Below, piece by piece: positions 1-64,000 of a stretch of 64,000 nt of DNA. Source of the stretch: a phage. Location: assembly GCA_029220445.1 (NCBI GenBank), contig GCA_029220445.1_3666.1; one strand, written 5' to 3'. A model generated the notes under the pieces. That model did no database searches. It saw nothing but the letters and a program-made list of their open reading frames with translations, and was not told where the DNA came from. Both the position numbers and the translations under genes were made by a program. Positions within the stretch are counted from its first letter, which is position 1; every line of letters begins with the position of its first letter.

Positions 1-203
1 TCAGGGAATGCTCCCAAAGACTTCATGTCTGAGCCCTTGACAAATACAAGGTTTTGATCAAAAGCTTCTTGGGGATCAATCCGATACATATTTCGTAGAA
101 TATCGCTTACCTCCTCATCAAGAGGTGAGTATGCTGTGCACGTTTTTCCGATCAAGCTTTGAGAATCAGGGTATCCACCTGAAGTTTTAAAATAAACAAT
201 CAT
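1..203 (-). CDS. small protein of the acidic-tail paralog family (3' end cut by window edge)
   Basis: ATG at 203 (complement) preceded by GAGGTG; translation MIVYFKTSGGYPD...VFVKGSDMKSLGA shares the G-K...V.VKG.D...AGA core with ORFs 1821-2075, 2065-2292 and 5624-5857. Confidence 0.45.
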   Translation of the reverse strand, partial: MIVYFKTSGGYPDSQSLIGKTCTAYSPLDEEVSDILRNMYRIDPQEAFDQNLVFVKGSDMKSLGAFP

Positions 204-294
204 ATAGTATCACCTCTGGTAAGAGATTGGGATTCCTTTCCCACAAATAATTACAAATCTTCCTTATCGAGGAAGTATGCTAATCCAAGCAGGA

Positions 295-564
295 TTATTC
301 CTCTACAATCTCATACACATCAGGAGTTACAATCAACTCTTCTCCGTTACCCGGTGCAACAAACACCACCAAACCTTCAGGTGTGTGCTTTTTAGCCATC
401 TCGATAACATCTTCGCGCAGAGCTGGCTCCATCAGATCAAAACCTTCACCCAGGGCATCACTAACCACCTTCATATAGTCCACTGGTTGTGCTTCAACAA
501 TCATGCCTTCAACCAGTCCACAGTTTTTGTCTGCCAGCTCAGTTTTGAATAATTTAATTTTCAT
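295..564 (-). CDS. hypothetical small acidic protein ending ...YEIVEE
   Basis: 89-aa ORF in the tight minus-strand array; C-terminal EIVEE motif shared with neighbours. Confidence 0.5.
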   Translation of the reverse strand: MKIKLFKTELADKNCGLVEGMIVEAQPVDYMKVVSDALGEGFDLMEPALREDVIEMAKKHTPEGLVVFVAPGNGEELIVTPDVYEIVEE

Positions 565-701
565 TTAGAGGTCTCCTCAATTATTTGATATTAATAGCCG
601 TAACCTAACACATTAACTACAATTGCGATTGCAAACATAATTTCAAAGCATGCAATCTCTACATTTGGGACTAATTTCTTAATCACACCCATTGTAGCAC
701 C

Positions 702-1019
702 TCATTCTCCAAAGTCAATCTTTACTTTGCCTTTCCCCTTACCTTTCTTTCCACCACATTTAGCCAGCTGACGTGCTGCAACATCTACCATACGGTCAGT
801 TGCCTCGTAAGCATCACTGCCTTTAGCTTTGGCAATAACTTCTTTTCCAGAATTGTCAAAAATGAACGCCATAACTTCCTGGTGATCATTTTCAACTTTT
901 ACACTCACACGTGCATAGTTGGCAGAGGGGTGCAAACGCTCCAGCTTAGACATTTTGTGGGAAATGAAAGACACCATACCTTCAGTGATTTCTACGTTGC
1001 CAGTGATTTCAATTTGCAT
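702..1019 (-). CDS. ribosome hibernation promoting factor / RaiA-like protein (S30AE family)
   Basis: MQIEITGNVEITEGM...KLERL...VSVKVEN...GSDAYEATDRMVDVAARQLAK aligns by eye along its length with bacterial HPF/YfiA (MQLNITGNNVEITEAL...ARQLTK); AAGGAA Shine-Dalgarno upstream. Confidence 0.8.
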   Translation of the reverse strand: MQIEITGNVEITEGMVSFISHKMSKLERLHPSANYARVSVKVENDHQEVMAFIFDNSGKEVIAKAKGSDAYEATDRMVDVAARQLAKCGGKKGKGKGKVKIDFGE

Positions 1020-1101
1020 AACGTGTTCCTTTTAAAGAAGAGGGAACCAAACCCTCTTTGAAAACAATGATACTAAATCTGAAGCGTTGTGTCAACAGTT
1101 T

Positions 1102-1392
1102 TTACAGATTGTTGTCGATAGTATTTAAAATATCTACAGCAAGATCTGCCATTTTTCGAACATACTCTGCAAACTCAACAGGATCCTTGATCAAAGAATT
1201 TACAGGGTCGTACCCTAGAGCGTTCAAAATGGCTGCAGCATCTACAACCTTTTCATCATTTGCAAAGATCTCTCCGTCAAACTTATAGGTCCATTTTGAG
1301 TCAATCTTGGCAGGGCATGGCTGGTCCATGCTTGTTACACCATCGTCTTTAACCTCTCCTGCGTTATCAATATTCAGAACTAAATCCATCAT
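1102..1392 (-). CDS. hypothetical acidic protein
   Basis: 96-aa ORF packed between neighbours on the same strand. Confidence 0.45.
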   Translation of the reverse strand: MMDLVLNIDNAGEVKDDGVTSMDQPCPAKIDSKWTYKFDGEIFANDEKVVDAAAILNALGYDPVNSLIKDPVEFAEYVRKMADLAVDILNTIDNNL

Positions 1393-1409
1393 AGTGGCAC
1401 CTCACTGTT

Positions 1410-1808
1410 TCAGTTTAGCTTTTCTTCAACAACCCCATAGCTTGGGACAGAATCAAGAGCTTTCTGGTTTAAAAGTGGTGTAGCAGAATCTGCAAACGGT
1501 GTCCAAGTTTTTGTTCTGGAATTCCAGTAATGCTTCACTCTGGAATCTGGATGCACTATAACAAAAACTTTTTCACTTGTCAACACATTAATTTCTTCTA
1601 CACCCTTGCTGATAATTTCTCCGTCATAGCCCCCAGTCTGGTATCCTTCGTACCAGGTTCTTGCATAGGCATAGCCAGCCTGCCAGCATGCAGCCTCCTC
1701 CGAGGTGGAGACTACGTAGAAGTCCTTCTCAAATTCCGGAATACGCCCTTGCTTTACGCTCCAAGCTCCGCGAATTTTCATTGTAACTTTGAACAGTTTA
1801 TTTTTCAC
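1410..1808 (-). CDS. hypothetical protein (C-terminus ...GVVEEKLN)
   Basis: 132-aa ORF, same strand, short intergenic gaps. Confidence 0.5.
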   Translation of the reverse strand: MKNKLFKVTMKIRGAWSVKQGRIPEFEKDFYVVSTSEEAACWQAGYAYARTWYEGYQTGGYDGEIISKGVEEINVLTSEKVFVIVHPDSRVKHYWNSRTKTWTPFADSATPLLNQKALDSVPSYGVVEEKLN

Positions 1809-1820
1809 AACGGTTACCCA

Positions 1821-2075
1821 TCACAGCTCTACAATATCTGCATCTGACCCTACCCCAAAGGCATAATAGGACTCTTCCCCGAAATAATATTCAGGTGCAC
1901 CAGCGGTGATCAGGTCTGATCCTAAGATAAACACCACGTTGTGGCCTACATAACTGTGATGTTGCCGCACAGGATCATCCCACGGCAACCCTTCAAAGTA
2001 TACCGCAGGGACGACCTTTCCTTTCAGGAAGGATTGCCCCAAGTAGACGTTAGAATCAAGAATTTTAACCTTCAT
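1821..2075 (-). CDS. small protein of the acidic-tail paralog family
   Basis: MKVKILDSNVYLGQ...GSDLITAGA...DIVEL; paralogous to 2065-2292 and 5624-5857. Confidence 0.5.
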   Translation of the reverse strand: MKVKILDSNVYLGQSFLKGKVVPAVYFEGLPWDDPVRQHHSYVGHNVVFILGSDLITAGAPEYYFGEESYYAFGVGSDADIVEL

Positions 2076-2292
2076 GATCGTCCTCCACTATCTCTACATC
2101 CTCACCTAGGGCAAAGTTGTAGGTCCACTGACTGTCAAAGCATTCCTGAGATGCACCAGCGGCAATAAGATCTGCCCCTTTTATTTTTAAAAGGTCAGGG
2201 TAATCTTCGTTAGGGACAGCAGTAAACACTTTCCCCACTAAAGGCTCCTGACCAATATAGAATCTTGAATCTAAAACTTTAACTTTCATCAA
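2065..2292 (-). CDS. small protein of the acidic-tail paralog family
   Basis: MMKVKVLDSRFYIGQ...KGADLIAAGA...EIVEDDHEG; tandem with 1821-2075. Confidence 0.5.
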   Translation of the reverse strand: MMKVKVLDSRFYIGQEPLVGKVFTAVPNEDYPDLLKIKGADLIAAGASQECFDSQWTYNFALGEDVEIVEDDHEG

Positions 2293-2576
2293 CGGTCTCC
2301 ATCAGGTGGTTGTGGGACGTAAACACTGTTACGAATATCGTCCGCAGTATAGTAATAAGTGTCTCCAACCCTATCTCTGGCTGCAATGTACTCTGCTATA
2401 CCAATAAGTGCCATTGATTTGGTGGCGTATCTTCCCCACTCGTTAGCTCCCCAGTAGAATTTAGACCAATAGGGAATAAGACCGAACAAATATACCTTTT
2501 GACGAACTTCCCAGTAAGTGCCTTTCCCGACAAGTTTAAACTCAACTTCACCACTGTTAATCTTTTTCATTATCAA
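2289..2576 (-). CDS. hypothetical protein
   Basis: 95-aa ORF with 4-nt overlaps to both neighbours. Confidence 0.45.
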   Translation of the reverse strand: MIMKKINSGEVEFKLVGKGTYWEVRQKVYLFGLIPYWSKFYWGANEWGRYATKSMALIGIAEYIAARDRVGDTYYYTADDIRNSVYVPQPPDGDR

Positions 2577-2869
2577 TCTCCCTCTACCGTGGTCGGATTG
2601 TCAGTAAGAAATTGAGCATTAGCTGGAGGCACACCTGACATTTTCCACACGACCATAAGTTTGTAACCAGGCACTCTATTAAGCGCAGATCGAGTAGAGT
2701 TTGTGCACGTATACTTTCGCTTTCCAAACCCGTTCTCCATCATAATCCAGTACCCAGTATCTTTGTCACCAGGTATTGGTAGACCACCTTCATCAACCCA
2801 CTGAATGGACCACGGCACGATGGCTACAGCTTTATATTTAAACTTTTTAAACCACTCAAAAAGTTTCAT
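2573..2869 (-). CDS. hypothetical protein
   Basis: 98-aa ORF, overlapping stop/start with neighbours. Confidence 0.45.
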   Translation of the reverse strand: MKLFEWFKKFKYKAVAIVPWSIQWVDEGGLPIPGDKDTGYWIMMENGFGKRKYTCTNSTRSALNRVPGYKLMVVWKMSGVPPANAQFLTDNPTTVEGD

Positions 2870-3054
2870 AATTCAGCCTCGCTTGGCAACTCTTCCACCT
2901 TAACATGCCGAAAAGTGTTACCGTAATGGTTGATCCATGACATCAGCTCACTTTCTTGCTCTTCCTCTGGGATGAACTCTCGAATACTGACAAGTTTTAA
3001 GAAAACCCAATCACAATCTGCACCCATTCTACCAGACAGACAATAGTGCTTCAT
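2866..3054 (-). CDS. hypothetical protein
   Basis: 62-aa ORF in operon-like array. Confidence 0.4.
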   Translation of the reverse strand: MKHYCLSGRMGADCDWVFLKLVSIREFIPEEEQESELMSWINHYGNTFRHVKVEELPSEAEL

Positions 3055-3073
3055 AAAAACCCTCCATCCTGGT

Positions 3074-3274
3074 TTAGAATACTGCCTCTTTTAATGATCC
3101 AAGGAGCAGCAGGTGTGAAATCTGATCCACATCCATGGTAGATTCAATCTCCTCTTTTTTGAAAGGTTCTCGGCAAAACAGTACTACATTTGGGTTTTCG
3201 CTACGCACTATATAATACAGATCGTTCAAATCATTCTCATAGTAGGTATTAAATTTAAGAATTTTGTCACTCAT
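3074..3274 (-). CDS. hypothetical protein
   Basis: 66-aa ORF. Confidence 0.4.
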   Translation of the reverse strand: MSDKILKFNTYYENDLNDLYYIVRSENPNVVLFCREPFKKEEIESTMDVDQISHLLLLGSLKEAVF

Positions 3275-3558
3275 TTTCTAATCCTCTTCTTAGATTTTTG
3301 TGCAGAAACGCTTTCTGCAATACGAGACAGGCGTTCTTCTGAAGCTTTACCTACCCCAGGTTTCTTGAGCGGGTTATCTTTATGACCGCAATCCAATTGG
3401 ATGCTAGATACCTCCCCAACCTTGTAAGTCAATTCTAACAAAAGGTTGTCGTCCTTGTCAAATGTTTTTACGATAAATTTTTTATCGTCCTCCTGAACTT
3501 CATACCTAGTACCTGCAGTATACAGCATGGTGCCATCAGTGTAGGATATCCAAATCAT
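3271..3558 (-). CDS. hypothetical protein
   Basis: 95-aa ORF with basic C-terminus. Confidence 0.45.
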   Translation of the reverse strand: MIWISYTDGTMLYTAGTRYEVQEDDKKFIVKTFDKDDNLLLELTYKVGEVSSIQLDCGHKDNPLKKPGVGKASEERLSRIAESVSAQKSKKRIRK

Positions 3559-3902
3559 TGCACCTCCTTCTGCTGCAACAGCATTAACTCTTTGTTGGAA
3601 ATCTTTACTGCTGTCTTTATTGTTCCATCTTCACGGAACCACGACCAGAATTCTACAGTGTCACCACTATCAAGCAAGGCATGACCATGGTAAAAATCCT
3701 TGTCCTTAGACAGTTTCTCATCTATATCTGCATCGACACACTCGTGATCCATAGCATTTTGCCTGAATGCATCGGTTATGCCAATGCATGCCTTGCTCTC
3801 AAGACTGGTATATCCGATATCTTTTAATTCAGTTTCCCAAGTCCAGTATCCTACAAAAGCCACAACAGCTACCCACATTAATATCGATTTAATCTTTGAC
3901 AT
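3555..3902 (-). CDS. hypothetical membrane-anchored protein
   Basis: N-terminal hydrophobic segment ILMWVAVVAFVGYW. Confidence 0.45.
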   Translation of the reverse strand: MSKIKSILMWVAVVAFVGYWTWETELKDIGYTSLESKACIGITDAFRQNAMDHECVDADIDEKLSKDKDFYHGHALLDSGDTVEFWSWFREDGTIKTAVKISNKELMLLQQKEVQ

Positions 3903-3962
3903 TCTCTCTACCTCTTTCTTAATTTGTTTAATTATGGCACATCCTTTGTGCCTTGTTGCACA

Positions 3963-4424
3963 CTACTTAAACAACAGTTCAAAATAGTGCAAAATTAACA
4001 GAAGTTGAATTACGCCTAGCACAACAGCAAGTATGTTAATCTTAGAATCAAAAAACTTCTTAACTTTTACCCTAAAAGGTTCCTTAATGTCCTTTACGAT
4101 CCTATCTATAGATGACCTCATATCCCTGATTACCATCCTGAACATTAAAGACGGATGATCCCTCTCTGTAACGGAATCGAAAACATACTCTCTTTGATCA
4201 CAAGGGCCGCCAGCTCTGCGTATTAACCTCTCCACAGAGACCTCGTACGACACACCTGTAACGTAATCATCTATGACAAGGAGTGACGGGTCTTTATCGT
4301 CCAAGGGTATCAAAGTTATCTTTCCAGATTTTGTTAAAATTTCTCCTTTTTCAAGTAAGGTGTACCAATGCTCTCTGCCAAGACTGTTGAGGCACGTTTT
4401 TACATATTTAACAAACATCGTCAC
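3963..4424 (-). CDS. hypothetical protein with C-terminal transmembrane anchor
   Basis: 153-aa ORF ending ILAVVLGVIQLLLILHYFELLFK. Confidence 0.45.
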   Translation of the reverse strand: MTMFVKYVKTCLNSLGREHWYTLLEKGEILTKSGKITLIPLDDKDPSLLVIDDYVTGVSYEVSVERLIRRAGGPCDQREYVFDSVTERDHPSLMFRMVIRDMRSSIDRIVKDIKEPFRVKVKKFFDSKINILAVVLGVIQLLLILHYFELLFK

Positions 4425-4606
4425 CCCTCATCGCACGTCTGATATAACCACTCTATAAAATCTTGATACCATTCGCCCTCTGAGCGCTCCGTAGGCCAAT
4501 AATCTTCACCCTCTCGTGCATTAAAATCTGAGTATTCAACTTTCCACTCCTTTACCAGCTCGTGGAGAAGGTTTTCAGCCTGCTCTAAAGATTTATTTTT
4601 TGCCAT
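4421..4606 (-). CDS. hypothetical protein
   Basis: track ORF 4421-4624 begins at TTG; ATG at 4606 (MAKNKSLEQ...) follows AAGGAGA. Confidence 0.4.
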   Translation of the reverse strand: MAKNKSLEQAENLLHELVKEWKVEYSDFNAREGEDYWPTERSEGEWYQDFIEWLYQTCDEG

Positions 4607-4825
4607 TGCTGTCTCCTTTTTCAAGATAGTTATACATCAGAACTGCACCACCTAAGATGGCTACCAGTAACAATACCCCAGATAGCATCTCAATAAACAT
4701 GGCTTGAAACACTGGAAGGTCTCCCTAAATTAACGCACCATTTTAAATACATGCTCTTTTCCCATAAAGGTGCCTGGCTAAGATCTGCGTAGAACGCAAT
4801 CTCTTTAAGAACAGTATAAACAGTT

Positions 4826-5062
4826 TTAGGTGCGGTCTCCATCCCTACTCTCCTTTTTCTCCTTACGGATATTCTTGTAGTAATCAACTAGGCACATTAT
4901 TACAATGAAGATAACAATAGGCCAAAAAGGTGCAGCAGTGATGATGGTGATAAAATCATCAAACTCCACCTTTCGTCTAGCTAAGATGCATACACCTGTC
5001 AAGAATACCGCTGTTATAACGGCTATTACCAGGTAACCTATTAGCACAGCATTTATACTCAT
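4826..5062 (-). CDS. small integral membrane protein
   Basis: 78 aa with two long hydrophobic stretches and a basic C-terminus. Confidence 0.4.
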   Translation of the reverse strand: MSINAVLIGYLVIAVITAVFLTGVCILARRKVEFDDFITIITAAPFWPIVIFIVIMCLVDYYKNIRKEKKESRDGDRT

Positions 5063-5093
5063 TAGTCCTCCCTTTTGTAGGTTAAATTATATA

Positions 5094-5627
5094 CTACAGA
5101 TGGTTGCTTATGGTGTCAAGAAAATTATCTCGTTCTTTCTCGGAGTTTTCACGGGTGTAGCTGAAAAACATATCTAGAATAACCTTATTGATATATTCCA
5201 GCTCCTCTGTGTTCAGGTACTTAGCAGGATCTACAATGACATCCCAAATATCATACAGACCACACTCATGATATCCATAACGCCACTCAATTGTCAAGCT
5301 GAGCGGCAAATCTTTACCGTCACAAACAACCTTCCATCTACATATGTTGGTATCTGGGCGTATCTGTGCACGGTATACCTGTACAAAATCCAATTTGAAT
5401 TTGAGGTATTCGTCATGCAATTTAAGCACAAAGCTCTCGATTTGTGGAGACACTTTTGCAGCAAACTGTGCGTATTTGTATTTGCACTGGATGATCTTTC
5501 TGCGTTTTGCAGTTAAATTTTTTGCCGCCAGTTGTTCTTCAGTGTATCTCCACCTACGATCAACAAACGCAACAGGGTCTTTGTCCCCATAGAGGTCTTC
5601 CCAGTTAATCAGAAGCATACCTGTCAC
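5094..5627 (-). CDS. hypothetical protein
   Basis: 177-aa ORF. Confidence 0.5.
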   Translation of the reverse strand: MTGMLLINWEDLYGDKDPVAFVDRRWRYTEEQLAAKNLTAKRRKIIQCKYKYAQFAAKVSPQIESFVLKLHDEYLKFKLDFVQVYRAQIRPDTNICRWKVVCDGKDLPLSLTIEWRYGYHECGLYDIWDVIVDPAKYLNTEELEYINKVILDMFFSYTRENSEKERDNFLDTISNHL

Positions 5628-5857
5628 TCCTCCACAACTTCAAGGCCTTTACCGCCTCGCTCTGGCAGATTACTTAAAGATAGGTAATACATATAATCAG
5701 GAGAGATCCTGCCAGACTCTGCACCTGCAGATAGTAAATCTTTTCCCTTAACCATGACAACATTATCGTTTGCAGATAGTCGTTTTGCTTCCACAATTTT
5801 ACCAACGCAGTCAACCAAGGAAGGGTACCCTAAATCTGTAAGAAATTTAACTTTCAT
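5624..5857 (-). CDS. small protein of the acidic-tail paralog family
   Basis: MKVKFLTDLGYPS...KGKDLLSAGA...GLEVVEE. Confidence 0.5.
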   Translation of the reverse strand: MKVKFLTDLGYPSLVDCVGKIVEAKRLSANDNVVMVKGKDLLSAGAESGRISPDYMYYLSLSNLPERGGKGLEVVEE

Positions 5858-5896
5858 GCTACCTCCTACTTCTACCGTCCCTGGTAAGATAAATTA

Positions 5897-6295
5897 TTAC
5901 TGAACAAAGCGCGGAGCTGGGAAGGATAACTCTTCTAAAGAGAAGATTTCATTCCCCACAATCCATGTTGCAGGATCATCTGGGTTGACTGGATAGATAA
6001 TCATCACCTCGTCAGTGTTACATACCCGCTTTTTACCTGTGGAGTCATCAGCAACCAGCATGCGCGGTTCTTCAGAAATGCACAGGTAGCCTCCTCGGCC
6101 CACTGTTCCTTCCACAGGGTCTTGCCCTTTGATCACGATGATTATCTTCTCTCCTGAGGCGATATTACCTTGCACACTCACCGTTTGACCAACCTTGGAT
6201 GTGCCAATCTTAGTGACTTCGAACATTACATCCCTAATTACTGTTGCATAATCGCCAGACACTTTCTTACCTTCTTTAGTGATCTCAATCTTCAT
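5897..6295 (-). CDS. hypothetical protein
   Basis: 132-aa ORF. Confidence 0.5.
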   Translation of the reverse strand: MKIEITKEGKKVSGDYATVIRDVMFEVTKIGTSKVGQTVSVQGNIASGEKIIIVIKGQDPVEGTVGRGGYLCISEEPRMLVADDSTGKKRVCNTDEVMIIYPVNPDDPATWIVGNEIFSLEELSFPAPRFVQ

Positions 6296-6564
6296 ACACT
6301 GGGCTCCTTAAATGAATCTATGTAATCAATTAAATCCCAAGCATCCCTATGACCTGTCAGAGGGTATACTTCTCCAAGAGGGATCATAGCAATAAGTCTA
6401 TCAAAAACCCAATCTGGACGCAACATTTTATGGTGATACTCCCACTCACCTTCTACAGACTTTTTCTGAGTGATCAGGATCTCTGTGTAGTGTTTCGCCT
6501 GTCTTGAGTAGATTGAGAATGACTTGTACATAAATGGCCCCCTCTTGTTGAAAACAAAATACAC
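6292..6564 (-). CDS. hypothetical protein
   Basis: 90-aa ORF. Confidence 0.45.
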   Translation of the reverse strand: MYFVFNKRGPFMYKSFSIYSRQAKHYTEILITQKKSVEGEWEYHHKMLRPDWVFDRLIAMIPLGEVYPLTGHRDAWDLIDYIDSFKEPSV

Positions 6565-6566
6565 TA

Positions 6567-6881
6567 CTACCAGGTCACTGTCAAGTAGGCAACTGTGTTA
6601 TTTTTCTCCGGAGAGATGCCAACAACATCCACCTGCAGGCCTCCTGCCCTCAAATCCCCAACAATGTGTGGGAAGTAGTCTGAGAGATGCGAGGGTAGAT
6701 TTATCGAAAATCCGCATCCCAGAAAGCCTGCTAACGCTTTATTTTGTATCTCCCCTACAATCGCATCATAAATGGAGTTAAGCTCGTCAGGGAGCGTTAC
6801 AGGACGTTTTAGCGCTAACTGGTGTAATTTGTCCTTAGCACTCATTTTCATTTCAGGTCTACCTCTGGTGGTGCCAACCAC
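6567..6881 (-). CDS. hypothetical protein
   Basis: 104-aa ORF. Confidence 0.45.
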   Translation of the reverse strand: MVGTTRGRPEMKMSAKDKLHQLALKRPVTLPDELNSIYDAIVGEIQNKALAGFLGCGFSINLPSHLSDYFPHIVGDLRAGGLQVDVVGISPEKNNTVAYLTVTW

Positions 6882-7381
6882 ATAAATGGCGGCAAGCCTA
6901 AACGGTTTTTCTTATCCCACACAAAATATGCATATGCTTGCCCGTCAGTTCTACCATTTGATTGAAATGACGGACGCTTAGATATTGTGATCACAGTGGT
7001 AGGTGCATTATCAAGCCACCATTCAAATCTGGCTTTGCTTTCCAGAAAATTAAGACGTAAAAGCATAATAACTACGTCAGCATCTTTCAACGCCTTGTCT
7101 ACAAACTCACGAGCTAAGCTGTATGGTGGGTTGGTGATAATACAGTCAACATGGTTGTATTCTGTATTCAGATAGTCAACACCTTCTTGGATTTCTCCCC
7201 ATGCAGATCCTAACGGCATACGGGAGTAGAACACACCTGAGGCACTATTCCTGCAAGGCTCTAAGTAGGTCCAGTCTTCTGGGAACGGAATAAGGTCATA
7301 CAGCCCTTCTGCACACCACTCCGGTGTCACATACTCATCGTAGGCGTTACGTTGTTCATCAGGTTTTCTAGCACAAGTCAT
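6848..7381 (-). CDS. small DNA N6-adenine methyltransferase-like protein
   Basis: DCIITNPPYS catalytic motif (NPPY) in a 177-aa protein. Confidence 0.6.
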   Translation of the reverse strand: MTCARKPDEQRNAYDEYVTPEWCAEGLYDLIPFPEDWTYLEPCRNSASGVFYSRMPLGSAWGEIQEGVDYLNTEYNHVDCIITNPPYSLAREFVDKALKDADVVIMLLRLNFLESKARFEWWLDNAPTTVITISKRPSFQSNGRTDGQAYAYFVWDKKNRLGLPPFMWLAPPEVDLK

Positions 7382-7432
7382 GCAAATCTCCAGATCATAA
7401 AAGCCCTCCGAAGAGGGCTTTAGAATTAATGT

Positions 7433-8482
7433 TTAAACTTCTTCGACAATTCCTGCACCCAGGATTTTTTCATTGAGCTCTTTTGCTGTTTTAATAATAT
7501 TATCTACCAGACGCTTGCGAGTCTTATCTTTCACCTTAACCTCTTCACCGCCGTTCAGAGTAGTCTTCAATTGAGACAGAATATCCTGAAGTTCAACGAC
7601 AGAGAATCTCTGCAGATCTTCTGAAGTAATCTCACCCAGGGCAATTCGGACGGTCTCGCCACTTTCCATCTGCAGATTCAGGAACACAGTGTGAACATCA
7701 CCTTTCGAACCACCCGCTTTTGCAGATTCAACAGCATGAACTAACTCATCTAAAGATGTGCACTGGTGAATCTCCGGAAGACCTGCTTCACCTAACACGC
7801 CTTCTTCATCACCTTTTGCCAGAAGCTTTTTCGGTTTTTGTCCGTTCTGGATGCGTTGTATGTTGCCTTCATCCAGAATAATAGCTCCAGTGCGTGCTGC
7901 CAGCTCTTCTCCGTCCAACCACACTTCGCCACCAGCTGTGATGGATGCGATCTCATCTTCTGTCAGCACCCCACCGTAGTATTTTTCGATTAAGCGTTCG
8001 AAATGTTTTTTCCAGTAGCTGACCTGAGTATTCATGTTCACACCGTTACCATAAGTGCCACCTTGGTAGTAGTGGAACATAAACTCTGTGTCCGGAGCCA
8101 CAGTGCGTTCTTTGCAACCCAGCCATAAGATTGTTCCCGCAGAGCAGCACATCCCTTCAGCATGTGCAACAACGCTTGCCTGAGACTCGCGGAATGCCTG
8201 CAGATAAGCCATTGCAATGTTCACGCAACCCCCAGGACTATTGATGATCACCCGAATGCTTTCTTCCGGCTGAGCCATACGGATCGTCTGCAGACGAGAC
8301 ATATGATCTTGTAAGTCTTCCAAATCGTCGATATAAAGAACGTGGTCAACAACTGGTGTTGGGTAGCTGTATGTTTCCATAATACCACCCGGCATACCGA
8401 ACATTTTATTACTCATAGGTTCGAAACCGTTCTGTTTTTCTTTCATGCCGTGTACCATGGTGCTACGAGGTGTTAAATTCAT
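7433..8482 (-). CDS. ClpP-like serine peptidase with C-terminal extension
   Basis: IRVIINSPGGCVNIAMAYLQAF...HAEGMCCSAGTILW matches the ClpP/S14 active-site region; about 150 aa of extra C-terminus ending GIVEEV. Confidence 0.7.
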   Translation of the reverse strand: MNLTPRSTMVHGMKEKQNGFEPMSNKMFGMPGGIMETYSYPTPVVDHVLYIDDLEDLQDHMSRLQTIRMAQPEESIRVIINSPGGCVNIAMAYLQAFRESQASVVAHAEGMCCSAGTILWLGCKERTVAPDTEFMFHYYQGGTYGNGVNMNTQVSYWKKHFERLIEKYYGGVLTEDEIASITAGGEVWLDGEELAARTGAIILDEGNIQRIQNGQKPKKLLAKGDEEGVLGEAGLPEIHQCTSLDELVHAVESAKAGGSKGDVHTVFLNLQMESGETVRIALGEITSEDLQRFSVVELQDILSQLKTTLNGGEEVKVKDKTRKRLVDNIIKTAKELNEKILGAGIVEEV

Positions 8483-8542
8483 GAGAAATCCTTAATATTG
8501 GAAGTTGAAAGCTATTTATTTAAACCTGATTCACATTTACCT

Positions 8543-8854
8543 TTATTTAGCAATCACTATAGAGTACTTACGATTGTCAGAAGCATCGCAGCTCAATGAT
8601 TGCCAGTCTACCACATACCACGTATCATTGTCAACAATCACTTTATCGCCTGTTCTGTAGCAGGTGCTGCTTTCAATAATCCGAGACTCGATAAAGAATC
8701 TGTGTCGGCGCTCACGTAGCAACGCTAAGTTGATTATATTGCCACCACTGTCCTTGATCCATACATTCTTGGATCCTTTATATGCCAGAATTGTCTCGCC
8801 GTTATAGACAAACAGGCAGTATATTTTATTTAGTTTCTCTTGTATTGTGGCCAT
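8543..8854 (-). CDS. hypothetical protein
   Basis: 103-aa ORF. Confidence 0.45.
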   Translation of the reverse strand: MATIQEKLNKIYCLFVYNGETILAYKGSKNVWIKDSGGNIINLALLRERRHRFFIESRIIESSTCYRTGDKVIVDNDTWYVVDWQSLSCDASDNRKYSIVIAK

Positions 8855-8957
8855 ACTATCTCCTTCTCCTTGTCTTGTCCGATAATAATATCTAAAGCTT
8901 ACCTGTTTGTCAACAACTGTTTTAGATATTTAAGGGTGGAATAACCACCCTTCTGTA

Positions 8958-9746
8958 TTACTCGGAAACAGGGGTCCAAATATGATTTGCACGATCCTCT
9001 ATAAGATTGAGAGCAATCTGACGACCCAACCCGGAACGAACGACATCGTCTGGACTATCAAAGCTGATCATTCCAACCTCGGGATCTGGATGACGAGTAA
9101 AGAAATCCGTCACCCATGCAAGGCCAGATTTACCAGGGATGTCACGTTGGCTATTATCGCCCATAATTACAAGGGTGGCCTGATCAGAGATCCTTGTGAT
9201 AATTGACAACATTTCTTCAGGGTTAGTTTGCTGTGCCTCGTCAATCAGGACAAAGCATCGCTCATCGAAACTACGACCACGAATGCTTTCAACCTCACAA
9301 ATCTCGATACGGCTGTTCTGACCGTCTCCCAGCATTGCGGCAAAAGCACCTTTGCCAACACGACGACAAATCGTGTCCATCATGCTTCGAAGATAGGGCC
9401 ACAGTTTCTGCATTGCATTTCCAGGTTTAAATCCTGAAGTCTTTCCTGTCTGAACGTAAGGACGTGCAACAATGATCTTATCAATCTCGTTCTTACGCAG
9501 AAGATCACCTGCATATGCAGATGCCATGAATGTCTTACCGGATCCAAACACACCGTTTACAATAATAATCTTACGTGACCCTAGATAATCAAGATACTTT
9601 TGCTGCTTCTTATTCATTGGTCTGAGAGCTGGAGCGGTGTGCTCTCTTTCGTCAGCAAATTTCTCAGCAGCCTTACGCAGGCGATCAGATTTGCGAGCCT
9701 CTCTAGCCTCATCACGCATGCGTTTTGTTTCTTTAGCTCGACCCAT
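8958..9746 (-). CDS. phoH: PhoH-like ATPase
   Basis: Walker A GVFGSGKT and characteristic PhoH core (IVARPYVQTGKTSGFKPG, VLIDEAQ). Confidence 0.85.
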   Translation of the reverse strand: MGRAKETKRMRDEAREARKSDRLRKAAEKFADEREHTAPALRPMNKKQQKYLDYLGSRKIIIVNGVFGSGKTFMASAYAGDLLRKNEIDKIIVARPYVQTGKTSGFKPGNAMQKLWPYLRSMMDTICRRVGKGAFAAMLGDGQNSRIEICEVESIRGRSFDERCFVLIDEAQQTNPEEMLSIITRISDQATLVIMGDNSQRDIPGKSGLAWVTDFFTRHPDPEVGMISFDSPDDVVRSGLGRQIALNLIEDRANHIWTPVSE

Positions 9747-9784
9747 GTTGGTACTCCTTTCAGATTGAGATGTGCCAAGTACTT

Positions 9785-10135
9785 TTACTGCAACAGTTTT
9801 TCAATAGCCGCTTCCATGCTGCTTGCAACAGCCTGAACTCGGATATTCATCTCTTCTTGGTGGATCAGCTCCTTAAGCTCTTTAATGGTAAATTCTTTAG
9901 AGAAACCTTCCACCATAATCTTGTGCAAGGCTTCTTGCGTGTCTACTTGCAAGAACTTTTCCAGTTTGTTGGCAGAGGCTTCTAAATCAGCCCGAATACG
10001 AGGGTCATCTGTGCGATTCAGCATTAGACGTAAGCCATCGAGATTAGTAGAAATAGCGTCTGCATGTTGAGTAACTAACCGTGGCAAAATGAGATCTACA
10101 AACTTATTAGCCAAATCGATACGTTCTTGTGTCAC
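9785..10135 (-). CDS. hypothetical protein
   Basis: 116-aa helical ORF. Confidence 0.45.
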   Translation of the reverse strand: MTQERIDLANKFVDLILPRLVTQHADAISTNLDGLRLMLNRTDDPRIRADLEASANKLEKFLQVDTQEALHKIMVEGFSKEFTIKELKELIHQEEMNIRVQAVASSMEAAIEKLLQ

Positions 10136-10307
10136 TGTTGCACCCCCTCTTCATCCTCATGATATTTCTTTTCGCGCTTGTGTTTTTTCTTAAGCTCAAG
10201 CGCAATCTCTTTTTTGTACGCCTTCTTCAAGGCTTTTTTAGCCATTTGGCACCTCCTCTGCTTTCATTACGCTAATTATAACCAACTTAACAAAGCTTTG
10301 TCAACAA

Positions 10308-10781
10308 TTAGTCAACCTGAACCCAACCATCTGCTGCCTTTTTAAACATTCTTTGGTTATCACTACCTCTGAAGGGTTTTTTGGTGGGGTTATCTTTTTC
10401 GTACTTACCATCCATAATGTAATCGACACTATCTTTAATGTAATCGGGAACCTCTTCAAACAAATACCCTGTGTACACCCAGATAGTTTTTGTGTTGCCG
10501 AAGTGTTCACGGATAGCGCGAATGATCGAGTACATACCATCAATATTGTAAGGCGCTAAAGGTTCGCCACCGCATAATGTAACGCCAGTAATGTGTTTCG
10601 GCTCTATAGAGTGAAGTATGCTCTCAATAGTGTCATTTGTTAACGGTTCCCCTTTAGCTGGTGACCAAACACTTTTGTTTTGGCAACCGACGCAGTGATG
10701 TGGGCAACCAGAACAGAACACCGTTGTCCTAATGCCTGGGCCGTCAACCATGCTACACTCTATAATATTAACAACATTCAT
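10308..10781 (-). CDS. nrdG: anaerobic ribonucleotide reductase activating protein (radical SAM)
   Basis: N-terminal Cys cluster VFCSGCPHHCVGC typical of NrdG activases; sits next to nrdD. Confidence 0.85.
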   Translation of the reverse strand: MNVVNIIECSMVDGPGIRTTVFCSGCPHHCVGCQNKSVWSPAKGEPLTNDTIESILHSIEPKHITGVTLCGGEPLAPYNIDGMYSIIRAIREHFGNTKTIWVYTGYLFEEVPDYIKDSVDYIMDGKYEKDNPTKKPFRGSDNQRMFKKAADGWVQVD

Positions 10782-11014
10782 TCCTTATCCTCTTTTAGGT
10801 AAGGATATTCAGGCCCACAATAAGCTCTATCCAAGAAAACAGCTTCTTCCCCTCTGGAATCAGTAGATCTATAATACCCATCACCATGGTAACTAACGAA
10901 CCAGTGGCACCCATCATCGCTTTCTACTGTTGTGGCTCTGTCCGAATGAAAGATAATTTCGTAATCCTTACCGAATGTAAACCATCTGTTAGCTTTTACA
11001 CAGACACCTATCAT
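10778..11014 (-). CDS. hypothetical protein
   Basis: 78-aa ORF overlapping nrdG start by 4 nt. Confidence 0.4.
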   Translation of the reverse strand: MIGVCVKANRWFTFGKDYEIIFHSDRATTVESDDGCHWFVSYHGDGYYRSTDSRGEEAVFLDRAYCGPEYPYLKEDKE

Positions 11015-11165
11015 AAGGAACCTCTCTTCTGTGATGTGCTTCTATTCAAGATAAACCTATAAAAGTCCATTTGATGAAGCCGTATAACTTTTTATACTTA
11101 CGCTTCAGTGCTAACAATTTTATCTTGATTTTCTTGATAGATTTCCGCATTTCGACCCCTTATGC

Positions 11166-11282
11166 TTATAAGTACTCCGCATCGCATTCAGGGCAATGAC
11201 AAATAAAATCGTCCAGTGCCTTGCACCAACGAAGATTGCAACGACAACCACACTTGCAAATTTTATAAATACCTGATGACAT
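11166..11282 (-). CDS. 38-aa cysteine-rich small ORF (possible zinc-binding peptide)
   Basis: ATG at 11282 preceded by GGAGGTG; MSSGIYKICKCGCRCNLRWCKALDDFICHCPECDAEYL has 8 Cys and 1 His; below the 60-aa track cutoff. Confidence 0.3.
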   Translation of the reverse strand: MSSGIYKICKCGCRCNLRWCKALDDFICHCPECDAEYL

Positions 11283-11334
11283 ACTGCACCTCCTTAGTTA
11301 ATAGCATGTTTAAGATATGCATATCTTTCTACAA

Positions 11335-12462
11335 TCATTTACCACAAATCTTCTTGTATACCTCTTCTACCGTGTCAAACACTTCAGGCCTGTAGTAGAA
11401 AAACTCAGTGCTACCGTCAAATTTTACAGGAAAGTTTATTTTATACTTGCTGAAGGCCTTATGCACAGATTTTTCTAAATCTGCCATGTTTTGAGTTGAT
11501 CCTTCCCACGTTTTCGCCAGGTAGAGATCATAAATACCTGCCCCTGCCCTTTTGGCACTTTTCAATATCCTATCTTTTCTCTCTTCGACACTGACGCTAA
11601 TACCGATCTTCATAAGTGTTGGTACTTCTAAGTCATCAACCATAATGTAAAGTTTGCCGTGATTGTACGATAAAAAGCCGTAGTTAGCACATCTAGGGCA
11701 CCCATGTCCTTGCTTGAGCCTAATAGGAGCAGGAGACCATTCATAATCACAAATCTTACATCTACATAATACTTTTGCACTACCGTTTTTAATTTTTCCA
11801 AGCACTTTAATACTTGGATTGACAACCTTTATATGCCCTACCCATTCCACATGGGATCTCTTTGCATTGCCTTTACATCTAGGACACCCATGCCCTCGTT
11901 TAAGATGGGATGGTCTTGCTAGCCATTCATGACTGCAAATTTTGCATCGTGCCAATACTGGTGTATCGCTATTTTTAACTCTTTCTACTATTTCAATATA
12001 TGTATTTTTCTTCGTTATGTCCTCGACCCACTCGGTATGGGCTATAGCTCTGCTTTGTGCGAATTTTAGCTTGCCGCATCTAGGGCACCCATGTCCTTGT
12101 TTAAGAAGATAAGGCATTGCTGACCATTCATGACTGCAAATTTTGCAGCGGCACGGCACTTTTGTTCTGCAGCTTATTATTTCTCCAATCACTTCGACAT
12201 AAGGATTGACCTCTTGGATAACATTCAACCACTCCTTGTGTGGTATAATGTGGCTTTGTGCCATTTTTAGCTTTCCACATTCCCGGCAGCCTCGTCCTGC
12301 AAGGTGTTGGTGGGTAGCTTGTTCAAATTCTCCATGATATGGGCAGATAATTATAACCTTGGTGCAGGCATTTACATACTCAACCTTAGAGTAATCATAC
12401 TTATCTCCATGAACTGCTTTTGCCTTCTTTATAAACTCATCTGTTGTAAGTTTTCTGGACAC
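11335..12462 (-). CDS. free-standing putative homing endonuclease: three zinc-ribbon repeats plus C-terminal GIY-YIG/T5orf172-like domain
   Basis: three repeats of CxICxHEW...KxGHGCPRC; C-terminal LYIMVDD...KIGIS...ERKDRI resembles a GIY-YIG core; inserted between nrdG and nrdD. Confidence 0.6.
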   Translation of the reverse strand: MSRKLTTDEFIKKAKAVHGDKYDYSKVEYVNACTKVIIICPYHGEFEQATHQHLAGRGCRECGKLKMAQSHIIPHKEWLNVIQEVNPYVEVIGEIISCRTKVPCRCKICSHEWSAMPYLLKQGHGCPRCGKLKFAQSRAIAHTEWVEDITKKNTYIEIVERVKNSDTPVLARCKICSHEWLARPSHLKRGHGCPRCKGNAKRSHVEWVGHIKVVNPSIKVLGKIKNGSAKVLCRCKICDYEWSPAPIRLKQGHGCPRCANYGFLSYNHGKLYIMVDDLEVPTLMKIGISVSVEERKDRILKSAKRAGAGIYDLYLAKTWEGSTQNMADLEKSVHKAFSKYKINFPVKFDGSTEFFYYRPEVFDTVEEVYKKICGK

Positions 12463-12528
12463 TGCTGAACCTTCTTAGCTCTAATCTTTGAACTAAGTGT
12501 GCCACATCCTTGTGGCTTTTGTCAAGTA

Positions 12529-14652
12529 TCAGCAACCACAACTTCCGTAGTGCTTAACCCGTTCTATAACTTCCGCTTGCTTACCTTTATTGTAAGGACG
12601 GGAGTTAGGACTGGAAAGGTATCCAGACACTCTTCGGATCACTGAGATATATTGTTCATCGTGGCATCCGCACGCAGGGCAGCAGAACCCTTTAGCTGTT
12701 GCACTGAACTCACCAGAGAAACCACACTTGAGACATTTATCCACAGGTTGGTTAATACCAAAATACATAATGTGTTTATACCCGAAGTCAACAAGAGCCT
12801 CTAAAGCATCAAGGTTGTTTTTCAGGTTAGGTGTCTCTACGTATCCGATGTTGCCACCGGAGGAGATCATAGCAAAACCTTCCTCATACTCCCACTTATC
12901 AAAAGGAGAGCTATTGATCCATACTGGCTGATGGAAACTGTTGGTGAGATATTCATGCTCGTGCTTTAACACTTCTGGATATTCACGATCCAGACAGGTT
13001 GCAGCTTTATAGCATAGACTCTCAGAAGGAGTGCCGTACAAGCTAAATGCTAGTCTACTTTCCTTCTTGTATCGCTCACAAGCATCTCTCATGTGCTGAA
13101 GGATTCCAAGAGCTAAAGCCTTGTCACCTTCTCTGCCCAAAATCTGACAGGTTTCATACACACCAATGTACCCAATGCTGATGGAAGCGTACCCGTCATA
13201 GAAGAGTTTATCAATACTCTCTTCAGGGTCCAGGCGAGCAAGAGCGCCTTCACACCACATGATAGGGTTCTGCCCTGCCTTTGTCCCTTTTAGACGATTA
13301 ACCCTTACAAGGTGAGCCTCGTATGCAAGATCCAGGTATTCGTCAAGAACTGCAAAGAAATCAACACCTTCCGTTTTAGCTTTTGCCGCAATCATTGGCA
13401 GGTTAAGGCTAACAACGCCTAAGTTAAATCTGCCAAGGTATTTCTCCTCGCCTGTTTCCAAGTCATTGTATTTGCTAAGAAAACTCCGGCAACCCATGCT
13501 CGTTACTTTACCATCTGTCGAGCCTGTCACTTTACGATTTAGTGGAACAGAAACAAAGTCAGGATAAATCCGCTCTGCAGAGCATTCCAGAGCTAATCGT
13601 TTCAAATCATAGTTAGGATCTCCAGGGTTCATGTTGACACCCTCTTCTAGGAAGAACAACACTTTAGGGAACACAGGTGTGATACGTTCTTCACCAAGAC
13701 CCATTTTGTGGACTTTCAAGTAGTTTTTGGTAATCATTCTACCAAAGACTGAGGTGTCCAGACCTAAACTTAATGTGATGAATGGGGTTTGCCCGTTGAC
13801 AGAAGTTAACGTATTGATTTGATAGAGCAAAGTCTGCATGCTGTCAAATACGTCTTTATCTGTCATCTGCATTGCAACAGTCTCAGCATCTGGCAACCAA
13901 TGTTCCTGGCAAAATTTAAGGTTCTTCTCATAAGTCGCCTCAGCATACTGTGCCAGATAATGATCAATATGGCTCATAGTCTGACCCCCATATTGAGCAC
14001 TAGCTACCGCACTAGAGATTTGGCTAAGGATTGTTGTTGCAACCCCTATTGACTTCGGCTTACTGACATGGGCGTTACCAATGTTGAATCCGTTTTCCAA
14101 CATATCTGGATAATTTACCAAACAACAGTTTGTTAACGGACTGATCAAGTAGTCAAGATCATGCACATGGATGAAGCCTTTATTGTGCTCTTCTGAGACA
14201 CGGTCTGGCAGGATCTGTGTTGATGCAAGGTGTTTGCTAAGGATGCCTGCAAGCAGGTCACGATGAGTGTGTACATGATTGGTAGGCTTATTTGCGTTTT
14301 CTTTTGTAAATTCATCACAAGTTCGATCCAAGAAGCCACTAATATCTGCAAGCAGTTTTCCACCTGCCTCTCTGTTATTATCTCTTGTCTGTCTATACTG
14401 GATGTATTCTCTGGCTGCACATTTTAAACCCATATCCATAAGAGCATCTTCAACAAGGATATGGATATTTTTTACAGAGATCGTGCACTGGTCGGTTGGT
14501 AGATTGTTAGCAACAACTTCATTAACCGCACAAGCGATCCGGTAAGCTTCTTCTTCAGTATGTCCAGACTCAAGTAAGGCGGACTCTGCCGCCTTGATCA
14601 CCTTAATTCCGTTATAGACCTCTTCTCTACCGTCCCGTTTTACAACTTTCAC
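12529..14652 (-). CDS. nrdD: anaerobic ribonucleoside-triphosphate reductase (class III)
   Basis: C-terminal CxxC zinc site and glycyl-radical motif RVSGYL; 707 aa. Confidence 0.9.
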   Translation of the reverse strand: MKVVKRDGREEVYNGIKVIKAAESALLESGHTEEEAYRIACAVNEVVANNLPTDQCTISVKNIHILVEDALMDMGLKCAAREYIQYRQTRDNNREAGGKLLADISGFLDRTCDEFTKENANKPTNHVHTHRDLLAGILSKHLASTQILPDRVSEEHNKGFIHVHDLDYLISPLTNCCLVNYPDMLENGFNIGNAHVSKPKSIGVATTILSQISSAVASAQYGGQTMSHIDHYLAQYAEATYEKNLKFCQEHWLPDAETVAMQMTDKDVFDSMQTLLYQINTLTSVNGQTPFITLSLGLDTSVFGRMITKNYLKVHKMGLGEERITPVFPKVLFFLEEGVNMNPGDPNYDLKRLALECSAERIYPDFVSVPLNRKVTGSTDGKVTSMGCRSFLSKYNDLETGEEKYLGRFNLGVVSLNLPMIAAKAKTEGVDFFAVLDEYLDLAYEAHLVRVNRLKGTKAGQNPIMWCEGALARLDPEESIDKLFYDGYASISIGYIGVYETCQILGREGDKALALGILQHMRDACERYKKESRLAFSLYGTPSESLCYKAATCLDREYPEVLKHEHEYLTNSFHQPVWINSSPFDKWEYEEGFAMISSGGNIGYVETPNLKNNLDALEALVDFGYKHIMYFGINQPVDKCLKCGFSGEFSATAKGFCCPACGCHDEQYISVIRRVSGYLSSPNSRPYNKGKQAEVIERVKHYGSCGC

Positions 14653-14927
14653 TTTTTCTCTCCAAAACCATTCTTAACAAAAGAGATGAAATCGTCGGCA
14701 CCGCCTATATGGACACTTTCAAGATTGCTTTCTAAGAAGATCTGCGGCAACGTTCTGGGTACGATTGGACTGCACTTCTCAATAAGCTCTTCTTTTGTGT
14801 AACCCTCGCCAAGTGTCTTATATACAAAAGGCAGACCTTTACTGACTGCAAATTCTTTTGCTCTTACACAATGTGGGCAGTTATCTTTACCGTAAATAAT
14901 AAAGAAAAAAGATTTTTCACAGCTCAT
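14649..14927 (-). CDS. glutaredoxin-like redoxin
   Basis: CPHCVRAKEF active site in a 92-aa protein between nrdD and nrdB. Confidence 0.75.
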   Translation of the reverse strand: MSCEKSFFFIIYGKDNCPHCVRAKEFAVSKGLPFVYKTLGEGYTKEELIEKCSPIVPRTLPQIFLESNLESVHIGGADDFISFVKNGFGEKK

Positions 14928-14930
14928 GTA

Positions 14931-16019
14931 TTAAAACTCCCAAATTTCTTCTTCAGCGTCATTAACAGTTGTGTTGACGCGGTAGTCAGTGTTCGACATT
15001 TCTTGGTTCGCCGTCTGTTGCAATGAAGGTTTCATCCACACCTGCATAAACGGTAGAGGGTCCTTTGTTGGCGGCACAAAGTCTTTGTCGATGCCGTAGT
15101 AATCATAAATCGGTGAGCAGTTATAGTCAACCCATTCTTTAAGCAACGGTGAGTTAAGACCTATAATCGCTCTTCCTTCGCTGAAAATATAGTCACTCCA
15201 ACCGTACTCTTTGGTTCGTACTTCATCAAGAATCTCTTTTAACTCCCCTTTTATCTCAAGGAAGCTTTTCTCCCATGCTGGATCATTAAGCAGGATATCA
15301 ATGATGGCAAAATCACCTTTCGAGTGTAGCATTTCGTCAAGCATGATTTTTTGAACAAGCTGCGCCACCTGAACAAAAATACCCTGTTCAGCTACTGCGA
15401 AAGTGCATGCAAAACTTGCAATAAACTCAATACTTTCCAGAGCTAAAAGTGCAAAAAGCGCTCTAAGAATGCATTTCCGCACAATATCTTCTTCAACACT
15501 AGAAGGATCCAGTCGGTATTTTGCACCAATAACCTCAAGCTCTTGCATGTACTTGACAATAACGCCAGATCTGCTCAGAACGTTTTGGTTTTCCTGAATC
15601 TCTTCTATAATCTCACGGGCATTGGGGAGGCATTGTCTAACAATCTCTGAGTAAGTTAGTGCGTGAAGAACTTCAATCTCTGACTGTTTCATCAATAGAG
15701 TGAAAAGCTCACTATTAGTGATGAATGGTGAAAAGAGGCAGATGATCGATCTTGCCGCAACGCTATCAGCCTCCCATTGCCACATCAAGGTCTGCACCAT
15801 TACATCATAAGTTGACTTGGAGCATGTTACAAAATCTGAAATAGATTGCGACAAATCCACTTCATCCTCTGCCCAGTCTTGTTCTTTTTGTTTTTTGTAC
15901 AGTTCGAACAGTTGTGGATATTTTTTGTTGATAGAGTCGTACATACCCATTTGCTGTCCCAGAAACAGCGGATAGTCACCAGTTTTATGAGCGGTGTTCT
16001 CAGCATTAAATACAGCCAT
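14931..16019 (-). CDS. nrdB: ribonucleotide reductase class Ia beta subunit
   Basis: ferritin-like R2 fold motifs; start moved to ATG at 16019 (MAVFNAENT, GAGGT upstream) from the track's 16079. Confidence 0.9.
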   Translation of the reverse strand: MAVFNAENTAHKTGDYPLFLGQQMGMYDSINKKYPQLFELYKKQKEQDWAEDEVDLSQSISDFVTCSKSTYDVMVQTLMWQWEADSVAARSIICLFSPFITNSELFTLLMKQSEIEVLHALTYSEIVRQCLPNAREIIEEIQENQNVLSRSGVIVKYMQELEVIGAKYRLDPSSVEEDIVRKCILRALFALLALESIEFIASFACTFAVAEQGIFVQVAQLVQKIMLDEMLHSKGDFAIIDILLNDPAWEKSFLEIKGELKEILDEVRTKEYGWSDYIFSEGRAIIGLNSPLLKEWVDYNCSPIYDYYGIDKDFVPPTKDPLPFMQVWMKPSLQQTANQEMSNTDYRVNTTVNDAEEEIWEF

Positions 16020-16057
16020 TATTCTACCTCTAAAATGGGGCCGAAGCCCCTTTAAAA

Positions 16058-18373
16058 TTATAGTGCACAGCTTTCGCAATACGGATCTTCAACTGAACTA
16101 TCTGCAATCAAAGGATAGTTCTTTCTGGTTTCATCTTCAGCCTGTTTCTTGGCATGAAGTTCCTCTGCCAAGGAGTCACCCGCACCAACCCTGGAGTTTA
16201 AATAATACCATGTCTTCATTCCGAATTTAGTGGCACGGATAAGGTACCCTAGCTGCTCCTTCATTGAAATTTTACCATCTTTCAACTTGGTGTAGTCTAT
16301 GTATAAATCCGCGCTGATTGCCTGACCTGTAAATTTTTGAATCACAGCATACATATCGATCATGTCGTTAGTATCAACGTCCCAAGCCGAGGTGTAATAC
16401 TCTTTCAACTCATCATAGTCAGGAACGATAAACAGCACCTGCCCTTGTGGCGACTTTTTAAAGATAATGTGCTCACGGACAGGATAAACCCCGTTAGTGG
16501 TGTTTGTTGCCAGCGAAGAGCTTTCATTAGGCATATATGCTTCAAGAACGCTATTACGTAGCCCACCATTTTCAATGATTTCTTTACGTAACCCTTCCCA
16601 ATCCTGTTTAAGAGAAGGATCTTTCACCACGCTATCGACCTCTTTGTTATAGGTGTCGATTGGTAACCAACCCTCCGGGTATTTTGTTTTATGCATCCAC
16701 TCACAGACACCACGCTCTTTTGCCAATCGTAAACTTGCCTTATGCAAACTGTAGCTGTGAAGTTCTGCAAGATCGTGAACAAGCTGTTTACTTTCAGGAG
16801 ATCCGTAAGTAACCTTGTGGCTGGCAATAAAATGTGCAACATTGGTAAGGCCAACTCCGATGGATCTGCGTTTTTTAACAGTGCTCTCCATATTTTCATA
16901 CGGATATGTCATGATTTCCATAACATTGTCAATCATAAGCACCGTGTAATATGCAACATCCTCATACTCCTCTGGGGTAACCCTTCCGGCTACAAGGGAT
17001 GACAGGAAGCACAATGCAACTTCGCCATCATCAACATCGTGCTTGAAGATATTACGCATATCTGAATAGCCTTTTGTCGGGAGGGCTATTTCTGCACACA
17101 GGTTACTTGAATAGATCACATCTTTAAAAGGTGTATGTCTATTCATCTCATCTGTCCAATATACGTACAGTCTTCCCACCTCGGTACGCTGCGTGATCAG
17201 CTCAACAGCAAGATCTCTAGCTCGGATCCATGTTTTAGGAATACTGTCATCTTTAGCGATACGATCAACCTCTGCATCAAACTCCTCCATAGACATGGTG
17301 AAGATACCCTCATGCAGTTGAGGAGCGTGCTTATAAGAAACAAGCATCCAATCTAAATTCTTAGCCACACGGTTGATAAACGACCTATTAATACCGATGG
17401 AGTAGTCCATGGTGTTGATTCTTTTTGAAGCAACAGTCATAGGGTTTCTCAAACGGATTAGCTCATCAATCTGCGGGTCCAGTGCAAGGAATGATACTGT
17501 TGCAGAACCGCCACGTGATTGTTGTCTGTTCTCCTTAACACCAGCATCAATACCTCGATAATATGGAATCTTACCCATATGTTTAATAGTGTTACCACGA
17601 ACACCATCGCCTGCAGATCTTGAGGATAAGTAGTAGCCGATACCTGCTTGGTTAACCGTCATTGTGTACGCAACTTCACGTGCCACACCAATAGATTTTG
17701 CTGTATCGTCAGCTTTTATTACACAACAAGATGCATACCCTGTCTTACCTGTGCGCAGCCCGTTTAAGTACGGTGTCGGGGCATTGATCTTTAAGTCGGA
17801 CAGATAAGTGTATAATTTTACAACATCGTTGATACGACGTTCTTTCGGCATATTCTTCATGACAGCCATTGCTATCCCCATAAACATCATCTGGGGAGAT
17901 TCAAACAAGGTGTCTTTAAGAGTATCCTTGATCCCGTATTTGTCGCGAAACTGTTTAAGGACTGCATAGCCATAACCGAGATCTTTACTGTGGTCAATAA
18001 CAGCGTCTAAAGTGTTTAGCTCGGTAAAGCTATAACCCATATCCTCCCAATAACCTTTCTCAACCATGTCATTGTAAAATGATGGTAAGGAAGGGATCTT
18101 TGTAAACCCTCCAAAAGCCTCTTTATAGATCTGACCAATAAGAACACGACCAGCCATACGGGAATGTGCTTCGTCTTTACGGCTAACACAAGAGTCTATA
18201 ATAGCTTGGTTAACTTCTTTGGTTGTACATCCATCATACAACCGCTTGTAGGCATCCAGTGCAATATGTGACCAATTGCCGTTACCGTCGTCACCGAAAA
18301 TAGCTGCCTTATTTAAACGTTCTGGATCGAATGCCACTTCACATCCGTTGCTTTTAATTACCTTGGTGATCAA
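16058..18373 (-). CDS. nrdA: ribonucleotide reductase class Ia alpha subunit
   Basis: 771 aa; ATP-cone-like N-terminus, NLCAEIALPT active-site loop, C-terminal redox cysteines. Confidence 0.9.
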   Translation of the reverse strand: MITKVIKSNGCEVAFDPERLNKAAIFGDDGNGNWSHIALDAYKRLYDGCTTKEVNQAIIDSCVSRKDEAHSRMAGRVLIGQIYKEAFGGFTKIPSLPSFYNDMVEKGYWEDMGYSFTELNTLDAVIDHSKDLGYGYAVLKQFRDKYGIKDTLKDTLFESPQMMFMGIAMAVMKNMPKERRINDVVKLYTYLSDLKINAPTPYLNGLRTGKTGYASCCVIKADDTAKSIGVAREVAYTMTVNQAGIGYYLSSRSAGDGVRGNTIKHMGKIPYYRGIDAGVKENRQQSRGGSATVSFLALDPQIDELIRLRNPMTVASKRINTMDYSIGINRSFINRVAKNLDWMLVSYKHAPQLHEGIFTMSMEEFDAEVDRIAKDDSIPKTWIRARDLAVELITQRTEVGRLYVYWTDEMNRHTPFKDVIYSSNLCAEIALPTKGYSDMRNIFKHDVDDGEVALCFLSSLVAGRVTPEEYEDVAYYTVLMIDNVMEIMTYPYENMESTVKKRRSIGVGLTNVAHFIASHKVTYGSPESKQLVHDLAELHSYSLHKASLRLAKERGVCEWMHKTKYPEGWLPIDTYNKEVDSVVKDPSLKQDWEGLRKEIIENGGLRNSVLEAYMPNESSSLATNTTNGVYPVREHIIFKKSPQGQVLFIVPDYDELKEYYTSAWDVDTNDMIDMYAVIQKFTGQAISADLYIDYTKLKDGKISMKEQLGYLIRATKFGMKTWYYLNSRVGAGDSLAEELHAKKQAEDETRKNYPLIADSSVEDPYCESCAL

Positions 18374-18678
18374 TTTGCTTCCTCCACTTCATTAACGTAT
18401 TTATCAAGGCAGGTATCAGTATCTTGCTGGATAAAGGTATCCTCTTCTACAGAGATATTTATAATTTTACCTGTATACTCGTCATAATAAACATCATCAT
18501 ACATTTTAATATCGTTTGTCAGGCCGTTGAACCAAAGCCAACCAACATACTCTGCCCGACTTGCAAAACCAAGATCCTTCCACTTGGAGTTATGACTCAT
18601 CTTCACCACCTTAGCTTTCAATACCGAATAATTTTTCCAGGCGATGCAGATCTTCAAAATTGAAAGGTTCATCAACAA
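18370..18678 (-). CDS. hypothetical protein
   Basis: 102-aa ORF overlapping nrdA start. Confidence 0.4.
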   Translation of the reverse strand: MLMNLSILKICIAWKNYSVLKAKVVKMSHNSKWKDLGFASRAEYVGWLWFNGLTNDIKMYDDVYYDEYTGKIINISVEEDTFIQQDTDTCLDKYVNEVEEAN

Positions 18679-19111
18679 TATGAATATCTTCAGCCTTTTC
18701 AGATTGTTTTGTATACTTTCTTACATTAACACGATCCTCTACAGGGATATCATACGGAAGATCTTGAACAAGCATTGCCTCACCGGGTGCTTTATCTACA
18801 TCTAAAATATCTACACCGTTATACATTTGCGGGTATCTAAAGTCTGCACGCATGACACCAGCAAATACATCTGCCTTTCGATAATGTGTTGGCTTATTTT
18901 TGCATCGAACGTTTTTTCCACGAAGAACATCAATACTTTTTAAATCAAACCCTACGGCAAAGAGTGCAGCTCGGAGACCGTTTCGTGTGCGAACGTTAAA
19001 CCCGGGAACGGTAGATAGGAAATCCAAAGTAACTGAAATAAATGTCTTTTTAGGAATCATAACATTACTCATATCTGTCTCCATTTCTGGCTCACTAACA
19101 AAGTGAGCCAT
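18611..19111 (-). CDS. hypothetical protein
   Basis: 166-aa ORF; true start may be internal because of overlap. Confidence 0.45.
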   Translation of the reverse strand: MAHFVSEPEMETDMSNVMIPKKTFISVTLDFLSTVPGFNVRTRNGLRAALFAVGFDLKSIDVLRGKNVRCKNKPTHYRKADVFAGVMRADFRYPQMYNGVDILDVDKAPGEAMLVQDLPYDIPVEDRVNVRKYTKQSEKAEDIHIVDEPFNFEDLHRLEKLFGIES

Positions 19112-19170
19112 TATTATAGATTATCTGATACTATTAGTCAACACAAAAGTTACCTATCGCTGTGATAGGA

Positions 19171-20154
19171 TTAACCTTTCACGAAGTGGTTATTAAGCAG
19201 TTGTCTGTGCTGAACCCACCCACAAAAGTTGGCAGACCAGAATTTACCATCACGGTCTTGATGGGTTACACCTTCCTGCCAAGTACTGATGTCTTGTGTG
19301 ATTTCACATGAAGACAGGTAGTAGTTTAAACGTTCCATTGCGTTATCGTGATCCATAGGTGTTGCCTGGTGCTCGTAAGGGCTTGCATGAATACGATCCC
19401 CACCAATCAATTTTTTAGCCACACTGTCTGCCTTTTCAAACGTGCTGTCAATATTTCGATAAGATACTTGTGCACAGCAACTAGCACTGATAGACAGAGC
19501 TTCTTTAGTATCGAGAATGCAGAGCTTTCCTTCTGTGTCACGCACAGCGTAGTTAAACTCTCCGTCCAAATAAACGTGCTCTACATATGGGGTGTGCCAT
19601 TGACCCGGTTTAAGGATTTCAGGAGTGCTATTCCCAAGAGCCTCCCACATACAATTAGCCAACATCTGAATCGTAGGATCCGCATCGTGCCAGCAACGGA
19701 GGTGGAAAAAATTGTTCCACTCGGTGCTTGTTACAACTGTTTTCATGCGCTGAAAAGGCTCCACTAAGCGGTTACATACTTGCTTATGGTAACCAGCAAG
19801 TGCGAACTTCTCTGCATGCCAAGCGGCGTTTTTTGCAGCCTCTTTCCAAAACTCTTCAGGAGTTAGCTCCATGTCAGTGTACTCTACACGGATCTTTTGA
19901 TCGTGTTCCCCACCATCCTCCATTCCTCGCTTATTTACACCGAAGCGAACTGGCATTGCCGGATTCTCCACAATCTGTTGCAGCATCTTGCCGACAGGTA
20001 CTGCACGGGAAGACATGGCGTTTCGGCTGAACACTCGGTGCGTCATAAGCTCTGAGTGAATAATTCGAGGATACTCTAGTTCAAAAGTGGTGATACGCTT
20101 ACCTTTCTCGGAAATGCTGTCAGCAATAATCTTTGCAGTGCACAGTTTTAGCAT
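19171..20154 (-). CDS. thyX: flavin-dependent thymidylate synthase
   Basis: ThyX signature RHRxxxxxxxS present as THRVFSRNAMSSRA. Confidence 0.85.
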   Translation of the reverse strand: MLKLCTAKIIADSISEKGKRITTFELEYPRIIHSELMTHRVFSRNAMSSRAVPVGKMLQQIVENPAMPVRFGVNKRGMEDGGEHDQKIRVEYTDMELTPEEFWKEAAKNAAWHAEKFALAGYHKQVCNRLVEPFQRMKTVVTSTEWNNFFHLRCWHDADPTIQMLANCMWEALGNSTPEILKPGQWHTPYVEHVYLDGEFNYAVRDTEGKLCILDTKEALSISASCCAQVSYRNIDSTFEKADSVAKKLIGGDRIHASPYEHQATPMDHDNAMERLNYYLSSCEITQDISTWQEGVTHQDRDGKFWSANFCGWVQHRQLLNNHFVKG

Positions 20155-20354
20155 TATTTAGCTCTCCTTGTTTTAATTTTGGAAATTTCGTCTGGGTTTA
20201 TGTTGGCCTTAAATGCAAGGTATCTGTTGAACATGTCAGAGCACATATCTTGGGTGATCCTAGAGGCATACACTAGCTTACCTCCCAGATCATACACCTC
20301 TAGCCAGTCACCGTATCTGACTACAGGATCGCCACCTTTAGAACATCTGCCCAT
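20154..20354 (-). CDS. hypothetical protein
   Basis: 66-aa ORF. Confidence 0.4.
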   Translation of the reverse strand: MGRCSKGGDPVVRYGDWLEVYDLGGKLVYASRITQDMCSDMFNRYLAFKANINPDEISKIKTRRAK

Positions 20355-20355
20355 T

Positions 20356-20949
20356 TCAAATACCTTCTAAAAACTTTCCTATTTTATACCAGCTATTAGC
20401 GGTATAGTCAACACTGACCTTTAACTCCTCGAATTGCTCATAAGGCGTATCTTTTAGGATTTTAATAACTTCAGGTCGTGAAGCGAATTGGTTCAGGTAT
20501 TCATGCCTGTCATCAATTATAACATCTACAGCCACATTTCCTTTGAAATGTGTGGCGTAGAAGCCGTGGCCCTGGGTGTGATCGTCCAGATCCATAAAAT
20601 CACTGGTCCAACGCTTTAAGAACCTTGATTTAGATGCAAGGTGGCCTTTCTTGCATACCGAGATAAATGCAAGCTTGTGACCACGAGCCACCAAATCTTT
20701 CATAACCTCAATAGCCCCCTCTTCAGGCTTAAGGAAGTCGTAGAGGAACGGGTCACTCCAGAAATCAAAAGGCCCTATGATGTTTTCTTTGGGGCGATCA
20801 GGCCAATACTTCGACAGATCGTAATACATTAGCCCATTAGAAGGTTTAGCGACTGTCTTACTGGCTGGACCATACAAACGCTCCAACCACTCCCACCATG
20901 CTGTTCCTGAATCTACCAGTGTCAAATCTACATCAATTCCGATTAACAT
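20356..20949 (-). CDS. HAD-family 5'(3')-deoxyribonucleotidase-like phosphatase
   Basis: HAD motif I IGIDVDLTL and motif IV VIIDDR. Confidence 0.6.
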   Translation of the reverse strand: MLIGIDVDLTLVDSGTAWWEWLERLYGPASKTVAKPSNGLMYYDLSKYWPDRPKENIIGPFDFWSDPFLYDFLKPEEGAIEVMKDLVARGHKLAFISVCKKGHLASKSRFLKRWTSDFMDLDDHTQGHGFYATHFKGNVAVDVIIDDRHEYLNQFASRPEVIKILKDTPYEQFEELKVSVDYTANSWYKIGKFLEGI

Positions 20950-21557
20950 TCTTCTTGGGCCTCTTTAGCATCAATATACTTGCACACAATCTCCGATGCA
21001 CACTCCCAAGGTGCACCTTCAGGGTTTACAACATCAAACTCAACCCCTTTTATTCCGTTCTTTTCCAGACTTAGATAGGTTCTGGAATCATTTCCCCAGT
21101 CATATCCTACACGGTGAATACGGAACAACAACAGATCTCCACCTGTGCTGTATGCGTACTCGCTAAGGCATGCCAGCTCCTCTTTGAATCCACCATCGGA
21201 GTAAACAATAACCCCTTTACTTTCAGGAAAATCTTTCTTCAAAGATGCGACTGCGGCTTTACCGAAAGCATCTTCACCAAAGATAGGTTTAATCAGATTT
21301 TCACTACAATGGATCATCCATTTTCGCGGAGAAACATGCTTGCCGTCTATCATTAAGAAAGGGCAAGGCTCTTCTTTGTAGTGGCGGTCATAAAGTGCAT
21401 TCCAGAGTTGAGGAGTTACACCAGCTGCCTTAATTGCCACACTGAAGAGCATTTCCTTAACCTCACGGTGGTGTGAGTTAGGAATAGCTTCCAACAAGAG
21501 ATCTGCAATGTGATCCTTACCACTGCTGGGTGGGGCGTTAAGAACAATAATATCCAT
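20943..21557 (-). CDS. deoxynucleoside monophosphate kinase
   Basis: N-terminus MDIIVLNAPPSSGKDHIADLL resembles the P-loop start of T4-type dNMP kinase. Confidence 0.65.
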   Translation of the reverse strand: MDIIVLNAPPSSGKDHIADLLLEAIPNSHHREVKEMLFSVAIKAAGVTPQLWNALYDRHYKEEPCPFLMIDGKHVSPRKWMIHCSENLIKPIFGEDAFGKAAVASLKKDFPESKGVIVYSDGGFKEELACLSEYAYSTGGDLLLFRIHRVGYDWGNDSRTYLSLEKNGIKGVEFDVVNPEGAPWECASEIVCKYIDAKEAQEEC

Positions 21558-21760
21558 TAAAAACCTCCGTGGTATTCTTCAACTGCATCAATAATACTTT
21601 TACACTTATCTACCAGCTCGTTAGCCACTACAGCATCGTCTTCCCAAACAGCCTCCTCAATCTGATCAAGCAATGATCGCATCTTACTCATCATTTCTGG
21701 GATAAAGTTTTCTGAAAAGCTGTCTGGAATTGTTAACTCTAGTGTCATTTCGGTCTCCAA
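21557..21760 (-). CDS. hypothetical acidic protein
   Basis: 67-aa ORF. Confidence 0.4.
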   Translation of the reverse strand: METEMTLELTIPDSFSENFIPEMMSKMRSLLDQIEEAVWEDDAVVANELVDKCKSIIDAVEEYHGGF

Positions 21761-21775
21761 TCATACTATGCGTTA

Positions 21776-22234
21776 TTAGAAGTTTGTTTTTACACGTCCC
21801 TTCTCATCAACCTCGTTGTTAGCTAAAAGCGTTACAAAGTCTGTGAAACGAACATGAAGAACCCTTTTCTTATCAAGGTATCCTAAAGCCACCCCTGAGA
21901 AATTTAGCATCAAAGGGGCTAAAGAAGCTCTGGCACTGAAATGCTGTTGTTCTACCCTTCCAACACCCTTAGTGTAGGATGGGTTAAGATTGTAAGTTCT
22001 GAATCCCAGTTTTGTTGGAGCTTTAGAATTAAAAACGACTTTATAGCGTTTCTTACTCAACTTATGCTCCAGGATAAGCATTCCCTTATCACCTTTGATA
22101 AGTTGAAAATCTGTAAAGTGCTCTTTTAAGACGAAAGGTAGTGCCAGTCCCATCGCCTGTCCTCTTTGTACCGCTGTCTCACCAAAAGCTTTTGCATCAG
22201 TAAGTTCTTTGGTCAAGTCTATGCTTTTGATCAT
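21776..22234 (-). CDS. hypothetical protein
   Basis: 152-aa ORF. Confidence 0.45.
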   Translation of the reverse strand: MIKSIDLTKELTDAKAFGETAVQRGQAMGLALPFVLKEHFTDFQLIKGDKGMLILEHKLSKKRYKVVFNSKAPTKLGFRTYNLNPSYTKGVGRVEQQHFSARASLAPLMLNFSGVALGYLDKKRVLHVRFTDFVTLLANNEVDEKGRVKTNF

Positions 22235-23015
22235 ACCTGGTCTCCAAAATGTATTGTAGTTCTTTCTTACCTATACTCTTCATTCCAGCAGTCTTACCTG
22301 CTTCTTCTTGAAAAGAAGAATAGCATTCAGCAAACACTCTGTCAACACCGTTAACTAAAGATTTTATGAAATATGTTGATTCTTCAGATTTTGGGTCATC
22401 ATCCCCCAATACTTTTCCAGCATTATACCCAACACGTCTTACACAGAAGTCGTAGTCATCTGGTGTGCTAAAAGAAAATAACTTATTCTCTCCAATCTCT
22501 ACAGGATCCCTATTGCACGCCTTTTTCTCCCAAATTTGGAAAACACATGGCACGTCATAAGGTTTGCCATTAAGTAAAAACGAATTCTTAGGGCACCTTT
22601 CGCTGTAGACAAGGTGCATCGACATGTCCAGTTTGTTTGCAAAAAATATTTTTTCAAATGTCCGTGGCAAGATGAAGGCTATAGCCCCTCCAAGCTCTAG
22701 CAATGATGCACAATGGTTAAAGAATTTGCAAGCTAAGGATGAATTCTTGCCAAATGGTGGGTTACCTATGAAGACATCTGCCTTGGGATGCACCTCCAAG
22801 AAGTTTGCCTGAATGCACGGTGTTGGTCCTTCAAATTCAGGATCTGGTACTAAATCGTACGACAGTATCTCTGAAAATAGTTTTGAAAAAGAACCCCTTC
22901 CAGCAGAAGGCTCAACGTATGCACAATTCCCATACTTATCTTTTACTTTACCAACAAGATATTCTGCATACTCAGGGTTTGTGTAATATTTGTCGTTGGA
23001 CTCTTTCTTACTCAA
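22197..23015 (-). CDS. DNA N6-adenine methyltransferase
   Basis: YYTNPEYAEYLV N-terminal motif, SAM-binding EPSAGRGSF, catalytic FIGNPPF. Confidence 0.65.
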   Translation of the reverse strand: MSKKESNDKYYTNPEYAEYLVGKVKDKYGNCAYVEPSAGRGSFSKLFSEILSYDLVPDPEFEGPTPCIQANFLEVHPKADVFIGNPPFGKNSSLACKFFNHCASLLELGGAIAFILPRTFEKIFFANKLDMSMHLVYSERCPKNSFLLNGKPYDVPCVFQIWEKKACNRDPVEIGENKLFSFSTPDDYDFCVRRVGYNAGKVLGDDDPKSEESTYFIKSLVNGVDRVFAECYSSFQEEAGKTAGMKSIGKKELQYILETRYDQKHRLDQRTY

Positions 23016-23060
23016 AGTGCCTCCAAAAGGAAAAGGGAGGCTTGCGCCTCCCTATACTTG

Positions 23061-24044
23061 TTAGATTATCTGAATCAGGGTGTTTTTCATCTCTTCTCTG
23101 GTACGGATGTTGTTACGATCACGAACAACAGATCCACAACCTTCACAGCGGTATGTTTTAAATGCACTCAGCTGAGTATATGCCAAAGCTTCTTCCTCGT
23201 GAAGGTGTTCTCCACCACAGCGTGGGCAACGAACCTTTGGCTCCTCGTCCTGGTAGTACAATGACATGTTTGGGTGCTGCTTAGCAAACGGGCGAGCCAG
23301 CAAATACAGTCCTTCCAGAGACAGGATATCACCAACATTATACTCACGCATCTGTTTAAATGCCTCAAGATCACCATGGACACACTTGATCCACATTTCA
23401 AATGTGTGATCAATCAGTTTCTGTCGGGCCAGTTGGAAGTATTTGCATGCATACTCCAAAGTGTTTGCATTCAAACGAAATGCCTTTTTGATCATTTTAA
23501 GGGTGTCAACATCTTTGTAGGGGCTTGTTGGAGGCAACCCGTGAAATGCAAATCGTTGGTTGGCCCACCCGCAGTCAAAACCTGAATTGTGGGCTACTGC
23601 GACATCGCATTTATCCAGATAATACCACAAATCCTGAATCAATTCGAGATCATTGTGAATATCCTCATCCCACATTTTGTAATCAGGAAGAGCGCAGTCA
23701 ACCACACTAGGACTGTCTAACCACTTACCTGCGAAAGTTAGCATGTAGGGCATAATTTCAATACCGCAGGTTTGAATGTTGGTCTTATAGTGCCCAAAGA
23801 ACCAGCCGTTTGTTGGAGATGTCTCTGTATCATACACCCAAACTTTAGCACCTTTGTGCTCTTCAAGGAAGCGCTCCGTTGCTTCTCCTACAATCTCTGA
23901 CATATTCTCTTGTGCACGTTTAAGCTGTAGTCGGATCCAGCTCTCACGTGACTCACGGCCTAAAAATTCACGAGCAATTTGTCTATTAGTGTATCCCTGT
24001 TGCTTTAGTGTTAAAATTTGCTCAAGAGTTAACTTTGTCATCAT
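23061..24044 (-). CDS. DEDDh-type 3'-5' exonuclease with N-terminal HTH and C-terminal zinc ribbon
   Basis: VYDTETS (exo motif I), AHNSGFD (motif III H..D), CPRCGG...CEGCG at the C-terminus. Confidence 0.6.
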   Translation of the reverse strand: MMTKLTLEQILTLKQQGYTNRQIAREFLGRESRESWIRLQLKRAQENMSEIVGEATERFLEEHKGAKVWVYDTETSPTNGWFFGHYKTNIQTCGIEIMPYMLTFAGKWLDSPSVVDCALPDYKMWDEDIHNDLELIQDLWYYLDKCDVAVAHNSGFDCGWANQRFAFHGLPPTSPYKDVDTLKMIKKAFRLNANTLEYACKYFQLARQKLIDHTFEMWIKCVHGDLEAFKQMREYNVGDILSLEGLYLLARPFAKQHPNMSLYYQDEEPKVRCPRCGGEHLHEEEALAYTQLSAFKTYRCEGCGSVVRDRNNIRTREEMKNTLIQII

Positions 24045-24056
24045 CGTTAAGATTCC

Positions 24057-24278
24057 TTAGTAAAACTGAAGAATGTCTTTTAAAGCGAAGTCACGATATT
24101 CGCCCTTGTCTACATCGAAGGCACGCATCAACCACTGCTCTTCTTTATGATACTCTGTAGAGCCAAACCATAAATTAGGCTCAGTAACGCAGCGATCTGC
24201 AACAACACCTTTCCAGTTACGGTATTTCATCCTGATCAGAACTGAATCGCAAGGATTGAATACCTTTTTCATCCCCAT
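24057..24278 (-). CDS. hypothetical protein
   Basis: 73-aa ORF overlapping the next gene; coding status uncertain. Confidence 0.35.
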   Translation of the reverse strand: MGMKKVFNPCDSVLIRMKYRNWKGVVADRCVTEPNLWFGSTEYHKEEQWLMRAFDVDKGEYRDFALKDILQFY

Positions 24279-24822
24279 AGAAATCTCTCTCCTCAGTTTT
24301 CTTTATAAACTCCTGCATGTAGAACTCAATAGCCTCATGCTTGGTGCACTCCGGATTAATGACAAGATTGAGATCTGATTCTGCTCGTGCAATGATCGTA
24401 GCTTTAGAGCATCTCCTCAAGAACTTTGTCATATCATCTCTGTAGTTTTTGTGGAGCGGGAAGTCGCTGTAGTCTTTCTCCAAATAGTCAGCCATCCGGC
24501 GCAACGCCTCTGATAAACTGCAATCTGTATACTCGTTACAGTATTTCATCCAGTATTTAAGCACATACCCCTCAAAGGTATTAGTGCATTGGGACAAAAC
24601 ACCCCTGCAACGACCAGTCAGATGGTCATGATCCAAACAAGGCTTACGAAGTGGCTCGCACAAGATAGGATCAAGACCATCCTGCTCCTCTGACAATTCT
24701 TTTCGAAAGTTGGCTATGTCCTTAGAATCTTTTAACCACCCGTTATGAACGGGGGCTTTGACAGCTTTCTTTCTTATTTTACGCTTTGCGATAATCCCTC
24801 CAGATGCGCCCTGCCTATCCAA
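24217..24822 (-). CDS. endonuclease VII-like Holliday junction resolvase
   Basis: CLDHDHLTGRCRGVLSQCTN matches the T4 endo VII catalytic and zinc motif HLDHDH..G..RGLLC..CN. Confidence 0.8.
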   Translation of the reverse strand: MDRQGASGGIIAKRKIRKKAVKAPVHNGWLKDSKDIANFRKELSEEQDGLDPILCEPLRKPCLDHDHLTGRCRGVLSQCTNTFEGYVLKYWMKYCNEYTDCSLSEALRRMADYLEKDYSDFPLHKNYRDDMTKFLRRCSKATIIARAESDLNLVINPECTKHEAIEFYMQEFIKKTEERDFYGDEKGIQSLRFSSDQDEIP

Positions 24823-25403
24823 TAAGCATCTGCGAGATCGGCCTTACCTTGTACCAAATTGATCCCATCTAGGAACCCAGGTTCAGATACTTCGCAGGCC
24901 TTAACCATCAACTTTTTATCCATCGTAACAGGTTTCTTCACAGTATGCTCTTTACCTGTCTTTTTGTCAAGCTTTTTCTTCTCCTCGAAAGCAAGTTCCT
25001 CAGGAAGATGACCACGAGCAAACTTTTTGGCAGTTGTTGGTGTCACTGTGTGGACCTTAAACAGGCCGTCATTTTCACAATCAGCTAAGGCATCCCAAAG
25101 CATAACTTCAAGACCGTAAAACAACCCAGCCAGTTCACGTGTGGCATCCCCGCGTGATCCAAAGGAAAGCCCTTCCATAACTACAGTGTCAACGCCGTGC
25201 GTGTGGATATAATATCTGACCTGTTTGCAGATCCAGTCAATACGCTCAGCAGCTGTTGCAAAAGAAACCGTCCCTGGTTTCTTCTCTTTTGCAGATGAGC
25301 TTTGAGTTCGTAACACAACCTTATGAACAGGCTTTCCATCGTCCCATACAACGCAAGCTGTGTGTGTCAACGACTGGTCTATGGATAATAGACGCTCTCT
25401 CAT
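24774..25403 (-). CDS. RuvC-like resolvase
   Basis: LSIDQSLTHTACVVW, VMEGLSFG and DAYWIGRAHL align by eye to RuvC motifs (IDPG..TGY, IEQ.F, DA.AIA..H). Confidence 0.6.
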   Translation of the reverse strand: MRERLLSIDQSLTHTACVVWDDGKPVHKVVLRTQSSSAKEKKPGTVSFATAAERIDWICKQVRYYIHTHGVDTVVMEGLSFGSRGDATRELAGLFYGLEVMLWDALADCENDGLFKVHTVTPTTAKKFARGHLPEELAFEEKKKLDKKTGKEHTVKKPVTMDKKLMVKACEVSEPGFLDGINLVQGKADLADAYWIGRAHLEGLSQSVK

Positions 25404-25735
25404 GCTTCCTCATCCTCCTCTCCTTCATCAGGAGCATAAGCCTTATCTTTGAACAATACGAGAGAGCAAAGCTTAACATCTGTTTCCACACTGGTGAACA
25501 TGCATAACCGCTCGCCCTCAATCAGCTCACAATCCTCTTTTAAAACAGCAGACCATACACGGTCATCTGCGTAATCATCCGTGTACAGGATGTATGAAAT
25601 GGTGTCATCTTCATACAACCGCCACATACCTGTGGCAACAACGAATGTATTTTTTGTTTTAAGTGTCCCTGTTGTGTGATCATCCTCAAAAACAGCTTCC
25701 ATAATTGCGTTATCTACAGAATTTTTAGTCATCAA
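25400..25735 (-). CDS. hypothetical acidic protein
   Basis: 111-aa ORF. Confidence 0.45.
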   Translation of the reverse strand: MMTKNSVDNAIMEAVFEDDHTTGTLKTKNTFVVATGMWRLYEDDTISYILYTDDYADDRVWSAVLKEDCELIEGERLCMFTSVETDVKLCSLVLFKDKAYAPDEGEEDEEA

Positions 25736-26871
25736 ATTGCTCCAACATTTCTAAGAACGTTAACAAGTTTTGTTTGATCATTGAATGTTCGCTTCATATA
25801 CAAACAGTCAAAAATTATACTCATCCATTGACCTACGGAGATTCTACGATCAATACCATTGAAGTCAGTATACTTAACAACACCTTTCGGGAACCACTTC
25901 TTGTACTGATCAATAATAGCCACCCACATCTCCTTTGGAGTGCTGCACTGAGACAGTAGGTAGAATGCTGAGGCATCTCCGAACTTACCCTTACCGATAA
26001 GTCCTTGATACGGCTTGATGTTGTCAGCAGAGTCACCACACAGCATTTGGTATCCGAAGAACAGCATTCCGTAACCACCAACCTCTCCATTAGGCTTCAT
26101 GAAGATGTTCCCCATACCGTTATCGATCAGCATAGGGGTTTCCCTTACAAAATCTCCCTTATCGTTTCGCATGGGATCGAACACAAGCCCCGGTAGTGTT
26201 CTTTGGTCCTTATCAATAGAGATAATAAACTTGTTGAACTTACCTGTTTTTTGGTAGTGGTTCCAACCTTCAAATTGCTGGATAGCTAACCAGTCATCAG
26301 CCTCGATACCGTTGATCACTTGAGCATTATACTGCTTTTGGAGATACTGTCTTGCATCTTCAAGCAGCAGTGGTCGAAGAGTATTGTTACGGTTGGCTTT
26401 ATATCTTTCCGGCATGGGAAGATCTAGTCTGAAATTACCTGTGCCTCCAAGTACCCCCACGCACCGATCTTCCGGAATACCGAGATAATTAAGGACTGCA
26501 TTAGCTTTACACTTAATTGTGTGCAAGCAATTCTCTACAGGATCAGGGGTTTGGATATCCAAGACATCGAAATCTTCTCGTGTCCACGGAATAAACTCCT
26601 TGCCAGCCTTTTTACATGCAGCTTCACGGTTGGTATTCTCAGCTTTTAACCAACCACCAACGGTGTTCTTCTGCCGCCCCCAGAACTCTGTTCGTGTTTT
26701 AAACATCTTCTTACGTCCGGAGGCTTTGTGTGTTACCTCAATTGTCCTTTTTTCACAACTTGCTGCAGCTTGATATGCAACCTGATCGAAGTCATAATAA
26801 ACTATAGCGTCAGGTTCAAGAAGATCAGCCAGACAATCTATGGACTCAATAAGTGGATATTCTCTACTCAA
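25732..26871 (-). CDS. 5'-3' exonuclease / flap endonuclease (FEN family)
   Basis: VINGIEADDWLA (FEN GxEADD motif) and LCGDSADNIKPYQGLIGKG (H3TH GDxSDNIPG.GIG motif). Confidence 0.8.
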   Translation of the reverse strand: MSREYPLIESIDCLADLLEPDAIVYYDFDQVAYQAAASCEKRTIEVTHKASGRKKMFKTRTEFWGRQKNTVGGWLKAENTNREAACKKAGKEFIPWTREDFDVLDIQTPDPVENCLHTIKCKANAVLNYLGIPEDRCVGVLGGTGNFRLDLPMPERYKANRNNTLRPLLLEDARQYLQKQYNAQVINGIEADDWLAIQQFEGWNHYQKTGKFNKFIISIDKDQRTLPGLVFDPMRNDKGDFVRETPMLIDNGMGNIFMKPNGEVGGYGMLFFGYQMLCGDSADNIKPYQGLIGKGKFGDASAFYLLSQCSTPKEMWVAIIDQYKKWFPKGVVKYTDFNGIDRRISVGQWMSIIFDCLYMKRTFNDQTKLVNVLRNVGAI

Positions 26872-27172
26872 AGACCCTCCTGTTAGTTATTCTGCAAGAT
26901 GGTTGGATGCTGTAATGGAATGCATCATCACTTTCTGCAATAAGTGACTCAACATCCCAATACTTTTCAAAAAGGAACGGATTAGAACCCCAGTGATGAG
27001 TTATTTTCATCAAGGAGTCTGGTATCAGATAACCAGAGATCTTAACTACATCGCCAGGTTGAATTGTGTTTTCATGAAGGTTGCTTGCCTTCTTCAGGAT
27101 CATACCTTTATGATTCTCGTTTGCATACAACTGGACAATATCTTTATCTTCAACAATAAAAATTTTAAGCAT
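26864..27172 (-). CDS. hypothetical protein
   Basis: 102-aa ORF. Confidence 0.4.
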   Translation of the reverse strand: MLKIFIVEDKDIVQLYANENHKGMILKKASNLHENTIQPGDVVKISGYLIPDSLMKITHHWGSNPFLFEKYWDVESLIAESDDAFHYSIQPSCRITNRRVFE

Positions 27173-27231
27173 ATCTAGTTCTCCTGGTTTATAAATATCT
27201 GAACGATAATATCAGATTAATAACACTTTTG

Positions 27232-27525
27232 TCAAGACTTTTTAGTCTTTCTTGGAGAGCTTTTTGTTGATCTTTTCCTTTTGTGGTAGATTCCAAGTGC
27301 AGCGTTTTCTTGGGCGCACGTTTTAACAGTTCTCAGACAAGAACTTTCAGCTTTAGGCAGGTTTAACTCCCACCAACCAAGCCAGTAAAGTTCTGATTCA
27401 GACAACTGCTCAGATTCAGCCTTCCGATACAAGGTTCGCATACCTCTGATGATATCGTCCAGAGGTGTATCGAATACAAAAGCTGTCTTATCGAATTTCT
27501 CTTTTACAGGTCTCTTAGCCATCAA
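27232..27525 (-). CDS. hypothetical basic protein
   Basis: 97-aa ORF with lysine/arginine-rich C-terminus. Confidence 0.4.
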   Translation of the reverse strand: MMAKRPVKEKFDKTAFVFDTPLDDIIRGMRTLYRKAESEQLSESELYWLGWWELNLPKAESSCLRTVKTCAQENAALGIYHKRKRSTKSSPRKTKKS

Positions 27526-27979
27526 GGTAACCCTCTATCCACGAAAAGTCAGTCTTCCATTCTGGAACTTTACTAAGCTCACGCCACTCTGCAAAGCAGT
27601 CTCGGTAATACGCCTCTGCCATACCTTTGGTGATCTTATTCACCTTAGCCAACTGATTAACTGCCTGAGCATACTTTCCACGGATATTTGCTAACCCAGG
27701 ATGCACCGATGTGTGACAATCTGGGCACAACGCTATCAGTCCGACAAGCCGGATCACTCCCTCTTCGAAAGTGTAAAGTTCATGGCACTCCACTGGATGT
27801 TTGCTACCTTTACCGCCGCACACCTCACAAGTGTAGTTGGCTTCTCTATAGCACTTCTTACGGATCTTATCCCACTCACTCTTCTTCACAGCGTTTCGGA
27901 GGTTATTATACCAAGCTGTTTCTGGGATCAATTGCACAATAAGCCTGCGTTCAGACTTCATTAAACGTCCGTCTTCCAC
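27515..27979 (-). CDS. HNH endonuclease-like protein
   Basis: CEVCGG...VECHELY...ALCPDCHTSVH fits the HNH CxxC...H...LCxxCHxxxH arrangement. Confidence 0.55.
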   Translation of the reverse strand: MEDGRLMKSERRLIVQLIPETAWYNNLRNAVKKSEWDKIRKKCYREANYTCEVCGGKGSKHPVECHELYTFEEGVIRLVGLIALCPDCHTSVHPGLANIRGKYAQAVNQLAKVNKITKGMAEAYYRDCFAEWRELSKVPEWKTDFSWIEGYLDG

Positions 27980-27988
27980 GTATCCTCC

Positions 27989-28195
27989 TCATTCAAAGAA
28001 ATGGGTGCGAGGGCAGGAACCTGCCTCACCTTGTTTCACAAGTTCGTAGAGCTCACCTTGGCTTGTCTCATAAAGGCAAATACGTTTACCATTGTCCCGA
28101 TATACATCGACAAGATACGCTGTTTCACCTGCAAACACGACACCACAGGCCAGACATGCTGCCATGAACAAAATTGCCAACAGAAAATCTTTCAT
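27989..28195 (-). CDS. small secreted or membrane-anchored protein
   Basis: N-terminal signal-like segment MKDFLLAILFMAACLACGVVFAGE in a 68-aa ORF just downstream of the endolysin. Confidence 0.45.
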   Translation of the reverse strand: MKDFLLAILFMAACLACGVVFAGETAYLVDVYRDNGKRICLYETSQGELYELVKQGEAGSCPRTHFFE

Positions 28196-28258
28196 GGTTA
28201 AACCCTCCTAAACATTTTATGAGGTAAAAATACCACGTCCGTGTGGTTATGTCAATGA

Positions 28259-28729
28259 TCAATCAAGGACAACACCGCCTGCCTTTTTAAACACCTCGAT
28301 CAACTTCTCAATCTTCTGTTCATGCTGACCATATCCAGCACCAGGTAACGAAGCCCAGCGGGAACGGCATTTATGGATAGCCTCGTGGATACGCCCTTCG
28401 TCAATGTCAGCGAGAGCCTTGCACTCACGGATCAGTTGCAACGCAATCTTGTCCTGACTGGCAGGGCCAAAATCTGGTAATCCTAACTGTTTCATATAGT
28501 GTTTAGCAAACTTCTCCAAAACCTGGTAACGCCCAGCAGCGGAGGAGGTAAGTTTAGCATTTAGCTTAACGTAAACACCGGGGTGCTTGCTGTAATCGCT
28601 GAACAGCTTGCCGCCGACTATGACATCGTACCCCCGATCCTTGGTAGGTTGTCTACCATTATCTGTGCCTTCCGAATATGCGATCATATCCAAGAAAGCT
28701 TTTCGTTGAACATTTTTATCAAGTTTCAT
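28259..28729 (-). CDS. endolysin, lambda R-type lytic transglycosylase
   Basis: near-identical blocks to phage lambda R: NVQRKAFLDMIAYSEGTDNGRQ, GYDVIVGG, WASLPGAGYGQ. Confidence 0.9.
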   Translation of the reverse strand: MKLDKNVQRKAFLDMIAYSEGTDNGRQPTKDRGYDVIVGGKLFSDYSKHPGVYVKLNAKLTSSAAGRYQVLEKFAKHYMKQLGLPDFGPASQDKIALQLIRECKALADIDEGRIHEAIHKCRSRWASLPGAGYGQHEQKIEKLIEVFKKAGGVVLD

Positions 28730-28852
28730 TTTTCATACTCTCCAGTTTACTCATAACTAACCCGATCAACAACACTGCATAGTGTGGTTATGTAGGTGCC
28801 AATTGAAAACCATCATTCAATTGGTTACCGTTACCTACTAGACCTTCCTACA

Positions 28853-30118
28853 TTATTCCAGCACCTCCCAAGTTTCTGGATTAAGATTGCGGAATGCGAT
28901 ACCCACAGGGAATTGAGGCACACCGTCCACCGTACGCTGTTGGAATTTTATCGTGATAAATTTGCCAACATATGAGCAGCATTTTTCGTAGTTCCTTACG
29001 GCAAAAGTGCCTTTCATTTTGCATTTGCATTGTGTCCCATCTTTCTCTTCGCAGATAAGAACACCTTCCCCGTTTTTATCTTTTTCAACACCGATCACTT
29101 TTGCTTCAACATCGGTGAACAGTTTCCACTTGAGCAGATCAGTAGAGCGTTGACCGTATTCGTAGGTGCCACGGAAGTTACGAATAATAGATCCTTCATA
29201 ACCTTCCTGCATGTACTGTCCGATGGAGTTGCGAACCTCTTCCTCGTTGTAGGCGATCTTGAAAGGAACACCCTCGACGTTGGTGAGATGGTTAACTTCA
29301 CAATAATCAATAACTTCCTGAAGATTTGTGGCCCGATCTTCCCAGCGATGGATGCAATCAGGAACATCGAACACCATCAGTTTCAGGTCATAAGAGCAGT
29401 AACCTCCATACCGATCAGAATCACGGACAGGTTCTTCATAAACCGGATGATCAACCTTGTTGAAGTCTTTCCATGTCTCCTCTCCGGCCTTGATCGCTTT
29501 CTCACGGCGTTTTATGTCTGCCATGAAATCCTTATCAATTTCTTTCTCAATGTCTTCCAGACTACGCCATTTCTTAACGAGGGAGGTTATTTTCTGCAAC
29601 GGTAAACCGTGAATGTAGAACTCCCCATCAAATTCATCAAAGCCTGTTTCTTCATGCAGGTCTTGTAGCTCACGGAGGATGTTACCTTTCGGCTCATACA
29701 CTTTGTTACCGCGAGAGATGAATTTAGGTACACCGTCTACGAATTTGACAAAGCAACGGTTCCCGTCAAGTTTGTGTTGCAGGTGGCATGGATACACAAT
29801 AGCGTGTGGTTTTTTCGAAGCATCTTGCGCCAGCATAGGTGAAATGTCAATGGCCTCAAGGTCTTCGACATTTTCTTTGTAACCCAGCCGGACTTGCTTT
29901 TCCCATTTAGACTGCGCCTCTAAAACAGCTTGTTCTTCTGCTGTAGTTTCGTTGGATCGCCCGATGTTTTTGGCTTCACATTTTGTGGTTTTTGATTGTA
30001 CAGCGCCACCAACCCTGCCGAACACAACAATAACCTCGTTGCCGCTTGTATCTACTTTCCACATCTGGATGGACCCGTCTTTATTGCGAGCATAAAGTGT
30101 TGTTTTGAATTGATGCAT
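28853..30118 (-). CDS. ATP-dependent DNA ligase
   Basis: adenylation motif I HKLDGNR (KxDGxR), EGSIIRN (motif IV) and LLKWK (motif V). Confidence 0.8.
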   Translation of the reverse strand: MHQFKTTLYARNKDGSIQMWKVDTSGNEVIVVFGRVGGAVQSKTTKCEAKNIGRSNETTAEEQAVLEAQSKWEKQVRLGYKENVEDLEAIDISPMLAQDASKKPHAIVYPCHLQHKLDGNRCFVKFVDGVPKFISRGNKVYEPKGNILRELQDLHEETGFDEFDGEFYIHGLPLQKITSLVKKWRSLEDIEKEIDKDFMADIKRREKAIKAGEETWKDFNKVDHPVYEEPVRDSDRYGGYCSYDLKLMVFDVPDCIHRWEDRATNLQEVIDYCEVNHLTNVEGVPFKIAYNEEEVRNSIGQYMQEGYEGSIIRNFRGTYEYGQRSTDLLKWKLFTDVEAKVIGVEKDKNGEGVLICEEKDGTQCKCKMKGTFAVRNYEKCCSYVGKFITIKFQQRTVDGVPQFPVGIAFRNLNPETWEVLE

Positions 30119-30387
30119 TACTCTACCTCTTCCTTAAAAATTTTAAACATCTCTTCTTTACTCATTACCAACCAGTCACCCATAAAATCAACAAGCCAAT
30201 CACCCTGGTACAAGACTAGGTTACCAAACGGCTCTACAAGCTCACACATACGACGAAGATCTCTGGTCCGAACAGGTGACGATGTAAACACACCTGTATC
30301 AATCCACCGTTGCAGATCAGATACTGATGAAGAGCTTCCGTCAAACTGGTGTGCTTCTACAGGTTTAGCAAGATTAAATAACGGCAT
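30118..30387 (-). CDS. hypothetical protein
   Basis: 89-aa ORF. Confidence 0.4.
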   Translation of the reverse strand: MPLFNLAKPVEAHQFDGSSSSVSDLQRWIDTGVFTSSPVRTRDLRRMCELVEPFGNLVLYQGDWLVDFMGDWLVMSKEEMFKIFKEEVE

Positions 30388-30682
30388 TGCAGTCCTCCTT
30401 CTCTAATAGGTCTTTTATCGGGTAAACAAGCAGGTGTGGATCGTAATAATTTATAGTTTTATTCTGCCACACTATGAACTTAATTACAACTAAATTTACC
30501 ACATCTTTATCTCCATGTAGTCCAACACACAGATTTGTCCATATTTTGTGGTTGAATACTTTGCTGTCGATGTAGATCTTAGTGTCAAACTTATCCTCTA
30601 TCCTACCTATAAATTTAACCAATTCTTTCATCTGATCTCCAAACACAGCATCGTTTTCAAGATCTCTGGAGTGCTTGTACAT
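30374..30682 (-). CDS. hypothetical protein
   Basis: 102-aa ORF. Confidence 0.4.
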   Translation of the reverse strand: MYKHSRDLENDAVFGDQMKELVKFIGRIEDKFDTKIYIDSKVFNHKIWTNLCVGLHGDKDVVNLVVIKFIVWQNKTINYYDPHLLVYPIKDLLEKEDCNAVI

Positions 30683-30745
30683 AACTTTCTACCTCACTTG
30701 CATACTTTCCGAAACAAGTAAAGCCGGGTAATCCCGGCTATGTTG

Positions 30746-31459
30746 TTAAATATACTCTGTTACATCCTTGAAGCTCGAAGGCTTCATAATCTTACCTTTA
30801 TTGTCAAGGAATATGATAACTTTATTACCGTTGTAGAATTCTTCCTTGGCAACAAAACCTTCATATCGACCATCAAAGCGTCGTTCAAGATCTTTAATCT
30901 CCAACTCGATTAGTTGTTCAGCAGGCATATCTGCACTGGCACCGTGTGAATACCGTAGATGGTTGACCCGTGCAAACTTGCTGTCATTCGATTTGAGAAC
31001 CTTACGCATCATCCCGCACACATCGCCGCGAAGCTGGAACAGCAAAGCTGTTGACAACTCTGCTAAGCGGTAAGCAGACGCTCTTTGCTTAGAGGTGTTT
31101 TTCGCAGCGATCAGTGTATCATAGAACTCGCCGATCTTGAACTTAATACCTCGCGGATTATCAAACAGGTTTGACCACTTTTCGTGATTATCATTAACAA
31201 GATAAGCGGCATAACTTGTGACAACGTGAAGATCGCAGGCCTCTTTTAGCAGGTGATCTCCACCATCACCTTTCTCCAGCTCTTCCAAAACCTCATTGAA
31301 CTCTTCCTCAATGAAGCTAAGCTGTAATTCGAATGGTGTGTATGATTTTTTCACTTTAGCTGCCACACGGTTCCAGTTTTCCACCCAATTGGCAGACCAA
31401 AGGTAGTTTTCAGGCTGAGACAGTTTTTCCAGGTTGTCGATCAGTTTAGTATTCAGCAT
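30746..31459 (-). CDS. hypothetical protein, possibly MazG-like nucleotide pyrophosphohydrolase
   Basis: EEEFNEVLEELEKGD...LLKEACDLHVV resembles the MazG ExxE...ExxD metal-binding helix pair; weak. Confidence 0.4.
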   Translation of the reverse strand: MLNTKLIDNLEKLSQPENYLWSANWVENWNRVAAKVKKSYTPFELQLSFIEEEFNEVLEELEKGDGGDHLLKEACDLHVVTSYAAYLVNDNHEKWSNLFDNPRGIKFKIGEFYDTLIAAKNTSKQRASAYRLAELSTALLFQLRGDVCGMMRKVLKSNDSKFARVNHLRYSHGASADMPAEQLIELEIKDLERRFDGRYEGFVAKEEFYNGNKVIIFLDNKGKIMKPSSFKDVTEYI

Positions 31460-31472
31460 TAAAGGTCTCCTT

Positions 31473-32234
31473 TTAAAGTTCCATAAAGTTTTCTACAGTT
31501 TCAATAAATGCTTTATCAGAGAAAGCGTCAACAGCACCGTTAAACCATACAGGGATCCCGCGATCCTCATATTGATAAAGGTCGCTACGTGAAATGCCAC
31601 TTCCATCTGCACTCTGCGAATCATACTTGTTTACAATCAGCAGTTTTGTTCCTTTACAAGTAGCAGGAAACAATTCCCAGTTAAAATTAATAACTGTGTT
31701 AGAACAACCCACTAGGATCACCATATCATTGCTGGTGAGAGATGTCAACAGGTCATACATGTCTGTATACTTAGGAGCAACCTCACCGAAGAACACTACA
31801 TTGGGCTTAACCCAAGTATACTTGCCTGTATCTACCTCCGTGTATCCGATATTTTTAATTACATCATTACCTTCAGCATCTTCGTAGGTGATTTCAGGCA
31901 AATACCCGTGGACATGTAAAATATCTTCATGTTTTACACCAGCACGCTCCAGCAAATCATCTACATTGGTGGTAAGGTTGATCACACGACCAGACCAGCG
32001 GGAATACCACTCAGCGATCCGAAGATGTGCAAGGTTAGGATCAACACTGCCCAGAGCTACACGACGTGCATTGTAAAAGTCATGCACCTTATAGTAGTTC
32101 TTGGCAAAGGTGTGGATGTTGCACACCTCATCGATGCTGAAATTCTCCCACATTGCAGTGCTACCAGATCGGAAGGTGGGAATACCAGATTCTGCGCTCA
32201 AACCAGCACCAGAAATAACAATAAGTCGTCGCAT
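31473..32234 (-). CDS. Sir2-family (sirtuin-like) NAD-dependent enzyme
   Basis: GAGLSAESGIPTFR, TTNVDDLLERAG, catalytic HG (LHVHGYL), VFFGE; lacks the CxxC zinc ribbon. Confidence 0.85.
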   Translation of the reverse strand: MRRLIVISGAGLSAESGIPTFRSGSTAMWENFSIDEVCNIHTFAKNYYKVHDFYNARRVALGSVDPNLAHLRIAEWYSRWSGRVINLTTNVDDLLERAGVKHEDILHVHGYLPEITYEDAEGNDVIKNIGYTEVDTGKYTWVKPNVVFFGEVAPKYTDMYDLLTSLTSNDMVILVGCSNTVINFNWELFPATCKGTKLLIVNKYDSQSADGSGISRSDLYQYEDRGIPVWFNGAVDAFSDKAFIETVENFMEL

Positions 32235-32242
32235 AAATGTCC

Positions 32243-32593
32243 TTAGTAGATGTTTTGTTTGATCTCTATTCCAAACTTCTTGAATGAGTCAGCAGCAAGC
32301 ATAAATTTACGAGCTGCCGATGGATTAGAAGTATGCACGAAAATAATCACGTTGTCAATAAGTGGTGGCTTTCCGAATACAAGTTTCTCCTCTAGCGCAG
32401 AGAAGCAGTCGTACCCTTCAAGAACTTCACCTAGATCATTGTCAAAATACCATTCAGATACGCGTCTGTAGAGCTTTCTCTTATCATTAAGAAAATCCAT
32501 AAATTCAGAAGAATTCTTTAGCCACAGAGCGTCTGGGAGTCCATAATCTGACGGATCTCTAAAATCATCAAGCCACACAATCCACTTCTTCAT
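32243..32593 (-). CDS. hypothetical protein with CheY-like receiver (flavodoxin-fold) resemblance
   Basis: ATG at 32593 forms an ATGA overlap with the RNA ligase stop; IVWLDDF and VSEWYFDNDLGEV resemble receiver-domain blocks, with Glu at the phospho-acceptor position. Confidence 0.4.
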   Translation of the reverse strand: MKKWIVWLDDFRDPSDYGLPDALWLKNSSEFMDFLNDKRKLYRRVSEWYFDNDLGEVLEGYDCFSALEEKLVFGKPPLIDNVIIFVHTSNPSAARKFMLAADSFKKFGIEIKQNIY

Positions 32594-33525
32594 TGCATAT
32601 AGTCCTCGTTGTGGAAATAGCAGTCCAGTATCTCGCGACGCTCCTGCTCTAATAAGCAATTCCACACATCTTCTGTATAGTTGCTACGAATAAATTTTAC
32701 CATACCGTAAAACTCCTCGTCAACACGTTTAAAAATATCGTCATCCCAAATCTTCCATGCTTTACCTCTCATTACGGCCTTCCGTGCCAAATAGTATGGA
32801 GACTTGATCTTCAGCTGCAGGTCATAAGGGCAGTAAGGCTTACGGATCATATACCCTTCGCCCCTTGTTTCTGCAGCTAATTCTTTTGCATAGCTGAACG
32901 GGATTTCACGCACAGTGTGAGGACGTTTTGCACCAAGGTATTTGGCAATCCCATCTAAAGCTGCTTCTGGTAGCATTATTCCAGAATCATTATATCTGCA
33001 ACCTATCAAATATGCGCCATGGTCTTCTTGAACAATATGCGGATCTGAAGGGTGACAAATTTCAAACATGAATGTCATGTTTTCATTGCCCATAACCTTC
33101 TTGATAAGATCTAAATTACCACATTGCTCTTGGATGGTTTCCTTTGCAAGGTTACAATATGGAGAATCAAGAGACCCGGTTGTTGAGAACAATAGTTCAC
33201 CTTTATGAGATGATACCACACCGAGGAATCCGTTCTTTTTCTCTACCGCAGTAACAAGTTTACTGTCCGGTAGGTTGGTGGAGTTTTCTCCTAAGTTGAA
33301 TACTTTTGTGAAAGGCCATGCCACAACATTCCCCTCATTGCCAACAACAATACCTCGGCACTCCAGTAAACGCGGAGACAAATGCCACAGATTGTTGTAG
33401 AATACTTTTCTGGCATATTTATAGATCTTTAATCCAAGATCTGGATAATACCGACTGGTTACAAGACCTTTGTCTACTAGGTCATCTGCATTAAAATACT
33501 TCATCATACGTTCCTCATTTGTCAT
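32590..33525 (-). CDS. RNA ligase (Rnl2-like nucleotidyltransferase)
   Basis: EKKNGFLGVV (motif I KxNG), FMFEI (motif IV), GEGYMIRKPYCPYDLQLKIKS matching T4 Rnl2 EGYVLKP...IKCK. Confidence 0.75.
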   Translation of the reverse strand: MTNEERMMKYFNADDLVDKGLVTSRYYPDLGLKIYKYARKVFYNNLWHLSPRLLECRGIVVGNEGNVVAWPFTKVFNLGENSTNLPDSKLVTAVEKKNGFLGVVSSHKGELLFSTTGSLDSPYCNLAKETIQEQCGNLDLIKKVMGNENMTFMFEICHPSDPHIVQEDHGAYLIGCRYNDSGIMLPEAALDGIAKYLGAKRPHTVREIPFSYAKELAAETRGEGYMIRKPYCPYDLQLKIKSPYYLARKAVMRGKAWKIWDDDIFKRVDEEFYGMVKFIRSNYTEDVWNCLLEQERREILDCYFHNEDYMQ

Positions 33526-33568
33526 TTTGTCAGTCTATCCTGCCACACAAATAACCTAGTGTCAACAC

Positions 33569-33597
33569 TTGAAATTAACAAAACAGTTAGGTATACT
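33569..33597 (+). promoter_or_regulatory. sigma70-type promoter TTGAAA-N17-TATACT
   Basis: hexamers at 33569-33574 and 33592-33597 in the divergent intergenic region; GGAGGA SD and ATG at 33626 follow. Confidence 0.5.
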
Positions 33598-33625
33598 ATC
33601 ATTAAAATTAAAACGGAGGATTGCT

Positions 33626-34036
33626 ATGTCTAAAATGCTATATATCGTGCGTGGTCTGCCAGGGTCTGGCAAATCAACACTGGCAAATGCGCTATCTTTA
33701 GAAGGTCTGTATCCACATTTTGAGAACGACATGTTCTGGTATGACGATGACGGCAATTACAACTGGGATGCAAGTAAAGTAACACTCGCAGCAAAATGGT
33801 GCAAAGATAACGTAGAAGATATGATGAGTATGGGATACGACCGTATCGTGGTAAGTAATACGTTTACAAAAGAAAAACATGTGCAGGAATATGTTGACAT
33901 GGCAATCAGTCATGGGTATAGTTATACCGTGATCGTGGTTGAAAACCGCCACGGTAATAAAAGCATTCATGATGTTCCAGACAAGGTTGTGGATCGTATG
34001 GAACGCCAGCTTAAAAACTGCATTAAACTTAAATGA
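33626..34036 (+). CDS. P-loop polynucleotide 5'-kinase-like protein
   Basis: MSKMLYIVRGLPGSGKSTLA resembles the N-terminus of the T4 Pnk kinase domain; start taken at ATG 33626 rather than the track's TTG 33569. Confidence 0.65.
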   Translation: MSKMLYIVRGLPGSGKSTLANALSLEGLYPHFENDMFWYDDDGNYNWDASKVTLAAKWCKDNVEDMMSMGYDRIVVSNTFTKEKHVQEYVDMAISHGYSYTVIVVENRHGNKSIHDVPDKVVDRMERQLKNCIKLK

Positions 34037-34043
34037 GGAATGT

Positions 34044-34598
34044 ATGAAATACTTTGTAACAAGCGACACACACTTTCTCCACCAGCGGGTCATGGAGTTT
34101 GATTCATGTCAAAAACACAGATCTCAGTATGATCACAATCTTGACAGTATGAATGCGGGAATCATCGCCGAGTGGAACTCTGTTGTGTCACCTGCAGACA
34201 CTGTGTTCCACTTGGGAGATATTGCGTGCACTAATGATAAGAATATCAACAAATTACTTCCAGATATTCTAGATATGTTGAACGGACATATTATTCTTGT
34301 TCGTGGCAACCATGACACAAGGACGACTGTCAGAATTATGAAAGAGTTCTATCACGAGGTTGTAGATTATTACGAGCTTCGCCACAACAAGAATTTGATC
34401 TGTATGAGCCATTACCAATTTGCAAAGTGGAACAGAAAGCCTCACGGATCAGTCCAACTGTTCGGTCATGCTCACGGAACCACACAACAGTTGTTTGGCA
34501 GGCAGCTTGATGTCGGTTGGGATGTGTGGGGGAGACTCTTACCATTAGAAGAGGCATACCGTACTGCAATGAGTTTTGATATTGACAGCAGGGAGTAA
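34044..34598 (+). CDS. calcineurin-like metallophosphoesterase (putative 2',3'/3'-phosphatase)
   Basis: MKYFVTSDTHFLH, HLGDIA, LVRGNHDT, GHAH metallophosphatase motifs; start at ATG 34044 with GAGGAA SD. Confidence 0.8.
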   Translation: MKYFVTSDTHFLHQRVMEFDSCQKHRSQYDHNLDSMNAGIIAEWNSVVSPADTVFHLGDIACTNDKNINKLLPDILDMLNGHIILVRGNHDTRTTVRIMKEFYHEVVDYYELRHNKNLICMSHYQFAKWNRKPHGSVQLFGHAHGTTQQLFGRQLDVGWDVWGRLLPLEEAYRTAMSFDIDSRE

Positions 34599-34645
34599 TC
34601 CCTGCTATTTTAAAGAAAATTGCCACACAAGGAGAATCAGGAGAT

Positions 34646-34996
34646 ATGAAAGATGGGGATAAGCTGCTATATCTTAAAGTCCCCCTTGAAATACTGTCTA
34701 TGTCAAAAGTTTTGAATGACACAACTGGGGAGGTTGTTGTTCTTGACTTGTATGACAAGATCGTATACTGCTACCTGCACAACTGGTATAAACTTGGAGG
34801 AAATTCACGCTTCACACCCAGCACAAGGAAAATTGCAGCAGATGTTGGGATAAAGAAAACAAAAGCAGCAGCGTGCGTTAAAACTTTAGAATGTGCAGGA
34901 TTGGTTGAAACATCCACACAGGGGAGAGGTAAAAGATGCACATTTTCCAAAGTTTTGCCACCAGAAAAAGTTATTCGAATGTCAACAACTGGTTAG
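34646..34996 (+). CDS. winged-helix DNA-binding protein
   Basis: STRKIAADVGIKKTKAAACVKTLECAGLVE helix-turn-helix segment; gene ends 76 bp before the operator array. Confidence 0.5.
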   Translation: MKDGDKLLYLKVPLEILSMSKVLNDTTGEVVVLDLYDKIVYCYLHNWYKLGGNSRFTPSTRKIAADVGIKKTKAAACVKTLECAGLVETSTQGRGKRCTFSKVLPPEKVIRMSTTG

Positions 34997-35071
34997 ACCA
35001 GTAAAAACTTAAATATCTGTACTATAAGGATTCGTATGTTTTATGTTCGCTCTGGAACAGAGGTTAGTAAC

Positions 35072-35152
35072 TGTCCGTGATACGGACACTACTGTCCGTC
35101 ACGCGGACACATCTGCCCGTAATACGGACACTAACTGTCCGTGATACGGACA
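35072..35152. repeat. four phased 17-bp palindromic sites TGTCCGT-N3-ACGGACA (operator or iteron array)
   Basis: copies at 35072-35088, 35093-35109, 35114-35130, 35136-35152; copies 1 and 4 identical, 2 and 3 each one mismatch; spacing 21, 21, 22 bp. Confidence 0.7.
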
Positions 35153-35639
35153 CATAAAGAATATAACTAAAATAACTAAATAATAAAAAATAAAAGATCT
35201 AGTACTTATGGTACTAAAGTACATATACTTAACTTATGTAGAATATACTAGATCCTAAGTACCATGTTTTAAATTTATTACTTACTGTAGGTAGTGTCGG
35301 CCCTTCATTGGCACTCGCCTACGAGGGGCGAGATGCCGGGCCTCCGTAGTGCACACATGCAGGTCTGTTAACATGTGTGGGAGCGAAGCGATAGCGCAGG
35401 CCAAAGGCCGAGCACTAATGTGGACCACCGACGAAAGCTTGCCAGCGCCGTAAGGAGTCGGTTGAGAGCCTCCCGCGCGAGTTTGGATAAAGTTTATGTG
35501 TGGAAACGGACAATGAGGCCCCTAAATCGCTCCACAGCCATATAAACTATACCAAGTAAGGCAATCGCACCAGTTTGATAGAAAAGCTCGTTACAAAGCG
35601 ATACAGTGAGTTTTTCTATAACTTGAAGAGGAGGCAGCT

Positions 35640-36218
35640 ATGAGTCCACGCAAAGATGACCGTGAAAAGATTGCAAAACGTTATCAGAATGAAGAACAGA
35701 TGGAGAAAACTTTCAAGTGGAAGCCAGGTTTCCAGCGTAATCATTCTAACGCTCGTGATCGTAAGCATCCGGATAAGTGGTTAACACCGCCAAATGATGG
35801 CATGCAGGTTGGTGATGAGAAGGAGCTGTCACCTGGAAAAGATGGCAACTACATTCGCACTAAGGAAGCAGGTCCAAAGGATGACAGCTATCTTGTAGAT
35901 AAGGTTCTTGATGGTATTGATGTAGATGTTGACACTGCACGAAACCTTTTTCTTGGTTGGTATCGTACAGGGTTTTTCGACATCAAGGCGATTCGTCGTG
36001 TTTGTGATATTAAAAAGTCTGCCTATGATGATGACTCTCTACATCGCACTCTGAGACAATACTCAGAGAGATACGGTCATCCAGTTATCACTCTTGACGA
36101 TATTAACGAAGTGATGTATCATGCAGAGGTTGTTGCAGGTAGATTCGGTGATGCATATCTCGGTATTCTTTCTGCAAAAGATGAGGTGATGTTAAATAAA
36201 ATTTACTATGAACGCTGA
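35640..36218 (+). CDS. hypothetical protein
   Basis: 192-aa ORF with GAGGAGG SD. Confidence 0.5.
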   Translation: MSPRKDDREKIAKRYQNEEQMEKTFKWKPGFQRNHSNARDRKHPDKWLTPPNDGMQVGDEKELSPGKDGNYIRTKEAGPKDDSYLVDKVLDGIDVDVDTARNLFLGWYRTGFFDIKAIRRVCDIKKSAYDDDSLHRTLRQYSERYGHPVITLDDINEVMYHAEVVAGRFGDAYLGILSAKDEVMLNKIYYER

Positions 36219-36228
36219 GGAGCGCTTA

Positions 36229-36417
36229 ATGAACAACCCGGTAGCAAAGAACTGTAATAAGTTCAACAAGTCTGCAATTCACACTGACAGGAAAAAGAGC
36301 TGGTCTCCTGACATTGACGAGGAGCTTGAGAGTTACTTTGAAGACCTGGTCACTAATGCAGATGAGGTTGCGATTAAAGAATACGCAGACAGGAAGGATA
36401 AGGCCGGAATCTGTTGA
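36229..36417 (+). CDS. hypothetical acidic small protein
   Basis: ATG at 36229 with GAGGAG SD 7 nt upstream; the track's 36208 start overlaps the previous gene. Confidence 0.4.
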   Translation: MNNPVAKNCNKFNKSAIHTDRKKSWSPDIDEELESYFEDLVTNADEVAIKEYADRKDKAGIC

Positions 36418-36442
36418 CAAAAATAGTGTTACCTGATAAGAT
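36414..36442 (+). promoter_or_regulatory. sigma70-type promoter TTGACA-N17-TAAGAT
   Basis: consensus -35 with exact 17-bp spacer upstream of gene 36494. Confidence 0.5.
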
Positions 36443-36493
36443 CTGCAATATGATGTGATGCAATTTTAACTTACGAGGTCTACAGGTAATGCT

Positions 36494-36736
36494 ATGTTTA
36501 AGGTTAAGCTCGTTTTTCGTTCCATGAATGAGGATTATTTAGAAGATGAAGGTGAATTTCGTGCACTGGATGATGCAATAGATTTTGCCAACGACTTAGC
36601 TTGTATGAATACAGGTTATGGGCTATGTTGTTGGGATGGTGGTGTTCAGATCGGTGATAGCAAGATCTTCTACTTCTACCCTGAGCCTGATAACAAACAA
36701 ATTAAGTATGTTTTATTTATTTGTGCTTTACAATGA
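36494..36736 (+). CDS. hypothetical protein
   Basis: 80-aa ORF. Confidence 0.45.
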   Translation: MFKVKLVFRSMNEDYLEDEGEFRALDDAIDFANDLACMNTGYGLCCWDGGVQIGDSKIFYFYPEPDNKQIKYVLFICALQ

Positions 36737-36755
36737 GGTTGTTTTCGTGTATCAT
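36727..36755 (+). promoter_or_regulatory. sigma70-type promoter TTTACA-N17-TATCAT
   Basis: hexamers at 36727-36732 and 36750-36755; would start a transcript entering the GC-rich island. Confidence 0.45.
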
Positions 36756-36759
36756 GATT

Positions 36760-37020
36760 AATATCCAATTTAAAGATGAATTTGATGGCTTTATCTCTGG
36801 ATGCTTTGAAACAGGGTTCGGAGAAGGCTGAGTTCCCCTTAGAGGGCTTGATAGTGCACCACACTTAAAATGGTAGGGGCAGCCAGCACATGACGATGTG
36901 ACCCCAGCCAACCTGTAACAAGGTCGAGCCGAAGCGCGGGTAATAGGCCTCTGGTAACCCACTTGTTGGGTCTTGCTGGTCCAGGACGCTGGACAAGTCG
37001 CAGGGAATACCACCCTGCGG
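36760..37020 (+). ncRNA. candidate structured non-coding RNA (GC-rich ORF-free island)
   Basis: about 260 nt with GC content clearly above the flanks, several perfect hairpins (e.g. CGCAGGG-7nt-CCCTGCG at 36999-37019, GTCCAG-GACG-CTGGAC), own upstream promoter; the only ORF (36717-37058 minus) is low-complexity. Confidence 0.3.
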
Positions 37021-37025
37021 CGAAC

Positions 37026-37054
37026 TTGACAATCAGTATTTGCTATGATAAAAT
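37026..37054 (+). promoter_or_regulatory. sigma70-type promoter TTGACA-N17-TAAAAT
   Basis: consensus -35, 17-bp spacer, AT-rich -10; GGAGGAA SD and ATG 37083 follow. Confidence 0.55.
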
Positions 37055-37082
37055 CCACCTATCACGTGATAATGGAGGAAAC

Positions 37083-37421
37083 ATGGCGGATACAACTAAA
37101 AAGCGTCGCCGTAGAGGCAGACCTCTGAAAGAGGAGTCCAACGCCATTCAGCTAGAGAAGAACATCCTTGATATGAAGGAATCTTTTATAGCGATGGTTC
37201 CAGAAGCTCACAAAGTTTTAAGAGAGCTGATGTTGGACCCGAAAACCAAACAAAATATTCGTCAAAGCATTGCAGAGTATGTTCTTGATAAGGCAGACCG
37301 AATGCAGGAAGAATATGATGAGATGTTTGGTGAAGAGGAAGAGGTGGTAGTGGAAGAGGCTGAAAAACCAGCACCTTTTATGCCATTTACTACAGAAATA
37401 CAGCCTGTTAGCAATAGCTAA
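37083..37421 (+). CDS. hypothetical protein with AT-hook-like basic N-terminus
   Basis: MADTTKKRRRRGRPLKEE contains an RGRP AT-hook core; acidic C-terminal half. Confidence 0.5.
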   Translation: MADTTKKRRRRGRPLKEESNAIQLEKNILDMKESFIAMVPEAHKVLRELMLDPKTKQNIRQSIAEYVLDKADRMQEEYDEMFGEEEEVVVEEAEKPAPFMPFTTEIQPVSNS

Positions 37422-37430
37422 AATATTTTC

Positions 37431-37459
37431 TTGACAAACTTTGCTTAACAGTGTAATAT
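37431..37459 (+). promoter_or_regulatory. sigma70-type promoter TTGACA-N17-TAATAT for the tRNA cluster
   Basis: consensus -35 at 37431-37436, -10 at 37454-37459, about 60 bp upstream of the first tRNA. Confidence 0.55.
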
Positions 37460-37517
37460 TGTAAACATGGTCTCCCACCTTTTCTGGCGGCTAAGGTGTA
37501 AAAGAAAGCCACCCAGT

Positions 37518-37592
37518 GCCCTGTTAGCTTAGTGGATAAAGCAGCGGCCTTCTAAGCCGTTGACACTGGTTCGAGTCCAGTACGGGGTGCCA
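37518..37592 (+). tRNA. tRNA-Arg (anticodon TCT)
   Basis: manual fold: 7-bp acceptor, D arm GCTT/AAGC, anticodon loop CTTCTAA with U33, T loop TTCGAGT, encoded CCA. Confidence 0.8.
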
Positions 37593-37596
37593 AATT

Positions 37597-37683
37597 GGGG
37601 AGTTATCCCGTAGAGGTAGCGGTGTAGACTGTAAATCTATTGTCATTGCGACTCGGGTGGTTCGACTCCACCACTCCCCACCA
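37597..37683 (+). tRNA. tRNA-Tyr (anticodon GTA), class II with long variable arm
   Basis: perfect 7-bp acceptor GGGGAGT/ACTCCCC, anticodon loop CTGTAAA, T loop TTCGACT, encoded CCA. Confidence 0.8.
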
Positions 37684-37797
37684 AATTTATATTTTTAGAT
37701 GCATAAATAATACAGATAATGGCATTGATATTTATCGTCGTTTATACTAGTCACTAACTGCTCGAAAATCAGTGTCATTATCAGTATAATTTATAAA

Positions 37798-37888
37798 GGA
37801 GGGTAGGGAGCAATGGTGCTCAAGCGGTCTTGAAAACCGTCCCGTTGAGGATGACTCGATGATGGTTCGATTCCATTACTCTCCGCCA
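37798..37888 (+). tRNA. tRNA-Ser (anticodon TGA), class II with long variable arm
   Basis: acceptor GGAGGGT/ACTCTCC, anticodon loop CTTGAAA, 20-nt variable arm, T loop TTCGATT, encoded CCA. Confidence 0.75.
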
Positions 37889-37986
37889 CATTGTTGACCT
37901 TGTAATTAAGCGAAAGCCGGAAGCAGAACCGGATTATCAAATGTTACAGTCGTCATCGCCGACTAGCAACATGGTCAACATACTGA

Positions 37987-38083
37987 GCTAGGTAAGCCCT
38001 TTGGCAAGGGCGAGGATTTTTAATCCTGAAAATAGACGAGGTAGTCGTTGAATACATAGGTGGTTCGATTCCATCACCTAGCA
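37987..38083 (+). tRNA. tRNA-like element with aberrant anticodon arm (possible Lys-UUU variant or pseudo-tRNA)
   Basis: perfect 7-bp acceptor GCTAGGT/ACCTAGC, canonical D arm and T arm, but the anticodon-arm position is a 5-bp stem with a 5-nt loop TTTTA (or 4-bp stem with loop TTTTTAA) and about 30 extra nt precede the T arm; no encoded CCA. Confidence 0.35.
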
Positions 38084-38090
38084 CCTTTTT

Positions 38091-38166
38091 GCTGATGTAG
38101 CACAATCGGTAGTGCAATTGATTTGTAATCAATAGGTTGTAGGTTCAAGTCCTGCCATCAGCACCA
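38091..38166 (+). tRNA. tRNA-Thr (anticodon TGT)
   Basis: perfect acceptor GCTGATG/CATCAGC, anticodon loop TTTGTAA, T loop TTCAAGT, encoded CCA. Confidence 0.8.
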
Positions 38167-38167
38167 A

Positions 38168-38242
38168 GGCCCTGTAGCTGGAAGGTTCAAGCAAGCGACT
38201 CATAATCGCCAGACGGTGGTTCAATTCCACCCAGGGCCACCA
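38168..38242 (+). tRNA. tRNA with CAT anticodon (Met or lysidine-modified Ile)
   Basis: perfect acceptor GGCCCTG/CAGGGCC, anticodon loop CTCATAA, T loop TTCAATT, encoded CCA. Confidence 0.8.
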
Positions 38243-38253
38243 AATAGTAAATA

Positions 38254-38330
38254 CTCCGCGTAGCTCAGCTTGGTAGAGCGCCTGATTTGGGATCAGGAGG
38301 TCGAGTGTTCGAATCACTCCGTGGAGACCA
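38254..38330 (+). tRNA. tRNA-Pro (anticodon TGG)
   Basis: acceptor CTCCGCG/CGTGGAG, anticodon loop TTTGGGA with G37, T loop TTCGAAT, encoded CCA. Confidence 0.8.
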
Positions 38331-38376
38331 CTTTCAGTTATACTTTAAACATATACAAACAAAAGGAACCTTTAAA

Positions 38377-38646
38377 ATGTATACACTTAAAATTGTAGAG
38401 CGTGTAAATCCAACTCATACCGTAGATTTTCGTGACGATTTCAATCCTCTGGCTGTAAATCTTCGAGAGTCATATCATGAACTCAGCTGCGATGCAGTGG
38501 TGGTCTTTTTTGAAGACAACTCTGAAGGGGCGGTAGCTTGTGTTGTTGATAGTGAGCAGAAGTTTTATATTTACAGAGATGTAGATGCATACTTGATGAA
38601 TGAAAATGCAGTTACTGTTAGAATCATCCACCGAGTGCCTCGATAA
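38377..38646 (+). CDS. hypothetical protein
   Basis: ATG at 38377 (MYTLKIVERV...) after AAGGAA; the track's 38287 start lies inside tRNA-Pro. Confidence 0.45.
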   Translation: MYTLKIVERVNPTHTVDFRDDFNPLAVNLRESYHELSCDAVVVFFEDNSEGAVACVVDSEQKFYIYRDVDAYLMNENAVTVRIIHRVPR

Positions 38647-38702
38647 GTATTAGTCTCCTTTTAGTTAGTTTCGATCTATTTAGGTTACTCAATTTTAACC
38701 CG

Positions 38703-38733
38703 CCCCGTTAGCTGTATAGCTGCGGGGTTTTTT
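38703..38733 (+). terminator. rho-independent terminator
   Basis: GC-rich stem (CCCCG...CGGGG with inner AGCT pairing) followed by TTTTTT. Confidence 0.6.
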
Positions 38734-38751
38734 CGTTTCTGGAGCCTTAAA

Positions 38752-39150
38752 ATGATTTCAGTTTTAACATGGCTGAGTAGGTATAGAGGGATCATAAAAG
38801 GTTTAGTTTTTGCAGCTGCGATAGGTACAGCTTATCTTGGAGCCGTGTATTGGTTTAACTCTAAGCTTAATGATGCCTACCAAGAAGGTGTGTCAGCAAC
38901 AGAGTTAAAGTGGGAACGGATCCTTGATCAGCAACAAAAGCAGGCCGACAAAATTAAAATGGGCCACGCAGAGGAGGTTAAAAACCTTGAAAAATCCCTT
39001 TCTGACCTGCAGGATAAATTAAATATGGCTGAGAAGGCAGGTAAAGAAAAGCAGATTATTTACCTCCAATCACCTGAGGGTAAGAAGTCAACACTCCCTG
39101 ATCAGCTTATAGATATTTATAATGAGAGTATTAATCAGGAGGGTCGATGA
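38752..39150 (+). CDS. i-spanin (Rz-like inner-membrane spanin)
   Basis: N-terminal transmembrane helix followed by a charged coiled-coil-like region; stop overlaps the next start (ATGA). Confidence 0.6.
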   Translation: MISVLTWLSRYRGIIKGLVFAAAIGTAYLGAVYWFNSKLNDAYQEGVSATELKWERILDQQQKQADKIKMGHAEEVKNLEKSLSDLQDKLNMAEKAGKEKQIIYLQSPEGKKSTLPDQLIDIYNESINQEGR

Positions 39151-39434
39151 GAGTTGCTGCACTGTTTATTGTGTGCTTGTTATTGTGTGGGTGTGCAACC
39201 AGCGTTGAGAGAGAATACAAGATTGACCCTCCAGATGTAGGAAGGTTGATTGTTAAACCCCCGGAAGGTGCCATGAAACCACCTGCTAAAGCTATACCTT
39301 TAAAGAAAGGTGCGCCAGATGCGGTGAATTCTGGCATTATGAGGGATAATAATCTGTCTTGTAGCAATGATAGAGCTAAATTGATCATTTTGCAAGACTA
39401 TATTAGAACACTGTTTCCAAAGGAGAGAGGTTAA
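39147..39434 (+). CDS. o-spanin (Rz1-like outer-membrane lipoprotein)
   Basis: signal peptide with lipobox-like LLLCGC, proline-rich mature region, second conserved Cys near the C-terminus. Confidence 0.6.
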   Translation: MRVAALFIVCLLLCGCATSVEREYKIDPPDVGRLIVKPPEGAMKPPAKAIPLKKGAPDAVNSGIMRDNNLSCSNDRAKLIILQDYIRTLFPKERG

Positions 39435-40981
39435 TGTCTAAGATTTACGGACCGTGTTCTGAAAAGCAGAAGATGATCCTAGAAAACGATGCAGATATTT
39501 TGGTAATCGGCGGTGCCGCAGGGTCTGGCAAGTCGTTCCTCTTGCAGTTGATGCCGCTTAAAATTATTGATGACCCCCACAGCTCTGTGGTTATGTTCCG
39601 AAGAACAACCCCGCAGTTGGAAGGTGAGGGTGGACTATGGCCTAAAGCAGTAGCTATTTATAGTGATCTGCCTGAAAACATTAAGCCAAAGTTTAGAGAG
39701 AAGGATCATAAGTTCATTTTTCCACGGTTTGATCCGAGCACTGGCAAGTGGGATAGAAGCAAAAAGGGAGCTGTTGTAAAATACTGCCACATGGAGTATG
39801 TACAAGATAAGCTTAACCATCAGGGGCTTGAGTACACCATGGTTTGCTTCGATGAGGGCACGCAGTTCGAATGGGAGCAGATAGACTATCTGATGTCTCG
39901 TCTGCGATCTCAGTCAAAGTATCCATCAAGAATGGTTATCAGCTGTAACCCCGATTCAGAACACATGCTTGCCAAACTGGTTAGATGGTGGTTGGACGAT
40001 GAAGGGTATCCAGATCCGGAGAAATGCGGTAAGAAAAGATATTTTATCCGACGCGACGGTGAATTTATATGGGGAGACTCTAAAGAAGAGTTGATAGAGA
40101 AATACACCACGGTTAACGGACTGGGTGTGGAGATCAAGCCAAGACCGTTGTCATTCTCGTTTATAGGCGCAACAATATTCGATAATCCTGTCTGCTTAAG
40201 AGACAACCCAGAATACCTTGCTTTCCTTGAAGGTCTGCCGGAACTGGAAAAAGCTCAACTTCTTCATGGTAACTGGTTTGCAAAGCCTGAGGGTGCAAAC
40301 TATTTTCAAAGATCTTTCCTTCGTGATGCCGATAGAGTACCCCTTGGATCAGTATCTTGCAGGGCATGGGATAAGGCAGGAACCGAGAGAACTTCCGGTA
40401 ATAAATTTCCTGACTTTACCGCCAGTATTAAGGTAAGTAAAGATAGCGACGGCTTTTATTACCTGTCCGGTGATTATTGTCCTGAGAACGTGGATGACGG
40501 GAGGTATTCCACAGGTCTGGAAGGCAAGTTCTGTAAAAAGGCTGGTGAACGAGATGTGATCATCAGGAAACAGGCGCAGTTTGATGGTGATGATTGCATA
40601 ATCGTATTCTCTGTGGACCCTGGTCAGGCAGGTAAGAGTGAGTTCTTAACCTCATCCAGATCCTTGCTCGCCGAAGGGTTCAGGGTTGAAGAAGACCCAA
40701 TGCCTTCCAACAAATCTAAACTGACAAGGTTCTCACCTTTTGCCAATCTTGCACAACAAGGAATGGTGAGGATTGTAAAATCCAGTTTCCATCCTGATAC
40801 TCTGGAAGCATTTCTGACTGAACTTGAAAAATTCAACGGGGAAAGATCAACATTTAACAGAAAAGACGACTGGGCAGACTGTGTAGCTTCTGCGATTAAT
40901 TTCCTGGAGAAAGAGGAGGTAGCACTTCCTTGTGTGATTCCATCAATCTCATCACCTTCTATGTTCAAGCGTTTTATCTAA
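39434..40981 (+). CDS. terminase large subunit
   Basis: Walker A VIGGAAGSGKS near the N-terminus, 515 aa, immediately upstream of the portal gene. Confidence 0.85.
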   Translation: MSKIYGPCSEKQKMILENDADILVIGGAAGSGKSFLLQLMPLKIIDDPHSSVVMFRRTTPQLEGEGGLWPKAVAIYSDLPENIKPKFREKDHKFIFPRFDPSTGKWDRSKKGAVVKYCHMEYVQDKLNHQGLEYTMVCFDEGTQFEWEQIDYLMSRLRSQSKYPSRMVISCNPDSEHMLAKLVRWWLDDEGYPDPEKCGKKRYFIRRDGEFIWGDSKEELIEKYTTVNGLGVEIKPRPLSFSFIGATIFDNPVCLRDNPEYLAFLEGLPELEKAQLLHGNWFAKPEGANYFQRSFLRDADRVPLGSVSCRAWDKAGTERTSGNKFPDFTASIKVSKDSDGFYYLSGDYCPENVDDGRYSTGLEGKFCKKAGERDVIIRKQAQFDGDDCIIVFSVDPGQAGKSEFLTSSRSLLAEGFRVEEDPMPSNKSKLTRFSPFANLAQQGMVRIVKSSFHPDTLEAFLTELEKFNGERSTFNRKDDWADCVASAINFLEKEEVALPCVIPSISSPSMFKRFI

Positions 40982-40984
40982 GTG

Positions 40985-41013
40985 TTGCCAATCTTAATTA
41001 GATGTGGTAGAAT
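40985..41013 (+). promoter_or_regulatory. candidate sigma70-type promoter TTGCCA-N17-TAGAAT
   Basis: hexamers at 40985-40990 and 41008-41013 between terminase and portal. Confidence 0.4.
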
Positions 41014-41030
41014 AGAGTAATCGGAGATAC

Positions 41031-41056
41031 TAGCCCTCTAACACGAGGGCTATTTT
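41031..41056 (+). terminator. hairpin with T tract (terminator or leader attenuator)
   Basis: 8-bp stem TAGCCCTC/GAGGGCTA with 6-nt loop followed by TTTTGTT, downstream of the terminase stop and of the candidate promoter. Confidence 0.4.
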
Positions 41057-41083
41057 GTTATACTGTTTTGAGGGGTAAAGCTT

Positions 41084-42640
41084 GTGTCCAAAAAGAACCG
41101 CAGGAAACACAACGCCACAGCCAAAACTGTGAATAAATCTGGGAACGCAGGCGCACCAACTCATAATGTTCGTATGAGTGAGATCGGTTCTGGCGCACTT
41201 TCCCAAATTATGGCAGAATCGCAATCTATGATGGTTGAGGAATTGCGTTGGCCTCAGCTGATTGCCACAGTGGAGACTATGAAATGTGATTCCACAGTTG
41301 CTACTGCCTTAGATACAAAATATGTTTTCATCACGAAAGCATTCAATGATTTTAAGATCCTTTATAATGTTAAAAGTGAAGACTCTAAGAAAGCTGCTGA
41401 GCTTATAGAGTATTCTTTGCGTAATTTGGCAAACCAACAAACTCTTCGAGATATTGCAAGAAGCGCAGCTACCTTTAACGAGTATGGTTTTTCACTGTTT
41501 GAGAAAGTATACCGCAGAGAGAAAGAAGGTAAATATGCCGGGATGCTTCTTATTGATAAAATTGCATTCCGACCTCAGGCCAGTTTGTCCAGATCAGAGC
41601 CGTTTGTCTTTGACAAGAATAGTAGAACACTGACAGGTATTTATCAGTCACCTAATGCATTTCTAAACACTCAGAATGCACGCTGGGCTGGACCTCTTGC
41701 TGCAATGCCTTCAAAAGGCTTTAATGAGCCTGAAATTTTCATCCCTGCTAAAAAGCTTATGCTCATGACCCTGTCAGGAACAGAATCTAACCCTGCAGGT
41801 GTGTCACCGATGATAGGTTGCTACAGATCTTTCCGTGAGAAAGTTCTGATTGAAAACCTTGAGGTTGTTGGCTGTTCCAAAGACCTTGGTGGTGTGCTTG
41901 AGCTGAAAATTCCTTCCAATATTTTGAACAAGGCCAGCATTGACCCGAATTCAATGGAAGGGAGAATGGTTGCAGACCTTATGCTTGACGCAGCAAACGC
42001 CCATAGTGGTGAGCAAAGTTTCTTTATACTTCCGTCTGATAGAGATAAGTCTGGTAAAGAGCTTTACTCCATGACCCTGAAGGGGGTTGACGGTATGGGT
42101 AAGCAATATTCCACTAAAGATTTGATCGATGCCCGTAAGAAGGCGATTCTTGACCGTTTCGGTGCTGGCTTTATTAACCTCGGTAACGATAACGTTGGAT
42201 CCTTCTCTCTGTCTGAGTCAAAACAGTCTATCCATGGTCATTTTGTTCAGCGTGATATAGATATTATCACTGAAGCCTTCAATAAGGATCTTATTCCACA
42301 GCTTCTGGCATTGAATGGTATCATCCTTGAAGATGATGATATGCCTAAACTGAAACCTGGTCTGATTGAAGAGGTGGACATGGAGAGCTTCTCCAAGTTT
42401 GTCCAGAGGATCGGTGCTGTAGGTTACTTGCCAAAAACTCCTGCAGTAATTAATAAGATTCTTGAAGTAGGCGGGTTTGATGAAAGATTTGACGAGGACA
42501 TGGATCAGGAAGAGCTGATGAAGCTCTTGGGCCAGGACATCAGTAGGGCTGGTGATGGAATGGCTGCAGGATCCACTGGTAACGGCACTTCTAAGATGTC
42601 ATCAACCAGAGATAATTCCATATCCAACATGGAAAATTAA
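41084..42640 (+). CDS. portal protein
   Basis: 518-aa protein directly after the large terminase; GTG start with GAGGGG SD; acidic C-terminus. Confidence 0.7.
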   Translation: MSKKNRRKHNATAKTVNKSGNAGAPTHNVRMSEIGSGALSQIMAESQSMMVEELRWPQLIATVETMKCDSTVATALDTKYVFITKAFNDFKILYNVKSEDSKKAAELIEYSLRNLANQQTLRDIARSAATFNEYGFSLFEKVYRREKEGKYAGMLLIDKIAFRPQASLSRSEPFVFDKNSRTLTGIYQSPNAFLNTQNARWAGPLAAMPSKGFNEPEIFIPAKKLMLMTLSGTESNPAGVSPMIGCYRSFREKVLIENLEVVGCSKDLGGVLELKIPSNILNKASIDPNSMEGRMVADLMLDAANAHSGEQSFFILPSDRDKSGKELYSMTLKGVDGMGKQYSTKDLIDARKKAILDRFGAGFINLGNDNVGSFSLSESKQSIHGHFVQRDIDIITEAFNKDLIPQLLALNGIILEDDDMPKLKPGLIEEVDMESFSKFVQRIGAVGYLPKTPAVINKILEVGGFDERFDEDMDQEELMKLLGQDISRAGDGMAAGSTGNGTSKMSSTRDNSISNMEN

Positions 42641-42695
42641 AAATTATCAACACAGGGGGTTGCAAAACCTCCTTTGGCGTGATAAAATAATCCAC

Positions 42696-43127
42696 ATGGG
42701 GAATAATATGCCACAGGAAGAAATGATTTCCTACGAAATCATCTACGAGCCTGACACTAAAGATGCTCACGGTGAGTGGATGAGTAAAGACACCATCAAA
42801 AAGGCTAAAGATAACTGGGACGCAGCATACGCCGCAGGCCTAGTTTCTGAGAACCTTTTCCACTTGACCTCTACAGATGCTTTCACCATTGAAAAAACGT
42901 GGATTCAAGAAGAGTTTGATGTTGTAGTAATTGGCACTGAGCAGGTCATCAAGGCTGGCTCTTGGGTTGCTAAAGTTAAATACCATAATCCTGAACTATG
43001 GGAAGCTAAGAAGGCTGGCATTGTTGGTGGCCTAAGCATTCAGGCAACAGGTAATGTTGATGAAGAAACTGGTGAAATTACCAACGTAAACTTCGGGATC
43101 AGTGTTGTAGAAGAGGGCAATGAATAA
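42696..43127 (+). CDS. hypothetical head-module protein
   Basis: ORF between portal and scaffold; start at ATG 42696 or 42708 with no clear SD. Confidence 0.4.
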   Translation: MGNNMPQEEMISYEIIYEPDTKDAHGEWMSKDTIKKAKDNWDAAYAAGLVSENLFHLTSTDAFTIEKTWIQEEFDVVVIGTEQVIKAGSWVAKVKYHNPELWEAKKAGIVGGLSIQATGNVDEETGEITNVNFGISVVEEGNE

Positions 43128-44104
43128 TGTCTGAAAAAACGATTACTATTAAAGAGAAGGGGATTGCCCTGTGCCACAAGGCGCAAGGCTATAGCGCTAA
43201 CAATAGACCTGTATCTCTTTTGATGAAGAGTGATCTTAAGCCTGAGCAGTTAACAGACGATATTGTTAAGGCACTTCGCCAAGTTACTGTGGAGCTTAGT
43301 TTTGAAGAATACCTGCGTCGTTTCTTCGATATGTGGTATGATGATGCTAAAGCACTTGCACACATGCTTGGTTTTGAGATTGAAGAGGAGGCTTGGGCTA
43401 AAGAGCATCCTGATTGGGAATGGGCGCAAGCTGACGCAGAGTCTTGTATTGCATGGCTGGAAGAGCGTTGTGATAACGTGACCATTCATAAGGCTGCAAA
43501 AGAAGGCAAGCAGCTTAGTGTGGTAGATCAGTACAGCCTGTTAAAAACACAACAGATTTTTGAACAAGTAACCGCTGATCTCTTCGATAAAGAAGGGAAC
43601 CTGATCAAGGCGGTACAGGAACCTGCTGAGGTGGATAAAACTACCGAGGTGGATGATGTTGCAAAATCCGCAAATACCGAGGAGAATCCGGTGGACGTAA
43701 CCAAAACTAAAGAGTATCTGGATCTGCTGAAGCAAGTAGAAGAGCTGAAAGCAACCCAGAGTAAAGCTGAAGAAATCATCAAGGCCCAGGTTGAAGTTGA
43801 AAAAGCTAAAATGCTGACTAAGGCTCAAGCTTTAAGCTTTGTTGGTGAAGAAGATCACGCAACCCTGGTTGACTTCATGCTGGAAAAAGCTAACGAACCT
43901 ATCGTAGCTATGCTGGAGAAAGCTCAAGCAAAAATTGAAGAGCTGGAAGCAGAGGTGCATAAAACTAAAGAAGAGTTTGCCACCACTGAACATGGTAATG
44001 ATGGCGAACCTGTTGTGGATGATATTGCAAAATCCGCAGAAGAAATTCTTGCTGAAAACGTTGCAAAAGCACTTGCTCGTGCACGTGCAGAATCTAACAA
44101 ATAA
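43127..44104 (+). CDS. putative scaffolding protein
   Basis: acidic, helix-rich 325-aa protein with internal repeats (DDVAKSA / DDIAKSA), located before the capsid gene. Confidence 0.5.
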   Translation: MSEKTITIKEKGIALCHKAQGYSANNRPVSLLMKSDLKPEQLTDDIVKALRQVTVELSFEEYLRRFFDMWYDDAKALAHMLGFEIEEEAWAKEHPDWEWAQADAESCIAWLEERCDNVTIHKAAKEGKQLSVVDQYSLLKTQQIFEQVTADLFDKEGNLIKAVQEPAEVDKTTEVDDVAKSANTEENPVDVTKTKEYLDLLKQVEELKATQSKAEEIIKAQVEVEKAKMLTKAQALSFVGEEDHATLVDFMLEKANEPIVAMLEKAQAKIEELEAEVHKTKEEFATTEHGNDGEPVVDDIAKSAEEILAENVAKALARARAESNK

Positions 44105-44124
44105 GACATTAACGGGGGAAATAA

Positions 44125-44514
44125 ATGATTACCGCTCAATATTCTGATATCGTGCTCGGCAAAGTTGATTCTAGCGATGCTGGCTACAATTTTAAAGAGA
44201 TGGAAATTACACTGACAGAGCACCATCATGCTGGTACTGTTGTAACAAAAACTGGCACTATCGCTAACGATGATGGCTCAGACGTTTATGGCGTTCTCGT
44301 AGACCGAGCTCTGGTAAAAGATGCAGGAAAAGTTCATCTCGCTGAGCCTCTGCAAACAGGTCAGAAATATAAACTGGTTGTTGCAGTTCATGGTGTTACC
44401 TTTGCAAAAGATAAGCTGCTGGGGTCTAACGGTGAAGCAGCTAAGCAGGCTGTTCTTGAAAAGCTGGAAGCTCTGGGTAACAAAGTTCACGTCCAGACTC
44501 TTGGTGAAGAGTAA
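44125..44514 (+). CDS. hypothetical head protein (possible decoration protein)
   Basis: 129-aa ORF between scaffold and major capsid genes. Confidence 0.45.
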   Translation: MITAQYSDIVLGKVDSSDAGYNFKEMEITLTEHHHAGTVVTKTGTIANDDGSDVYGVLVDRALVKDAGKVHLAEPLQTGQKYKLVVAVHGVTFAKDKLLGSNGEAAKQAVLEKLEALGNKVHVQTLGEE

Positions 44515-44562
44515 GTCCTAAATTGTTCGGGAAAATATTTAAGTTTTACTTTGGAGAAATAA

Positions 44563-45570
44563 ATGATTACTCGTAAAGATGAATTTGGCATTGTTGATTT
44601 AGGTGCTACTCTGGACCTTGTTCCGCGTCAATTCCGCCTGATTACTGGTATGGATCTGTTCGAAACTCGTCTCGGCACCTCAACAATTGCTCAGATCGAG
44701 CGTGTTGATGAAGTTGTAACAGACATTCCGGCACGCCGTCGTGGTGGTGAGCGTAACTACGTTGGTAATGAACGTGCTCAGGTTAAAAACCTGAACATCC
44801 CGTTCTTCCCTCTGGATAAAGGCATCACTGCTGCAGATGTTCAGAACTTCCGTCGTTACTTCACTCCTGATGCTCCGAAAACTGTTCAGGACGTAGTAAC
44901 CCGCGTTGTTCGCCGTATCCGTGTTTCCCATGAAGCACTGCGTGAGAAAGCGCTGTTCCAGGCTATTCTGGGTAAATCCTATGCACCTGGTGACGCTACC
45001 TGCCAGTATGACTACTACACTCTGTGGGGTGTGGATCAGAAGTCTGTTGAGATTGACCCTGCAAAAGCAGATCAGGACCCCATGGAGGTTCTGGAAGAAG
45101 CTCGTCTGCACATCGCACTGCAAGCTGGTGATAACGCAGCTGGCTATCGCATCGTAGCCCTGTGCTCACCGGAGTTCTTCAGTGCTGTTACCCATCACCC
45201 GCTGGTAGAACTGGCATACACCTATTACGGCTCTGCTCAGGAACCTCTGCGTCGCCGTCTGGGTGCGGGTGGTCAAGACAGCGTATACCGTGTGTTTGAG
45301 CATAAAGGTATCACCTTTATCGAAGATATCTCTGGCAATATTCCTAAGAAAGAGGCTCGCATCCTGCCGATGGGTATTGATCAGATGTTCCAGCTGCACT
45401 TTGCTCCGGCAGACGATGTTAACGAAGCAAACACTCCAGCACAGGAACTGTATATGTGGTATAAACACTCTGCATACCTGCGTGAAGAGAAGATTGAATC
45501 TGAAACTTCCATGCTGGCAGTTAACACCCGTCCAGAGCTGGTTGTTAAAGCAACTCTGAAAAGTGAATAA
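44563..45570 (+). CDS. major capsid protein
   Basis: 335-aa ORF with highly-expressed-gene codon usage, after scaffold and decoration genes, followed by a strong terminator. Confidence 0.65.
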   Translation: MITRKDEFGIVDLGATLDLVPRQFRLITGMDLFETRLGTSTIAQIERVDEVVTDIPARRRGGERNYVGNERAQVKNLNIPFFPLDKGITAADVQNFRRYFTPDAPKTVQDVVTRVVRRIRVSHEALREKALFQAILGKSYAPGDATCQYDYYTLWGVDQKSVEIDPAKADQDPMEVLEEARLHIALQAGDNAAGYRIVALCSPEFFSAVTHHPLVELAYTYYGSAQEPLRRRLGAGGQDSVYRVFEHKGITFIEDISGNIPKKEARILPMGIDQMFQLHFAPADDVNEANTPAQELYMWYKHSAYLREEKIESETSMLAVNTRPELVVKATLKSE

Positions 45571-45594
45571 TCACTAAGGTGATTCATCCCATAT

Positions 45595-45622
45595 GGGGAG
45601 GGGGTTCTCCCCTCCCCTTTTT
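45595..45622 (+). terminator. rho-independent terminator
   Basis: 9-bp G/C stem GGGGAGGGG/CCCCTCCCC with 5-nt loop followed by TTTTT. Confidence 0.65.
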
Positions 45623-45650
45623 ATTTATTAGGGTTTAACAGGAGTGTCCC

Positions 45651-46478
45651 GTGAAGAGAGCTGTATATCCAGTCGAGTATGATCCTCTATTAAGAGTTTT
45701 CAACAATCAGTTAAGTTTTTATCAATTTTTATCACAATACAATCCAGAAATCAATGTTGGTTTATCAGCCCTGCTGCCACCAACAGAATTCGTTATTGGC
45801 AGTGTTCACTATCCGTGCAGAACGATTGTAGACTTCTTCGAGAAGATTGCAAAACACACAGGCCTGCCAATTGATACTGGTATCTCAACTATTCGTATGG
45901 GTGTTATTCTTCTGTTCTTCACAGAGAACCTTGATGAAAGCACTTTAACACTGCAAAGCGGTGATGTCAATATCACACTCACCCCGTCAGTGTTTAAAGA
46001 GGTAGATGCGGCTTTCCAAGTTTCCGTGGCAGAGGGCCATCTATGGGACCCTGTAGGGATGCCTAAAAAAGTGACCATAAACGATGAGCAATGCAACATT
46101 GTTTATGAAGAAGATACCCAAACTTTCACCATTGAGTGGCCTAAGAAACGTTCTCAGGTTGTAAATCTTGGACTGGTCTCTACGATAGCTCCACCGCCTG
46201 AACCAGAGCCGGAGCCACCTGTAGGTCCTACTGAACCTGGTGGTGACGGTGAAGTTACTGTAGCAGATCCGCAAGATGTGACTGTATCCTCTTCCTCATT
46301 TGTAGCCGTTGAGAATAAGGATGAAATCCTTAAACAGGCCGCAGATCTTAACAACGAAGATGACAAAAGTGGTTCAAAAGATGCACTCCAAACCTTCGCT
46401 AAAGAGTACGGTGTTACCTTAAGTAAGGCAAAAACTTTCCAAAATATGATGAAAGATTTTGAGGCTGCACTGGCATAA
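45651..46478 (+). CDS. hypothetical virion protein with Pro/Glu linker
   Basis: 275 aa containing a PPPEPEPEPPVGPTEPGGDGE linker. Confidence 0.45.
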   Translation: MKRAVYPVEYDPLLRVFNNQLSFYQFLSQYNPEINVGLSALLPPTEFVIGSVHYPCRTIVDFFEKIAKHTGLPIDTGISTIRMGVILLFFTENLDESTLTLQSGDVNITLTPSVFKEVDAAFQVSVAEGHLWDPVGMPKKVTINDEQCNIVYEEDTQTFTIEWPKKRSQVVNLGLVSTIAPPPEPEPEPPVGPTEPGGDGEVTVADPQDVTVSSSSFVAVENKDEILKQAADLNNEDDKSGSKDALQTFAKEYGVTLSKAKTFQNMMKDFEAALA

Positions 46479-46537
46479 TTTTGTTAAGGCCCCTTCCAAA
46501 TCAGGAATGGGGCTTTATTTTTACGAGGTATTTTCAA

Positions 46538-47158
46538 ATGGCATGGTATGAAGATGAAGAGATTATCCCGTCACCGCCTAACCATGATGGTGTAGTCGAT
46601 ACCCCAGAAGAACCACCAAAAGAAGATCCTGTGCCTCCGGAACCTGATCCAGACCAACCTCTTATTGATATTATGAGGTTATTGCTTGGCAATGTTGATG
46701 AGGAAACTCTCCCTGATGAGGTAATTAAAACATTCCTTGACATGGAGAAGTTGAAACTAAATTATCCGGCAGATCCTGATAAGCTACCGCTGCTTAAGTA
46801 CAATGTTCTTGTGCAACTTGTGCGGTGGCTGATGATGCAGGAAGTGTCCAGTGGTAATGCAAGTATAACTTCCCGTCTGGAAAAAATAGGTGATGAGACC
46901 ATAGAGATTCGTGGTGGATCTTCCTACGCCCAATGGAAGGATTTTCTTGATTGGCTGCTGGCACACCCAGACTATGTAGATTCTGAGTTAGATGCTTACA
47001 GCAGAATGATTATCATTGGTGGTGTTCGTGTAGACGAAGGAATTCGGGTTAAATTTAATGAAAACAGCAACGGACCGTTCGATGTCCAGGGGATTACACC
47101 TATCAGTGGTCTAAATAACCAACCTCCTCGCCACCCAAGACGCAAACGCAGTTTTTAA
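46538..47158 (+). CDS. hypothetical virion protein
   Basis: ATG at 46538 (MAWYEDEEI...); proline-rich acidic N-terminal region. Confidence 0.45.
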   Translation: MAWYEDEEIIPSPPNHDGVVDTPEEPPKEDPVPPEPDPDQPLIDIMRLLLGNVDEETLPDEVIKTFLDMEKLKLNYPADPDKLPLLKYNVLVQLVRWLMMQEVSSGNASITSRLEKIGDETIEIRGGSSYAQWKDFLDWLLAHPDYVDSELDAYSRMIIIGGVRVDEGIRVKFNENSNGPFDVQGITPISGLNNQPPRHPRRKRSF

Positions 47159-47164
47159 AAATTG

Positions 47165-47193
47165 TTGCTTTTGATGCATCTTTGTGGTAAAAT
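47165..47193 (+). promoter_or_regulatory. sigma70-type promoter TTGCTT-N17-TAAAAT
   Basis: hexamers at 47165-47170 and 47188-47193 upstream of gene 47212. Confidence 0.45.
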
Positions 47194-47211
47194 ACATTAG
47201 TGAGGGATATA

Positions 47212-47670
47212 ATGCTAAAGGTTAAATGTCAAACAAGGTTCAACCTAAAGCGTTTAGATCGCTTCTACAAAGAGCTTGTGAGACTTGAAAGTAAAACAAT
47301 AACCTACGGCTTTTATGACGAACCTCACCCGTCAGGCTTAAATATGGCAACATTGGCAGCCATTCACAACTTCGGTTGGAACGGGCTGCCTGTTCGCAAT
47401 TTCATGGAGACAGCTTTTGCATTTCATAGTACTCAACTACAGACCTTGACAGAAAAATTGTTGAGAGCTATGGCTAGGGGATCGAGTGCAGAGGCTATTC
47501 TTAAGCAGATGGGGGACACAGGGGCCAAAGCTATCCAGTTTGTTATTGAGGCTGGGCAGTTTAGTAATCCTACTGTTAGCGAGCAGTGGGCACAAGAGAA
47601 AGGCTTCAACGAGGCTATGCGGCATTACGATGTGCTGCTTGAATCTGCAACCTTTAAAATCGGACAGTAA
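47212..47670 (+). CDS. hypothetical virion protein
   Basis: ATG at 47212 after GAGGG; the track's start at 47200 is GTG. Confidence 0.45.
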   Translation: MLKVKCQTRFNLKRLDRFYKELVRLESKTITYGFYDEPHPSGLNMATLAAIHNFGWNGLPVRNFMETAFAFHSTQLQTLTEKLLRAMARGSSAEAILKQMGDTGAKAIQFVIEAGQFSNPTVSEQWAQEKGFNEAMRHYDVLLESATFKIGQ

Positions 47671-47686
47671 AAATAAGGGGGGTTGA

Positions 47687-48112
47687 GTGGCAGCAGGTTA
47701 TAAGCTGATAGGAAAGAACAGACTAATACCTCGTAAAACATTCAAAGGTCGCCACAGAGTGTATAACAAAACAGTTGGTGGCCCTTTTGCCAACGAGGGG
47801 TTAGAACTTGAGTATGAAGAGTTTGATGTCTTAGAGTGTGTTGTGCAGCCGTTGACAGGAAGGGCAGCTAAAGATTACTCCTCCCAGATAAATCCTGAGG
47901 GTGACAGACAGTACGAGGCTTTTACAGTTTACTCCTCAACCAAGTTGTATAGTCCAGACGAAGGAACATATGCAATGGCTGATCAAATTCAACTGCCTGA
48001 CATCCGTGGTGACCTGAAGTGGTTTACCGTTTTAAAATGTGATGCTTATGTCACGTCTGGTGGTGGAAGATATAGATTTTTTGTGGTAGAAGAGCCTGAA
48101 GGAGAAAACTGA
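47687..48112 (+). CDS. hypothetical virion protein
   Basis: 141-aa ORF, GTG start. Confidence 0.45.
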   Translation: MAAGYKLIGKNRLIPRKTFKGRHRVYNKTVGGPFANEGLELEYEEFDVLECVVQPLTGRAAKDYSSQINPEGDRQYEAFTVYSSTKLYSPDEGTYAMADQIQLPDIRGDLKWFTVLKCDAYVTSGGGRYRFFVVEEPEGEN

Positions 48113-48663
48113 TGGAAGCTTTCGAAAAAGTTTTTTCTGATCTTGAAACAACCATCGCTAAGCTTGTCAAGGTTGCCACAGGAAGAACTGTAGTTCTGGC
48201 AGAAAGCTCTACCATACCGAAGCCGGAAGGTGAGTTTGTACTTTTGCAAACCCTGGCGATCAATCCCACCACTTGGGAAGATAATGAGTTTCAAGATGCG
48301 GAAGGTAATGCTTACGTCACCCACAGTTACACTGTTACTTATCTGTTAACAGCTTATCGCGGCAGGGCATATGCTGCACTTAGCAGAGTATTGCAAGCAA
48401 TAAACCTTCCAATGTTTTATGACAAGTATTTCCCTCTGGGATCGTGCTTTGCCTACTCTAACAATTCAACAATCTCACCTCAAAGAGTGCCGTTGAATAA
48501 GCAGACGTATGAAAATAGAGCCACGGTAATGCTGACATTTAACGTAAGGTTTGTTGAGACAGACATTGGGGCTTTTGAGGATCTTCAGGGAATTAAGGCT
48601 GAAATAACCACACACTTCCCTTCACCCAATTCTGATAAATCGGTTACAGACAGTGGTCAGTAA
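48112..48663 (+). CDS. hypothetical virion protein
   Basis: 183-aa ORF; start overlaps previous stop (ATGA). Confidence 0.45.
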   Translation: MEAFEKVFSDLETTIAKLVKVATGRTVVLAESSTIPKPEGEFVLLQTLAINPTTWEDNEFQDAEGNAYVTHSYTVTYLLTAYRGRAYAALSRVLQAINLPMFYDKYFPLGSCFAYSNNSTISPQRVPLNKQTYENRATVMLTFNVRFVETDIGAFEDLQGIKAEITTHFPSPNSDKSVTDSGQ

Positions 48664-48735
48664 TCGTTATAATTGTGTAGTGTAATGATTACACTGCGTG
48701 TTTGATATCCGTGCACAGATATTAAGAGGAAACAA

Positions 48736-50112
48736 ATGCCATATTTAGATAAAGTGGTAGATGTTACAGTTAACCTCGGAACCCAACCTATTGACACTGT
48801 AGGTTTCGAAACTCCCCTGTTCATCGCTATCCACAACAACTTTACTGAGCGAGCTCGCGTATATGCGGAGCTGGATCAGATGGTGGAAGATGGTTTCGCA
48901 CAAGGCTCTGCAGCGTATGAGTTTGCAGCAAAAGCTTTTGGTGGTGTATTCCCTCCACAATATGTTATGATCGGCAGACAGGCCAAAGAAAAAACCACTG
49001 TAGATTTTAAAGGTATTGCTGCCGCAGCTGATACCGATGTAGTAATGACTATTGCAAAAGGTGGCTACAATACCTCTTTGATAGTTCCTATCTCTGGTGG
49101 GACAGCTGCAACTCAGATCGCAGAGTTCATGAAGACTAAAATCGAAGCAGATGATAACTTGGACGATATCACTGTAGCGGCTGAAGACGGTGTTATCACC
49201 ATCACTGGTGACTGCACTGTAGGTTATCATACTGGTAACTATACAATTAAAAATATCGCCAATGCTGAAAAACCTTCTACAGTAGTTGATAAGATCAATG
49301 CTGAGCGGGACAATTGGTACTTCCTGTGCCATGAAGACCACACCGACATTGAAGCATGTGCTAAGTGGGCTCAGGCCAACTACAAGCTGCACGTCTACTC
49401 TACTGCAGAAGATGTGACTGGCAAAGATAGTAACATCGCTACCAAACTGAAAGCTGCACAATATGACAGTGTTGGCATGTACGATCCTCGTGCAGATAAG
49501 GACTTCCCGGAGGGTGGTATCATAGGTGCTATGGCATCCAACGATCCGTCCTACGGCGACAGCTTGCACTTAAAACAGATGCCAGGTGTGATTGCACCGT
49601 CTCTGACTTTAACTCAGCGTATGGCTATTTGGGAAAACCACGTTAACTTCTACAGAATGATTAACGGTGTTGGCGCTTTCTGGGAAGGTAAGTGTGCTTC
49701 AGGTCAGTATGCAGACGCTATTCGTTTTGCACACTGGATCAAGTTCAGATCTGAAGAATCTATGTTTGGGTACATGCATCGTCGCTCCAACATGGGTTTA
49801 AGCATGAAGATGTCTGATGATGATCTTCCGGTTATCAAGTCTGTCCTGATGAACAACCCAATCAACACTGGCATTAAGAATGGTGCGATCCTGACAGGTT
49901 TTGACGAAGACAACAATGTGTTCTACGACCCGATCATCACAGTTCCTAAACGTGCAGAGATTCCAACCAATCAGTTAGCTGCTCGTGTTCTGGAAGGTGT
50001 GAAAGTAGAACTGGTGTATAACAACGCCCTGCACTTCGTTCGTATCCGGATCAACGTCCTTCTGGACAAAGTTGGTTCTAAATCCACCAATGCTGTTGCA
50101 ATGACTGAATAA
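48736..50112 (+). CDS. major tail protein (tail sheath-like or large tail tube protein)
   Basis: 458-aa ORF with highly-expressed codon usage, first gene of the tail module and followed by a 157-aa tube-like protein. Confidence 0.55.
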   Translation: MPYLDKVVDVTVNLGTQPIDTVGFETPLFIAIHNNFTERARVYAELDQMVEDGFAQGSAAYEFAAKAFGGVFPPQYVMIGRQAKEKTTVDFKGIAAAADTDVVMTIAKGGYNTSLIVPISGGTAATQIAEFMKTKIEADDNLDDITVAAEDGVITITGDCTVGYHTGNYTIKNIANAEKPSTVVDKINAERDNWYFLCHEDHTDIEACAKWAQANYKLHVYSTAEDVTGKDSNIATKLKAAQYDSVGMYDPRADKDFPEGGIIGAMASNDPSYGDSLHLKQMPGVIAPSLTLTQRMAIWENHVNFYRMINGVGAFWEGKCASGQYADAIRFAHWIKFRSEESMFGYMHRRSNMGLSMKMSDDDLPVIKSVLMNNPINTGIKNGAILTGFDEDNNVFYDPIITVPKRAEIPTNQLAARVLEGVKVELVYNNALHFVRIRINVLLDKVGSKSTNAVAMTE

Positions 50113-50122
50113 GGAAGACTAG

Positions 50123-50596
50123 ATGGAAACTCAAATTTTAACTCCTTATGCTTATGATCCTAAAAAGGTCAAACTGTATCTGATGCAGCAGCGTGTCACT
50201 GGCTTCGCTGCTGACACCAAGATCGTTGTTTCAAGAAACGAAGACAACATCTACCCTCACGTTGGTGTGGATGGCGAAATGTCTGCTGCCCTGTCTCGTA
50301 ACCAATCTGGTGTTATGACTGTATCTTTGCAGAACACTTCTGTATGGAACGCTTACCTTTCTGACTGGCAGAAACAGGCATCGATTACTGGCCTGGTATT
50401 CTTCCCGGTTCTGCTGGAAGGTAGCCAGGGCCCTGGTATTTCCACAATTGGTTGGATCCAGAAACAGCCTGACCTGACTTACGGAACCGAAGTAGGTCAG
50501 CTGGACTGGGATATCGGTATTCTGGATGCATGGCTCAACCGTGATAACATCACTGGTGCTCTTACTGGCCTCGCAGGTCTTGCAGGTATTATCTAA
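50123..50596 (+). CDS. tail tube-like protein
   Basis: 157-aa ORF between major tail gene and chaperones, followed by a strong terminator. Confidence 0.5.
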   Translation: METQILTPYAYDPKKVKLYLMQQRVTGFAADTKIVVSRNEDNIYPHVGVDGEMSAALSRNQSGVMTVSLQNTSVWNAYLSDWQKQASITGLVFFPVLLEGSQGPGISTIGWIQKQPDLTYGTEVGQLDWDIGILDAWLNRDNITGALTGLAGLAGII

Positions 50597-50613
50597 GGGC
50601 ACACTTTAGCATA

Positions 50614-50639
50614 AGCCTCACCTTCGGGTGGGGCTTTTT
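50614..50639 (+). terminator. rho-independent terminator
   Basis: 9-bp stem AGCCTCACC/GGTGGGGCT with TTCG loop followed by TTTTT. Confidence 0.65.
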
Positions 50640-50686
50640 GCTTTTATGGTTTTGACACACGTTCTTGAATTGCTTGAAAGGTTAAA

Positions 50687-50715
50687 TTGACAATGCACCA
50701 TAATCATGGTAAAAT
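50687..50715 (+). promoter_or_regulatory. sigma70-type promoter TTGACA-N17-TAAAAT
   Basis: hexamers at 50687-50692 and 50710-50715 upstream of the chaperone gene. Confidence 0.55.
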
Positions 50716-50758
50716 ACACAAATATGGTGCACAACATGACTAATAAGGATGCTATAAA

Positions 50759-51232
50759 ATGGCTATAAACTTTAGACCTACAACAGAGATTGATTTAGCA
50801 GGGCACAACTTTGTGATCACCCACTGGGGACCGATGAAAGCAATGAAAAACATGCCTAAAATCGGTAAGATTGTGGCTGTCCCGCTAGGTGCTATCGGTG
50901 GATCTATTATCTCAGGCGGTCAGAACATGGCAGAGGTCCTTCCTACAGCTCTGGCTTACCTGTTCCAAGAACTTGATGATAACTCTATTGAAGAGCTATT
51001 TAAAATCTTGTTCGAAGATATTACCGTAGATGGTGTGGATAAGCTTAACCCGGATGTTGTGTTTGCAGGGCATCTGCTGGAGATGATTAAGCTGGCAGGT
51101 AAGGTTCTGGAGGTTAACTACGGCTGTTTTTTCACACAAGACGGTTTAGGAAGCCTTCTGGAGATGTTACAGCAGATGGGTATGATTCAGCAGGTGAACA
51201 ACCTGGATCAGACTCAGGAAGAGCAGGAATAA
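50759..51232 (+). CDS. tail assembly chaperone (G-like, zero-frame product)
   Basis: 157-aa acidic ORF immediately upstream of the tape measure gene; AAGGAT SD. Confidence 0.6.
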   Translation: MAINFRPTTEIDLAGHNFVITHWGPMKAMKNMPKIGKIVAVPLGAIGGSIISGGQNMAEVLPTALAYLFQELDDNSIEELFKILFEDITVDGVDKLNPDVVFAGHLLEMIKLAGKVLEVNYGCFFTQDGLGSLLEMLQQMGMIQQVNNLDQTQEEQE

Positions 51233-51492
51233 GCAAGGTTGTTGTGAGGGCCAGTGAGTGGGCAGCCAAGAACAGTTCACTCAACTGGTTCGACTTTCTT
51301 TGGTGCAGGGTGCTCAAGAATTTCAAAGGGGAAAATTTTGAATCGCTAAATCTTGCAGATATGGCGTATTTCCTGAAGCTCTGTGAGTATCTTGATATCG
51401 AAGAATTCCTAGATACCGTCCAAAACAGGGAAATGGAGCGGGAGCAGAAGGCTGCCGCAGCTGCTGCGAAAGCTAAGCGCAGGAGAGGATAA
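50759..51492 (+). CDS. tail assembly chaperone frameshift product (GT-like, -1 shift at 51127-51133)
   Basis: slippery heptamer T TTT TTC in the zero frame; the -1 frame is open from the slip site to the stop at 51492. Confidence 0.5.
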
Positions 51493-51546
51493 TCTAAGGG
51501 CCGGATTCCTTTTCTGGGATCTGGCCCTTTTTATTATGAGGAAACC

Positions 51547-53883
51547 ATGGCTACAAACAAAATAGTTGCCACAACAGTCAACAAGATTGGCTTTGAGATA
51601 GAGAACTCCTCCTACAAAAAAGCTGTAGAGAAAATTCGCAGTATTGGGAGGGAGTTCAGGAAACTGGGCGAGGATTTTAACTCAGCCAACCCCATGAGTA
51701 GATGGCAGGCGGTAGCTGTTAAAACCCAGCAGACAATGCAGAGGGTTGCCAGACAGCAATCTCAGGCAAATGCTAAACTGCACAGAGAGAGCGTAGCACA
51801 GGCCAAGAAAGAGGCTGCAGTAAGGGCTGCAATAGAACGTAGGGAGAATGCGAGACGTAAACAAGCTGTAGGTAATCTTACCGCTAAAAATCCAGAAATG
51901 GCTAGGATGCGTAAGTTCTACCAGCAGCAAGCTAAAGAGGCCAAAAAGGCTGCCAAATCTGCACCAGTGTCTTACGGTGGTTATAAGGCACCTAAGGCAA
52001 GAGTTTTGGCTAATGCCAAATCTTTCAAATATATCCCCGGTAACCCTAATATGGGTGGTGTGGCTTCCGACCCTAACCTTGTGAAAGCTCAGACAGCCGC
52101 TATGAATCGTTATCATAGACAGCTAAGAAGAGACAGTAAAGCTGGTATGGATAATAGGCTTATGTCGGATCGTGAGGCAAGGAGAACCCACCTCTACAAC
52201 TCCGCGATAAGACTTTCTGCCAAGTATGGGGCCGGATTCCGTGGAAGCTTGCCAGGATACTCAGAGTTAGAGTCCAGGTTTGCTCGCGGGGAGATGAAGA
52301 AGTCAACCTTTAACGCCCACCTGTCAGCGCTGCAGTCTGGGTTTAAAAGCGCCACCAGTCAAACGCTTACACTAGGCGATGCCATGAGAGACTTACGTAG
52401 ATCTGTTATTAATGCAACAGCTGCGTATACAGCTTTTTCTGGATTTGCTGCGGTTAACAGATCCGGTCACATGATGGAGGGGGCAAGTGCTGCTCTTACT
52501 GCTGTTACTGGAGATCCAAACAAAGCCAACAGTGAGGTTGCGTTTGTCCAGCAAGAGGCTATGCGTCTTGGTTTTGATCTCAAATCTGGTCTTCAAGGTT
52601 ACGCCCAGATGTCGGTAAACGCCAAAAACCAGATGACAAATCAGGAAGTGCATGAGCTGTTTTCTGCATACTCCCAGTATGCTGCTGCTTATGGTGCCGA
52701 TGAGGTAAAATACCAGCGCGGTATTATGGCAATCCAACAGATGCTTGGCAAGGGACAAGTAATGTCCGAGGAACTGAAGCAACAGCTTGCTGAAGCATTG
52801 CCTGGTGCATACGAACCTTTTATCAAGGCCACCAAAGAGGCTTTTGGTCTTTCTGAACTCTCCATGGATCAGTTCATGGATATGATGAAGAAAGGCGAGG
52901 TTAAAACAGCCAAGATCATGAAGTATGTGGCTAAGTACATGAACGAGGCATCTGCAGCTGGTTATGAAAGAATGCAGAAGTCTAACGTGCTGGCAGAAAA
53001 CAGACTGAAAACCTTTATCGAACTGACTCGTCAGAAACTGTTCACCCGTTGGTCTGACGAACTAACAGAGTTCTATTATACACTAATCCGCACTGGTGAG
53101 ACTCTGCAATTTGTGTGGGATGCCTCTGGTGATTTTGTTAGCGGGTTTGTGAGAGGCCTTAACTGGGTAGTTGGTGAACTAAACAACACTATAGTCAAGA
53201 TCCGCATGTTTTTCCTTGAATGGGGGATTAAATGGGGGTTCATAACAGCCAAGACGAAGGAATATTCTGAAGAGCTTCATGACACCTTTAGCTATGCTAA
53301 ATGGGCAGGGTTTGCTGCTGCCATCATGCTGGTCGTCAACGCCCTAACAAAAGGTTTTGTCATGGCATCTATGCTTGTAAAAACCTTTAAATTCCTTAAC
53401 TCTCTAAGGGGTGCAGCTGGAGCAGCGGGTGCCGCTACTACAGAAGGATCTGGTGGTGGAGCTCCGGCAGGAAAAGGTGGAGGTGGCCTCAAGACACCTG
53501 GTGGCAAAGTTGGTCTGCTCGGTAAGCTGGGCATTATCGGTACAATACTAAGCGCCGGGGAATTATTTAATGACCGTTACAACCCACTAAGTGAAAGAAA
53601 TCAGCAGCTGGATACTATCAGCGATATGATTCGCAAAGATATCATATCGGGAGGTAACGGGTTTGTTAATCCTTTGGACACCTTACCGGGCGGGACTCTT
53701 CCGTTGCCGGGTGGCCCTGGTTTTGCTTCTCAATTAAGAACTATGGAAATGCTACCTTTAGAGATCAGTGATGGGAAAATCACGATTTCAATAGATGAGG
53801 GTGAGTTTAACAAAATATTTGATGCAAAACTTGAGTGGGAGAACAATAAAGATATCAACTTCATGTCTACCGACCTTTGGTAA
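51547..53883 (+). CDS. tail tape measure protein
   Basis: 778 aa, helical N-terminal half, Gly-rich segment GAAGAAGAATTEGSGGGAPAGKGGGG, positioned after the chaperone pair. Confidence 0.75.
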   Translation: MATNKIVATTVNKIGFEIENSSYKKAVEKIRSIGREFRKLGEDFNSANPMSRWQAVAVKTQQTMQRVARQQSQANAKLHRESVAQAKKEAAVRAAIERRENARRKQAVGNLTAKNPEMARMRKFYQQQAKEAKKAAKSAPVSYGGYKAPKARVLANAKSFKYIPGNPNMGGVASDPNLVKAQTAAMNRYHRQLRRDSKAGMDNRLMSDREARRTHLYNSAIRLSAKYGAGFRGSLPGYSELESRFARGEMKKSTFNAHLSALQSGFKSATSQTLTLGDAMRDLRRSVINATAAYTAFSGFAAVNRSGHMMEGASAALTAVTGDPNKANSEVAFVQQEAMRLGFDLKSGLQGYAQMSVNAKNQMTNQEVHELFSAYSQYAAAYGADEVKYQRGIMAIQQMLGKGQVMSEELKQQLAEALPGAYEPFIKATKEAFGLSELSMDQFMDMMKKGEVKTAKIMKYVAKYMNEASAAGYERMQKSNVLAENRLKTFIELTRQKLFTRWSDELTEFYYTLIRTGETLQFVWDASGDFVSGFVRGLNWVVGELNNTIVKIRMFFLEWGIKWGFITAKTKEYSEELHDTFSYAKWAGFAAAIMLVVNALTKGFVMASMLVKTFKFLNSLRGAAGAAGAATTEGSGGGAPAGKGGGGLKTPGGKVGLLGKLGIIGTILSAGELFNDRYNPLSERNQQLDTISDMIRKDIISGGNGFVNPLDTLPGGTLPLPGGPGFASQLRTMEMLPLEISDGKITISIDEGEFNKIFDAKLEWENNKDINFMSTDLW

Positions 53884-53895
53884 TAAACTGTGCAG

Positions 53896-53919
53896 GGGGG
53901 CTCCGGCCCCCTTTATTTT
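53896..53919 (+). terminator. rho-independent terminator
   Basis: GGGGGC/GCCCCC stem with TCCG loop followed by TTTATTTT. Confidence 0.6.
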
Positions 53920-53926
53920 ATCGGTG

Positions 53927-53955
53927 TTGTAAAAACGGCTATTTTATGATACAAT
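53927..53955 (+). promoter_or_regulatory. sigma70-type promoter TTGTAA-N17-TACAAT
   Basis: hexamers at 53927-53932 and 53950-53955 upstream of the distal tail genes. Confidence 0.5.
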
Positions 53956-53988
53956 ATCTAGATGGTATCGGAGTGTCCTGGAGAGGTT

Positions 53989-54873
53989 ATGCCAAGCAAT
54001 ATAGTTGATGAAAAAGACCTGTACAAGCCTCAAGAGGTTAAATCTCCAAAGGCTGAAAAGGCAGAGCAGCAAACTGAAAGCGATGTAAAGTACACTATGT
54101 TTGTCAGCGGTCTTAACTATGGCGGTCGCAATACGGAGATGAAGGGTAAAAACTTTACTAACGATCTTGCCATTATCTTCGATCAGGTTGAGAATTACTC
54201 TTTCAAACATTCTGTTGATAAGACTGGGTTTGCGGTGGAAGATAAATCTACCCTGTCAGACCACGCTGTAATTAAAGATGGTGTATTTTCTTTTACTGGT
54301 AGGGTAAATACATCCCCACACATAATTTATGAGCAAAACTACATTGATAGGAATACTGACTCTAAAAACCCTGCAGCATCTATGCGACCAGGCGCTGCAT
54401 TGGAGGCTTTGACTGAGATTATCAATAAGCGACAGTTGGTTTCTTTGGTTACCGAGGAGAGACTTCTTGAGAACTACATCATAACCAGTCTTTCTGCCAA
54501 CAAGTCTGTTGGTGAAGGCGCTGCAATGGTGTTTGATGTAGAGCTTACAGAGTTCCGCACATTCTACTTGAATAAGGTTGTTAATGCAACTGTATACAGC
54601 AATCCTAAGAAAGTAGGCAAAACCCAGCAAAAAGGTGCTGTCAACGACTGTAAGAATGGCAGTAACGTGGGTAACAAGAGGGACACAGGAGCATTCGCAG
54701 ACACTGCATCCACAAACGCTGCAGAGGAGTGGCAGCCATACAAATCTATGATGTGGACAGATGAAAACGGTGTTACCCAATCGGCTGCGGATTGGTATTA
54801 TCAGGAATATGGAAGACCTTCTACCATAGTCCCATCTGAGCAGGGAAACTACAACAAAGTTAACGGGAAATAA
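53989..54873 (+). CDS. tail or baseplate protein
   Basis: ATG at 53989 with GGAGAGG SD (alternative in-frame ATG at 53962 lies 7 nt after the -10 element). Confidence 0.5.
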   Translation: MPSNIVDEKDLYKPQEVKSPKAEKAEQQTESDVKYTMFVSGLNYGGRNTEMKGKNFTNDLAIIFDQVENYSFKHSVDKTGFAVEDKSTLSDHAVIKDGVFSFTGRVNTSPHIIYEQNYIDRNTDSKNPAASMRPGAALEALTEIINKRQLVSLVTEERLLENYIITSLSANKSVGEGAAMVFDVELTEFRTFYLNKVVNATVYSNPKKVGKTQQKGAVNDCKNGSNVGNKRDTGAFADTASTNAAEEWQPYKSMMWTDENGVTQSAADWYYQEYGRPSTIVPSEQGNYNKVNGK

Positions 54874-54885
54874 GGGGAGCGTATA

Positions 54886-55266
54886 ATGGAGCTTAAAGAT
54901 TGGTGCATAATCACCTTTGTGTGGGACATTGACGGCTTTCCTGACCAAACCATGCGTGTTGTTTTAGACAATGAAACGTATGAAATGCGTATGCAATGGA
55001 ATGAGAGGGATGAGTCCTGGTGGTTATCTCTTGGTCCAGTAGGTGATAGCCCTTTAGTAACCAGAAAAGTAACAGCTTGTCAAGATATTTTAGACGGACT
55101 GCATTACAGAGATGATTTACCGAAAGGAAGACTGATGGTGCTGTCGTTTAAAGACGATCAATATTGGGGTAGAGTTGGAAGATATAACCTTGGGGCGAGA
55201 TCTGAGCTACAACTTGTATACGGCACCCCGGTTGATCTTTACAAGGAACAGCAAGGGTTAGAATAA
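54886..55266 (+). CDS. hypothetical tail protein
   Basis: 126-aa ORF with AAGGGGAG SD. Confidence 0.45.
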   Translation: MELKDWCIITFVWDIDGFPDQTMRVVLDNETYEMRMQWNERDESWWLSLGPVGDSPLVTRKVTACQDILDGLHYRDDLPKGRLMVLSFKDDQYWGRVGRYNLGARSELQLVYGTPVDLYKEQQGLE

Positions 55267-56270
55267 TGGCAGAGTACAGACGTAGAACATGGCGATTATT
55301 GTTTGGTCGTCCGGTAGGGCATGGTGGTAAATCAAAAACCAATATCCCAAAATCTGTTGAAAAGAAAGGGGAGAGTGATTCCGGAGTTTATGAAGTTAGC
55401 TCAGACACTGGTGCTGCCAATATAGAGTTTGACATACAAAAGGACAATACCAAAGAGCCAAACAAAGGTTATGTGACAGTTTACAACCTGTCTGACGATA
55501 CAGTTAACTATCTGGATATGCATCAGGCTGATGCCCTTGCAGTTATGTTTGAGGCTGGCTATGATGATGAGAACCAGTTAATATTCTCCGGAACTGTGGA
55601 GTTTGTTGAAGACAGATGGGAAGGTCCGACCAGAAAAACTAAGTTCATCTTCGGGGATGGCACTGAGAACATCATTAAGTGCCAAAGCACAAGATCTTAT
55701 CAGAAAGGCACACCTCTGAACTCTGTGCTTAATGACCTGCTGAAGGATATGAACTTGCCAAAAGGTAGGGTTGTTGGTTTTGGAAACCAGACTTTGCAAT
55801 ACTCTATGGCTTTCTCTGGAAACACTGCAGAGAACCTCCGCAGGTTTGCAAGGCTGACCAACTCCACATTTAGCGTTCAGGATGGGGCTTTGTATTGGAC
55901 CAAGGTTGGAAAAAGGTTCAAAGACTCTGTGTTTGAAATAAGTGCAGAGTCTGGGATGCACGGATCTCCTACCCCTAAAAACCCAGAACCTGCTAAAAAA
56001 CGAAAAGCTAAAGCTGCTGCCAAAGGTGGTTCGACATCTAAAAAGAAAAAGAAAAACCCGAGAGAGGATGTTGGCCTTACTGTAACCACATGCCTTAACG
56101 GAGCTATCCTCCCAGAGTCCACTATTTATCTTAAAAGCAAGCAATATACAGGATTCTATAAGGTGATCACGGTGCATCATAAGGGCACCATAGAAGGAGG
56201 TGATTACACTACAGAGCTTGGCCTTGGGGAAACAGTGGGTGGAGTTGTTGACAAAACTGAGGAGGTATAA
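55266..56270 (+). CDS. tail or baseplate protein
   Basis: 334-aa ORF with a lysine-rich low-complexity insert. Confidence 0.5.
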   Translation: MAEYRRRTWRLLFGRPVGHGGKSKTNIPKSVEKKGESDSGVYEVSSDTGAANIEFDIQKDNTKEPNKGYVTVYNLSDDTVNYLDMHQADALAVMFEAGYDDENQLIFSGTVEFVEDRWEGPTRKTKFIFGDGTENIIKCQSTRSYQKGTPLNSVLNDLLKDMNLPKGRVVGFGNQTLQYSMAFSGNTAENLRRFARLTNSTFSVQDGALYWTKVGKRFKDSVFEISAESGMHGSPTPKNPEPAKKRKAKAAAKGGSTSKKKKKNPREDVGLTVTTCLNGAILPESTIYLKSKQYTGFYKVITVHHKGTIEGGDYTTELGLGETVGGVVDKTEEV

Positions 56271-56947
56271 TGGCAATAAATAGGAAAGATGCTGCTGTAA
56301 GATCCTTTATAGAAAAAATAATGAGGGACTACCACACCAGTATCAGGGCCAGAGTTGTCAGTGTTGACTACAGTATACCTTCTGCAGCCGTGCAGCCAAT
56401 AGCTGAAACTACGTTTGATGACGGAGATGTGGAGAGATACCCTCTTATCTATGACGTTCCAATTCAGGTGATGTCTGCAAACAGCGGAAAGGCAAGGTTA
56501 ACACTTCCTATTAAGGCTGGAGATGTTGTAGGATTACAGTTTTCAGAGAGAAATGAAAACAATAACGACGATCAACAAACTCACGGCCTGTTTCCAGGGT
56601 GGGCAATCACCTCTGTCCATTCAGACTCAAACGCTTTACAGATCGATCCTGATAACGTAGAGTTATGGAATGATAGGGTTTATTTTAAACTGACACCTTC
56701 TGGAGATTTTGAGCTTCAAACACCTGGTGGGACACTACGGTGCGACAGCAGCGGGGAGTTCTCTTTTACTAACGGGGCTGCCAATTTGCGAGCTGCTGTG
56801 GATGGAAATATCAGAATGAATGGTGCCACAATAGACCCGTCTGGTAGAATTATAACTGCTGCAGGTGTGGATTTGGATTCATTCTATGCAGAATATAAAG
56901 GTCATACCCACTCTTGCCCTGATGGCGAGACAAGTGGACCGCACTAA
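56270..56947 (+). CDS. baseplate or tail protein
   Basis: 225-aa ORF; start overlaps previous stop. Confidence 0.5.
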   Translation: MAINRKDAAVRSFIEKIMRDYHTSIRARVVSVDYSIPSAAVQPIAETTFDDGDVERYPLIYDVPIQVMSANSGKARLTLPIKAGDVVGLQFSERNENNNDDQQTHGLFPGWAITSVHSDSNALQIDPDNVELWNDRVYFKLTPSGDFELQTPGGTLRCDSSGEFSFTNGAANLRAAVDGNIRMNGATIDPSGRIITAAGVDLDSFYAEYKGHTHSCPDGETSGPH

Positions 56948-56959
56948 TAGAGGGCTTTC

Positions 56960-57676
56960 ATGGCTACGCTTTATAGTGATATATTGATGGACCCACAGAC
57001 AGGCGATTTGGCGATAGACAAAGGTCTTGAGTTGATAGATTCAAACCAGGTAAGTCTGCGCCAGCGCTTGTGGATGAGGTTTAATACGTGGAAGGGGAGC
57101 TGGTACTTTGACGAGTTGTTTGGCTTCCCTTATATGGACTTTCTCAGTAAGAAGGTCATGAAGACTGTTCTTGATAACAAGATTATGGAAGTGGCAAGAC
57201 AAGAGCCGGATGTGCTAAACATCATAAACTTCCAGTCTACCATGGATCGAAGATCGAGAACATACCAAGCGTTCTTTGAGGTTGTTACCAAAGAGAACGA
57301 GATTGTAAGGCTGGCTTTCGTAGGTCTTGATCAGTTCACCTACCCACAGCCTGATTCTGGGACAACCTCTCTCTGTGATGATGAGGGTTGGATTAAGTGG
57401 GCTAATAAACTGTACTATCTGATCAACTTCAGATTGCCTAGAACCGGAGATGCCACATGGTGGAACCAGTATGCTGGTCCTGAGATGGAAAACCCGATCC
57501 CTGTAGGCTCTCTGTTGACTCAGGATAAAGATCTGCTGATGACTGAGGCAGAACAAACCATTAACCGCAATACCTGGACGCTTGCTCCAGATGAGCGCGA
57601 ATACTCTGGTGTTATTGCTACCTCCAATGATGAGGCTATTGCCAACCAGTCTGGTCGTGCTATTGATGTTAACTAA
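56960..57676 (+). CDS. baseplate or tail protein
   Basis: 238-aa ORF. Confidence 0.45.
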   Translation: MATLYSDILMDPQTGDLAIDKGLELIDSNQVSLRQRLWMRFNTWKGSWYFDELFGFPYMDFLSKKVMKTVLDNKIMEVARQEPDVLNIINFQSTMDRRSRTYQAFFEVVTKENEIVRLAFVGLDQFTYPQPDSGTTSLCDDEGWIKWANKLYYLINFRLPRTGDATWWNQYAGPEMENPIPVGSLLTQDKDLLMTEAEQTINRNTWTLAPDEREYSGVIATSNDEAIANQSGRAIDVN

Positions 57677-57685
57677 GGAGAAATC

Positions 57686-58354
57686 ATGGCTGTAGCTTAT
57701 CCTACAATACCAATTCCAGATCTTGAAGATGCAGAAACAGTCCTGAGTGATGACTTCTTGGTTGTCAACCAGACTGATGGGACAAGAAAGGCTAAGATTG
57801 ACGATGTTGTCAACGATCTTAGTATTACTAAGATAGTCTATTTCACAGAGGGTGGTTATCTTAAGAGCAAGAAGGACTTTGCTTATGACCCAGAGACTAA
57901 GCGCTACTACACGTGGAACGGGGATTATCCTAAAATAATCCTCCCAGACTCCACTGTAGAGGGTGCTGGGGGCGTGTCTGCAAATGCATGGTCTGTTTTT
58001 GGTGAGCTTGCTGCAACTTCTTCTGGCAGAATAGTTGATTACGGATCTATCGGCGGTCAGCTTGATATGGATCTTGAAGTTGCGGATACCTTTAAGGTTC
58101 GACTAACTTCAAATACCACAATCTCTTTTGAAAATCAAACAGAAGGTCTTGAAGGGGTGGCGAGAACTATAACCGTATGCATTACTCAGACCTCTGGCGG
58201 CAACAAAGTCTATTGGCCTGGTAATGTTAAATGGTCCTACGGAAGAGATCCTATCCTAACATTTACAGCTGGTGCAACAGATATTTTCAAGTTGGAAACC
58301 TACGACAACGGGTTAACTTGGTACGGGGCACTGATTATCGCAGGAGCTATCTAA
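57686..58354 (+). CDS. tail protein
   Basis: 222-aa ORF; N-terminus MAVAYPTIPIPDLEDAETV resembles the N-terminus of the downstream fiber (MADIKVVRIESLPATTAVT). Confidence 0.45.
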   Translation: MAVAYPTIPIPDLEDAETVLSDDFLVVNQTDGTRKAKIDDVVNDLSITKIVYFTEGGYLKSKKDFAYDPETKRYYTWNGDYPKIILPDSTVEGAGGVSANAWSVFGELAATSSGRIVDYGSIGGQLDMDLEVADTFKVRLTSNTTISFENQTEGLEGVARTITVCITQTSGGNKVYWPGNVKWSYGRDPILTFTAGATDIFKLETYDNGLTWYGALIIAGAI

Positions 58355-58355
58355 G

Positions 58356-60953
58356 ATGCGTATTCAACATAACATTGATAACGTATTTCAGATGATTGAG
58401 GGGCACAGGAAGTGCCTCGATAACAACACAGGTATTACCAACACCCCTATACAAAATAAGCTAGTAAACCCGGATGGTCTTATAGCTGCAGGGTGGGCAG
58501 GTAATAAGATAAATAATGATTGGGCAATGCATGAGTCCCAAGCTGTGTTGATTCTGGGATACATTGAAGCATACAGGGCATCGAAAAGCGATTTCTATCT
58601 GGATAGGGCAAAAGATGCTTGGGAAGCTTACAATAGCCATCTTCTGGGTGCATATGCAGTAGAAAGTAAAATGCAAAGATTGTCCCACTACCCTCTATCC
58701 ACAGATGGGGTTCCATCACATGGTGGGTTTAAAGATGTGGTGGTGTCTTTTACCAACGGTAGAGGAAAAATCCCAGCTGGATCTCCGACATGGGGGGAAT
58801 ACCTTGACAAGGCATTCCAAGCGTATAACGGTGTGTTAGGAAGAAACACTGTAGACTCTGATGTTTACGGTGGCACAGATGCTAACCCAGATTGGACAAC
58901 ATCCGGATTAAGTTGGTGGGTTGAGTGGTACATAGCATGGGATGGTAACCGCTATTGGGCTAACGGTAGCATAGCCGACAGTGGTCATACGTCTGTAGAG
59001 TTCGGCACAATCCAATTACAAGATAAGGGTGTTACAGGCAGCCACAAGGTGACCTATTGTGTAAGATTACCTCAAGAGCAGGGCGGATCGGTGATACCTG
59101 CAGGATCCCCTGTAATTGTAAATCCTATAAACGTGGTTGCAGATAATCAGGCCCCAGAGTTGGACGGGGAAGAAATGTGGTGTGACGCTTGTTATCAACT
59201 CTACACCTTGACAGGTGAGGAAAAGTATTACACCGCGTTTGAACAGTCTTACAACAAATTGCTTAATTTCAGTGATATAAACGCCTACGACAAACTGTTT
59301 AGGAAGACCACGTTGATTAAGGCACCGTTTACAGATGGTACTTGCCTTGTTGCAGGAACAGTTCCTGCCATGAGCAGGGACAGTGACGGGTATATCAATT
59401 TTAGAATGAACGCACGCCAGCCTTGCGAAATAATTCAAAAAGGGACTACATACAAAATAGGCAGAGATGCTGAAATTGTTATGAATTTCGGAGGAGAAGG
59501 GGTTCTGTTCCAGCCACATTTCATCCTTAATGATGGCAACAATAACAAAAAACAGTACAGGATAGGGGTTCCTTTTGGAGGGGCAGAGGTAACAGAAATA
59601 GTTGCCAAGGTTACTGATTTCGTAGAGGTAGTTGGTAAAGACGGTAATCCGTATCTCTTACCTAAAGAGGAAAACATTGCCGTAAGCGGTGGCGCGAGTG
59701 TCAGTATGCAGTACGATACCGACATTTACAACCACTCTGACAACTTCACCCGTTGTAATATAGCAAGAGGTAAAGTAACTTTCAATTTTGGAAGAGAGAT
59801 TTCTTTAAACTCAGTAACTTATCGATCAGATGATGAGATGGTAAGGGTCAAATTTCTTGACAAAGATAGGTGGTTATGGTATGCTGATCTATATGCCACT
59901 AATGGACAATGGATAACAGAAACTCTTACTCTAGGAGACTTCAAACTAGATCCGACACAACCTCATCACACCGAAGAAGAGATTAAACCTTTCTTTGCTA
60001 ATCCTAAGGGGCTCACCTCTGTAGATTTCAGCCTAAGCGACAGACAGATAGGTAATGGCTTGTTTGATCTGTACTGCGTAAACACGCTGCCGCAGTTCTA
60101 TATTGCAGATAGGGATGCTTATCTAATATGGTTTAGCGTATGGATGGCAAGCAAGACAGAATCAACCGCTAAGGTTGGTGATTGCTATGTCAGAAACTAC
60201 AAGCAAGGTGCATACAGGCACACACCGGGTGTGTTCCCTGCCGGAAAGGTGATAGATAAGGAAAACTATCTCTTAGAGGAAAAGCCAAATTGGCCCTACC
60301 CTGGCATGCAATACCCAGCAGTATACTGCATGGGTGCAGAAAACATAGATCGCCATAGATTGTCAAATACAATAGGCTTTCTGTATGACGCTCAAGTCTG
60401 GTATAATAATACATTTAAGACAGAGGGTCCAGTTGCCTCGCGTTATGTATGGCAGAGAGGTAATGAAGGGCTGACTGGTTGGTGGGAGATGGTAGATAAC
60501 TCTAAGCTCCAGTCAAGATCTTTTGTTGCTGCGTGCCGCACAATATATGAGCTCAAGAAACATAAAGAACCTGTTGATGAAAGACTATTCCTGTTCTGCC
60601 AGAAATGGGCATGGTTCCTCAATAGATTCCAGTCATCTCATTCAGGAAATCTACCTACAGACTTTAACACCTCTGGGGGATATTCTTATCAGGACAGAGG
60701 AGACAGGATGTGGGTGGTAGGTGAATGGCTTGCAGGTTGCTGCTGGCTAGGTCTGTGCGGGTATTCAGAGACAATACCTCAAATAGACATTGTTGTAGAA
60801 GCCTGTATGAAGCTACTGCAAAAGCACCACTTCATCAATGGGGATAATGTTTTAAACGGCTGCTGGGCAGTTTCTGATCCGGTGGGCTATCACTCTGGCG
60901 AAATCCTTCGCGGTCTGGGCCTTTATGCTCAATACCGTGGATTGTACCTTTAA
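58356..60953 (+). CDS. large tail protein, possibly enzymatic (depolymerase-like)
   Basis: 865 aa, Trp/Tyr-rich, precedes the tail fiber. Confidence 0.55.
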   Translation: MRIQHNIDNVFQMIEGHRKCLDNNTGITNTPIQNKLVNPDGLIAAGWAGNKINNDWAMHESQAVLILGYIEAYRASKSDFYLDRAKDAWEAYNSHLLGAYAVESKMQRLSHYPLSTDGVPSHGGFKDVVVSFTNGRGKIPAGSPTWGEYLDKAFQAYNGVLGRNTVDSDVYGGTDANPDWTTSGLSWWVEWYIAWDGNRYWANGSIADSGHTSVEFGTIQLQDKGVTGSHKVTYCVRLPQEQGGSVIPAGSPVIVNPINVVADNQAPELDGEEMWCDACYQLYTLTGEEKYYTAFEQSYNKLLNFSDINAYDKLFRKTTLIKAPFTDGTCLVAGTVPAMSRDSDGYINFRMNARQPCEIIQKGTTYKIGRDAEIVMNFGGEGVLFQPHFILNDGNNNKKQYRIGVPFGGAEVTEIVAKVTDFVEVVGKDGNPYLLPKEENIAVSGGASVSMQYDTDIYNHSDNFTRCNIARGKVTFNFGREISLNSVTYRSDDEMVRVKFLDKDRWLWYADLYATNGQWITETLTLGDFKLDPTQPHHTEEEIKPFFANPKGLTSVDFSLSDRQIGNGLFDLYCVNTLPQFYIADRDAYLIWFSVWMASKTESTAKVGDCYVRNYKQGAYRHTPGVFPAGKVIDKENYLLEEKPNWPYPGMQYPAVYCMGAENIDRHRLSNTIGFLYDAQVWYNNTFKTEGPVASRYVWQRGNEGLTGWWEMVDNSKLQSRSFVAACRTIYELKKHKEPVDERLFLFCQKWAWFLNRFQSSHSGNLPTDFNTSGGYSYQDRGDRMWVVGEWLAGCCWLGLCGYSETIPQIDIVVEACMKLLQKHHFINGDNVLNGCWAVSDPVGYHSGEILRGLGLYAQYRGLYL

Positions 60954-60957
60954 CATA

Positions 60958-60977
60958 GGGGGCTGTTTGCCCCCTTT
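60958..60977 (+). terminator. hairpin, weak putative terminator
   Basis: GGGGGC-TGTTT-GCCCCC followed by only TTT. Confidence 0.35.
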
Positions 60978-60988
60978 CAGGAGAAAGA

Positions 60989-63900
60989 ATGGCTGATATT
61001 AAAGTTGTCAGAATCGAATCTCTTCCTGCCACTACCGCAGTGACAGAGGATGATTACCTGGTTGTTCAACAACCAGACCTGACCCGTCGTGTAAAAATTG
61101 GCGATGTTGTCCATGTGGATGGGACTGTTTCTCATGTAATCTCCTTTAAGGAAGGTGGTAAGTTAAACGGCCCAATGGATTTTGCCTACTTCGAAGAGGA
61201 AGACCTCTACCTGCGTTGGAAAGGCGAATTTCCACACACTGTTCCTGCACTATCTTCACCGTACTCCGATGGTGGGATTACTGACGCTGCATGGATGGTA
61301 TATACTGACCCGTCCCTAAGGGAGGAGCTGGAATCTACCATTGGCGCATCTATGATCATGACAGCTGAAGGGCAGTCTGTCCAGGATGTAATGGATGTTA
61401 CTGTTCAGACAGCTAACGATGCTAAAGCCCTTGCACAGCGTGTAGATTTTGGTACGGTGCACACTGTAGGTGATGTTATTCACCTTGATAACTTTGTGGG
61501 TCCTGCAGTTATTGAAGAGGGAAGAACCACCAACTACCCTTCTGTAGCAGCTGGTGAAAAATTTCTGAACGGTGTGGTATCTCGTCGTGATACTACAACT
61601 ATTGATGGTATTTTCCGTGGAGCTACCTCCGGAGCTATGTATACCATCGCAGTAACCAACGGTGTAGCGACAACAAAAAGAATAGCACTTCGTGATGAAT
61701 TTAAACGCCTGGAGGCAAACAACCCAACAAGAACAGTTATCCGTGCTGGAGATGATTTAAACACGGCAGGGTACTTGCAGCTTGATGCAACAGGCCGTTG
61801 GGGTATGTGGAACCAACAAACAGCCTCGTGGCAACCTCTTGCTATAGAGCAAGGCGGTACAGGGGCCAGAGATGCCGCTGGAGTCCGTATCAATATCGGG
61901 GCTTTCTATAAGCAACGTGCAGCCCTTGAGCCAAATTTCAATATCAATAACTTGACTGGTAATCAGGATGGTGTATACTACCAGCCAATGACTGCTTATG
62001 CAACTGAGGCAAATGGTTACCCTGCAGGTTCTGGTGCTGGTCACTTGATTGTTTGGCAGAACAATGCTAACGGAGGTACAGGTTGTCGTCAGGAATACTA
62101 TCCATTCTCTAACGTAGATGTTTGGTATTTGAGAACCTATCAGGCCAACACAAATCAGTGGACTGCATGGCAGCCGATGGTCAGACCTCGTAACGATGAT
62201 ACCTTCAGATCTCATATTGGCCTTGGTAAAAACAACTCGCCAGCCTTCGGGCACCTTTACTTAGCTCAATACTCTGGAGATGTTAAATCGGCCTCAGGTA
62301 TTCTCCATGGAGATAAATATAACACCGATGGTGTTCTTGAGCATGGCTATAGGATCTACTCTGAGGTAAGAAACGACAATAAGGCTTGGCTGACAATCCA
62401 CCTGCACAAAGGTGCAAAAGGATCTGAAACTCATAAATATTTAGGTTTCCGCGAAGACGGCGTATTAGACTGCCCTAAATATATGCAGGTTGGGGATCTT
62501 ACTGGTCAGCTGACAAACTGGGGTCTTGGAGAATGGATTCGTAGTTCAGGAGCAGAAAGAGGCTTCTGGGGGTCCAAGAAAGCCGCCAAGATGGTTATCT
62601 GGGATGGTGGGATGGACGAATCCGGTAACGGCACTCTGGAATGGGGTGTTTATAACAACCGGAAGGCCAAGTGGGAACCTCTACCTCAAGCCGCAGGTGG
62701 CACTGGGGCTACAACTTTAGCAGATGCTCAGAATCTGTTCAAAGTTCCTATAGCAGCAGGTGTGAAAGACTTCTTAACACTGCCAAGAACCGCAGGGATG
62801 GAAGATGGGAAATACTACCCGATCATCGTTAGAACAGATCCGTACTATGCTCCAGCAACTGGTACTGATATTACCATAGTTACCAGATCGTCATCTGGAA
62901 ATGACCCTATGAACTGTGCTACCTTACAGTGTCACTATAGAACTGGTGGTTGGACAGACAGAGGAGACTCTTTCTACGGGGTAGTAAATTTCTACCAGAA
63001 TGAAAAAGCACTTCTTGGGATGGTTGCTCCAACAAGGGGTAAACAAGAATATGTTGCTTTCTATGCAGAGGCGCGTGCTTTCCCTGTCAGCATATACGCA
63101 AGTAGAAATGTTGTCGAGGTGTTTACCAGGGAGCAAGATTACCAGGTTGGCTCTGTAACAGACAATCAGGACGGTGTTAAGTTCGTTGCACCTCTCCAGT
63201 CAGCAGATTTAAATCTGGCTGTTCTCGGAGATAACAATACCAACACCAGACCTATTGTTGACTTCAAAGGTACCTCTGGGTTCTACACTGGCGGCGGCAC
63301 ACAGTGGCACTATATAGGCACTGCTGAACGCTATGCGATAATGAGCAAAATGAACATGCCTAAAGTAGAGCTATGGGCTGACGGTTTTGACTATTTGTGC
63401 TACAGTGGTCCTAGAAAGGCGCTATTCTCTAACGCAGGATTCCAGTGTGCATCAGATGGAACAGAGGATCTAACTAACGGCACGTTTACCTCTAAATGCG
63501 GTAATGGTGCTGGCCTTAAAGGTCAAGCAGAGTTCAGGTCTACTCCAGAGGCTGGTCAAGTTATTGTTCGAGATGTTGTGGGCACAGCTCATAGATTCTA
63601 CAACTTCAATAAGGATGGTACTTTTTCAGCCCCAGGTGGTTTTGTATGTCATACTGGTGGAGACTGGAACAACCAGTTCGGGCCTAATAACCCGTCAAAA
63701 ATAATGGCTGGTAATGTTAACGGTCCACAAGATACCATGGTTGTAGGCGGGTTATCTGTAGGATTCTCGGGAAACTACGCTTTCCAGATTGCTGGCAGAC
63801 AAAGTAACTTATACACCAGGTCTATAGAAGGTGGTAATCACCATCCCTGGAATAAGGCTATGCAACACAGGGGTCAAGGTCTTGGTTCTTCAGACCTTAA

Positions 63901-64000
63901 CACCTATCACGGATTGTGGGAAGGTATTTACCATCAGCCTGTAAATAATGATGCAACATATGATCGTCATTATCCCGTAAATGAGGCCGGAACACTTATT
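60989..64000 (+). CDS. tail fiber protein (3' end beyond window)
   Basis: ATG at 60989 after AGGAGAAAG; frame read by eye stays open to the window end (over 1000 codons); Gly/Thr/Asn-rich with a GGTGA...RINIGA stretch. Confidence 0.65.
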   Translation, partial: MADIKVVRIESLPATTAVTEDDYLVVQQPDLTRRVKIGDVVHVDGTVSHVISFKEGGKLNGPMDFAYFEEEDLYLRWKGEFPHTVPALSSPYSDGGITDAAWMVYTDPSLREELESTIGASMIMTAEGQSVQDVMDVTVQTANDAKALAQRVDFGTVHTVGDVIHLDNFVGPAVIEEGRTTNYPSVAAGEKFLNGVVSRRDTTTIDGIFRGATSGAMYTIAVTNGVATTKRIALRDEFKRLEANNPTRTVIRAGDDLNTAGYLQLDATGRWGMWNQQTASWQPLAIEQGGTGARDAAGVRINIGAFYKQRAALEPNFNINNLTGNQDGVYYQPMTAYATEANGYPAGSGAGHLIVWQNNANGGTGCRQEYYPFSNVDVWYLRTYQANTNQWTAWQPMVRPRNDDTFRSHIGLGKNNSPAFGHLYLAQYSGDVKSASGILHGDKYNTDGVLEHGYRIYSEVRNDNKAWLTIHLHKGAKGSETHKYLGFREDGVLDCPKYMQVGDLTGQLTNWGLGEWIRSSGAERGFWGSKKAAKMVIWDGGMDESGNGTLEWGVYNNRKAKWEPLPQAAGGTGATTLADAQNLFKVPIAAGVKDFLTLPRTAGMEDGKYYPIIVRTDPYYAPATGTDITIVTRSSSGNDPMNCATLQCHYRTGGWTDRGDSFYGVVNFYQNEKALLGMVAPTRGKQEYVAFYAEARAFPVSIYASRNVVEVFTREQDYQVGSVTDNQDGVKFVAPLQSADLNLAVLGDNNTNTRPIVDFKGTSGFYTGGGTQWHYIGTAERYAIMSKMNMPKVELWADGFDYLCYSGPRKALFSNAGFQCASDGTEDLTNGTFTSKCGNGAGLKGQAEFRSTPEAGQVIVRDVVGTAHRFYNFNKDGTFSAPGGFVCHTGGDWNNQFGPNNPSKIMAGNVNGPQDTMVVGGLSVGFSGNYAFQIAGRQSNLYTRSIEGGNHHPWNKAMQHRGQGLGSSDLNTYHGLWEGIYHQPVNNDATYDRHYPVNEAGTLI

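What the first reader, a model, noticed from the sequence alone, without database searches (positions are those of the whole stretch)
27989..28729. Lysis functions are dispersed: endolysin in the minus-strand early block, spanins fused to the front of the morphogenesis operon, no obvious holin
The lambda-R-type transglycosylase (28259-28729) is about 10 kb away from, and on the opposite strand to, the i-spanin/o-spanin pair (38752-39434), which sits directly upstream of the large terminase. No canonical holin lies beside either; the only nearby candidate is the 68-aa signal-peptide protein at 27989-28195. No small terminase subunit is recognisable next to the large terminase.
Basis: partly seen in the sequence, partly recalled or inferred. 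Interest (0 to 1): 0.45.

Follow-up and report, generated by a model that had tools for sequence, protein, structure and literature searches.

The report
Scattered lysis genes of an rV5-like phage
The window is an rV5-like coliphage whose cell-bursting genes (endolysin, spanins, a likely holin) sit at three separate places instead of one cassette, an arrangement that is real but was already published for this phage group.

Summary
The window is a Vequintavirus, 99% identical to phage rV5. A soluble lambda-R-type endolysin lies at 28259-28729 (-). A separate i-spanin/o-spanin pair lies at 38752-39434 (+), about 10 kb away on the other strand, and is translationally coupled to the large terminase. 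No membrane protein of holin type lies beside either, and no small terminase is recognisable by profile search.

None of this is new. Kropinski et al. [quoted passage not shown] Buttimer et al. 2020 noted that the rV5 spanins sit next to the large terminase, outside any cassette. [quoted passage not shown]

It has a variable, cleavable-looking signal peptide and a conserved acidic domain of about 45 aa with two invariant cysteines. Related phages keep it where no endolysin is adjacent.

The holin remains experimentally unproven. Verdict: real, ordinary, already known.

The parts
28259..28729 (-). Soluble lambda-R-type endolysin (lytic transglycosylase family), 156 aa, with no signal or SAR domain. 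Equivalent to rV5 ORF89 (rv5_gp085).
   Evidence: Matches PDB 1AM7/3D3D at E about 1e-56 with 62% identity and the catalytic Glu conserved. Matches phrog_90 endolysin. rV5 annotation. The 98%-identical LysECP26 lyses EDTA-treated cells (PMC9728275).
27989..28195 (-). 68-aa secreted small protein (phrog_4641): signal peptide plus a conserved 2-Cys beta domain of about 45 aa. Function unknown; not a holin.
   Evidence: Synteny without an endolysin.
28227..28255 (-). Sigma-70-like promoter (TTGACA-17-TATTTT with TG) in front of the 68-aa gene. Equivalent to rV5 P90.
   Evidence: This is a consensus match only.
38752..39150 (+). i-spanin (Rz-like), 132 aa, with an N-terminal TMD and a charged periplasmic domain.
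   Evidence: phrog_4297 at E = 1.5e-49. TMD at residues 17-35. rV5 gp068. The rv5 spanin family is listed in PMC6139136.
39147..39434 (+). o-spanin (Rz1-like) lipoprotein, 95 aa, with lipobox LLCG|C16 and a proline-rich mature part.
   Evidence: phrog_1267 at E = 1.8e-22. Lipobox and 9 Pro in 80 residues. ATGA overlap with the i-spanin gene and TAATG overlap with TerL.
39434..40981 (+). Large terminase subunit, uninterrupted in this window.
   Evidence: Terminase_6N at 4.6e-20 and Terminase_6C. phrog_979 at 3.4e-208. In rV5 the gene is split by introns and an HNH gene.
4826..5062 (-). 78-aa protein with two TMDs and a Lys/Arg-rich C-terminal tail. Equivalent to rV5 ORF129 (rv5_gp124), the published putative class II holin, 23 kb from the endolysin in the same transcription direction.
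   Evidence: Kropinski 2013, PMC3606486. No match to a known holin family.
4593..4712 (-). 39-aa protein with one TMD (rV5 ORF131) in the same small membrane-protein cluster. Role unknown.
3963..4424 (-). 153-aa ORF as listed here (rV5 annotates 151 aa) with a C-terminal TMD (rV5 ORF133). Detected in virions by mass spectrometry.
   Evidence: PMC3606486.
38702..38734 (+). Hairpin followed by a U6 run (terminator-like), 18 nt upstream of the i-spanin start codon.
   Evidence: dG -16.9 kcal/mol, z = -2.06.
41031..41052 (+). Terminator-like hairpin after TerL, annotated as a rho-independent terminator in rV5.

Best explanation
This is the known, unlinked lysis system of rV5-like phages (Vequintavirus). 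It works by the standard three steps for Gram-negative hosts.

1. A soluble lambda-R-type transglycosylase (28259-28729) accumulates in the cytoplasm. It has no export signal, so it needs a hole-forming holin.
2. The most likely holin is the 78-aa two-TMD protein ORF129 (4826-5062), encoded 23 kb away in the same leftward transcription unit.
3. A two-component spanin (38752-39434), translationally coupled to the large terminase at the head of the morphogenesis unit, disrupts the outer membrane.

The 68-aa gene next to the endolysin encodes a Sec-exported small periplasmic protein. It is not part of hole formation.

Shown here: the identity of the endolysin and spanins, their positions and coupling, and the architecture of the 68-aa and 78-aa proteins. 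Inferred: that ORF129 is the holin, and the timing of expression.
For: - The window is 99.1% identical to rV5 over 27500-40000 and carries the same genes.
- Endolysin: 1AM7 at E = 8.8e-57, 62% identity, catalytic Glu kept, no hydrophobic segment. The 98%-identical LysECP26 is muralytic on outer-membrane-permeabilised cells and cannot cross the outer membrane.
- Spanins: PHROG Rz-like families, TMD, lipobox, proline-rich mature part, ATGA and TAATG overlaps. The rv5 spanin family is catalogued.
- ORF129: two hydrophobic stretches (KD 2.59 and 2.53) and a C-terminal tail with 7 Lys/Arg in 19 residues. TMD2 and the loop are nearly invariant across the family. Kropinski 2013 found it to be the only rV5 protein that both TMHMM and Phobius call as two-TMD, and named it the putative holin.
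- 68-aa protein: variable signal peptide and a conserved 2-Cys acidic domain. Its synteny is independent of any endolysin.
- Published statements of the same arrangement.
Against: - ORF129 has no similarity to any holin family in Pfam, PHROGs or NCBIfam, and no homologues outside Vequintavirus-like contigs.
- ORF129 is not adjacent to any lysis gene, has no dual-start motif, and its topology is ambiguous by charge count (loop 3 K/R, tail 7 K/R).
- rV5 carries other small membrane proteins outside the window and a second, signal-peptide-bearing SleB-like hydrolase, gp002.
- No expression or genetic data exist.
Confidence: 0.55

Rival explanations
1. The holin is a different small membrane protein, either outside this window or another member of the 3963-5062 membrane-protein cluster. 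ORF129 would then have some other membrane role such as superinfection exclusion or host takeover.
For: A hydropathy scan of the rest of rV5 finds several small annotated CDSs with one or two TMDs, for example ORF183 (123 aa, two TMDs), ORF155, ORF200, ORF190 and ORF31. None has a family assignment. The LL12 authors could not positively identify a holin. BME3 authors name two small class-II-like proteins of 61 and 81 aa as candidates in a more distant relative.
Against: Kropinski 2013 reports ORF129 as the only protein that both TMHMM and Phobius call as two-TMD. None of the alternatives lies next to a lysis gene either, and most lack a basic C-terminal tail.
Confidence: 0.3
2. One reading: the 68-aa protein at 27989-28195 is the holin, or an antiholin-like lysis regulator, working with the adjacent endolysin.
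For: It lies directly downstream of the endolysin, has one hydrophobic N-terminal segment, and is 95-100% conserved within Vequintavirus. Its architecture (N-terminal hydrophobic segment plus a small periplasmic domain) loosely recalls the T4 RI antiholin; that comparison rests on my own knowledge.
Against: The hydrophobic segment is the least conserved part and ends in an AxA-type cleavage motif in the family. The conserved domain is acidic (8 D/E against 5 K/R), has two invariant cysteines and is predicted all-beta. There is no fold match to any lysis protein. Homologues in ChuuTotoro and SSBI34 have no adjacent endolysin. It has its own sigma-70-like promoter.
Confidence: 0.07
3. Lysis is driven mainly by the Sec- or SAR-exported SleB-like hydrolase next to rIIA (rV5 gp002, outside the window). 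That enzyme needs at most a pinholin. The lambda-R-type enzyme would be a later, accessory acquisition.
For: gp002 matches Hydrolase_2 at E = 2.1e-19 and has an N-terminal hydrophobic signal. It is shared across Vequintavirinae genera. In Certrevirus and Henunavirus a two-TMD protein sits directly downstream of it. The R-type gene has slightly higher GC than its flanks and is bracketed by a 12-nt direct repeat.
Against: In rV5 the two-TMD slot downstream of gp002 is empty, because gp002 overlaps rIIA. SleB-like homologues also occur in T5-like phages, where, from my own knowledge, the endolysin is a different enzyme. The R-type enzyme is strictly conserved in the genus and experimentally muralytic.
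Confidence: 0.08

Closest known systems
Escherichia phage rV5 lysis genes: ORF89 lysin, ORF129 putative holin, ORF67/66 spanins (Kropinski et al. 2013, PMC3606486; RefSeq NC_011041)
   Same: The DNA is 99% identical with the same genes in the same order. The dispersed arrangement and the holin candidate are the same.
   Different: The large terminase gene is uninterrupted here, whereas rV5 has two introns and an HNH gene. Parts of the window are closer to FFH2 or PDX.
Phage T4 unlinked lysis genes (e, t, pseT.3/pseT.2, rI)
   Same: Endolysin, holin and spanin genes are scattered across a large virulent myovirus genome. The spanin genes are separate ORFs that overlap only at stop/start. rIIA and rIIB are present.
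   Different: The endolysin is lambda-R type, not T4 E type. The candidate holin has two TMDs and 78 aa, not the one-TMD T type. No RI homologue was found.
Phage lambda S-R-Rz/Rz1 cassette
   Same: The endolysin is 62% identical to lambda R, it is soluble and therefore holin-dependent, and the spanin is two-component.
   Different: The genes are not in a cassette. The spanin genes are separated rather than embedded. The candidate holin is unrelated to S105 and would be class II rather than class I.
Spanins next to the terminase in SP6, K1-5, VP4, and in Vequintavirinae CB7 and PVP-SE1
   Same: The spanin pair lies directly upstream of the large terminase and outside any lysis cassette. This is stated for rV5, CB7 and PVP-SE1 in PMC7344957.
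   Different: SP6 and VP4 are podoviruses with unrelated spanin families.
SleB-like hydrolase plus two-TMD protein pair in Certrevirus CB7 and Henunavirus Hena1
   Same: The phages belong to the same subfamily, and rV5 keeps the SleB-like hydrolase next to rIIA.
   Different: The adjacent two-TMD gene is absent in rV5. The Hena1 protein shows no similarity to ORF129.

Membership tests
Lambda-R-type endolysin (lytic transglycosylase, lambda lysozyme fold) | Full-length sequence homology to lambda R | tested here: met
   1AM7 at E = 8.8e-57, 62% identity over 151 of 156 residues. Pfam and NCBIfam gave no hit in the copies used.
Lambda-R-type endolysin (lytic transglycosylase, lambda lysozyme fold) | Catalytic glutamate in the SEGT motif | tested here: met
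   YSEGT aligns with WSEGT of lambda R. Glu20 is noted for LysECP26.
Lambda-R-type endolysin (lytic transglycosylase, lambda lysozyme fold) | Cytoplasmic and soluble, with no signal or SAR domain, so holin-dependent | tested here: met
   No 19-residue window reaches KD 1.6.
Lambda-R-type endolysin (lytic transglycosylase, lambda lysozyme fold) | Muralytic activity, with transglycosylase rather than hydrolase chemistry | not testable with these tools
   Lytic activity is shown for the 98%-identical LysECP26 (PMC9728275). The reaction chemistry was not determined.
Two-component spanin (Rz/Rz1 type) | i-spanin is a type II inner-membrane protein with one N-terminal TMD and a periplasmic domain | tested here: met
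   TMD at residues 17-35, 3 K/R before it, and a 97-aa charged C-terminal domain. phrog_4297 at E = 1.5e-49.
Two-component spanin (Rz/Rz1 type) | o-spanin is an outer-membrane lipoprotein with a lipobox, a Cys and a short proline-rich mature part | tested here: met
   LLCG|C16, no Asp at +2, mature part of 80 aa with 9 Pro and one further Cys. phrog_1267 at E = 1.8e-22.
Two-component spanin (Rz/Rz1 type) | The two genes are adjacent or overlapping | tested here: met
   ATGA overlap. Classed as the 'separated' architecture in PMC6139136.
Two-component spanin (Rz/Rz1 type) | Helical or coiled-coil periplasmic domain of the i-spanin | not tested
   No coiled-coil or structure prediction was run.
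Two-component spanin (Rz/Rz1 type) | Required for outer-membrane disruption | not testable with these tools
   Needs complementation of lambda Rz/Rz1 amber mutants.
Class II holin (candidate: ORF129, 4826-5062) | Small protein with two TMDs | tested here: met
   78 aa with KD peaks of 2.59 and 2.53. TMHMM and Phobius agreement is reported in PMC3606486.
Class II holin (candidate: ORF129, 4826-5062) | Hydrophilic, highly charged, basic C-terminal tail | tested here: met
   DYYKNIRKEKKESRDGDRT has 7 K/R and 5 D/E and is conserved in the family.
Class II holin (candidate: ORF129, 4826-5062) | N-in, C-in topology | tested here: inconclusive
   The termini carry 7 K/R and the loop 3 K/R (4 in some homologues). 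No dedicated topology predictor was available.
Class II holin (candidate: ORF129, 4826-5062) | Homology to a described holin family | tested here: not met
   No holin family in Pfam, PHROGs or NCBIfam. Exhaustive HMMER finds only Vequintavirus-like relatives.
Class II holin (candidate: ORF129, 4826-5062) | Linkage to an endolysin or spanin gene | tested here: not met
   It lies 23 kb from the endolysin. The upstream ORF128, labelled 'putative glycosidase' in one record, has no support for that label.
Class II holin (candidate: ORF129, 4826-5062) | Dual-start (holin/antiholin) motif | tested here: not met
   There is a single Met at the N-terminus (MSIN...) and no second start before TMD1.
Class II holin (candidate: ORF129, 4826-5062) | Timed, lethal hole formation that releases the endolysin | not testable with these tools
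   Needs induction and complementation experiments.
Holin of any class (candidate: 68-aa protein, 27989-28195) | A TMD retained in the mature protein and conserved | tested here: not met
   The hydrophobic segment is the most variable part and ends in AxA-type sites in 42 homologues. Actual cleavage was not shown.
Holin of any class (candidate: 68-aa protein, 27989-28195) | Charged cytoplasmic C-terminus | tested here: not met
   The C-terminal domain is acidic, has two invariant cysteines and is predicted as a beta domain, which fits the periplasm.
Holin of any class (candidate: 68-aa protein, 27989-28195) | Linkage to the endolysin kept in relatives | tested here: not met
   ChuuTotoro and SSBI34 keep the gene without an adjacent endolysin.
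Small terminase subunit | Profile match of an ORF near TerL | tested here: not met
   No TerS family in PHROGs, Pfam or NCBIfam for ORFs between 33569 and 38646. The only hit is a P-loop-only match at E = 0.0015.

The most novel reading that the evidence does not exclude
Vequintaviruses may have no holin of a conventional kind. ORF129 would then do something else. Release or control of the soluble R-type endolysin would involve a so-far undescribed factor. One candidate is the small secreted 2-Cys beta-domain protein encoded right after the endolysin, which is present across Vequintavirinae genera and 95-100% conserved within Vequintavirus. It could act as a periplasmic lysis or superinfection regulator.
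Probability: 0.08. Interest if true: 0.55.

Novelty: already known. Interest (0 to 1): 0.12.

Why it matters
It matters little beyond annotation. The dispersed layout, the spanin-terminase adjacency and the holin candidate are all in print for rV5 and its relatives.

The one real open point is that no holin has been demonstrated experimentally for this widely used group of therapeutic and biocontrol coliphages. The in-window candidate ORF129 belongs to no known holin family. A simple induction and complementation experiment would settle this and would add a new holin family if positive.

Tried and rejected
1. ORF128 (5094-5627), directly upstream of ORF129, is labelled 'putative glycosidase' in phage CarlMeissner. 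If true, it would make a hidden endolysin-holin cassette. It is not supported. There is no Pfam hit and no PDB sequence hit. Only 3 homologue clusters exist. The AF2 model has pLDDT 58, and the Foldseek PDB search found nothing below E = 0.1 and nothing lysozyme-like.

2. Wider homologues of ORF129 were sought to find linkage with lysis genes. Only Vequintavirus-like contigs turned up. The most distant homologue, at 33% identity, sits in the same syntenic block.

3. The 68-aa protein was compared with known structures. The moderate-confidence AF2 model (pLDDT 77) is a small beta domain. Its best PDB matches are OB/SH3-like ribosomal L2 fragments at E of 0.018 or worse, and BFVD returns only uncharacterised secreted phage proteins. 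The afdb50 library was unavailable.

4. A lipoprotein reading of the 68-aa protein was rejected because the cysteines in its signal region are not conserved.

5. I looked for a shared late-promoter motif upstream of the three lysis loci. T4-type TATAAATA does not sit upstream of any of them. Structural genes carry sigma-70-like extended -10 promoters. Promoter counts are not above chance.

6. A TerS search with PHROGs, Pfam and NCBIfam on neighbouring ORFs gave nothing.

7. The two-TMD protein downstream of the SleB-like hydrolase in Hena1 was compared with ORF129 and showed no similarity.

Full report
**What the window is.** Megablast of 27500-40000 finds Escherichia phage V5/rV5 (NC_011041) at 99.1% identity over 100% of the query, plus more than 100 other Vequintavirus genomes. 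Other parts of the window are equally close to FFH2 and PDX. The window corresponds to roughly 35-100 kb of the 138-kb rV5 genome. The rV5 RefSeq annotation already names the genes in question:
- endolysin rv5_gp085 (ORF89)
- a hypothetical protein that 'contains transmembrane domain', rv5_gp086 (ORF90)
- two 'Rz-like spanin' genes, rv5_gp068 and rv5_gp067 (ORF67, ORF66)
- the large terminase

**Check of the observation.** All ORFs are present at the stated coordinates.
- The 156-aa product of 28259-28729 (-) matches lambda lysozyme 1AM7/3D3D at E about 1e-56. It is 62% identical over 151 residues and keeps the catalytic Glu in the SEGT motif. It also hits PHROG endolysin phrog_90.
- The endolysin has no hydrophobic segment, so it is a soluble enzyme that depends on a holin.
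- A 98%-identical orthologue, LysECP26, has been purified. It lyses EDTA-permeabilised Gram-negative cells (PMC9728275).
- The i-spanin (38752-39150) has one N-terminal TMD and a 97-aa charged C-terminal domain.
- The o-spanin (39147-39434) has the lipobox LLCG|C16 and a proline-rich 80-aa mature part. Both hit PHROG 'Rz-like spanin' families at 1.5e-49 and 1.8e-22.
- The junctions are ATGA (i-spanin/o-spanin) and TAATG (o-spanin/TerL). The three genes are therefore translationally coupled, not fused.
- TerL (39434-40981) carries Terminase_6N and Terminase_6C.
- The endolysin and spanins are 10 kb apart on opposite strands.
- No ORF next to either has the build of a holin. No ORF between 33569 and 38646 matches a small-terminase profile.

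**It is already published.**
- Kropinski et al. 2013 (PMC3606486) describe Gp89 as the lysin and report no holin homologue. Both TMHMM and Phobius called two TMDs in only one protein, the 78-residue gp129 with a Lys/Arg-rich C-terminus. [quoted passage not shown]
- Buttimer et al. [quoted passage not shown] They also note the same arrangement in SP6 and VP4.
- The rv5 spanin family is catalogued among the 'separated' architectures in Kongari et al. 2018.

- A hydropathy scan of all ORFs in the window singles out 4826-5062 (-). It encodes 78 aa with two strong hydrophobic stretches (KD 2.59 and 2.53), a loop RRKVEFDD and a tail DYYKNIRKEKKESRDGDRT. It has a good Shine-Dalgarno sequence. This is rV5 ORF129, rv5_gp124.
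- Within the family, TMD2 and the loop are nearly invariant, while TMD1 varies more.
- The protein belongs to no described holin family.
- Exhaustive searches find relatives only in Vequintavirus-like contigs. The most distant one, at 33% identity, keeps the same neighbours: PhoH, ClpP, an ORF128-like gene and an ORF133-like gene. Comparative context therefore adds no link to lysis.
- ORF129 heads a small cluster with two further membrane proteins. One has 39 aa and one TMD. The other is listed here as 153 aa (151 aa in the rV5 annotation), has a C-terminal TMD and was seen in virions by mass spectrometry.
- I regard ORF129 as the best candidate, but with only about even odds.

**The 68-aa protein is not a plausible holin.** A profile search found 44 clusters, all 63-90 aa and mostly on phage-sized contigs of 130-150 kb. 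The alignment shows three features:
- a freely varying n-h-c signal peptide ending in AxA-type sites (AHA|G, ASA|S, VFA|G)
- a conserved domain of about 45 aa (T..L.D.YRD...C.Y...G....G.C) with two invariant cysteines
- a net acidic charge in that domain

AlphaFold2 gives a small all-beta domain at pLDDT 77. It has no significant structural neighbour in the PDB, and BFVD returns only uncharacterised secreted phage proteins. In Serratia phage ChuuTotoro and Salmonella phage SSBI34 the homologue keeps its place between DNA ligase and the exonuclease. Its neighbours there are a membrane protein, a pyrophosphohydrolase and small unknown proteins, not an endolysin. The adjacency to the R-type gene in Vequintavirus therefore looks incidental. 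The gene also has its own sigma-70-like promoter. Its function remains unknown. My best reading is a Sec-exported periplasmic protein.

**A lead that failed.** ORF128 (5094-5627), directly upstream of ORF129, is called 'putative glycosidase' in one BASEL genome. That would have made a hidden cassette. No sequence or structural evidence supports it.

**Wider picture from the reference genome.**
- Outside the window, rV5 has a second muralytic gene, gp002. It is a SleB-like Hydrolase_2 protein (E = 2.1e-19) with an N-terminal signal-like segment, and it overlaps rIIA.
- In Henunavirus Hena1 a 77-aa two-TMD protein lies between this hydrolase and rIIA. Buttimer et al. report the same for Certrevirus.
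- That slot is empty in rV5, and the Hena1 protein is unrelated to ORF129.
- The R-type gene has slightly higher GC than its flanks and is bracketed by an exact 12-nt direct repeat. This would fit a later acquisition, but I did not pursue it.
- Several other small membrane proteins exist outside the window, so the holin could lie there.

**Mechanism.** The most likely mechanism is standard three-step lysis with unlinked genes, as in T4. The soluble transglycosylase waits in the cytoplasm. A holin, probably ORF129, opens the inner membrane. The Rz/Rz1-type spanin then removes the outer membrane. The identities and positions are shown. The holin assignment and all timing are inferred. 'Early block' is unproven, because both divergent units carry sigma-70-like promoters. 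A terminator-like hairpin sits just upstream of the i-spanin gene.

**Verdict.** The finding is a correct description of a known, ordinary feature of rV5-like phages. The only open point, experimental proof of the holin, is a modest one.

Noticed in passing
window 35068-35195: Four 21-22-bp iterons, each containing the palindrome TGTCCGTgatACGGACA, are followed by an AT-rich run. They lie in a 643-bp non-coding gap right after the wHTH gene 34646-34996 (phrog_12838 'replication initiation protein'). This is a candidate iteron origin or operator array. A repeat_region is annotated at the same place in phage naswa.
   Followed up: partly
window 28241-28252 and 28782-28793 (- strand): An exact 12-nt direct repeat, ACATAACCACAC, brackets the endolysin ORF. 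Four matches at up to 1 mismatch were found against 0.33 expected. The downstream copy overlaps the promoter-like site of the 68-aa gene. It may be a trace of how the lambda-like endolysin gene was acquired.
   Followed up: partly
window 38702-38734 (+): A hairpin plus U6 run (dG -16.9 kcal/mol, z = -2.06) lies 18 nt before the i-spanin start. It is not annotated in rV5. If it is a terminator, the spanin-TerL unit needs its own promoter or read-through.
   Followed up: partly
window 39434-40981: The large terminase gene is uninterrupted here (515 aa). In rV5 and LL12 it is split by introns and an HNH homing endonuclease gene.
   Followed up: no
window 42552-43127 (+): The ORF labelled 'DNA methyltransferase' in RefSeq rV5 (gp063) and in PHROG phrog_1530 matches Peptidase_S78_2 (XkdF-type prohead serine protease) at E = 3.8e-17. 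It sits directly after the portal gene. The label is probably wrong and the gene is more likely the head maturation protease.
   Followed up: partly
window 37987-38085 (+): ARAGORN reports a 99-nt tRNA-like gene with a four-base anticodon (atcc) inside the tRNA cluster. It is absent from the rV5 annotation and listed as 'tRNA-OTHER' in phage naswa.
   Followed up: no
window 3963-5062 (-): A cluster of three small membrane proteins: 78 aa with two TMDs, 39 aa with one TMD, and a 153-aa ORF (151 aa in the rV5 annotation) with a C-terminal TMD. [quoted passage not shown]
   Followed up: partly
L005 (rV5 1980-2480, outside the window): A second cell-wall hydrolase (SleB-like Hydrolase_2, E = 2.1e-19) has an N-terminal signal-like segment and overlaps rIIA. 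Related genera have a two-TMD gene between the two, for example Hena1 at L015:2011-2244.
   Followed up: partly
database records MG0656xx ('Campylobacter phage C15, A12a, C2 ...'): About 18 unannotated GenBank records named as Campylobacter jejuni phages are 97-99.8% identical to this E. coli Vequintavirus. They are probably mislabelled or come from contaminated lysates.
   Followed up: no

Follow-up and report, generated by a model that had tools for sequence, protein, structure and literature searches.

Coliphage rV5, a lytic phage, encodes a sirtuin between a small receiver-like protein and a MazG-like protein, directly beside an RNA ligase, and this arrangement raises the question of what such an enzyme does in such company. 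The earlier note on this DNA had considered manipulation of host NAD pools, (de)modification of proteins and the countering of NAD-based immunity. Its interpretation is partly supported by our analysis of the window (the whole stretch of 64,000 nucleotides); a role in RNA repair was absent from it. That role is not a discovery of the present work, as a paper of 2022 had already described this locus of rV5 with its domains and put forward the hypothesis, taking Escherichia phage V5 and Proteus phage Mydo as the prototypes of configuration 2 of the 'NAD+-utilizing RNA-repair systems' (Iyer, Burroughs, Anantharaman, Aravind 2022, Viruses 14:1977, PMC9503650). The locus and phage are identical to those of that paper, the content is no different, and the published function is a prediction; all of its domain calls and all three of its neighbourhood types were reproduced independently here. 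A search of the literature on phage sirtuins, cREC and Tpt1-like sirtuins returned only two comparative papers, both from the Aravind laboratory, and no experimental test.

The three open reading frames that the earlier note delimited were recovered unchanged, all on the minus strand. They encode a protein of 237 amino acids with the all-alpha NTP pyrophosphohydrolase fold (MazG / dimeric dUTPase / HisE superfamily) and a C-terminal beta-hairpin extension (gp081, 30746-31459), a zinc-less sirtuin of 253 amino acids that is a divergent relative of the class III CobB/SIRT5-like enzymes (gp080, 31473-32234), and a cREC (cyclic-phosphate-processing receiver-like) domain protein of 116 amino acids, counted from its ATG (gp079, 32243-32593). 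Judged on sequence, they are confirmed as real genes: open frames this long, which match profiles strongly and have homologs by the hundred, lie far outside what chance would give. The first gene of this minus-strand unit is gp078 (32590-33525), which encodes an Rnl1-family RNA ligase of 311 amino acids. Its stop codon overlaps the start of gp079 in an ATGA, so that the sirtuin cluster does abut the ligase as had been claimed, and the gaps that follow are of 8 nt and, between gp080 and gp081, 13 nt; the unit is tightly packed and probably translationally coupled. Just 3' of gp081, on the same strand, a consensus scan placed a GC-rich hairpin of 7 bp, 6 of them GC (30722-30739), a possible terminator or attenuator closing the ligase-cREC-sirtuin-pyrophosphatase unit. 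Its T-tract is weak, and the scan gave seven terminator-like sites in the region against a shuffled mean of 5.8, which is no excess. Beyond the hairpin lie gp083 and gp082 (30118-30682), which have no assigned function, and the minus-strand gene of an ATP-dependent DNA ligase (gp084, 28853-30118; Pfam DNA_ligase_A_M, E=1.2e-12).

Divergent from the gp078 unit, two plus-strand genes encode a P-loop kinase of the polynucleotide-kinase type (gp077, 33626-34036) and a calcineurin-like metallophosphoesterase (gp076, 34044-34598). The kinase matches Pfam AAA_33 (E=2.4e-10) and phrog_505, annotated 'polynucleotide kinase' (E=4e-10), and its translation contains the Walker A motif GLPGSGKST. The phosphoesterase matches Pfam Metallophos (E=1.2e-5; 26.3 bits, cut-off 21.5), phrog_547 (E=2e-42) and the PDB entry 1xm7 (E=2.5e-9), and shows DxH, GD, GNHD and GHAH motifs. 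The ligase matches Pfam RNA_lig_T4_1 (E=1.1e-14; 55 bits, cut-off 28) and phrog_562 (E=9e-66), and has no sequence match in the PDB. These three Pfam domains, all above their cut-offs, lie within 2 kb, and a cluster of phage tRNA genes, outside the operon, is found on the plus strand some 3.5 kb from the repair genes (37518-38330; seven genes according to ARAGORN, six in the RefSeq annotation). The domain calls thus identify gp076-gp080, with gp081, as a predicted RNA end-healing and sealing cluster near phage tRNA genes. No protein of the cluster gave a Pfam match to the ART-fold PTS_2-RNA family (Tpt1/KptA). An Rnl1-family ligase, a P-loop 5' kinase and a 3'-end phosphoesterase are shared with T4 Pnkp-Rnl1 and with Clostridium thermocellum Pnkp/Hen1; the phosphoesterase belongs, like that of CthPnkp, to the calcineurin-like type, and rV5 is, like T4, a phage with tRNA genes nearby. 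In contrast to these systems, the activities of rV5 reside on separate polypeptides. Furthermore, gp078 is shorter than the T4 ligase and scores 37 bits against the T4 RnlA equivalog TIGR02308, far under its cut-off of 242, and the T4 system has nothing that corresponds to the genes for sirtuin, cREC and pyrophosphatase.

The resemblance of the gp079 product to a receiver, proposed from its sequence blocks, is borne out by matches to Pfam cREC_REC PF20274 (E=9.1e-14; 52.3 bits, cut-off 27) and phrog_1479 (E=6e-33). PF20274 is found on all 54 gp079 homologs having a precomputed Pfam domain, the remaining match, a 63-aa fragment, having none. The accompanying claim that a Glu replaces the phospho-acceptor Asp does not hold: in an alignment of 20 homologs, D51 and D53 of the FDNDLG block are invariant and D9 and D10 of the WLDD block occur in at least 90% of the sequences, so that the protein retains the acidic triad of a receiver. 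Invariant in the same alignment are H87-T88-S89-N90-P91 and K96. The cREC family was defined, and predicted to process cyclic ADPr derivatives and RNA ends, in PMC7824862, and is called experimentally uncharacterised in PMC9503650. Its members were never found with a histidine kinase; they keep company with RNA ligases and NAD/ADPr-processing genes, adjoining Rnl1 in rV5, Mydo and phi92-like phages, and lying beside the sirtuin and a Nudix protein, or fused to the Nudix, in jumbo phages.

The sirtuin call for gp080 is likewise secure (Pfam SIR2 PF02146, E=6.9e-28; 98.2 bits, cut-off 24), and homologs were found in 987 of 50,697 phage records, including T5, rV5, phi92 and several jumbo-phage groups. 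When 120 homologs, down to 47% identity, were aligned, G9-A-G11, S16, G17, F21, R22, N90, D92 and H109-G110 were present in 119 or 120 of them (they are invariant in an alignment of 17 sequences), with E151 counted among the conserved NAD-binding and catalytic residues, and the motifs GAGxSxxSGIxxFR, TNVDD, FFGE and GCSN were kept throughout the 120. Hence, gp080 is under selection and is not the inactive relic that the earlier note had allowed for. Its remark that zinc-ribbon cysteines are missing extends to the whole clade: the four-Cys ribbon, typical but not universal in the SIR2 family, is absent from all 120 homologs, the segment matching the CobB zinc region holding no Cys in 70, one in 48 and two in 2. 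The jumbo-phage sirtuins (n=3) have between zero and two, against four in CobB. In the AF2 model of gp080 (pLDDT 89), a three-strand beta module replaces the zinc module. Finally, a Thr occupies the position at which the canonical TQNID motif has Gln (Q89T).

Sirtuin neighbourhoods were compared over 60 loci. Thirteen of these, of the Vequintavirinae type, have ligase, kinase, metallophosphoesterase, a gp081 ortholog and DNA ligase all within 6 kb, and cREC is also present in ten of the 13; the rV5 and Mydo loci differ in gene order. The DNA ligase of the gp084 type, no more than 6 kb from the sirtuin in every one of these 13, is a syntenic neighbour of the block in rV5-, Mydo- and phi92-like phages. 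The trio of sirtuin, cREC and pyrophosphatase recurs in unrelated jumbo phages with a Nudix in place of the MazG-like protein, the order being sirtuin, Nudt16-like Nudix, cREC in phage 121Q, and sirtuin, Nudix-cREC fusion, PIN-PhoH in Eneladusvirus pEa_SNUABM_47. In T5-like phages, the gene of a HAD_SAK_2 'Swiss-army-knife RNA repair' phosphatase follows that of the sirtuin at a distance of about 1 kb (29 of the 60 loci; Pfam E=2e-20). In phi92-like phages, the block of cREC, phosphoesterase, ligase, kinase, DNA ligase and gp081 ortholog is intact, with the sirtuin some 30 kb away. Some sirtuin loci (phi92-like, Klebsiella T5-like and others) have no RNA-repair neighbour, and the sirtuin is accompanied there by DUF7415, DUF7275/DUF7277, a C5 methylase, endonuclease VII or unknown proteins. 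Given these loci and the unlinking in phi92-like phages, part of the sirtuin linkage within the Vequintavirinae may be inherited synteny. The earlier note had asked whether the flanking genes are co-conserved with the sirtuin; the cREC gene is, the MazG-like gene only in part, as phi92-like phages have it apart from the sirtuin. A 234-aa protein encoded upstream of the sirtuin in Moazamivirus and phi92-like phages was considered as a new partner and set aside, since the PHROG that it matches bears the annotation DNA methyltransferase.

We see an even chance that gp079-gp081 would supply the NAD/ADP-ribose steps of a module with which rV5 repairs broken RNA, probably tRNA. In the scheme of Iyer et al. 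(2022), host metal-independent RNases would cleave tRNA or mRNA to leave 2',3'-cyclic-phosphate and 5'-OH ends; the cyclic phosphate would be opened by cREC and/or the metallophosphoesterase, the 5' end phosphorylated by the kinase, and the break then sealed by the ligase. The residual 2'-phosphate would be removed by the sirtuin with NAD+, in the Tpt1/KptA-like manner proposed in section 3.7.3 of PMC9503650. A phosphate oxygen would attack C1'' of NAD+ and displace nicotinamide, whereupon the catalytic His would activate the ribose 2''-OH for attack on the phosphorus, with release of ADP-ribose 1'',2''-cyclic phosphate. The two proposed steps have a counterpart in ordinary sirtuin catalysis, where attack at C1'' leads on to a 1',2'-cyclic intermediate. 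The by-product would be linearised by cREC and then cleaved to mononucleotides by the pyrophosphatase, MazG-like here and a Nudix in the jumbo phages. Stated in full, by analogy and more tentatively, the zinc-less phage sirtuin clade might be an RNA 2'-phosphotransferase convergent with ART-fold Tpt1/KptA, and cREC a new metal-independent cyclic phosphodiesterase on a receiver fold, with the MazG-like or Nudix enzymes clearing the by-product; this is a doubtful prospect. The kinase, metallophosphoesterase and ligase could alone complete heal-and-seal of the T4/Clostridium type, so that a need for 2'-phosphate removal does not follow.

The logic proposed is like that of Tpt1/KptA with the Trl1 ligase of yeast and plants, in that an NAD+-consuming transferase is tied to an RNA ligase, a 5' kinase and an esterase for cyclic phosphates or phosphates. 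In the yeast/plant Trl1 pathway, the CPDase, kinase and ligase act before Tpt1, and Cpd1 and Poa1 handle the by-product; rV5 likewise encodes candidates for clearing ADP-ribose 1'',2''-cyclic phosphate. The folds are unrelated, with a sirtuin Rossmann fold in gp080 against the ART fold of Tpt1/KptA, and it is by functional analogy only that cREC stands for the 2H CPDase and the MazG-like or Nudix protein for Macro/Poa1.

The place of gp081 in this scheme is where an alternative survives best. The protein scores 13.5 bits against Pfam PRA-PH/MazG, under the cut-off of 21.3 (its Mydo ortholog reaches 25.8 bits), and matches phrog_671 (E=5e-22); no sequence match in the PDB was found, even by profile search. 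The MazG-like call stands at the level of the all-alpha NTP pyrophosphohydrolase fold: gp081 has the four-helix bundle, and in an alignment of limited diversity (A2) E51-E53, E56 and D76 of the metal-site ExxE...ExxD motif are invariant, with E73 in at least 90% of sequences. The predicted structure is nearest to dimeric dUTPases, and it is quite possible, if short of an even prospect, that gp081 is an independent dNTP-sanitising enzyme of the dimeric-dUTPase type, grouped with DNA ligase and nucleotide-metabolism genes and beside the sirtuin by synteny only. Against this, the gene begins 13 nt after that of the sirtuin in rV5 and the hairpin comes only past it; a Nudix fills the equivalent place beside sirtuin and cREC in jumbo phages, which suggests a required pyrophosphatase step; and the structural model itself is of moderate confidence (pLDDT 74). 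This alternative is confined to gp081 and can stand beside whichever role is assigned to gp079 and gp080.

For gp080 itself, a role as a CobB/SIRT5-like lysine deacylase (e.g. a desuccinylase) or protein ADP-ribosyltransferase that remodels host or phage proteins, with neighbours that are merely unrelated nucleic-acid genes, is rather unlikely in our estimation. It would accord with the nearest kin of the protein in sequence and structure, the CobB, SIRT5 and Af1 deacylases: the best match to a solved structure is CobB (1s5p, E=2.4e-21), followed by SIRT5 and Af1, a Foldseek search with the model places CobB on top (E=2e-18, TM 0.74/0.82), and the best NCBIfam matches are 'NAD-dependent protein deacylase' models (E=8e-36). 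The NAD-binding motifs, the catalytic His and the Y-x-x-R pair of the acidic-acyl pocket are common to gp080 and CobB/SIRT5; indeed, Y54 and R57, invariant in the 120 homologs, align with Y92/R95 of CobB and with the Y-x-x-R of SIRT5 (for CobB we used what we take to be its full-length sequence, which agrees with the PDB alignment), the position of R57 being Leu in the jumbo-phage sirtuins of 121Q and pEa_SNUABM_47. This anion-binding pair could, we infer, hold a phosphate; the Leu of the jumbo-phage versions counts against the RNA-repair reading. The acyl-lysine-channel residues HG-x-L and FFGE, the latter with the FGE loop, are also kept, and are equally compatible with protein deacylation. 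All members of the clade are acidic (median pI of 5.1 and net charge about -12); this suits a protein-directed enzyme, is uncommon among RNA-binding enzymes that stand alone and counts against the RNA-repair reading, as, from the deacylase side, do the phi92-like and some T5-like phages in which the sirtuin has no RNA-repair neighbour.

In contrast, gp080 is only some 27% identical to CobB/SIRT5 and, with curated cut-offs applied, remains far under those of the CobB equivalogs NF040867 (123 vs 243 bits) and NF001755 (105 vs 320 bits), and of the subfamily NF001753 (94 vs 318 bits); as every equivalog cut-off was missed by a wide margin, CobB orthology was rejected. The zinc module, which is part of the peptide-binding cleft, is without its cysteines across the whole clade, and the canonical Gln is replaced. 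Deacylation would also leave unexplained the adjacency of cREC and pyrophosphatase in unrelated phages and that of HAD_SAK_2 in T5-like phages, and E. coli already has CobB; the genomic context of gp080 is one of RNA-end and ADPr-processing genes.

That sirtuin, cREC and pyrophosphatase act not on RNA but on small NAD-derived molecules in counter-defence (degrading or recycling cyclic-ADPR-type immune signals, ADPR-1''-phosphate or ADPr>P), or otherwise feed NAD+ reconstitution by the phage, seems to us improbable. This idea is close to that of the earlier note. The Nudix-cREC fusions adjoin the sirtuin, an NMNAT/Nudix gene and NAMPT lie beside the cluster in pEa_SNUABM_47, NAMPT-like and PRS-like genes are found 5 kb from it in Mydo, and an acidic pI would suit a small-molecule enzyme too. 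Poa1p is another enzyme of tRNA-splicing by-products. A Poa1p-like phage Macro ADPR-1P phosphatase provides a precedent, as experiments show that it serves anti-defence NAD+ reconstitution and not RNA repair (bioRxiv 10.64898/2026.01.28.702374), and the predicted substrates of cREC include cyclic ADPr derivatives (PMC7824862). However, a NAD-consuming sirtuin has no evident role in signal degradation, NAMPT and NMNAT are not annotated in rV5 within this window, gp080 does not resemble the SIR2 NADases of defence systems, and both the probable translational coupling to the RNA ligase and the HAD_SAK_2 link in T5-like phages point to RNA ends.

The defence-type Sir2 framing of the earlier note fits the results poorly and was rejected: gp080 appears to share the broad sirtuin superfamily and NAD+ binding with ThsA, DSR1/2, SIR2-HerA and SIR2-pAgo, but it has CobB/SIRT5 as nearest relatives, matches no defence SIR2 model of PADLOC (the sole match being PDC-S65, 13 bits), falls under the Pfam SIR2_2 cut-off (E=0.097; 13.2 bits, cut-off 24.5), and is a stand-alone, single 253-aa domain encoded by a lytic phage, around which no sensor or partner fusion or operon (SLOG, HerA, pAgo, large terminal domains) was found. 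Since the conserved partners are enzymes of RNA ends and ADP-ribose derivatives in several unrelated lineages, an NAD-using RNA-repair step is better supported than this framing.

To the account in PMC9503650 we add the clade-wide loss of the zinc cysteines, the Thr in place of the TQNID Gln and the retained class III Y-x-x-R, the uniform acidity of the clade, the structural proximity of gp081 to dimeric dUTPases, and, for phi92-like phages, a sirtuin gene unlinked from the other genes of the block. Sirtuins of this clade are common among phages and have so far been known from sequence. If the RNA-repair prediction is true, sirtuins would gain RNA 2'-phosphates as a new class of substrate and receiver domains a new catalytic role, and phages would have a second, NAD-dependent route of tRNA repair against host RNase-based immunity and anticodon nucleases.

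Comparison of the flagged 1.9 kb with phage genomes revealed 99.7% identity to Escherichia phage rV5/V5 (NC_011041), and 118 phage records, Vequintavirinae for the most part, cover more than 80% of it. Unannotated GenBank MG0656xx entries bearing the label 'Campylobacter phage' (host C. jejuni), 18-25 in number, share 95-99% identity with rV5 over 30746-32665; most likely these represent E. coli phages of rV5 type that were mislabelled or came along in Campylobacter phage preparations. An ORF check confirmed the positions claimed for all three ORFs and placed them on the minus strand: gp081 (30746-31459), gp080 (31473-32234) and gp079 (32243-32593), named in RefSeq 'nucleotide pyrophosphohydrolase', 'Sir2 (NAD-dependent deacetylase)' and 'hypothetical protein', respectively. 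Upstream of this trio lies gp078 ('RNA ligase 1'), while gp077 ('ATPase') and gp076 ('phosphoesterase') are divergent from it. The RNA ligase stop overlaps the start of gp079, the cREC gene, in an ATGA at 32590-32593; 8 nt separate cREC from the sirtuin gene gp080, with an AGGA directly upstream of the sirtuin start, and a further 13 nt separate the sirtuin from gp081. A GC-rich 7-bp hairpin with a weak T-tract follows gp081 (30722-30739), and terminator-like sites in the region show no enrichment over shuffles. The small proteins gp082 and gp083 (30118-30682, minus strand), for which no Pfam match was found, are syntenic with the block in rV5-like, Mydo-like and Erwinia (Hena1-type) loci, their place relative to the sirtuin differing among lineages.

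The gp077 kinase matches AAA_33 (E=2.4e-10) and the phrog 'polynucleotide kinase' (E=4e-10) and carries the Walker A motif GLPGSGKST, while gp076 possesses the DxH, GD, GNHD and GHAH motifs of a calcineurin-like phosphoesterase. With an RNA ligase, a 5' kinase and a 3' phosphoesterase, the locus has the components of a heal-and-seal pathway for repairing RNA. The phage tRNA gene cluster is located 3.5 kb from the locus. RefSeq lists six tRNAs there; ARAGORN reports a seventh tRNA-like gene (37987-38085, plus strand) with a four-base anticodon (atcc), which might represent a pseudo-tRNA, a tRNA with an intron or one resembling a frameshift suppressor. Elsewhere in the window, the terminase large-subunit CDS (gp065/gp066, about 39432-42277, minus strand; converted from record 58027-60872) is annotated as a three-piece join with an HNH homing-endonuclease gene inside, an intron- or intein-like insertion, and gp139 (about 1790-2107, minus strand; converted from record 98197-98514) is homologous to the ribosome-associated protein RaiA, an inhibitor of translation or hibernation factor.

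The sirtuin gp080 matches Pfam SIR2 (E=6.9e-28), and the solved structures closest to it in sequence belong to E. coli CobB (E=2.4e-21), SIRT5 and Archaeoglobus Sir2-Af1. For its AF2 model (pLDDT 89) the best superposition is with CobB (Foldseek E=2e-18, TM 0.74/0.82), followed by SIRT5, Af1 and SIRT2. NCBIfam CobB-type models match it (E=8e-36) far under their curated cut-offs (123 versus 243 bits, and 105 versus 320), PADLOC gave no defence Sir2 match for it, and its Pfam SIR2_2 score is under threshold. On these grounds gp080 is a divergent branch, specific to phages, of the classical sirtuins of class III-like type, and by the PADLOC and SIR2_2 results it is not kin to the defence-type NADases (ThsA, DSR, HerA-associated) raised in the earlier note. 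In an alignment of 17 sequences spanning 49-93% identity, the invariant residues are G9-A-G11, S16-G17, F21-R22, F53-Y54-N55-x-R57-R58, T89-N90-V91-D92-D93, H109-G110, F148-F149-x-E151 and S178-N179. The four-Cys cluster at the CobB zinc-ligand segment is absent from all 120 homologs (this segment contains no Cys in 70, one in 48 and two in 2 sequences) and from three jumbo-phage versions. The alignments thus uphold the full catalytic signature without zinc-ribbon cysteines that had been described, to which should be added the replacement of the TQNID Gln by Thr throughout the clade, and by Ser or Ala in the jumbo-phage versions. The Tyr/Arg pair with which class III sirtuins bind the distal carboxylate of succinyl-lysine is kept (Y54/R57, corresponding to CobB Y92/R95); jumbo-phage sirtuins have Leu at the R57 position, but Arg at the following residue. 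The clade is acidic throughout (median pI 5.1, charge about -12).

The 'receiver-like' label given to gp079 was apt, as the protein matches Pfam cREC_REC (PF20274, 'cyclic-phosphate processing receiver domain'; E=9.1e-14). The suggestion that Glu substitutes for the phospho-acceptor Asp was mistaken: among 20 homologs, D51 and D53 of FDNDLG are invariant, as are HTSNP and K96, and 90% or more of the sequences have D9 and D10 of WLDD. The description of gp081 as weakly MazG-like agrees with a marginal Pfam PRA-PH match (E=0.099). The protein matches phrog_671 'nucleotide pyrophosphohydrolase' (E=5e-22), the ortholog in Mydo (35% identity, E=6e-31) is over the PRA-PH cut-off, and in the gp081 alignment the acidic residues E51-E53, E56 and D76 do not vary and E73 occurs in 90% or more of the sequences. 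The protein belongs to the all-alpha NTP-pyrophosphatase superfamily, and its structure is closer to that of dimeric dUTPases than to that of minimal MazG.

Homologs of the sirtuin were found in 987 of 50,697 phage records, and 60 loci (56 from IMG/VR and four annotated phage loci) were searched with the window's proteins. Ligase, kinase, metallophosphoesterase, gp081 ortholog and DNA ligase lie within 6 kb of the sirtuin in 13 of the 60, all of Vequintavirinae type, and ten of these also possess cREC; gene order is not the same in rV5 and Mydo. In 29 T5-like loci, a HAD_SAK_2 'Swiss-army-knife RNA repair' phosphatase (Pfam E=2e-20) is found ~1 kb downstream of the sirtuin, in seven loci a methyltransferase-like protein lies upstream, and in the remainder the sirtuin has no recognisable RNA-repair neighbour. 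T5-like phages, those devoid of HAD_SAK_2 included, have paralogous DUF7415 proteins in tandem after the sirtuin, or after sirtuin and HAD_SAK_2 in loci with both (L003:7494-8323; L032:10969-11762; L054:11214-11657). A DUF7277-DUF7275 protein, 1.5-3 kb upstream of the sirtuin in a phi92-like phage (L035:6712-7716) and the unrelated Vibrio phage phi-Grn1 (L075:1737-2498), may be a further conserved neighbour. Erwinia relatives (Hena1-type) keep ligase, kinase and sirtuin, with no cREC detected; a 161-aa phrog_652 protein between kinase and sirtuin (L055:9090-9575) may replace cREC functionally.

Two very distant jumbo phages provide the strongest independent evidence that sirtuin, cREC and pyrophosphatase work jointly: 121Q has consecutive genes for sirtuin, a Nudt16-like Nudix enzyme and cREC, and in Eneladusvirus pEa_SNUABM_47 the sirtuin is followed by a Nudix-cREC fusion and PIN-PhoH, with NMNAT and NAMPT just upstream. 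These trios suggest that MazG-like and Nudix enzymes are exchangeable in the pyrophosphatase slot. It is possible, if somewhat doubtful, that gp081 is instead an independent dUTPase-type housekeeping enzyme, which would fit any reading of gp079 and gp080; in co-conservation, gp081 is tied to the DNA ligase no less closely than to the sirtuin. The phi92-like phages (L069-L072, about 150 kb) have a block of cREC, metallophosphoesterase, (Rnl1, kinase), DNA ligase and gp081 ortholog, two of the four keeping cREC with no detectable Rnl1 and kinase. The sirtuin of the same genome is ~30 kb from this block, and synteny by descent may therefore account for part of the linkage seen among related myoviruses.

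We give about even odds to the sirtuin-cREC-gp081 locus serving RNA repair. The observed base of this reading consists of domain identities, selection on catalytic residues, operon-like packing with the RNA ligase, and partners recurring in unrelated phages; the actual chemistry is inferred by analogy, a Tpt1-like reaction being one that comes naturally to sirtuin chemistry. By established enzymology, the first step in both sirtuins and Tpt1 is an attack by a substrate oxygen on C1'' of NAD+ that expels nicotinamide, and the ribose 2''-OH is then used to form a 1'',2''-cyclic species. The conserved Tyr/Arg anion pocket could hold a phosphate. Against RNA repair, kinase, metallophosphoesterase and ligase could complete repair without a 2'-phosphate step, the acidity of the clade is unlike that of a typical free-standing RNA-binding enzyme, and the acyl-lysine channel residues are intact. 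A protein deacylase or ADP-ribosyltransferase agrees with homology, but is at odds with the conserved partners and the loss of the zinc module, and we regard it as unlikely.

NAD+ reconstitution or salvage genes lie about 1-6 kb from the sirtuin cluster in Mydo and pEa_SNUABM_47, and none is annotated in the rV5 window. The NAMPT-like and ribose-phosphate-pyrophosphokinase-like genes of Mydo (L002:1-1133) resemble the NARP1 Adps/Namat pair, and the NMNAT/ADPR-pyrophosphatase and NAMPT genes of pEa_SNUABM_47 (L076:1-2978) resemble NARP2. Small-molecule NAD/ADPr counter-defence appears improbable, even with these genes beside the cluster and the precedent of a phage Poa1p-like Macro phosphatase, likewise 'borrowed' from the tRNA-splicing by-product pathway, shown to act in NAD+ reconstitution against RES defence (2026 preprint, bioRxiv 10.64898/2026.01.28.702374).

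The feature is real; the sirtuin locus, the domains that it encodes and the favoured hypothesis of RNA repair have all been published for the same phage, and it is therefore already known. Iyer et al. (PMC9503650) proposed that the sirtuin, KptA/Tpt1-like, strips 2'-phosphates, the associated enzymes either opening a cyclic phosphate or processing ADPr>P, and described two other configurations, the jumbo-phage and T5-like (SP15) arrangements, both recovered here too. The cREC family, named by the same group in a 2021 jumbo-phage paper (PMC7824862), is without experimental characterisation according to PMC9503650, and we found no experimental follow-up of the predictions in the literature. Our additions are incremental: the clade-wide zinc loss, the Q-to-T change, the kept Y-x-x-R, the acidic charge, the dUTPase-like fold of gp081 and the unlinked sirtuin of phi92-like phages. 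Settling whether RNA 2'-phosphate is the sirtuin substrate, and what role cREC plays, would be a notable result.

Follow-up and report, generated by a model that had tools for sequence, protein, structure and literature searches.

The window analysed here, a stretch of 64,000 nucleotides of phage DNA, carries three neighbouring genes coding for an RNA ligase, a P-loop kinase and a metallophosphoesterase, which probably constitute the central part of a healing-and-sealing pathway for the repair of RNA breaks by the phage. As judged from the sequence, the cluster most likely allows the phage to mend RNA cut by host defence nucleases. The cluster is real and the mechanism is plausible. The preliminary description of this DNA had proposed such a pathway, and the finding is correct and largely known: the cluster is already annotated and was published in 2022 as a predicted RNA-repair system, and as the outcome of a genome scan it restates an existing annotation and a published prediction.

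Genomic context of the cluster

The window derives from a Vequintavirus and displays 99.6-99.7% identity to E. coli phage rV5, the source phage being essentially rV5. The three ORFs of the preliminary description are present: the ligase (32590-33525, minus strand, 311 aa, rV5 ORF82), the kinase (33626-34036, plus strand, 136 aa, rV5 ORF81) and the metallophosphoesterase (34044-34598, plus strand, 184 aa, rV5 ORF80). ORFs of at least 180 aa located left of about 33.5 kb are all on the minus strand, except one antisense ORF nested in the DNA ligase gene, and the large ORFs to the right are on the plus strand, except three antisense ORFs overlapping plus-strand genes. Since this layout agrees with the minimum of the cumulative GC-skew, found within 32-34 kb, the divergent intergenic region 33526-33625 is indeed a strand switch, and the only one of the window. 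A consensus scan of this region highlighted a candidate sigma-70-like promoter for the kinase (TTGAAA-17-TATACT, 33569-33597), and no convincing minus-strand promoter of this type for the ligase was found there by the same scan. The region also contains a GGAGG Shine-Dalgarno sequence at 33616-33620. The kinase and phosphoesterase genes are separated by 7 nt, with a GAGGA motif overlapping the kinase stop codon.

The 2.7-kb region is kept with at least 90% identity in all but one of 120 phage records, in which the genes are annotated as RNA ligase, ATPase or polynucleotide kinase, and phosphoesterase. As homologues of each of the three proteins also number in the hundreds to thousands, these ORFs did not arise by chance. 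In profile searches against curated Pfam families, all three proteins scored above cut-off.

The ligase belongs to the Rnl1 type

The ligase had been presented as Rnl2-like, and this assignment is refuted by the Pfam, profile and fold comparisons, all of which identify an ATP-dependent RNA ligase of the Rnl1 type. The protein matched only PF09511 (RNA_lig_T4_1; 55.2 bits for a cut-off of 28.3, E = 1.1e-14, model positions 1-227 of 227), with no match to the Rnl2 family PF09414 at E up to 0.01, and it was also recovered by PHROG 562 (8.9e-66). When the ligase family profile was compared with 177,635 PDB sequences, T4 Rnl1 was the only match (E about 1e-12), and no Rnl2 chain appeared at E up to 1. 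This homology was invisible to a single-sequence phmmer search of the ligase against the PDB, which returned nothing meaningful, and the family profile was needed to reveal it. The AF2 model (pLDDT 89.7) gave T4 Rnl1 as the first Foldseek match (E = 4e-12). T4 Rnl2 was found at rank 29 (E = 1e-5, TM 0.39) and was rejected as the identity of the ligase.

Ten residues, R57, K74, F76, K96, G99, E155, E223, G224, K239 and K241, are invariant among 25 members of the ligase family. In the profile alignment they correspond, respectively, to R54, K75, F77, K99, G102, E159, E227, G228, K240 and K242 of T4 Rnl1. The essential residues of T4 Rnl1, which we take from the mutational literature to include Arg54, Lys75, Phe77 and the motif I lysine, are thus represented: the ligase keeps nucleotidyltransferase motifs I, III, IV and V as well as the equivalents of the Rnl1-specific Arg54, Lys75 and Phe77. 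The T4 Lys119 equivalent is a threonine. Sequence alignments end near residue 245, and the C-terminal helical region comprises about 65 aa, versus about 120 aa in T4 RnlA, whose C-terminal domain governs tRNA specificity.

The more likely start of the ligase is the ATG at 33507, giving a protein of 305 aa, rather than that at 33525. Four observations favour this codon: a GAGGA Shine-Dalgarno sequence shortly before it, a family consensus beginning at the equivalent of MKYF, a ligase gene of 918 nt in the BASEL records, and a pLDDT below 50 for residues 2-7 of the model.

The GenBank label "RNA ligase 1 and tail attachment protein", copied from T4, raises the question of whether the ligase could be mainly a catalyst of tail-fibre attachment, like the second activity of T4 gp63, and unrelated to its neighbours. 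In T4 and Bas37, rnlA is required for growth on K-12 (preprint 10.1101/2025.11.20.689424). By contrast, insertions were accepted at 56 of 60 TA sites in the ligase of phage Bas54, which is 97.7% identical to that of the window and counts as non-essential. Moreover, operons and fusions with the kinase are conserved, and the ligase is not an ortholog of T4 RnlA according to the NCBIfam equivalog TIGR02308 (37.5 bits, far under the cut-off of 242). Such a role is therefore extremely improbable.

The kinase belongs to the polynucleotide 5'-kinase clade

The stand-alone kinase, labelled "polynucleotide kinase" in the BASEL records, matched Pfam AAA_33 (41.3 bits for a cut-off of 27, 2.4e-10) and PHROG 505 "polynucleotide kinase" (4e-10). 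Single-sequence phmmer against the PDB gave nothing meaningful, and a family profile was again needed: the full-length matches of this profile were tRNA or polynucleotide kinases (PSTK, Pnkp1, T4 Pnk and CthPnk). An hhalign comparison with the T4 Pnk kinase domain, whose sequence was entered by hand, gave 96.2% probability (E = 2e-9, 122 columns). The best TM-scores were obtained with CthPnk (0.75-0.76) and Pnkp1 (0.73), T4 Pnk being also among the best matches; the scores were 0.70-0.76 for polynucleotide and tRNA kinases, 0.59-0.60 for mammalian PNKP and 0.46-0.60 for small-molecule kinases. The polynucleotide kinase proposed in the preliminary description is thereby borne out at the clade level by the AAA_33 match, hhalign and TM-scores.

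The P-loop GxxGxGK[ST] is kept as GLPGSGKST (residues 10-18). The invariant S77-N78-T79 aligns to the acceptor-site motif S84-D85-T86 of T4, with the Asp replaced by Asn, and, among the lid arginines, R108 aligns to T4 R122 and the position of T4 R126 is occupied by a variable K or N. The invariant D35 lies in the right segment and is set by hhalign against T4 D36, one residue off T4 Asp35, the catalytic general base. In T4 Pnk, Arg38 contacts the 3'-phosphate of the acceptor; in the family alignment no equivalent was found in the kinase, the position being aromatic (F, W or Y) throughout the family. The missing Arg38 equivalent and the shifted Asp were both counted against the repair pathway.

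A complete binuclear metallophosphoesterase

The third protein matched Pfam Metallophos (30.1 bits for a cut-off of 21.5, 7.9e-7) and PDB entry 1xm7, Aquifex aq_1665, with an E-value of 5e-11 as a single sequence and 1e-23 as a profile. Its metal-binding set is complete (D8-T-H10, G58-D59, G88-N89-H90-D91, H123 and G141-H142-A-H144), and each motif is kept in at least 90% of 109 family members, some of which have degenerate active sites. These data confirm a calcineurin-type binuclear metallophosphoesterase carried on a polypeptide separate from the kinase. It had been opposed to the HAD-type Pnk of T4; the contrast stands as regards the metallophosphoesterase itself and does not represent a novelty in RNA end healing, in which bacterial Pnkp and lambda phosphatase are precedents for such enzymes.

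In the profile search of the PDB, aq_1665 was the sole solved relative, and no Pnkp, Pnkp1 or lambda phosphatase chain was detected at E up to 1. On sequence grounds, the protein belongs to an uncharacterised, aq_1665-related branch distinct from that of Pnkp and lambda phosphatase, and the lack of a detectable sequence relation to the latter was also counted against the repair pathway. The enzyme is presumed to heal 2',3'-cyclic or 3'-phosphate ends.

The neighbouring genes

The three-gene cluster of the preliminary description was incomplete, a fourth gene having been overlooked. It codes for a cREC protein of 116 aa (32243-32593, minus strand, rV5 ORF83; PF20274, 1.6e-13), a predicted receiver-like enzyme processing cyclic phosphates, in which the receiver-like acidic residues D9, D10, D51 and D53 are kept together with T88/S89 and K96. 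Its ATG overlaps the TGA of the ligase as ATGA, and the two genes are translationally coupled. The next gene (31473-32234, minus strand, rV5 ORF84) codes for a class III, CobB-like sirtuin (Pfam SIR2, 6.9e-28) with E. coli CobB as best PDB match (2e-21). It keeps the catalytic HG and NAD motifs and is devoid of the zinc-ribbon cysteines, the zinc-binding cysteines of CobB aligning to other residues. Juxtaposition with Sir2 had been noted; the gene does adjoin the cluster, and it is more than a neighbour because in relatives it shares an operon with the kinase. Mydo-like phages have the genes arranged as ligase-cREC-kinase-Sir2, several of these phages with spacings of about 10 bp. Finally, a MazG-like nucleotide pyrophosphohydrolase (30746-31459, minus strand, rV5 ORF85) was assigned by PHROG 671 (5e-22) and the rV5 RefSeq annotation; it had no match in Pfam, NCBIfam or the PDB.

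The phage also encodes its own tRNA-Lys(UUU), which is highly conserved and bears an extra hairpin.

Linkage of the genes across phages

Two samples were analysed: 80 viral loci anchored on the ligase, forming 41 clusters (lineages) at 70% identity, and 80 loci anchored on the kinase, unbiased with respect to the ligase. Only round-1 kinase hits with E up to 1e-8 were counted, because the HMM, when iterated, strayed towards generic P-loop proteins, its 241 hits covering all 171 loci. In the ligase-anchored sample, the kinase was near the ligase in 37 of the 41 lineages and the phosphoesterase in 35, the triad being usually a single co-directional operon, with a median kinase-ligase gap of -4 bp. 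Kinase and ligase are fused in frame in 13 loci. The divergent transcription described previously holds for the window and is not general: it was seen only in rV5-type phages, and in the other lineages (40 of 41) the genes were found on one strand, the kinase often overlapping the ligase. Among the kinase-anchored clusters, 22 of 29 contain an RNA ligase, of either the Rnl1 or the PF09414 type; in another phage, the kinase lies near a HAD_PNKP phosphatase instead. These counts show that the widespread core (35-37 of 41 lineages) is the kinase-phosphoesterase-ligase triad and that the rarer additions (3-4 of 41) are cREC, Sir2 and MazG, the MazG-like gene occurring together with Sir2 in 4 lineages.

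The same samples bear on the possibility that the kinase and phosphoesterase act on small molecules such as nucleotides, NAD or ADP-ribose derivatives, or cyclic-nucleotide immune signals, the cluster being then an anti-signalling or NAD-metabolism island merely containing an RNA ligase. Within 10 kb of the ligase, a NAMPT gene was found in 42 and a PRPP synthetase (PRS) gene in 32 of the 80 ligase-anchored loci, and both lie directly 3' of the kinase in phage PaP1. In addition, the Sir2, cREC and MazG domains all have links to NAD or nucleotides, the phosphoesterase weakly matches the NCBIfam YfcE family and SpdA 2',3'-cNMP phosphodiesterase (E = 1e-3 to 5e-3, far below the cut-offs), and Iyer et al. 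(PMC9503650) term the kinase merely "nucleotide kinase". However, PRS and NAMPT genes occur in only 6 of the 80 kinase-anchored loci, never within 1 kb, whereas the phosphoesterase is present in 59 of these loci and RNA ligases in about 50. The kinase-ligase fusions, a kinase fold resembling polynucleotide kinases more than nucleoside or NMP kinases and the window itself, in which a search revealed no NAMPT or PRS gene (nor a second RNA ligase or HAD_PNKP phosphatase), also argue against small molecules, and we regard them as rather unlikely substrates.

T4 Pnkp acts on DNA as well as on RNA. The kinase and phosphoesterase could accordingly heal DNA ends (5'-OH and 3'-phosphate), in the manner of PNKP, for the ATP-dependent DNA ligase of the phage, identified by Pfam search 2.5 kb away (28853-30118). 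A DNA ligase directly follows Sir2 in phage Mydo, and the phosphoesterase has a weak NCBIfam match to the ligase-associated phosphoesterase PdeM (E = 8e-4, 18.9 bits for a cut-off of 150). Nevertheless, a DNA ligase was present in only 7 of the 80 kinase-anchored loci and never adjacent, and its median distance in the ligase-anchored loci is about 2 kb, whereas in 43 of 72 loci the RNA ligase lies next to the kinase or overlaps it. A function on DNA ends is thus very improbable.

Discussion

The healing-and-sealing reading is well supported by the intact motifs, the folds, the conserved linked set and the fusions, and from these we infer what the enzymes do, that their substrate is RNA and that they serve in counter-defence. 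Cleavage of tRNA or another RNA by host ribotoxins acting without metal ions, such as anticodon nucleases, would produce ends bearing a 2',3'-cyclic phosphate and a 5'-OH. The 136-aa kinase would phosphorylate the 5'-OH, the metallophosphoesterase would restore a 3'-OH by taking off the cyclic or 3' phosphate, and the Rnl1-type ligase, adenylylated on Lys96, would seal the break. In rV5-like phages, this core is part of a larger six-gene set with cREC, Sir2 and MazG.

In a 2025 transposon screen of the sister phage Bas54, five of the six cluster genes were non-essential and cREC was "Intermediate". Dispensability on K-12 fits what is expected of conditional accessory genes. HIDEN-SEQ indicated no fitness cost on E. 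coli K-12 or two clinical E. coli strains, and this result on three hosts was counted against the repair pathway.

Such cassettes were reportedly first described, in all likelihood, by Burroughs and Aravind in NAR in 2016. The cluster corresponds to the sirtuin-centred phage RNA-repair neighbourhood "type 2" (Iyer, Burroughs, Anantharaman and Aravind, 2022, Viruses 14:1977, PMC9503650), whose prototypes are Escherichia phage V5 and Proteus phage Mydo. The predicted set of that neighbourhood, namely sirtuin, T4-like tRNA ligase, cREC, kinase, MazG and calcineurin-like phosphoesterase, is identical to that found here, with all six genes within 30746-34598 and the window 99.6% identical to phage V5. 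There is no structural difference; the published account centres on Sir2 and calls the phosphoesterase "occasional". Its predictions are a cyclic phosphodiesterase activity independent of metal ions for cREC, the NAD+-consuming removal of a 2'-phosphate for Sir2 and assistance in clean-up for MazG (PMC9503650).

Along these lines, the rV5-like triad might represent one half of a tRNA ligation pathway of eukaryotic style, assembled by convergence and involving cREC, the Rnl1-type ligase and Sir2, a reading that we consider doubtful. Here the 2',3'-cyclic phosphate would be opened by cREC, yielding a 2'-phosphate that stays at the junction once the ligase has sealed the break, and the zinc-ribbon-less Sir2 would strip this phosphate with NAD+ as an analogue of Tpt1/KptA. 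This route would run beside the direct metallophosphoesterase route and might also service the tRNA-Lys(UUU) of the phage. The predicted cREC, kinase, ligase and Sir2 roles mirror CPD, KIN, LIG and Tpt1 of the fungal and plant Trl1 and Tpt1/KptA system (PMC9503650). The ligase domain of Trl1, an enzyme combining ligase, kinase and cyclic phosphodiesterase domains, is likewise of the Rnl1 clade and matches strongly in fold (E about 1e-11), with a sequence identity of only 16-18%. The two systems differ in that each phage protein is a polypeptide of its own and the domains are related distantly or not at all (cREC versus 2H phosphodiesterase, Sir2 versus Tpt1), and the extra metallophosphoesterase would make a 2'-phosphate route unnecessary. 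The coexistence of the two routes was in turn counted against direct healing and sealing as the best explanation.

Direct healing and sealing follows the same logic as T4 Pnkp (PseT) and Rnl1 (RnlA), which mend PrrC-cut tRNA-Lys by means of a 5' kinase, a 3' phosphatase and an Rnl1-type ligase; the essential Rnl1 residues are common to both ligases and the kinases are of the same P-loop clade. Unlike in T4, the kinase is not fused to the phosphatase, the latter is a binuclear metallophosphoesterase instead of a HAD enzyme (DxDxT), the ligase has a shorter C-terminal helical region and is no RnlA equivalog, and in the sister phage Bas54 it is dispensable on K-12, where T4 needs rnlA. The bacterial Pnkp-Hen1 and Pnkp1-Rnl-Hen1 systems (Clostridium thermocellum, Capnocytophaga gingivalis) likewise combine a P-loop polynucleotide kinase, a metallophosphoesterase-type 2',3' phosphatase and an ATP-dependent ligase, and the folds closest to our kinase, CthPnk and Pnkp1, belong to them. 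The window differs by its three separate polypeptides, a phosphoesterase from another branch and an Rnl1-type ligase in place of the Pnkp ligase domain; the annotation of the 6 kb flanking each side in rV5 and EmilHeitz lists no Hen1 methyltransferase.

Should the prediction be right, a modular kit for tRNA/RNA repair is shared by a large group of virulent phages, to which Vequintavirus, Phapecoctavirus, Pakpunavirus and many Vibrio, Aeromonas, Acinetobacter and Streptomyces phages belong and several of which serve in therapy cocktails. With this kit, the phages could blunt defences that cleave tRNA, such as PrrC, RloC, HEPN nucleases and Cas13-type collateral cleavage. To our knowledge, the 130-aa kinase, cREC and the aq_1665-like phosphoesterase would then be new RNA end-processing enzymes and the Sir2 step, if real, would represent new sirtuin chemistry.

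Organization of the locus

The 2.7-kb region 32243-34998 shares 99.6-99.7% identity with E. coli O157 typing phage 14 and phage rV5 (NC_011041). Of 120 phage records, nearly all of them Vequintavirus, only one falls below an identity of 90% to it. About 18-23 unannotated GenBank "Campylobacter phage" records (MG0656xx; host C. jejuni) share 97-99% identity with the Vequintavirus region and seem to be coliphage contaminants or to carry a wrong host assignment. The three ORFs of the preliminary description, coding for an RNA ligase (32590-33525, minus strand), a P-loop kinase (33626-34036, plus strand) and a metallophosphoesterase (34044-34598, plus strand), are present at exactly these positions and all score above the Pfam gathering threshold. 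They correspond, respectively, to rV5 ORF82, annotated "RNA ligase 1 and tail attachment protein", ORF81, annotated as an ATPase ("polynucleotide kinase" in BASEL-collection records), and ORF80. For the ligase, ATG 33507 is a more probable start than 33525. To the left of about 33.5 kb the minus strand carries the large ORFs and to the right the plus strand does, except for a few antisense ORFs overlapping genes, and the cumulative GC-skew minimum lies within 32-34 kb. These data confirm that the 100-bp gap between ligase and kinase is the strand switch. A sigma-70-like promoter at 33569-33597 and a Shine-Dalgarno sequence, GGAGG, precede the kinase; the phosphoesterase, preceded by GAGGA, starts 7 nt past the kinase stop.

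Families and folds of the three proteins

The ligase had been described as Rnl2-like. Its sole Pfam match is PF09511, and a profile of 25 family members compared with all PDB sequences retrieved T4 Rnl1 alone (2c5u, 5tt6, 9do4; E about 1e-12). The nearest fold to its AlphaFold model (pLDDT 89.7) is also T4 Rnl1 (E 4e-12), followed by archaeal Rnl3 and fungal Trl1 ligase domains, and T4 Rnl2 appears at Foldseek rank 29 with a TM-score of 0.39. The enzyme is therefore Rnl1-type. Residues R57, K74, F76, K96 (the motif I lysine), G99, E155, E223-G224 and K239/K241 are invariant in the family and align with T4 Rnl1 residues which, from the mutational literature, we take to be essential. Orthology to T4 RnlA was ruled out (37.5 bits against an equivalog cut-off of 242 bits), and the C-terminal helical region is much shorter than in RnlA.

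The kinase belongs to a family of stand-alone AAA_33 proteins of about 130 residues with at least 7,989 homologues, in which the P-loop, E33-x-D35, W58-C59, S77-N78-T79 and E106-N-R-H-G110 are invariant. Its profile gave weak full-length PDB matches (E 1e-4 to 1e-2) to the tRNA and polynucleotide kinases PSTK, Pnkp1, T4 Pnk and CthPnk, whereas the alignment with small-molecule kinases was confined to the P-loop. The AF2 model (pLDDT 82.9) is closest to CthPnk (TM-score 0.75-0.76), Pnkp1 (0.73), T4 Pnk (0.66-0.75) and PSTK (0.70), against 0.46-0.60 for shikimate, gluconate and adenylate kinases. When compared by hhalign with the T4 Pnk kinase domain, the family aligned over 122 columns with 96% probability; in this alignment SNT lies opposite S84-D85-T86 and R108 opposite R122, and Arg38 has no equivalent.

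In the phosphoesterase, the full set of binuclear metallophosphoesterase motifs is present, and each motif is retained by at least 90% of 109 homologues. Its sole solved relative is Aquifex aq_1665 (1xm7; E 5e-11 with the single sequence, 1e-23 with the profile), which has no assigned function. No relationship to CthPnkp, Pnkp1 or the lambda phosphatase branch was detectable by sequence or profile searches of the PDB; the protein may thus work like a Pnkp phosphatase, and its sequence places it outside that branch. Some family members (such as those of L052 8311-8814 and L078 8015-8533, two fetched viral loci) lack the GD, GNH and GHxH metal-binding residues and still adjoin a kinase and a ligase. 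These relatives may be inactive, RNA-end-binding paralogues.

Conservation of the gene context

Two sets of 80 viral loci were fetched, one anchored on the ligase subfamily, which occurs in 662 phage records, and the other on the kinase family, and their ORFs were scanned with window-derived queries. At 70% identity the ligase-anchored loci form 41 clusters, of which 37 contain the kinase, 35 the phosphoesterase, 3 cREC, 4 Sir2 and 4 MazG. In the commonest orders all three genes point the same way (phosphoesterase>ligase>kinase or kinase>ligase>phosphoesterase), and the median kinase-ligase gap is -4 bp. The divergent transcription noted earlier is not the general layout, the rV5-type locus (L093) being the only divergent one among these clusters. 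Furthermore, kinase and ligase are fused in frame in 2 clusters (13 loci, such as L142 (9530-10825), L139, L132 and L127) as a protein of about 430 residues, with the 130-residue kinase N-terminal and the Rnl1-type ligase C-terminal; the flanks fetched for these four examples contained no detectable phosphoesterase. Among the 29 kinase-anchored clusters, 23 contain the phosphoesterase and 22 at least one of two types of RNA ligase, the Rnl1 type (13) or the PF09414 type (12). In one freshwater phage the genes for kinase and phosphoesterase touch or overlap, and a PF09414 ligase lies 1.8 kb downstream; in another phage, a HAD_PNKP phosphatase is found near the kinase. Since it occurs with either type of ligase, the kinase-phosphoesterase healing pair is a mobile cassette joining different sealing enzymes. 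Cultured phages with related loci include Proteus phage Mydo (phosphoesterase ... ligase-cREC-kinase-hypothetical-Sir2-DNA ligase), Pseudomonas phage PaP1 and Phapecoctavirus nepoznato.

The kinase could alternatively be tied to NAD salvage genes, as 42 of the 80 ligase-anchored loci have NAMPT no farther than 10 kb from the ligase. Around the kinase itself, however, PRS and NAMPT were found in 6 of 80 loci and never closer than 1 kb. A tie to DNA ligase meets a similar distribution (7/80 kinase-anchored loci, never adjacent to the kinase). Gene context is the strongest argument for the RNA-repair reading, and the family membership, intact active sites, folds, linkage and fusion of the trio are established.

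In 32 of the 80 ligase-anchored loci (L093-L171) PRPP synthetase, too, is encoded no more than 10 kb away from the ligase. NAD+ salvage genes lie directly 3' of the kinase in PaP1 (L174 4322-6867) and occur in the Mydo locus (L173 1-1601); NAMPT and PRPP synthetase are absent from the window. Their presence near the ligase may reflect an NAD-consuming step in repair or a tendency of counter-defence genes to cluster.

Neighboring genes and insertion-screen data

The preliminary description overlooked an ORF between ligase and Sir2. This ORF (32243-32593, minus strand; rV5 ORF83, annotated hypothetical) matches Pfam cREC_REC, "cyclic-phosphate processing receiver domain" (1.6e-13), with conserved acidic receiver-like residues, and its ATG overlaps the ligase TGA as ATGA. 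It is followed by Sir2 (31473-32234, minus strand; rV5 ORF84) and a MazG-like gene (30746-31459, minus strand; rV5 ORF85, annotated nucleotide pyrophosphohydrolase). Sir2, nearest to E. coli CobB and SIRT5 (class III), retains the NAD-binding motifs and the catalytic histidine (HVHG) and lacks cysteines at the positions of the CobB zinc-ribbon ligands, suggesting a substrate other than acyl-lysine proteins. A neighborhood of these genes, with phage V5 as prototype, was presented as a predicted RNA-repair system by Iyer et al. (2022, PMC9503650), who proposed that the sirtuin removes 2'-phosphates like KptA; cREC was defined, and calcineurin-like phosphatases placed in phage RNA repair, in a 2021 jumbo-phage paper by the same authors. 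The literature search found no biochemical study of the trio or its neighbors.

The only experimental data on these genes come from the HIDEN-SEQ preprint (10.1101/2025.11.20.689424) on the sister phage Bas54 (MaxBurger), which is 84-98% identical to the window across the seven proteins compared. On K-12, the ligase (56/60 TA sites hit), kinase (33/36), phosphoesterase (26/27), MazG-like gene and sirtuin are non-essential, and cREC is classed "Intermediate". Among the resampling rows listed for the clinical strains CFE303 and CFE311, none of the six genes is conditionally important (log2FC +0.1 to +0.4, adjusted p at least 0.75). That the ligase is dispensable contradicts a role as tail-fibre attachment catalyst. 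Directly 3' of the phosphoesterase, an HTH/DUF6945 protein (34646-34996, plus strand) is variously annotated "replication initiation protein" or "transcriptional regulator"; its gene is probably outside the repair module, because in Bas54 it is "Intermediate" with few insertion reads, unlike the repair genes.

An unusual tRNA gene (37987-38083, plus strand), part of a tRNA cluster (37518-38330), is separated from the repair genes by 3.4 kb. ARAGORN reports it as "tRNA-??? (atcc)", and the Rfam tRNA model (35.5 bits; gathering score 29) identifies a tRNA-Lys with anticodon UUU. A 26-nt insertion in its variable region forms an additional 5-bp hairpin (MFE z-score -3.3). In 96 Vequintavirus records the gene is conserved at an identity of at least 99%, annotated as tRNA-Lys, tRNA-OTHER or not at all. 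Since PrrC classically targets tRNA-Lys(UUU), this gene close to the repair genes could provide a nuclease-resistant replacement or a decoy.

Proposed mechanism

Most likely, the kinase would phosphorylate the 5'-OH, the metallophosphoesterase would take off the 2',3'-cyclic or 3' phosphate, and the Rnl1-type ligase would seal the break; the enzymatic activities, substrate and biological target are inferred. The original reading as an RNA-repair triad is retained in part, on families, folds, linkage and fusion, with the Rnl2 label withdrawn and cREC added. The kinase-phosphoesterase-ligase triad is a widespread core, and cREC, Sir2 and MazG are an extension of the rV5/Mydo lineage, which perhaps supplies a second 3'-end route via a 2'-phosphate. 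Judged by its sequence, the cluster is a member of an already described, predicted phage RNA-repair system.
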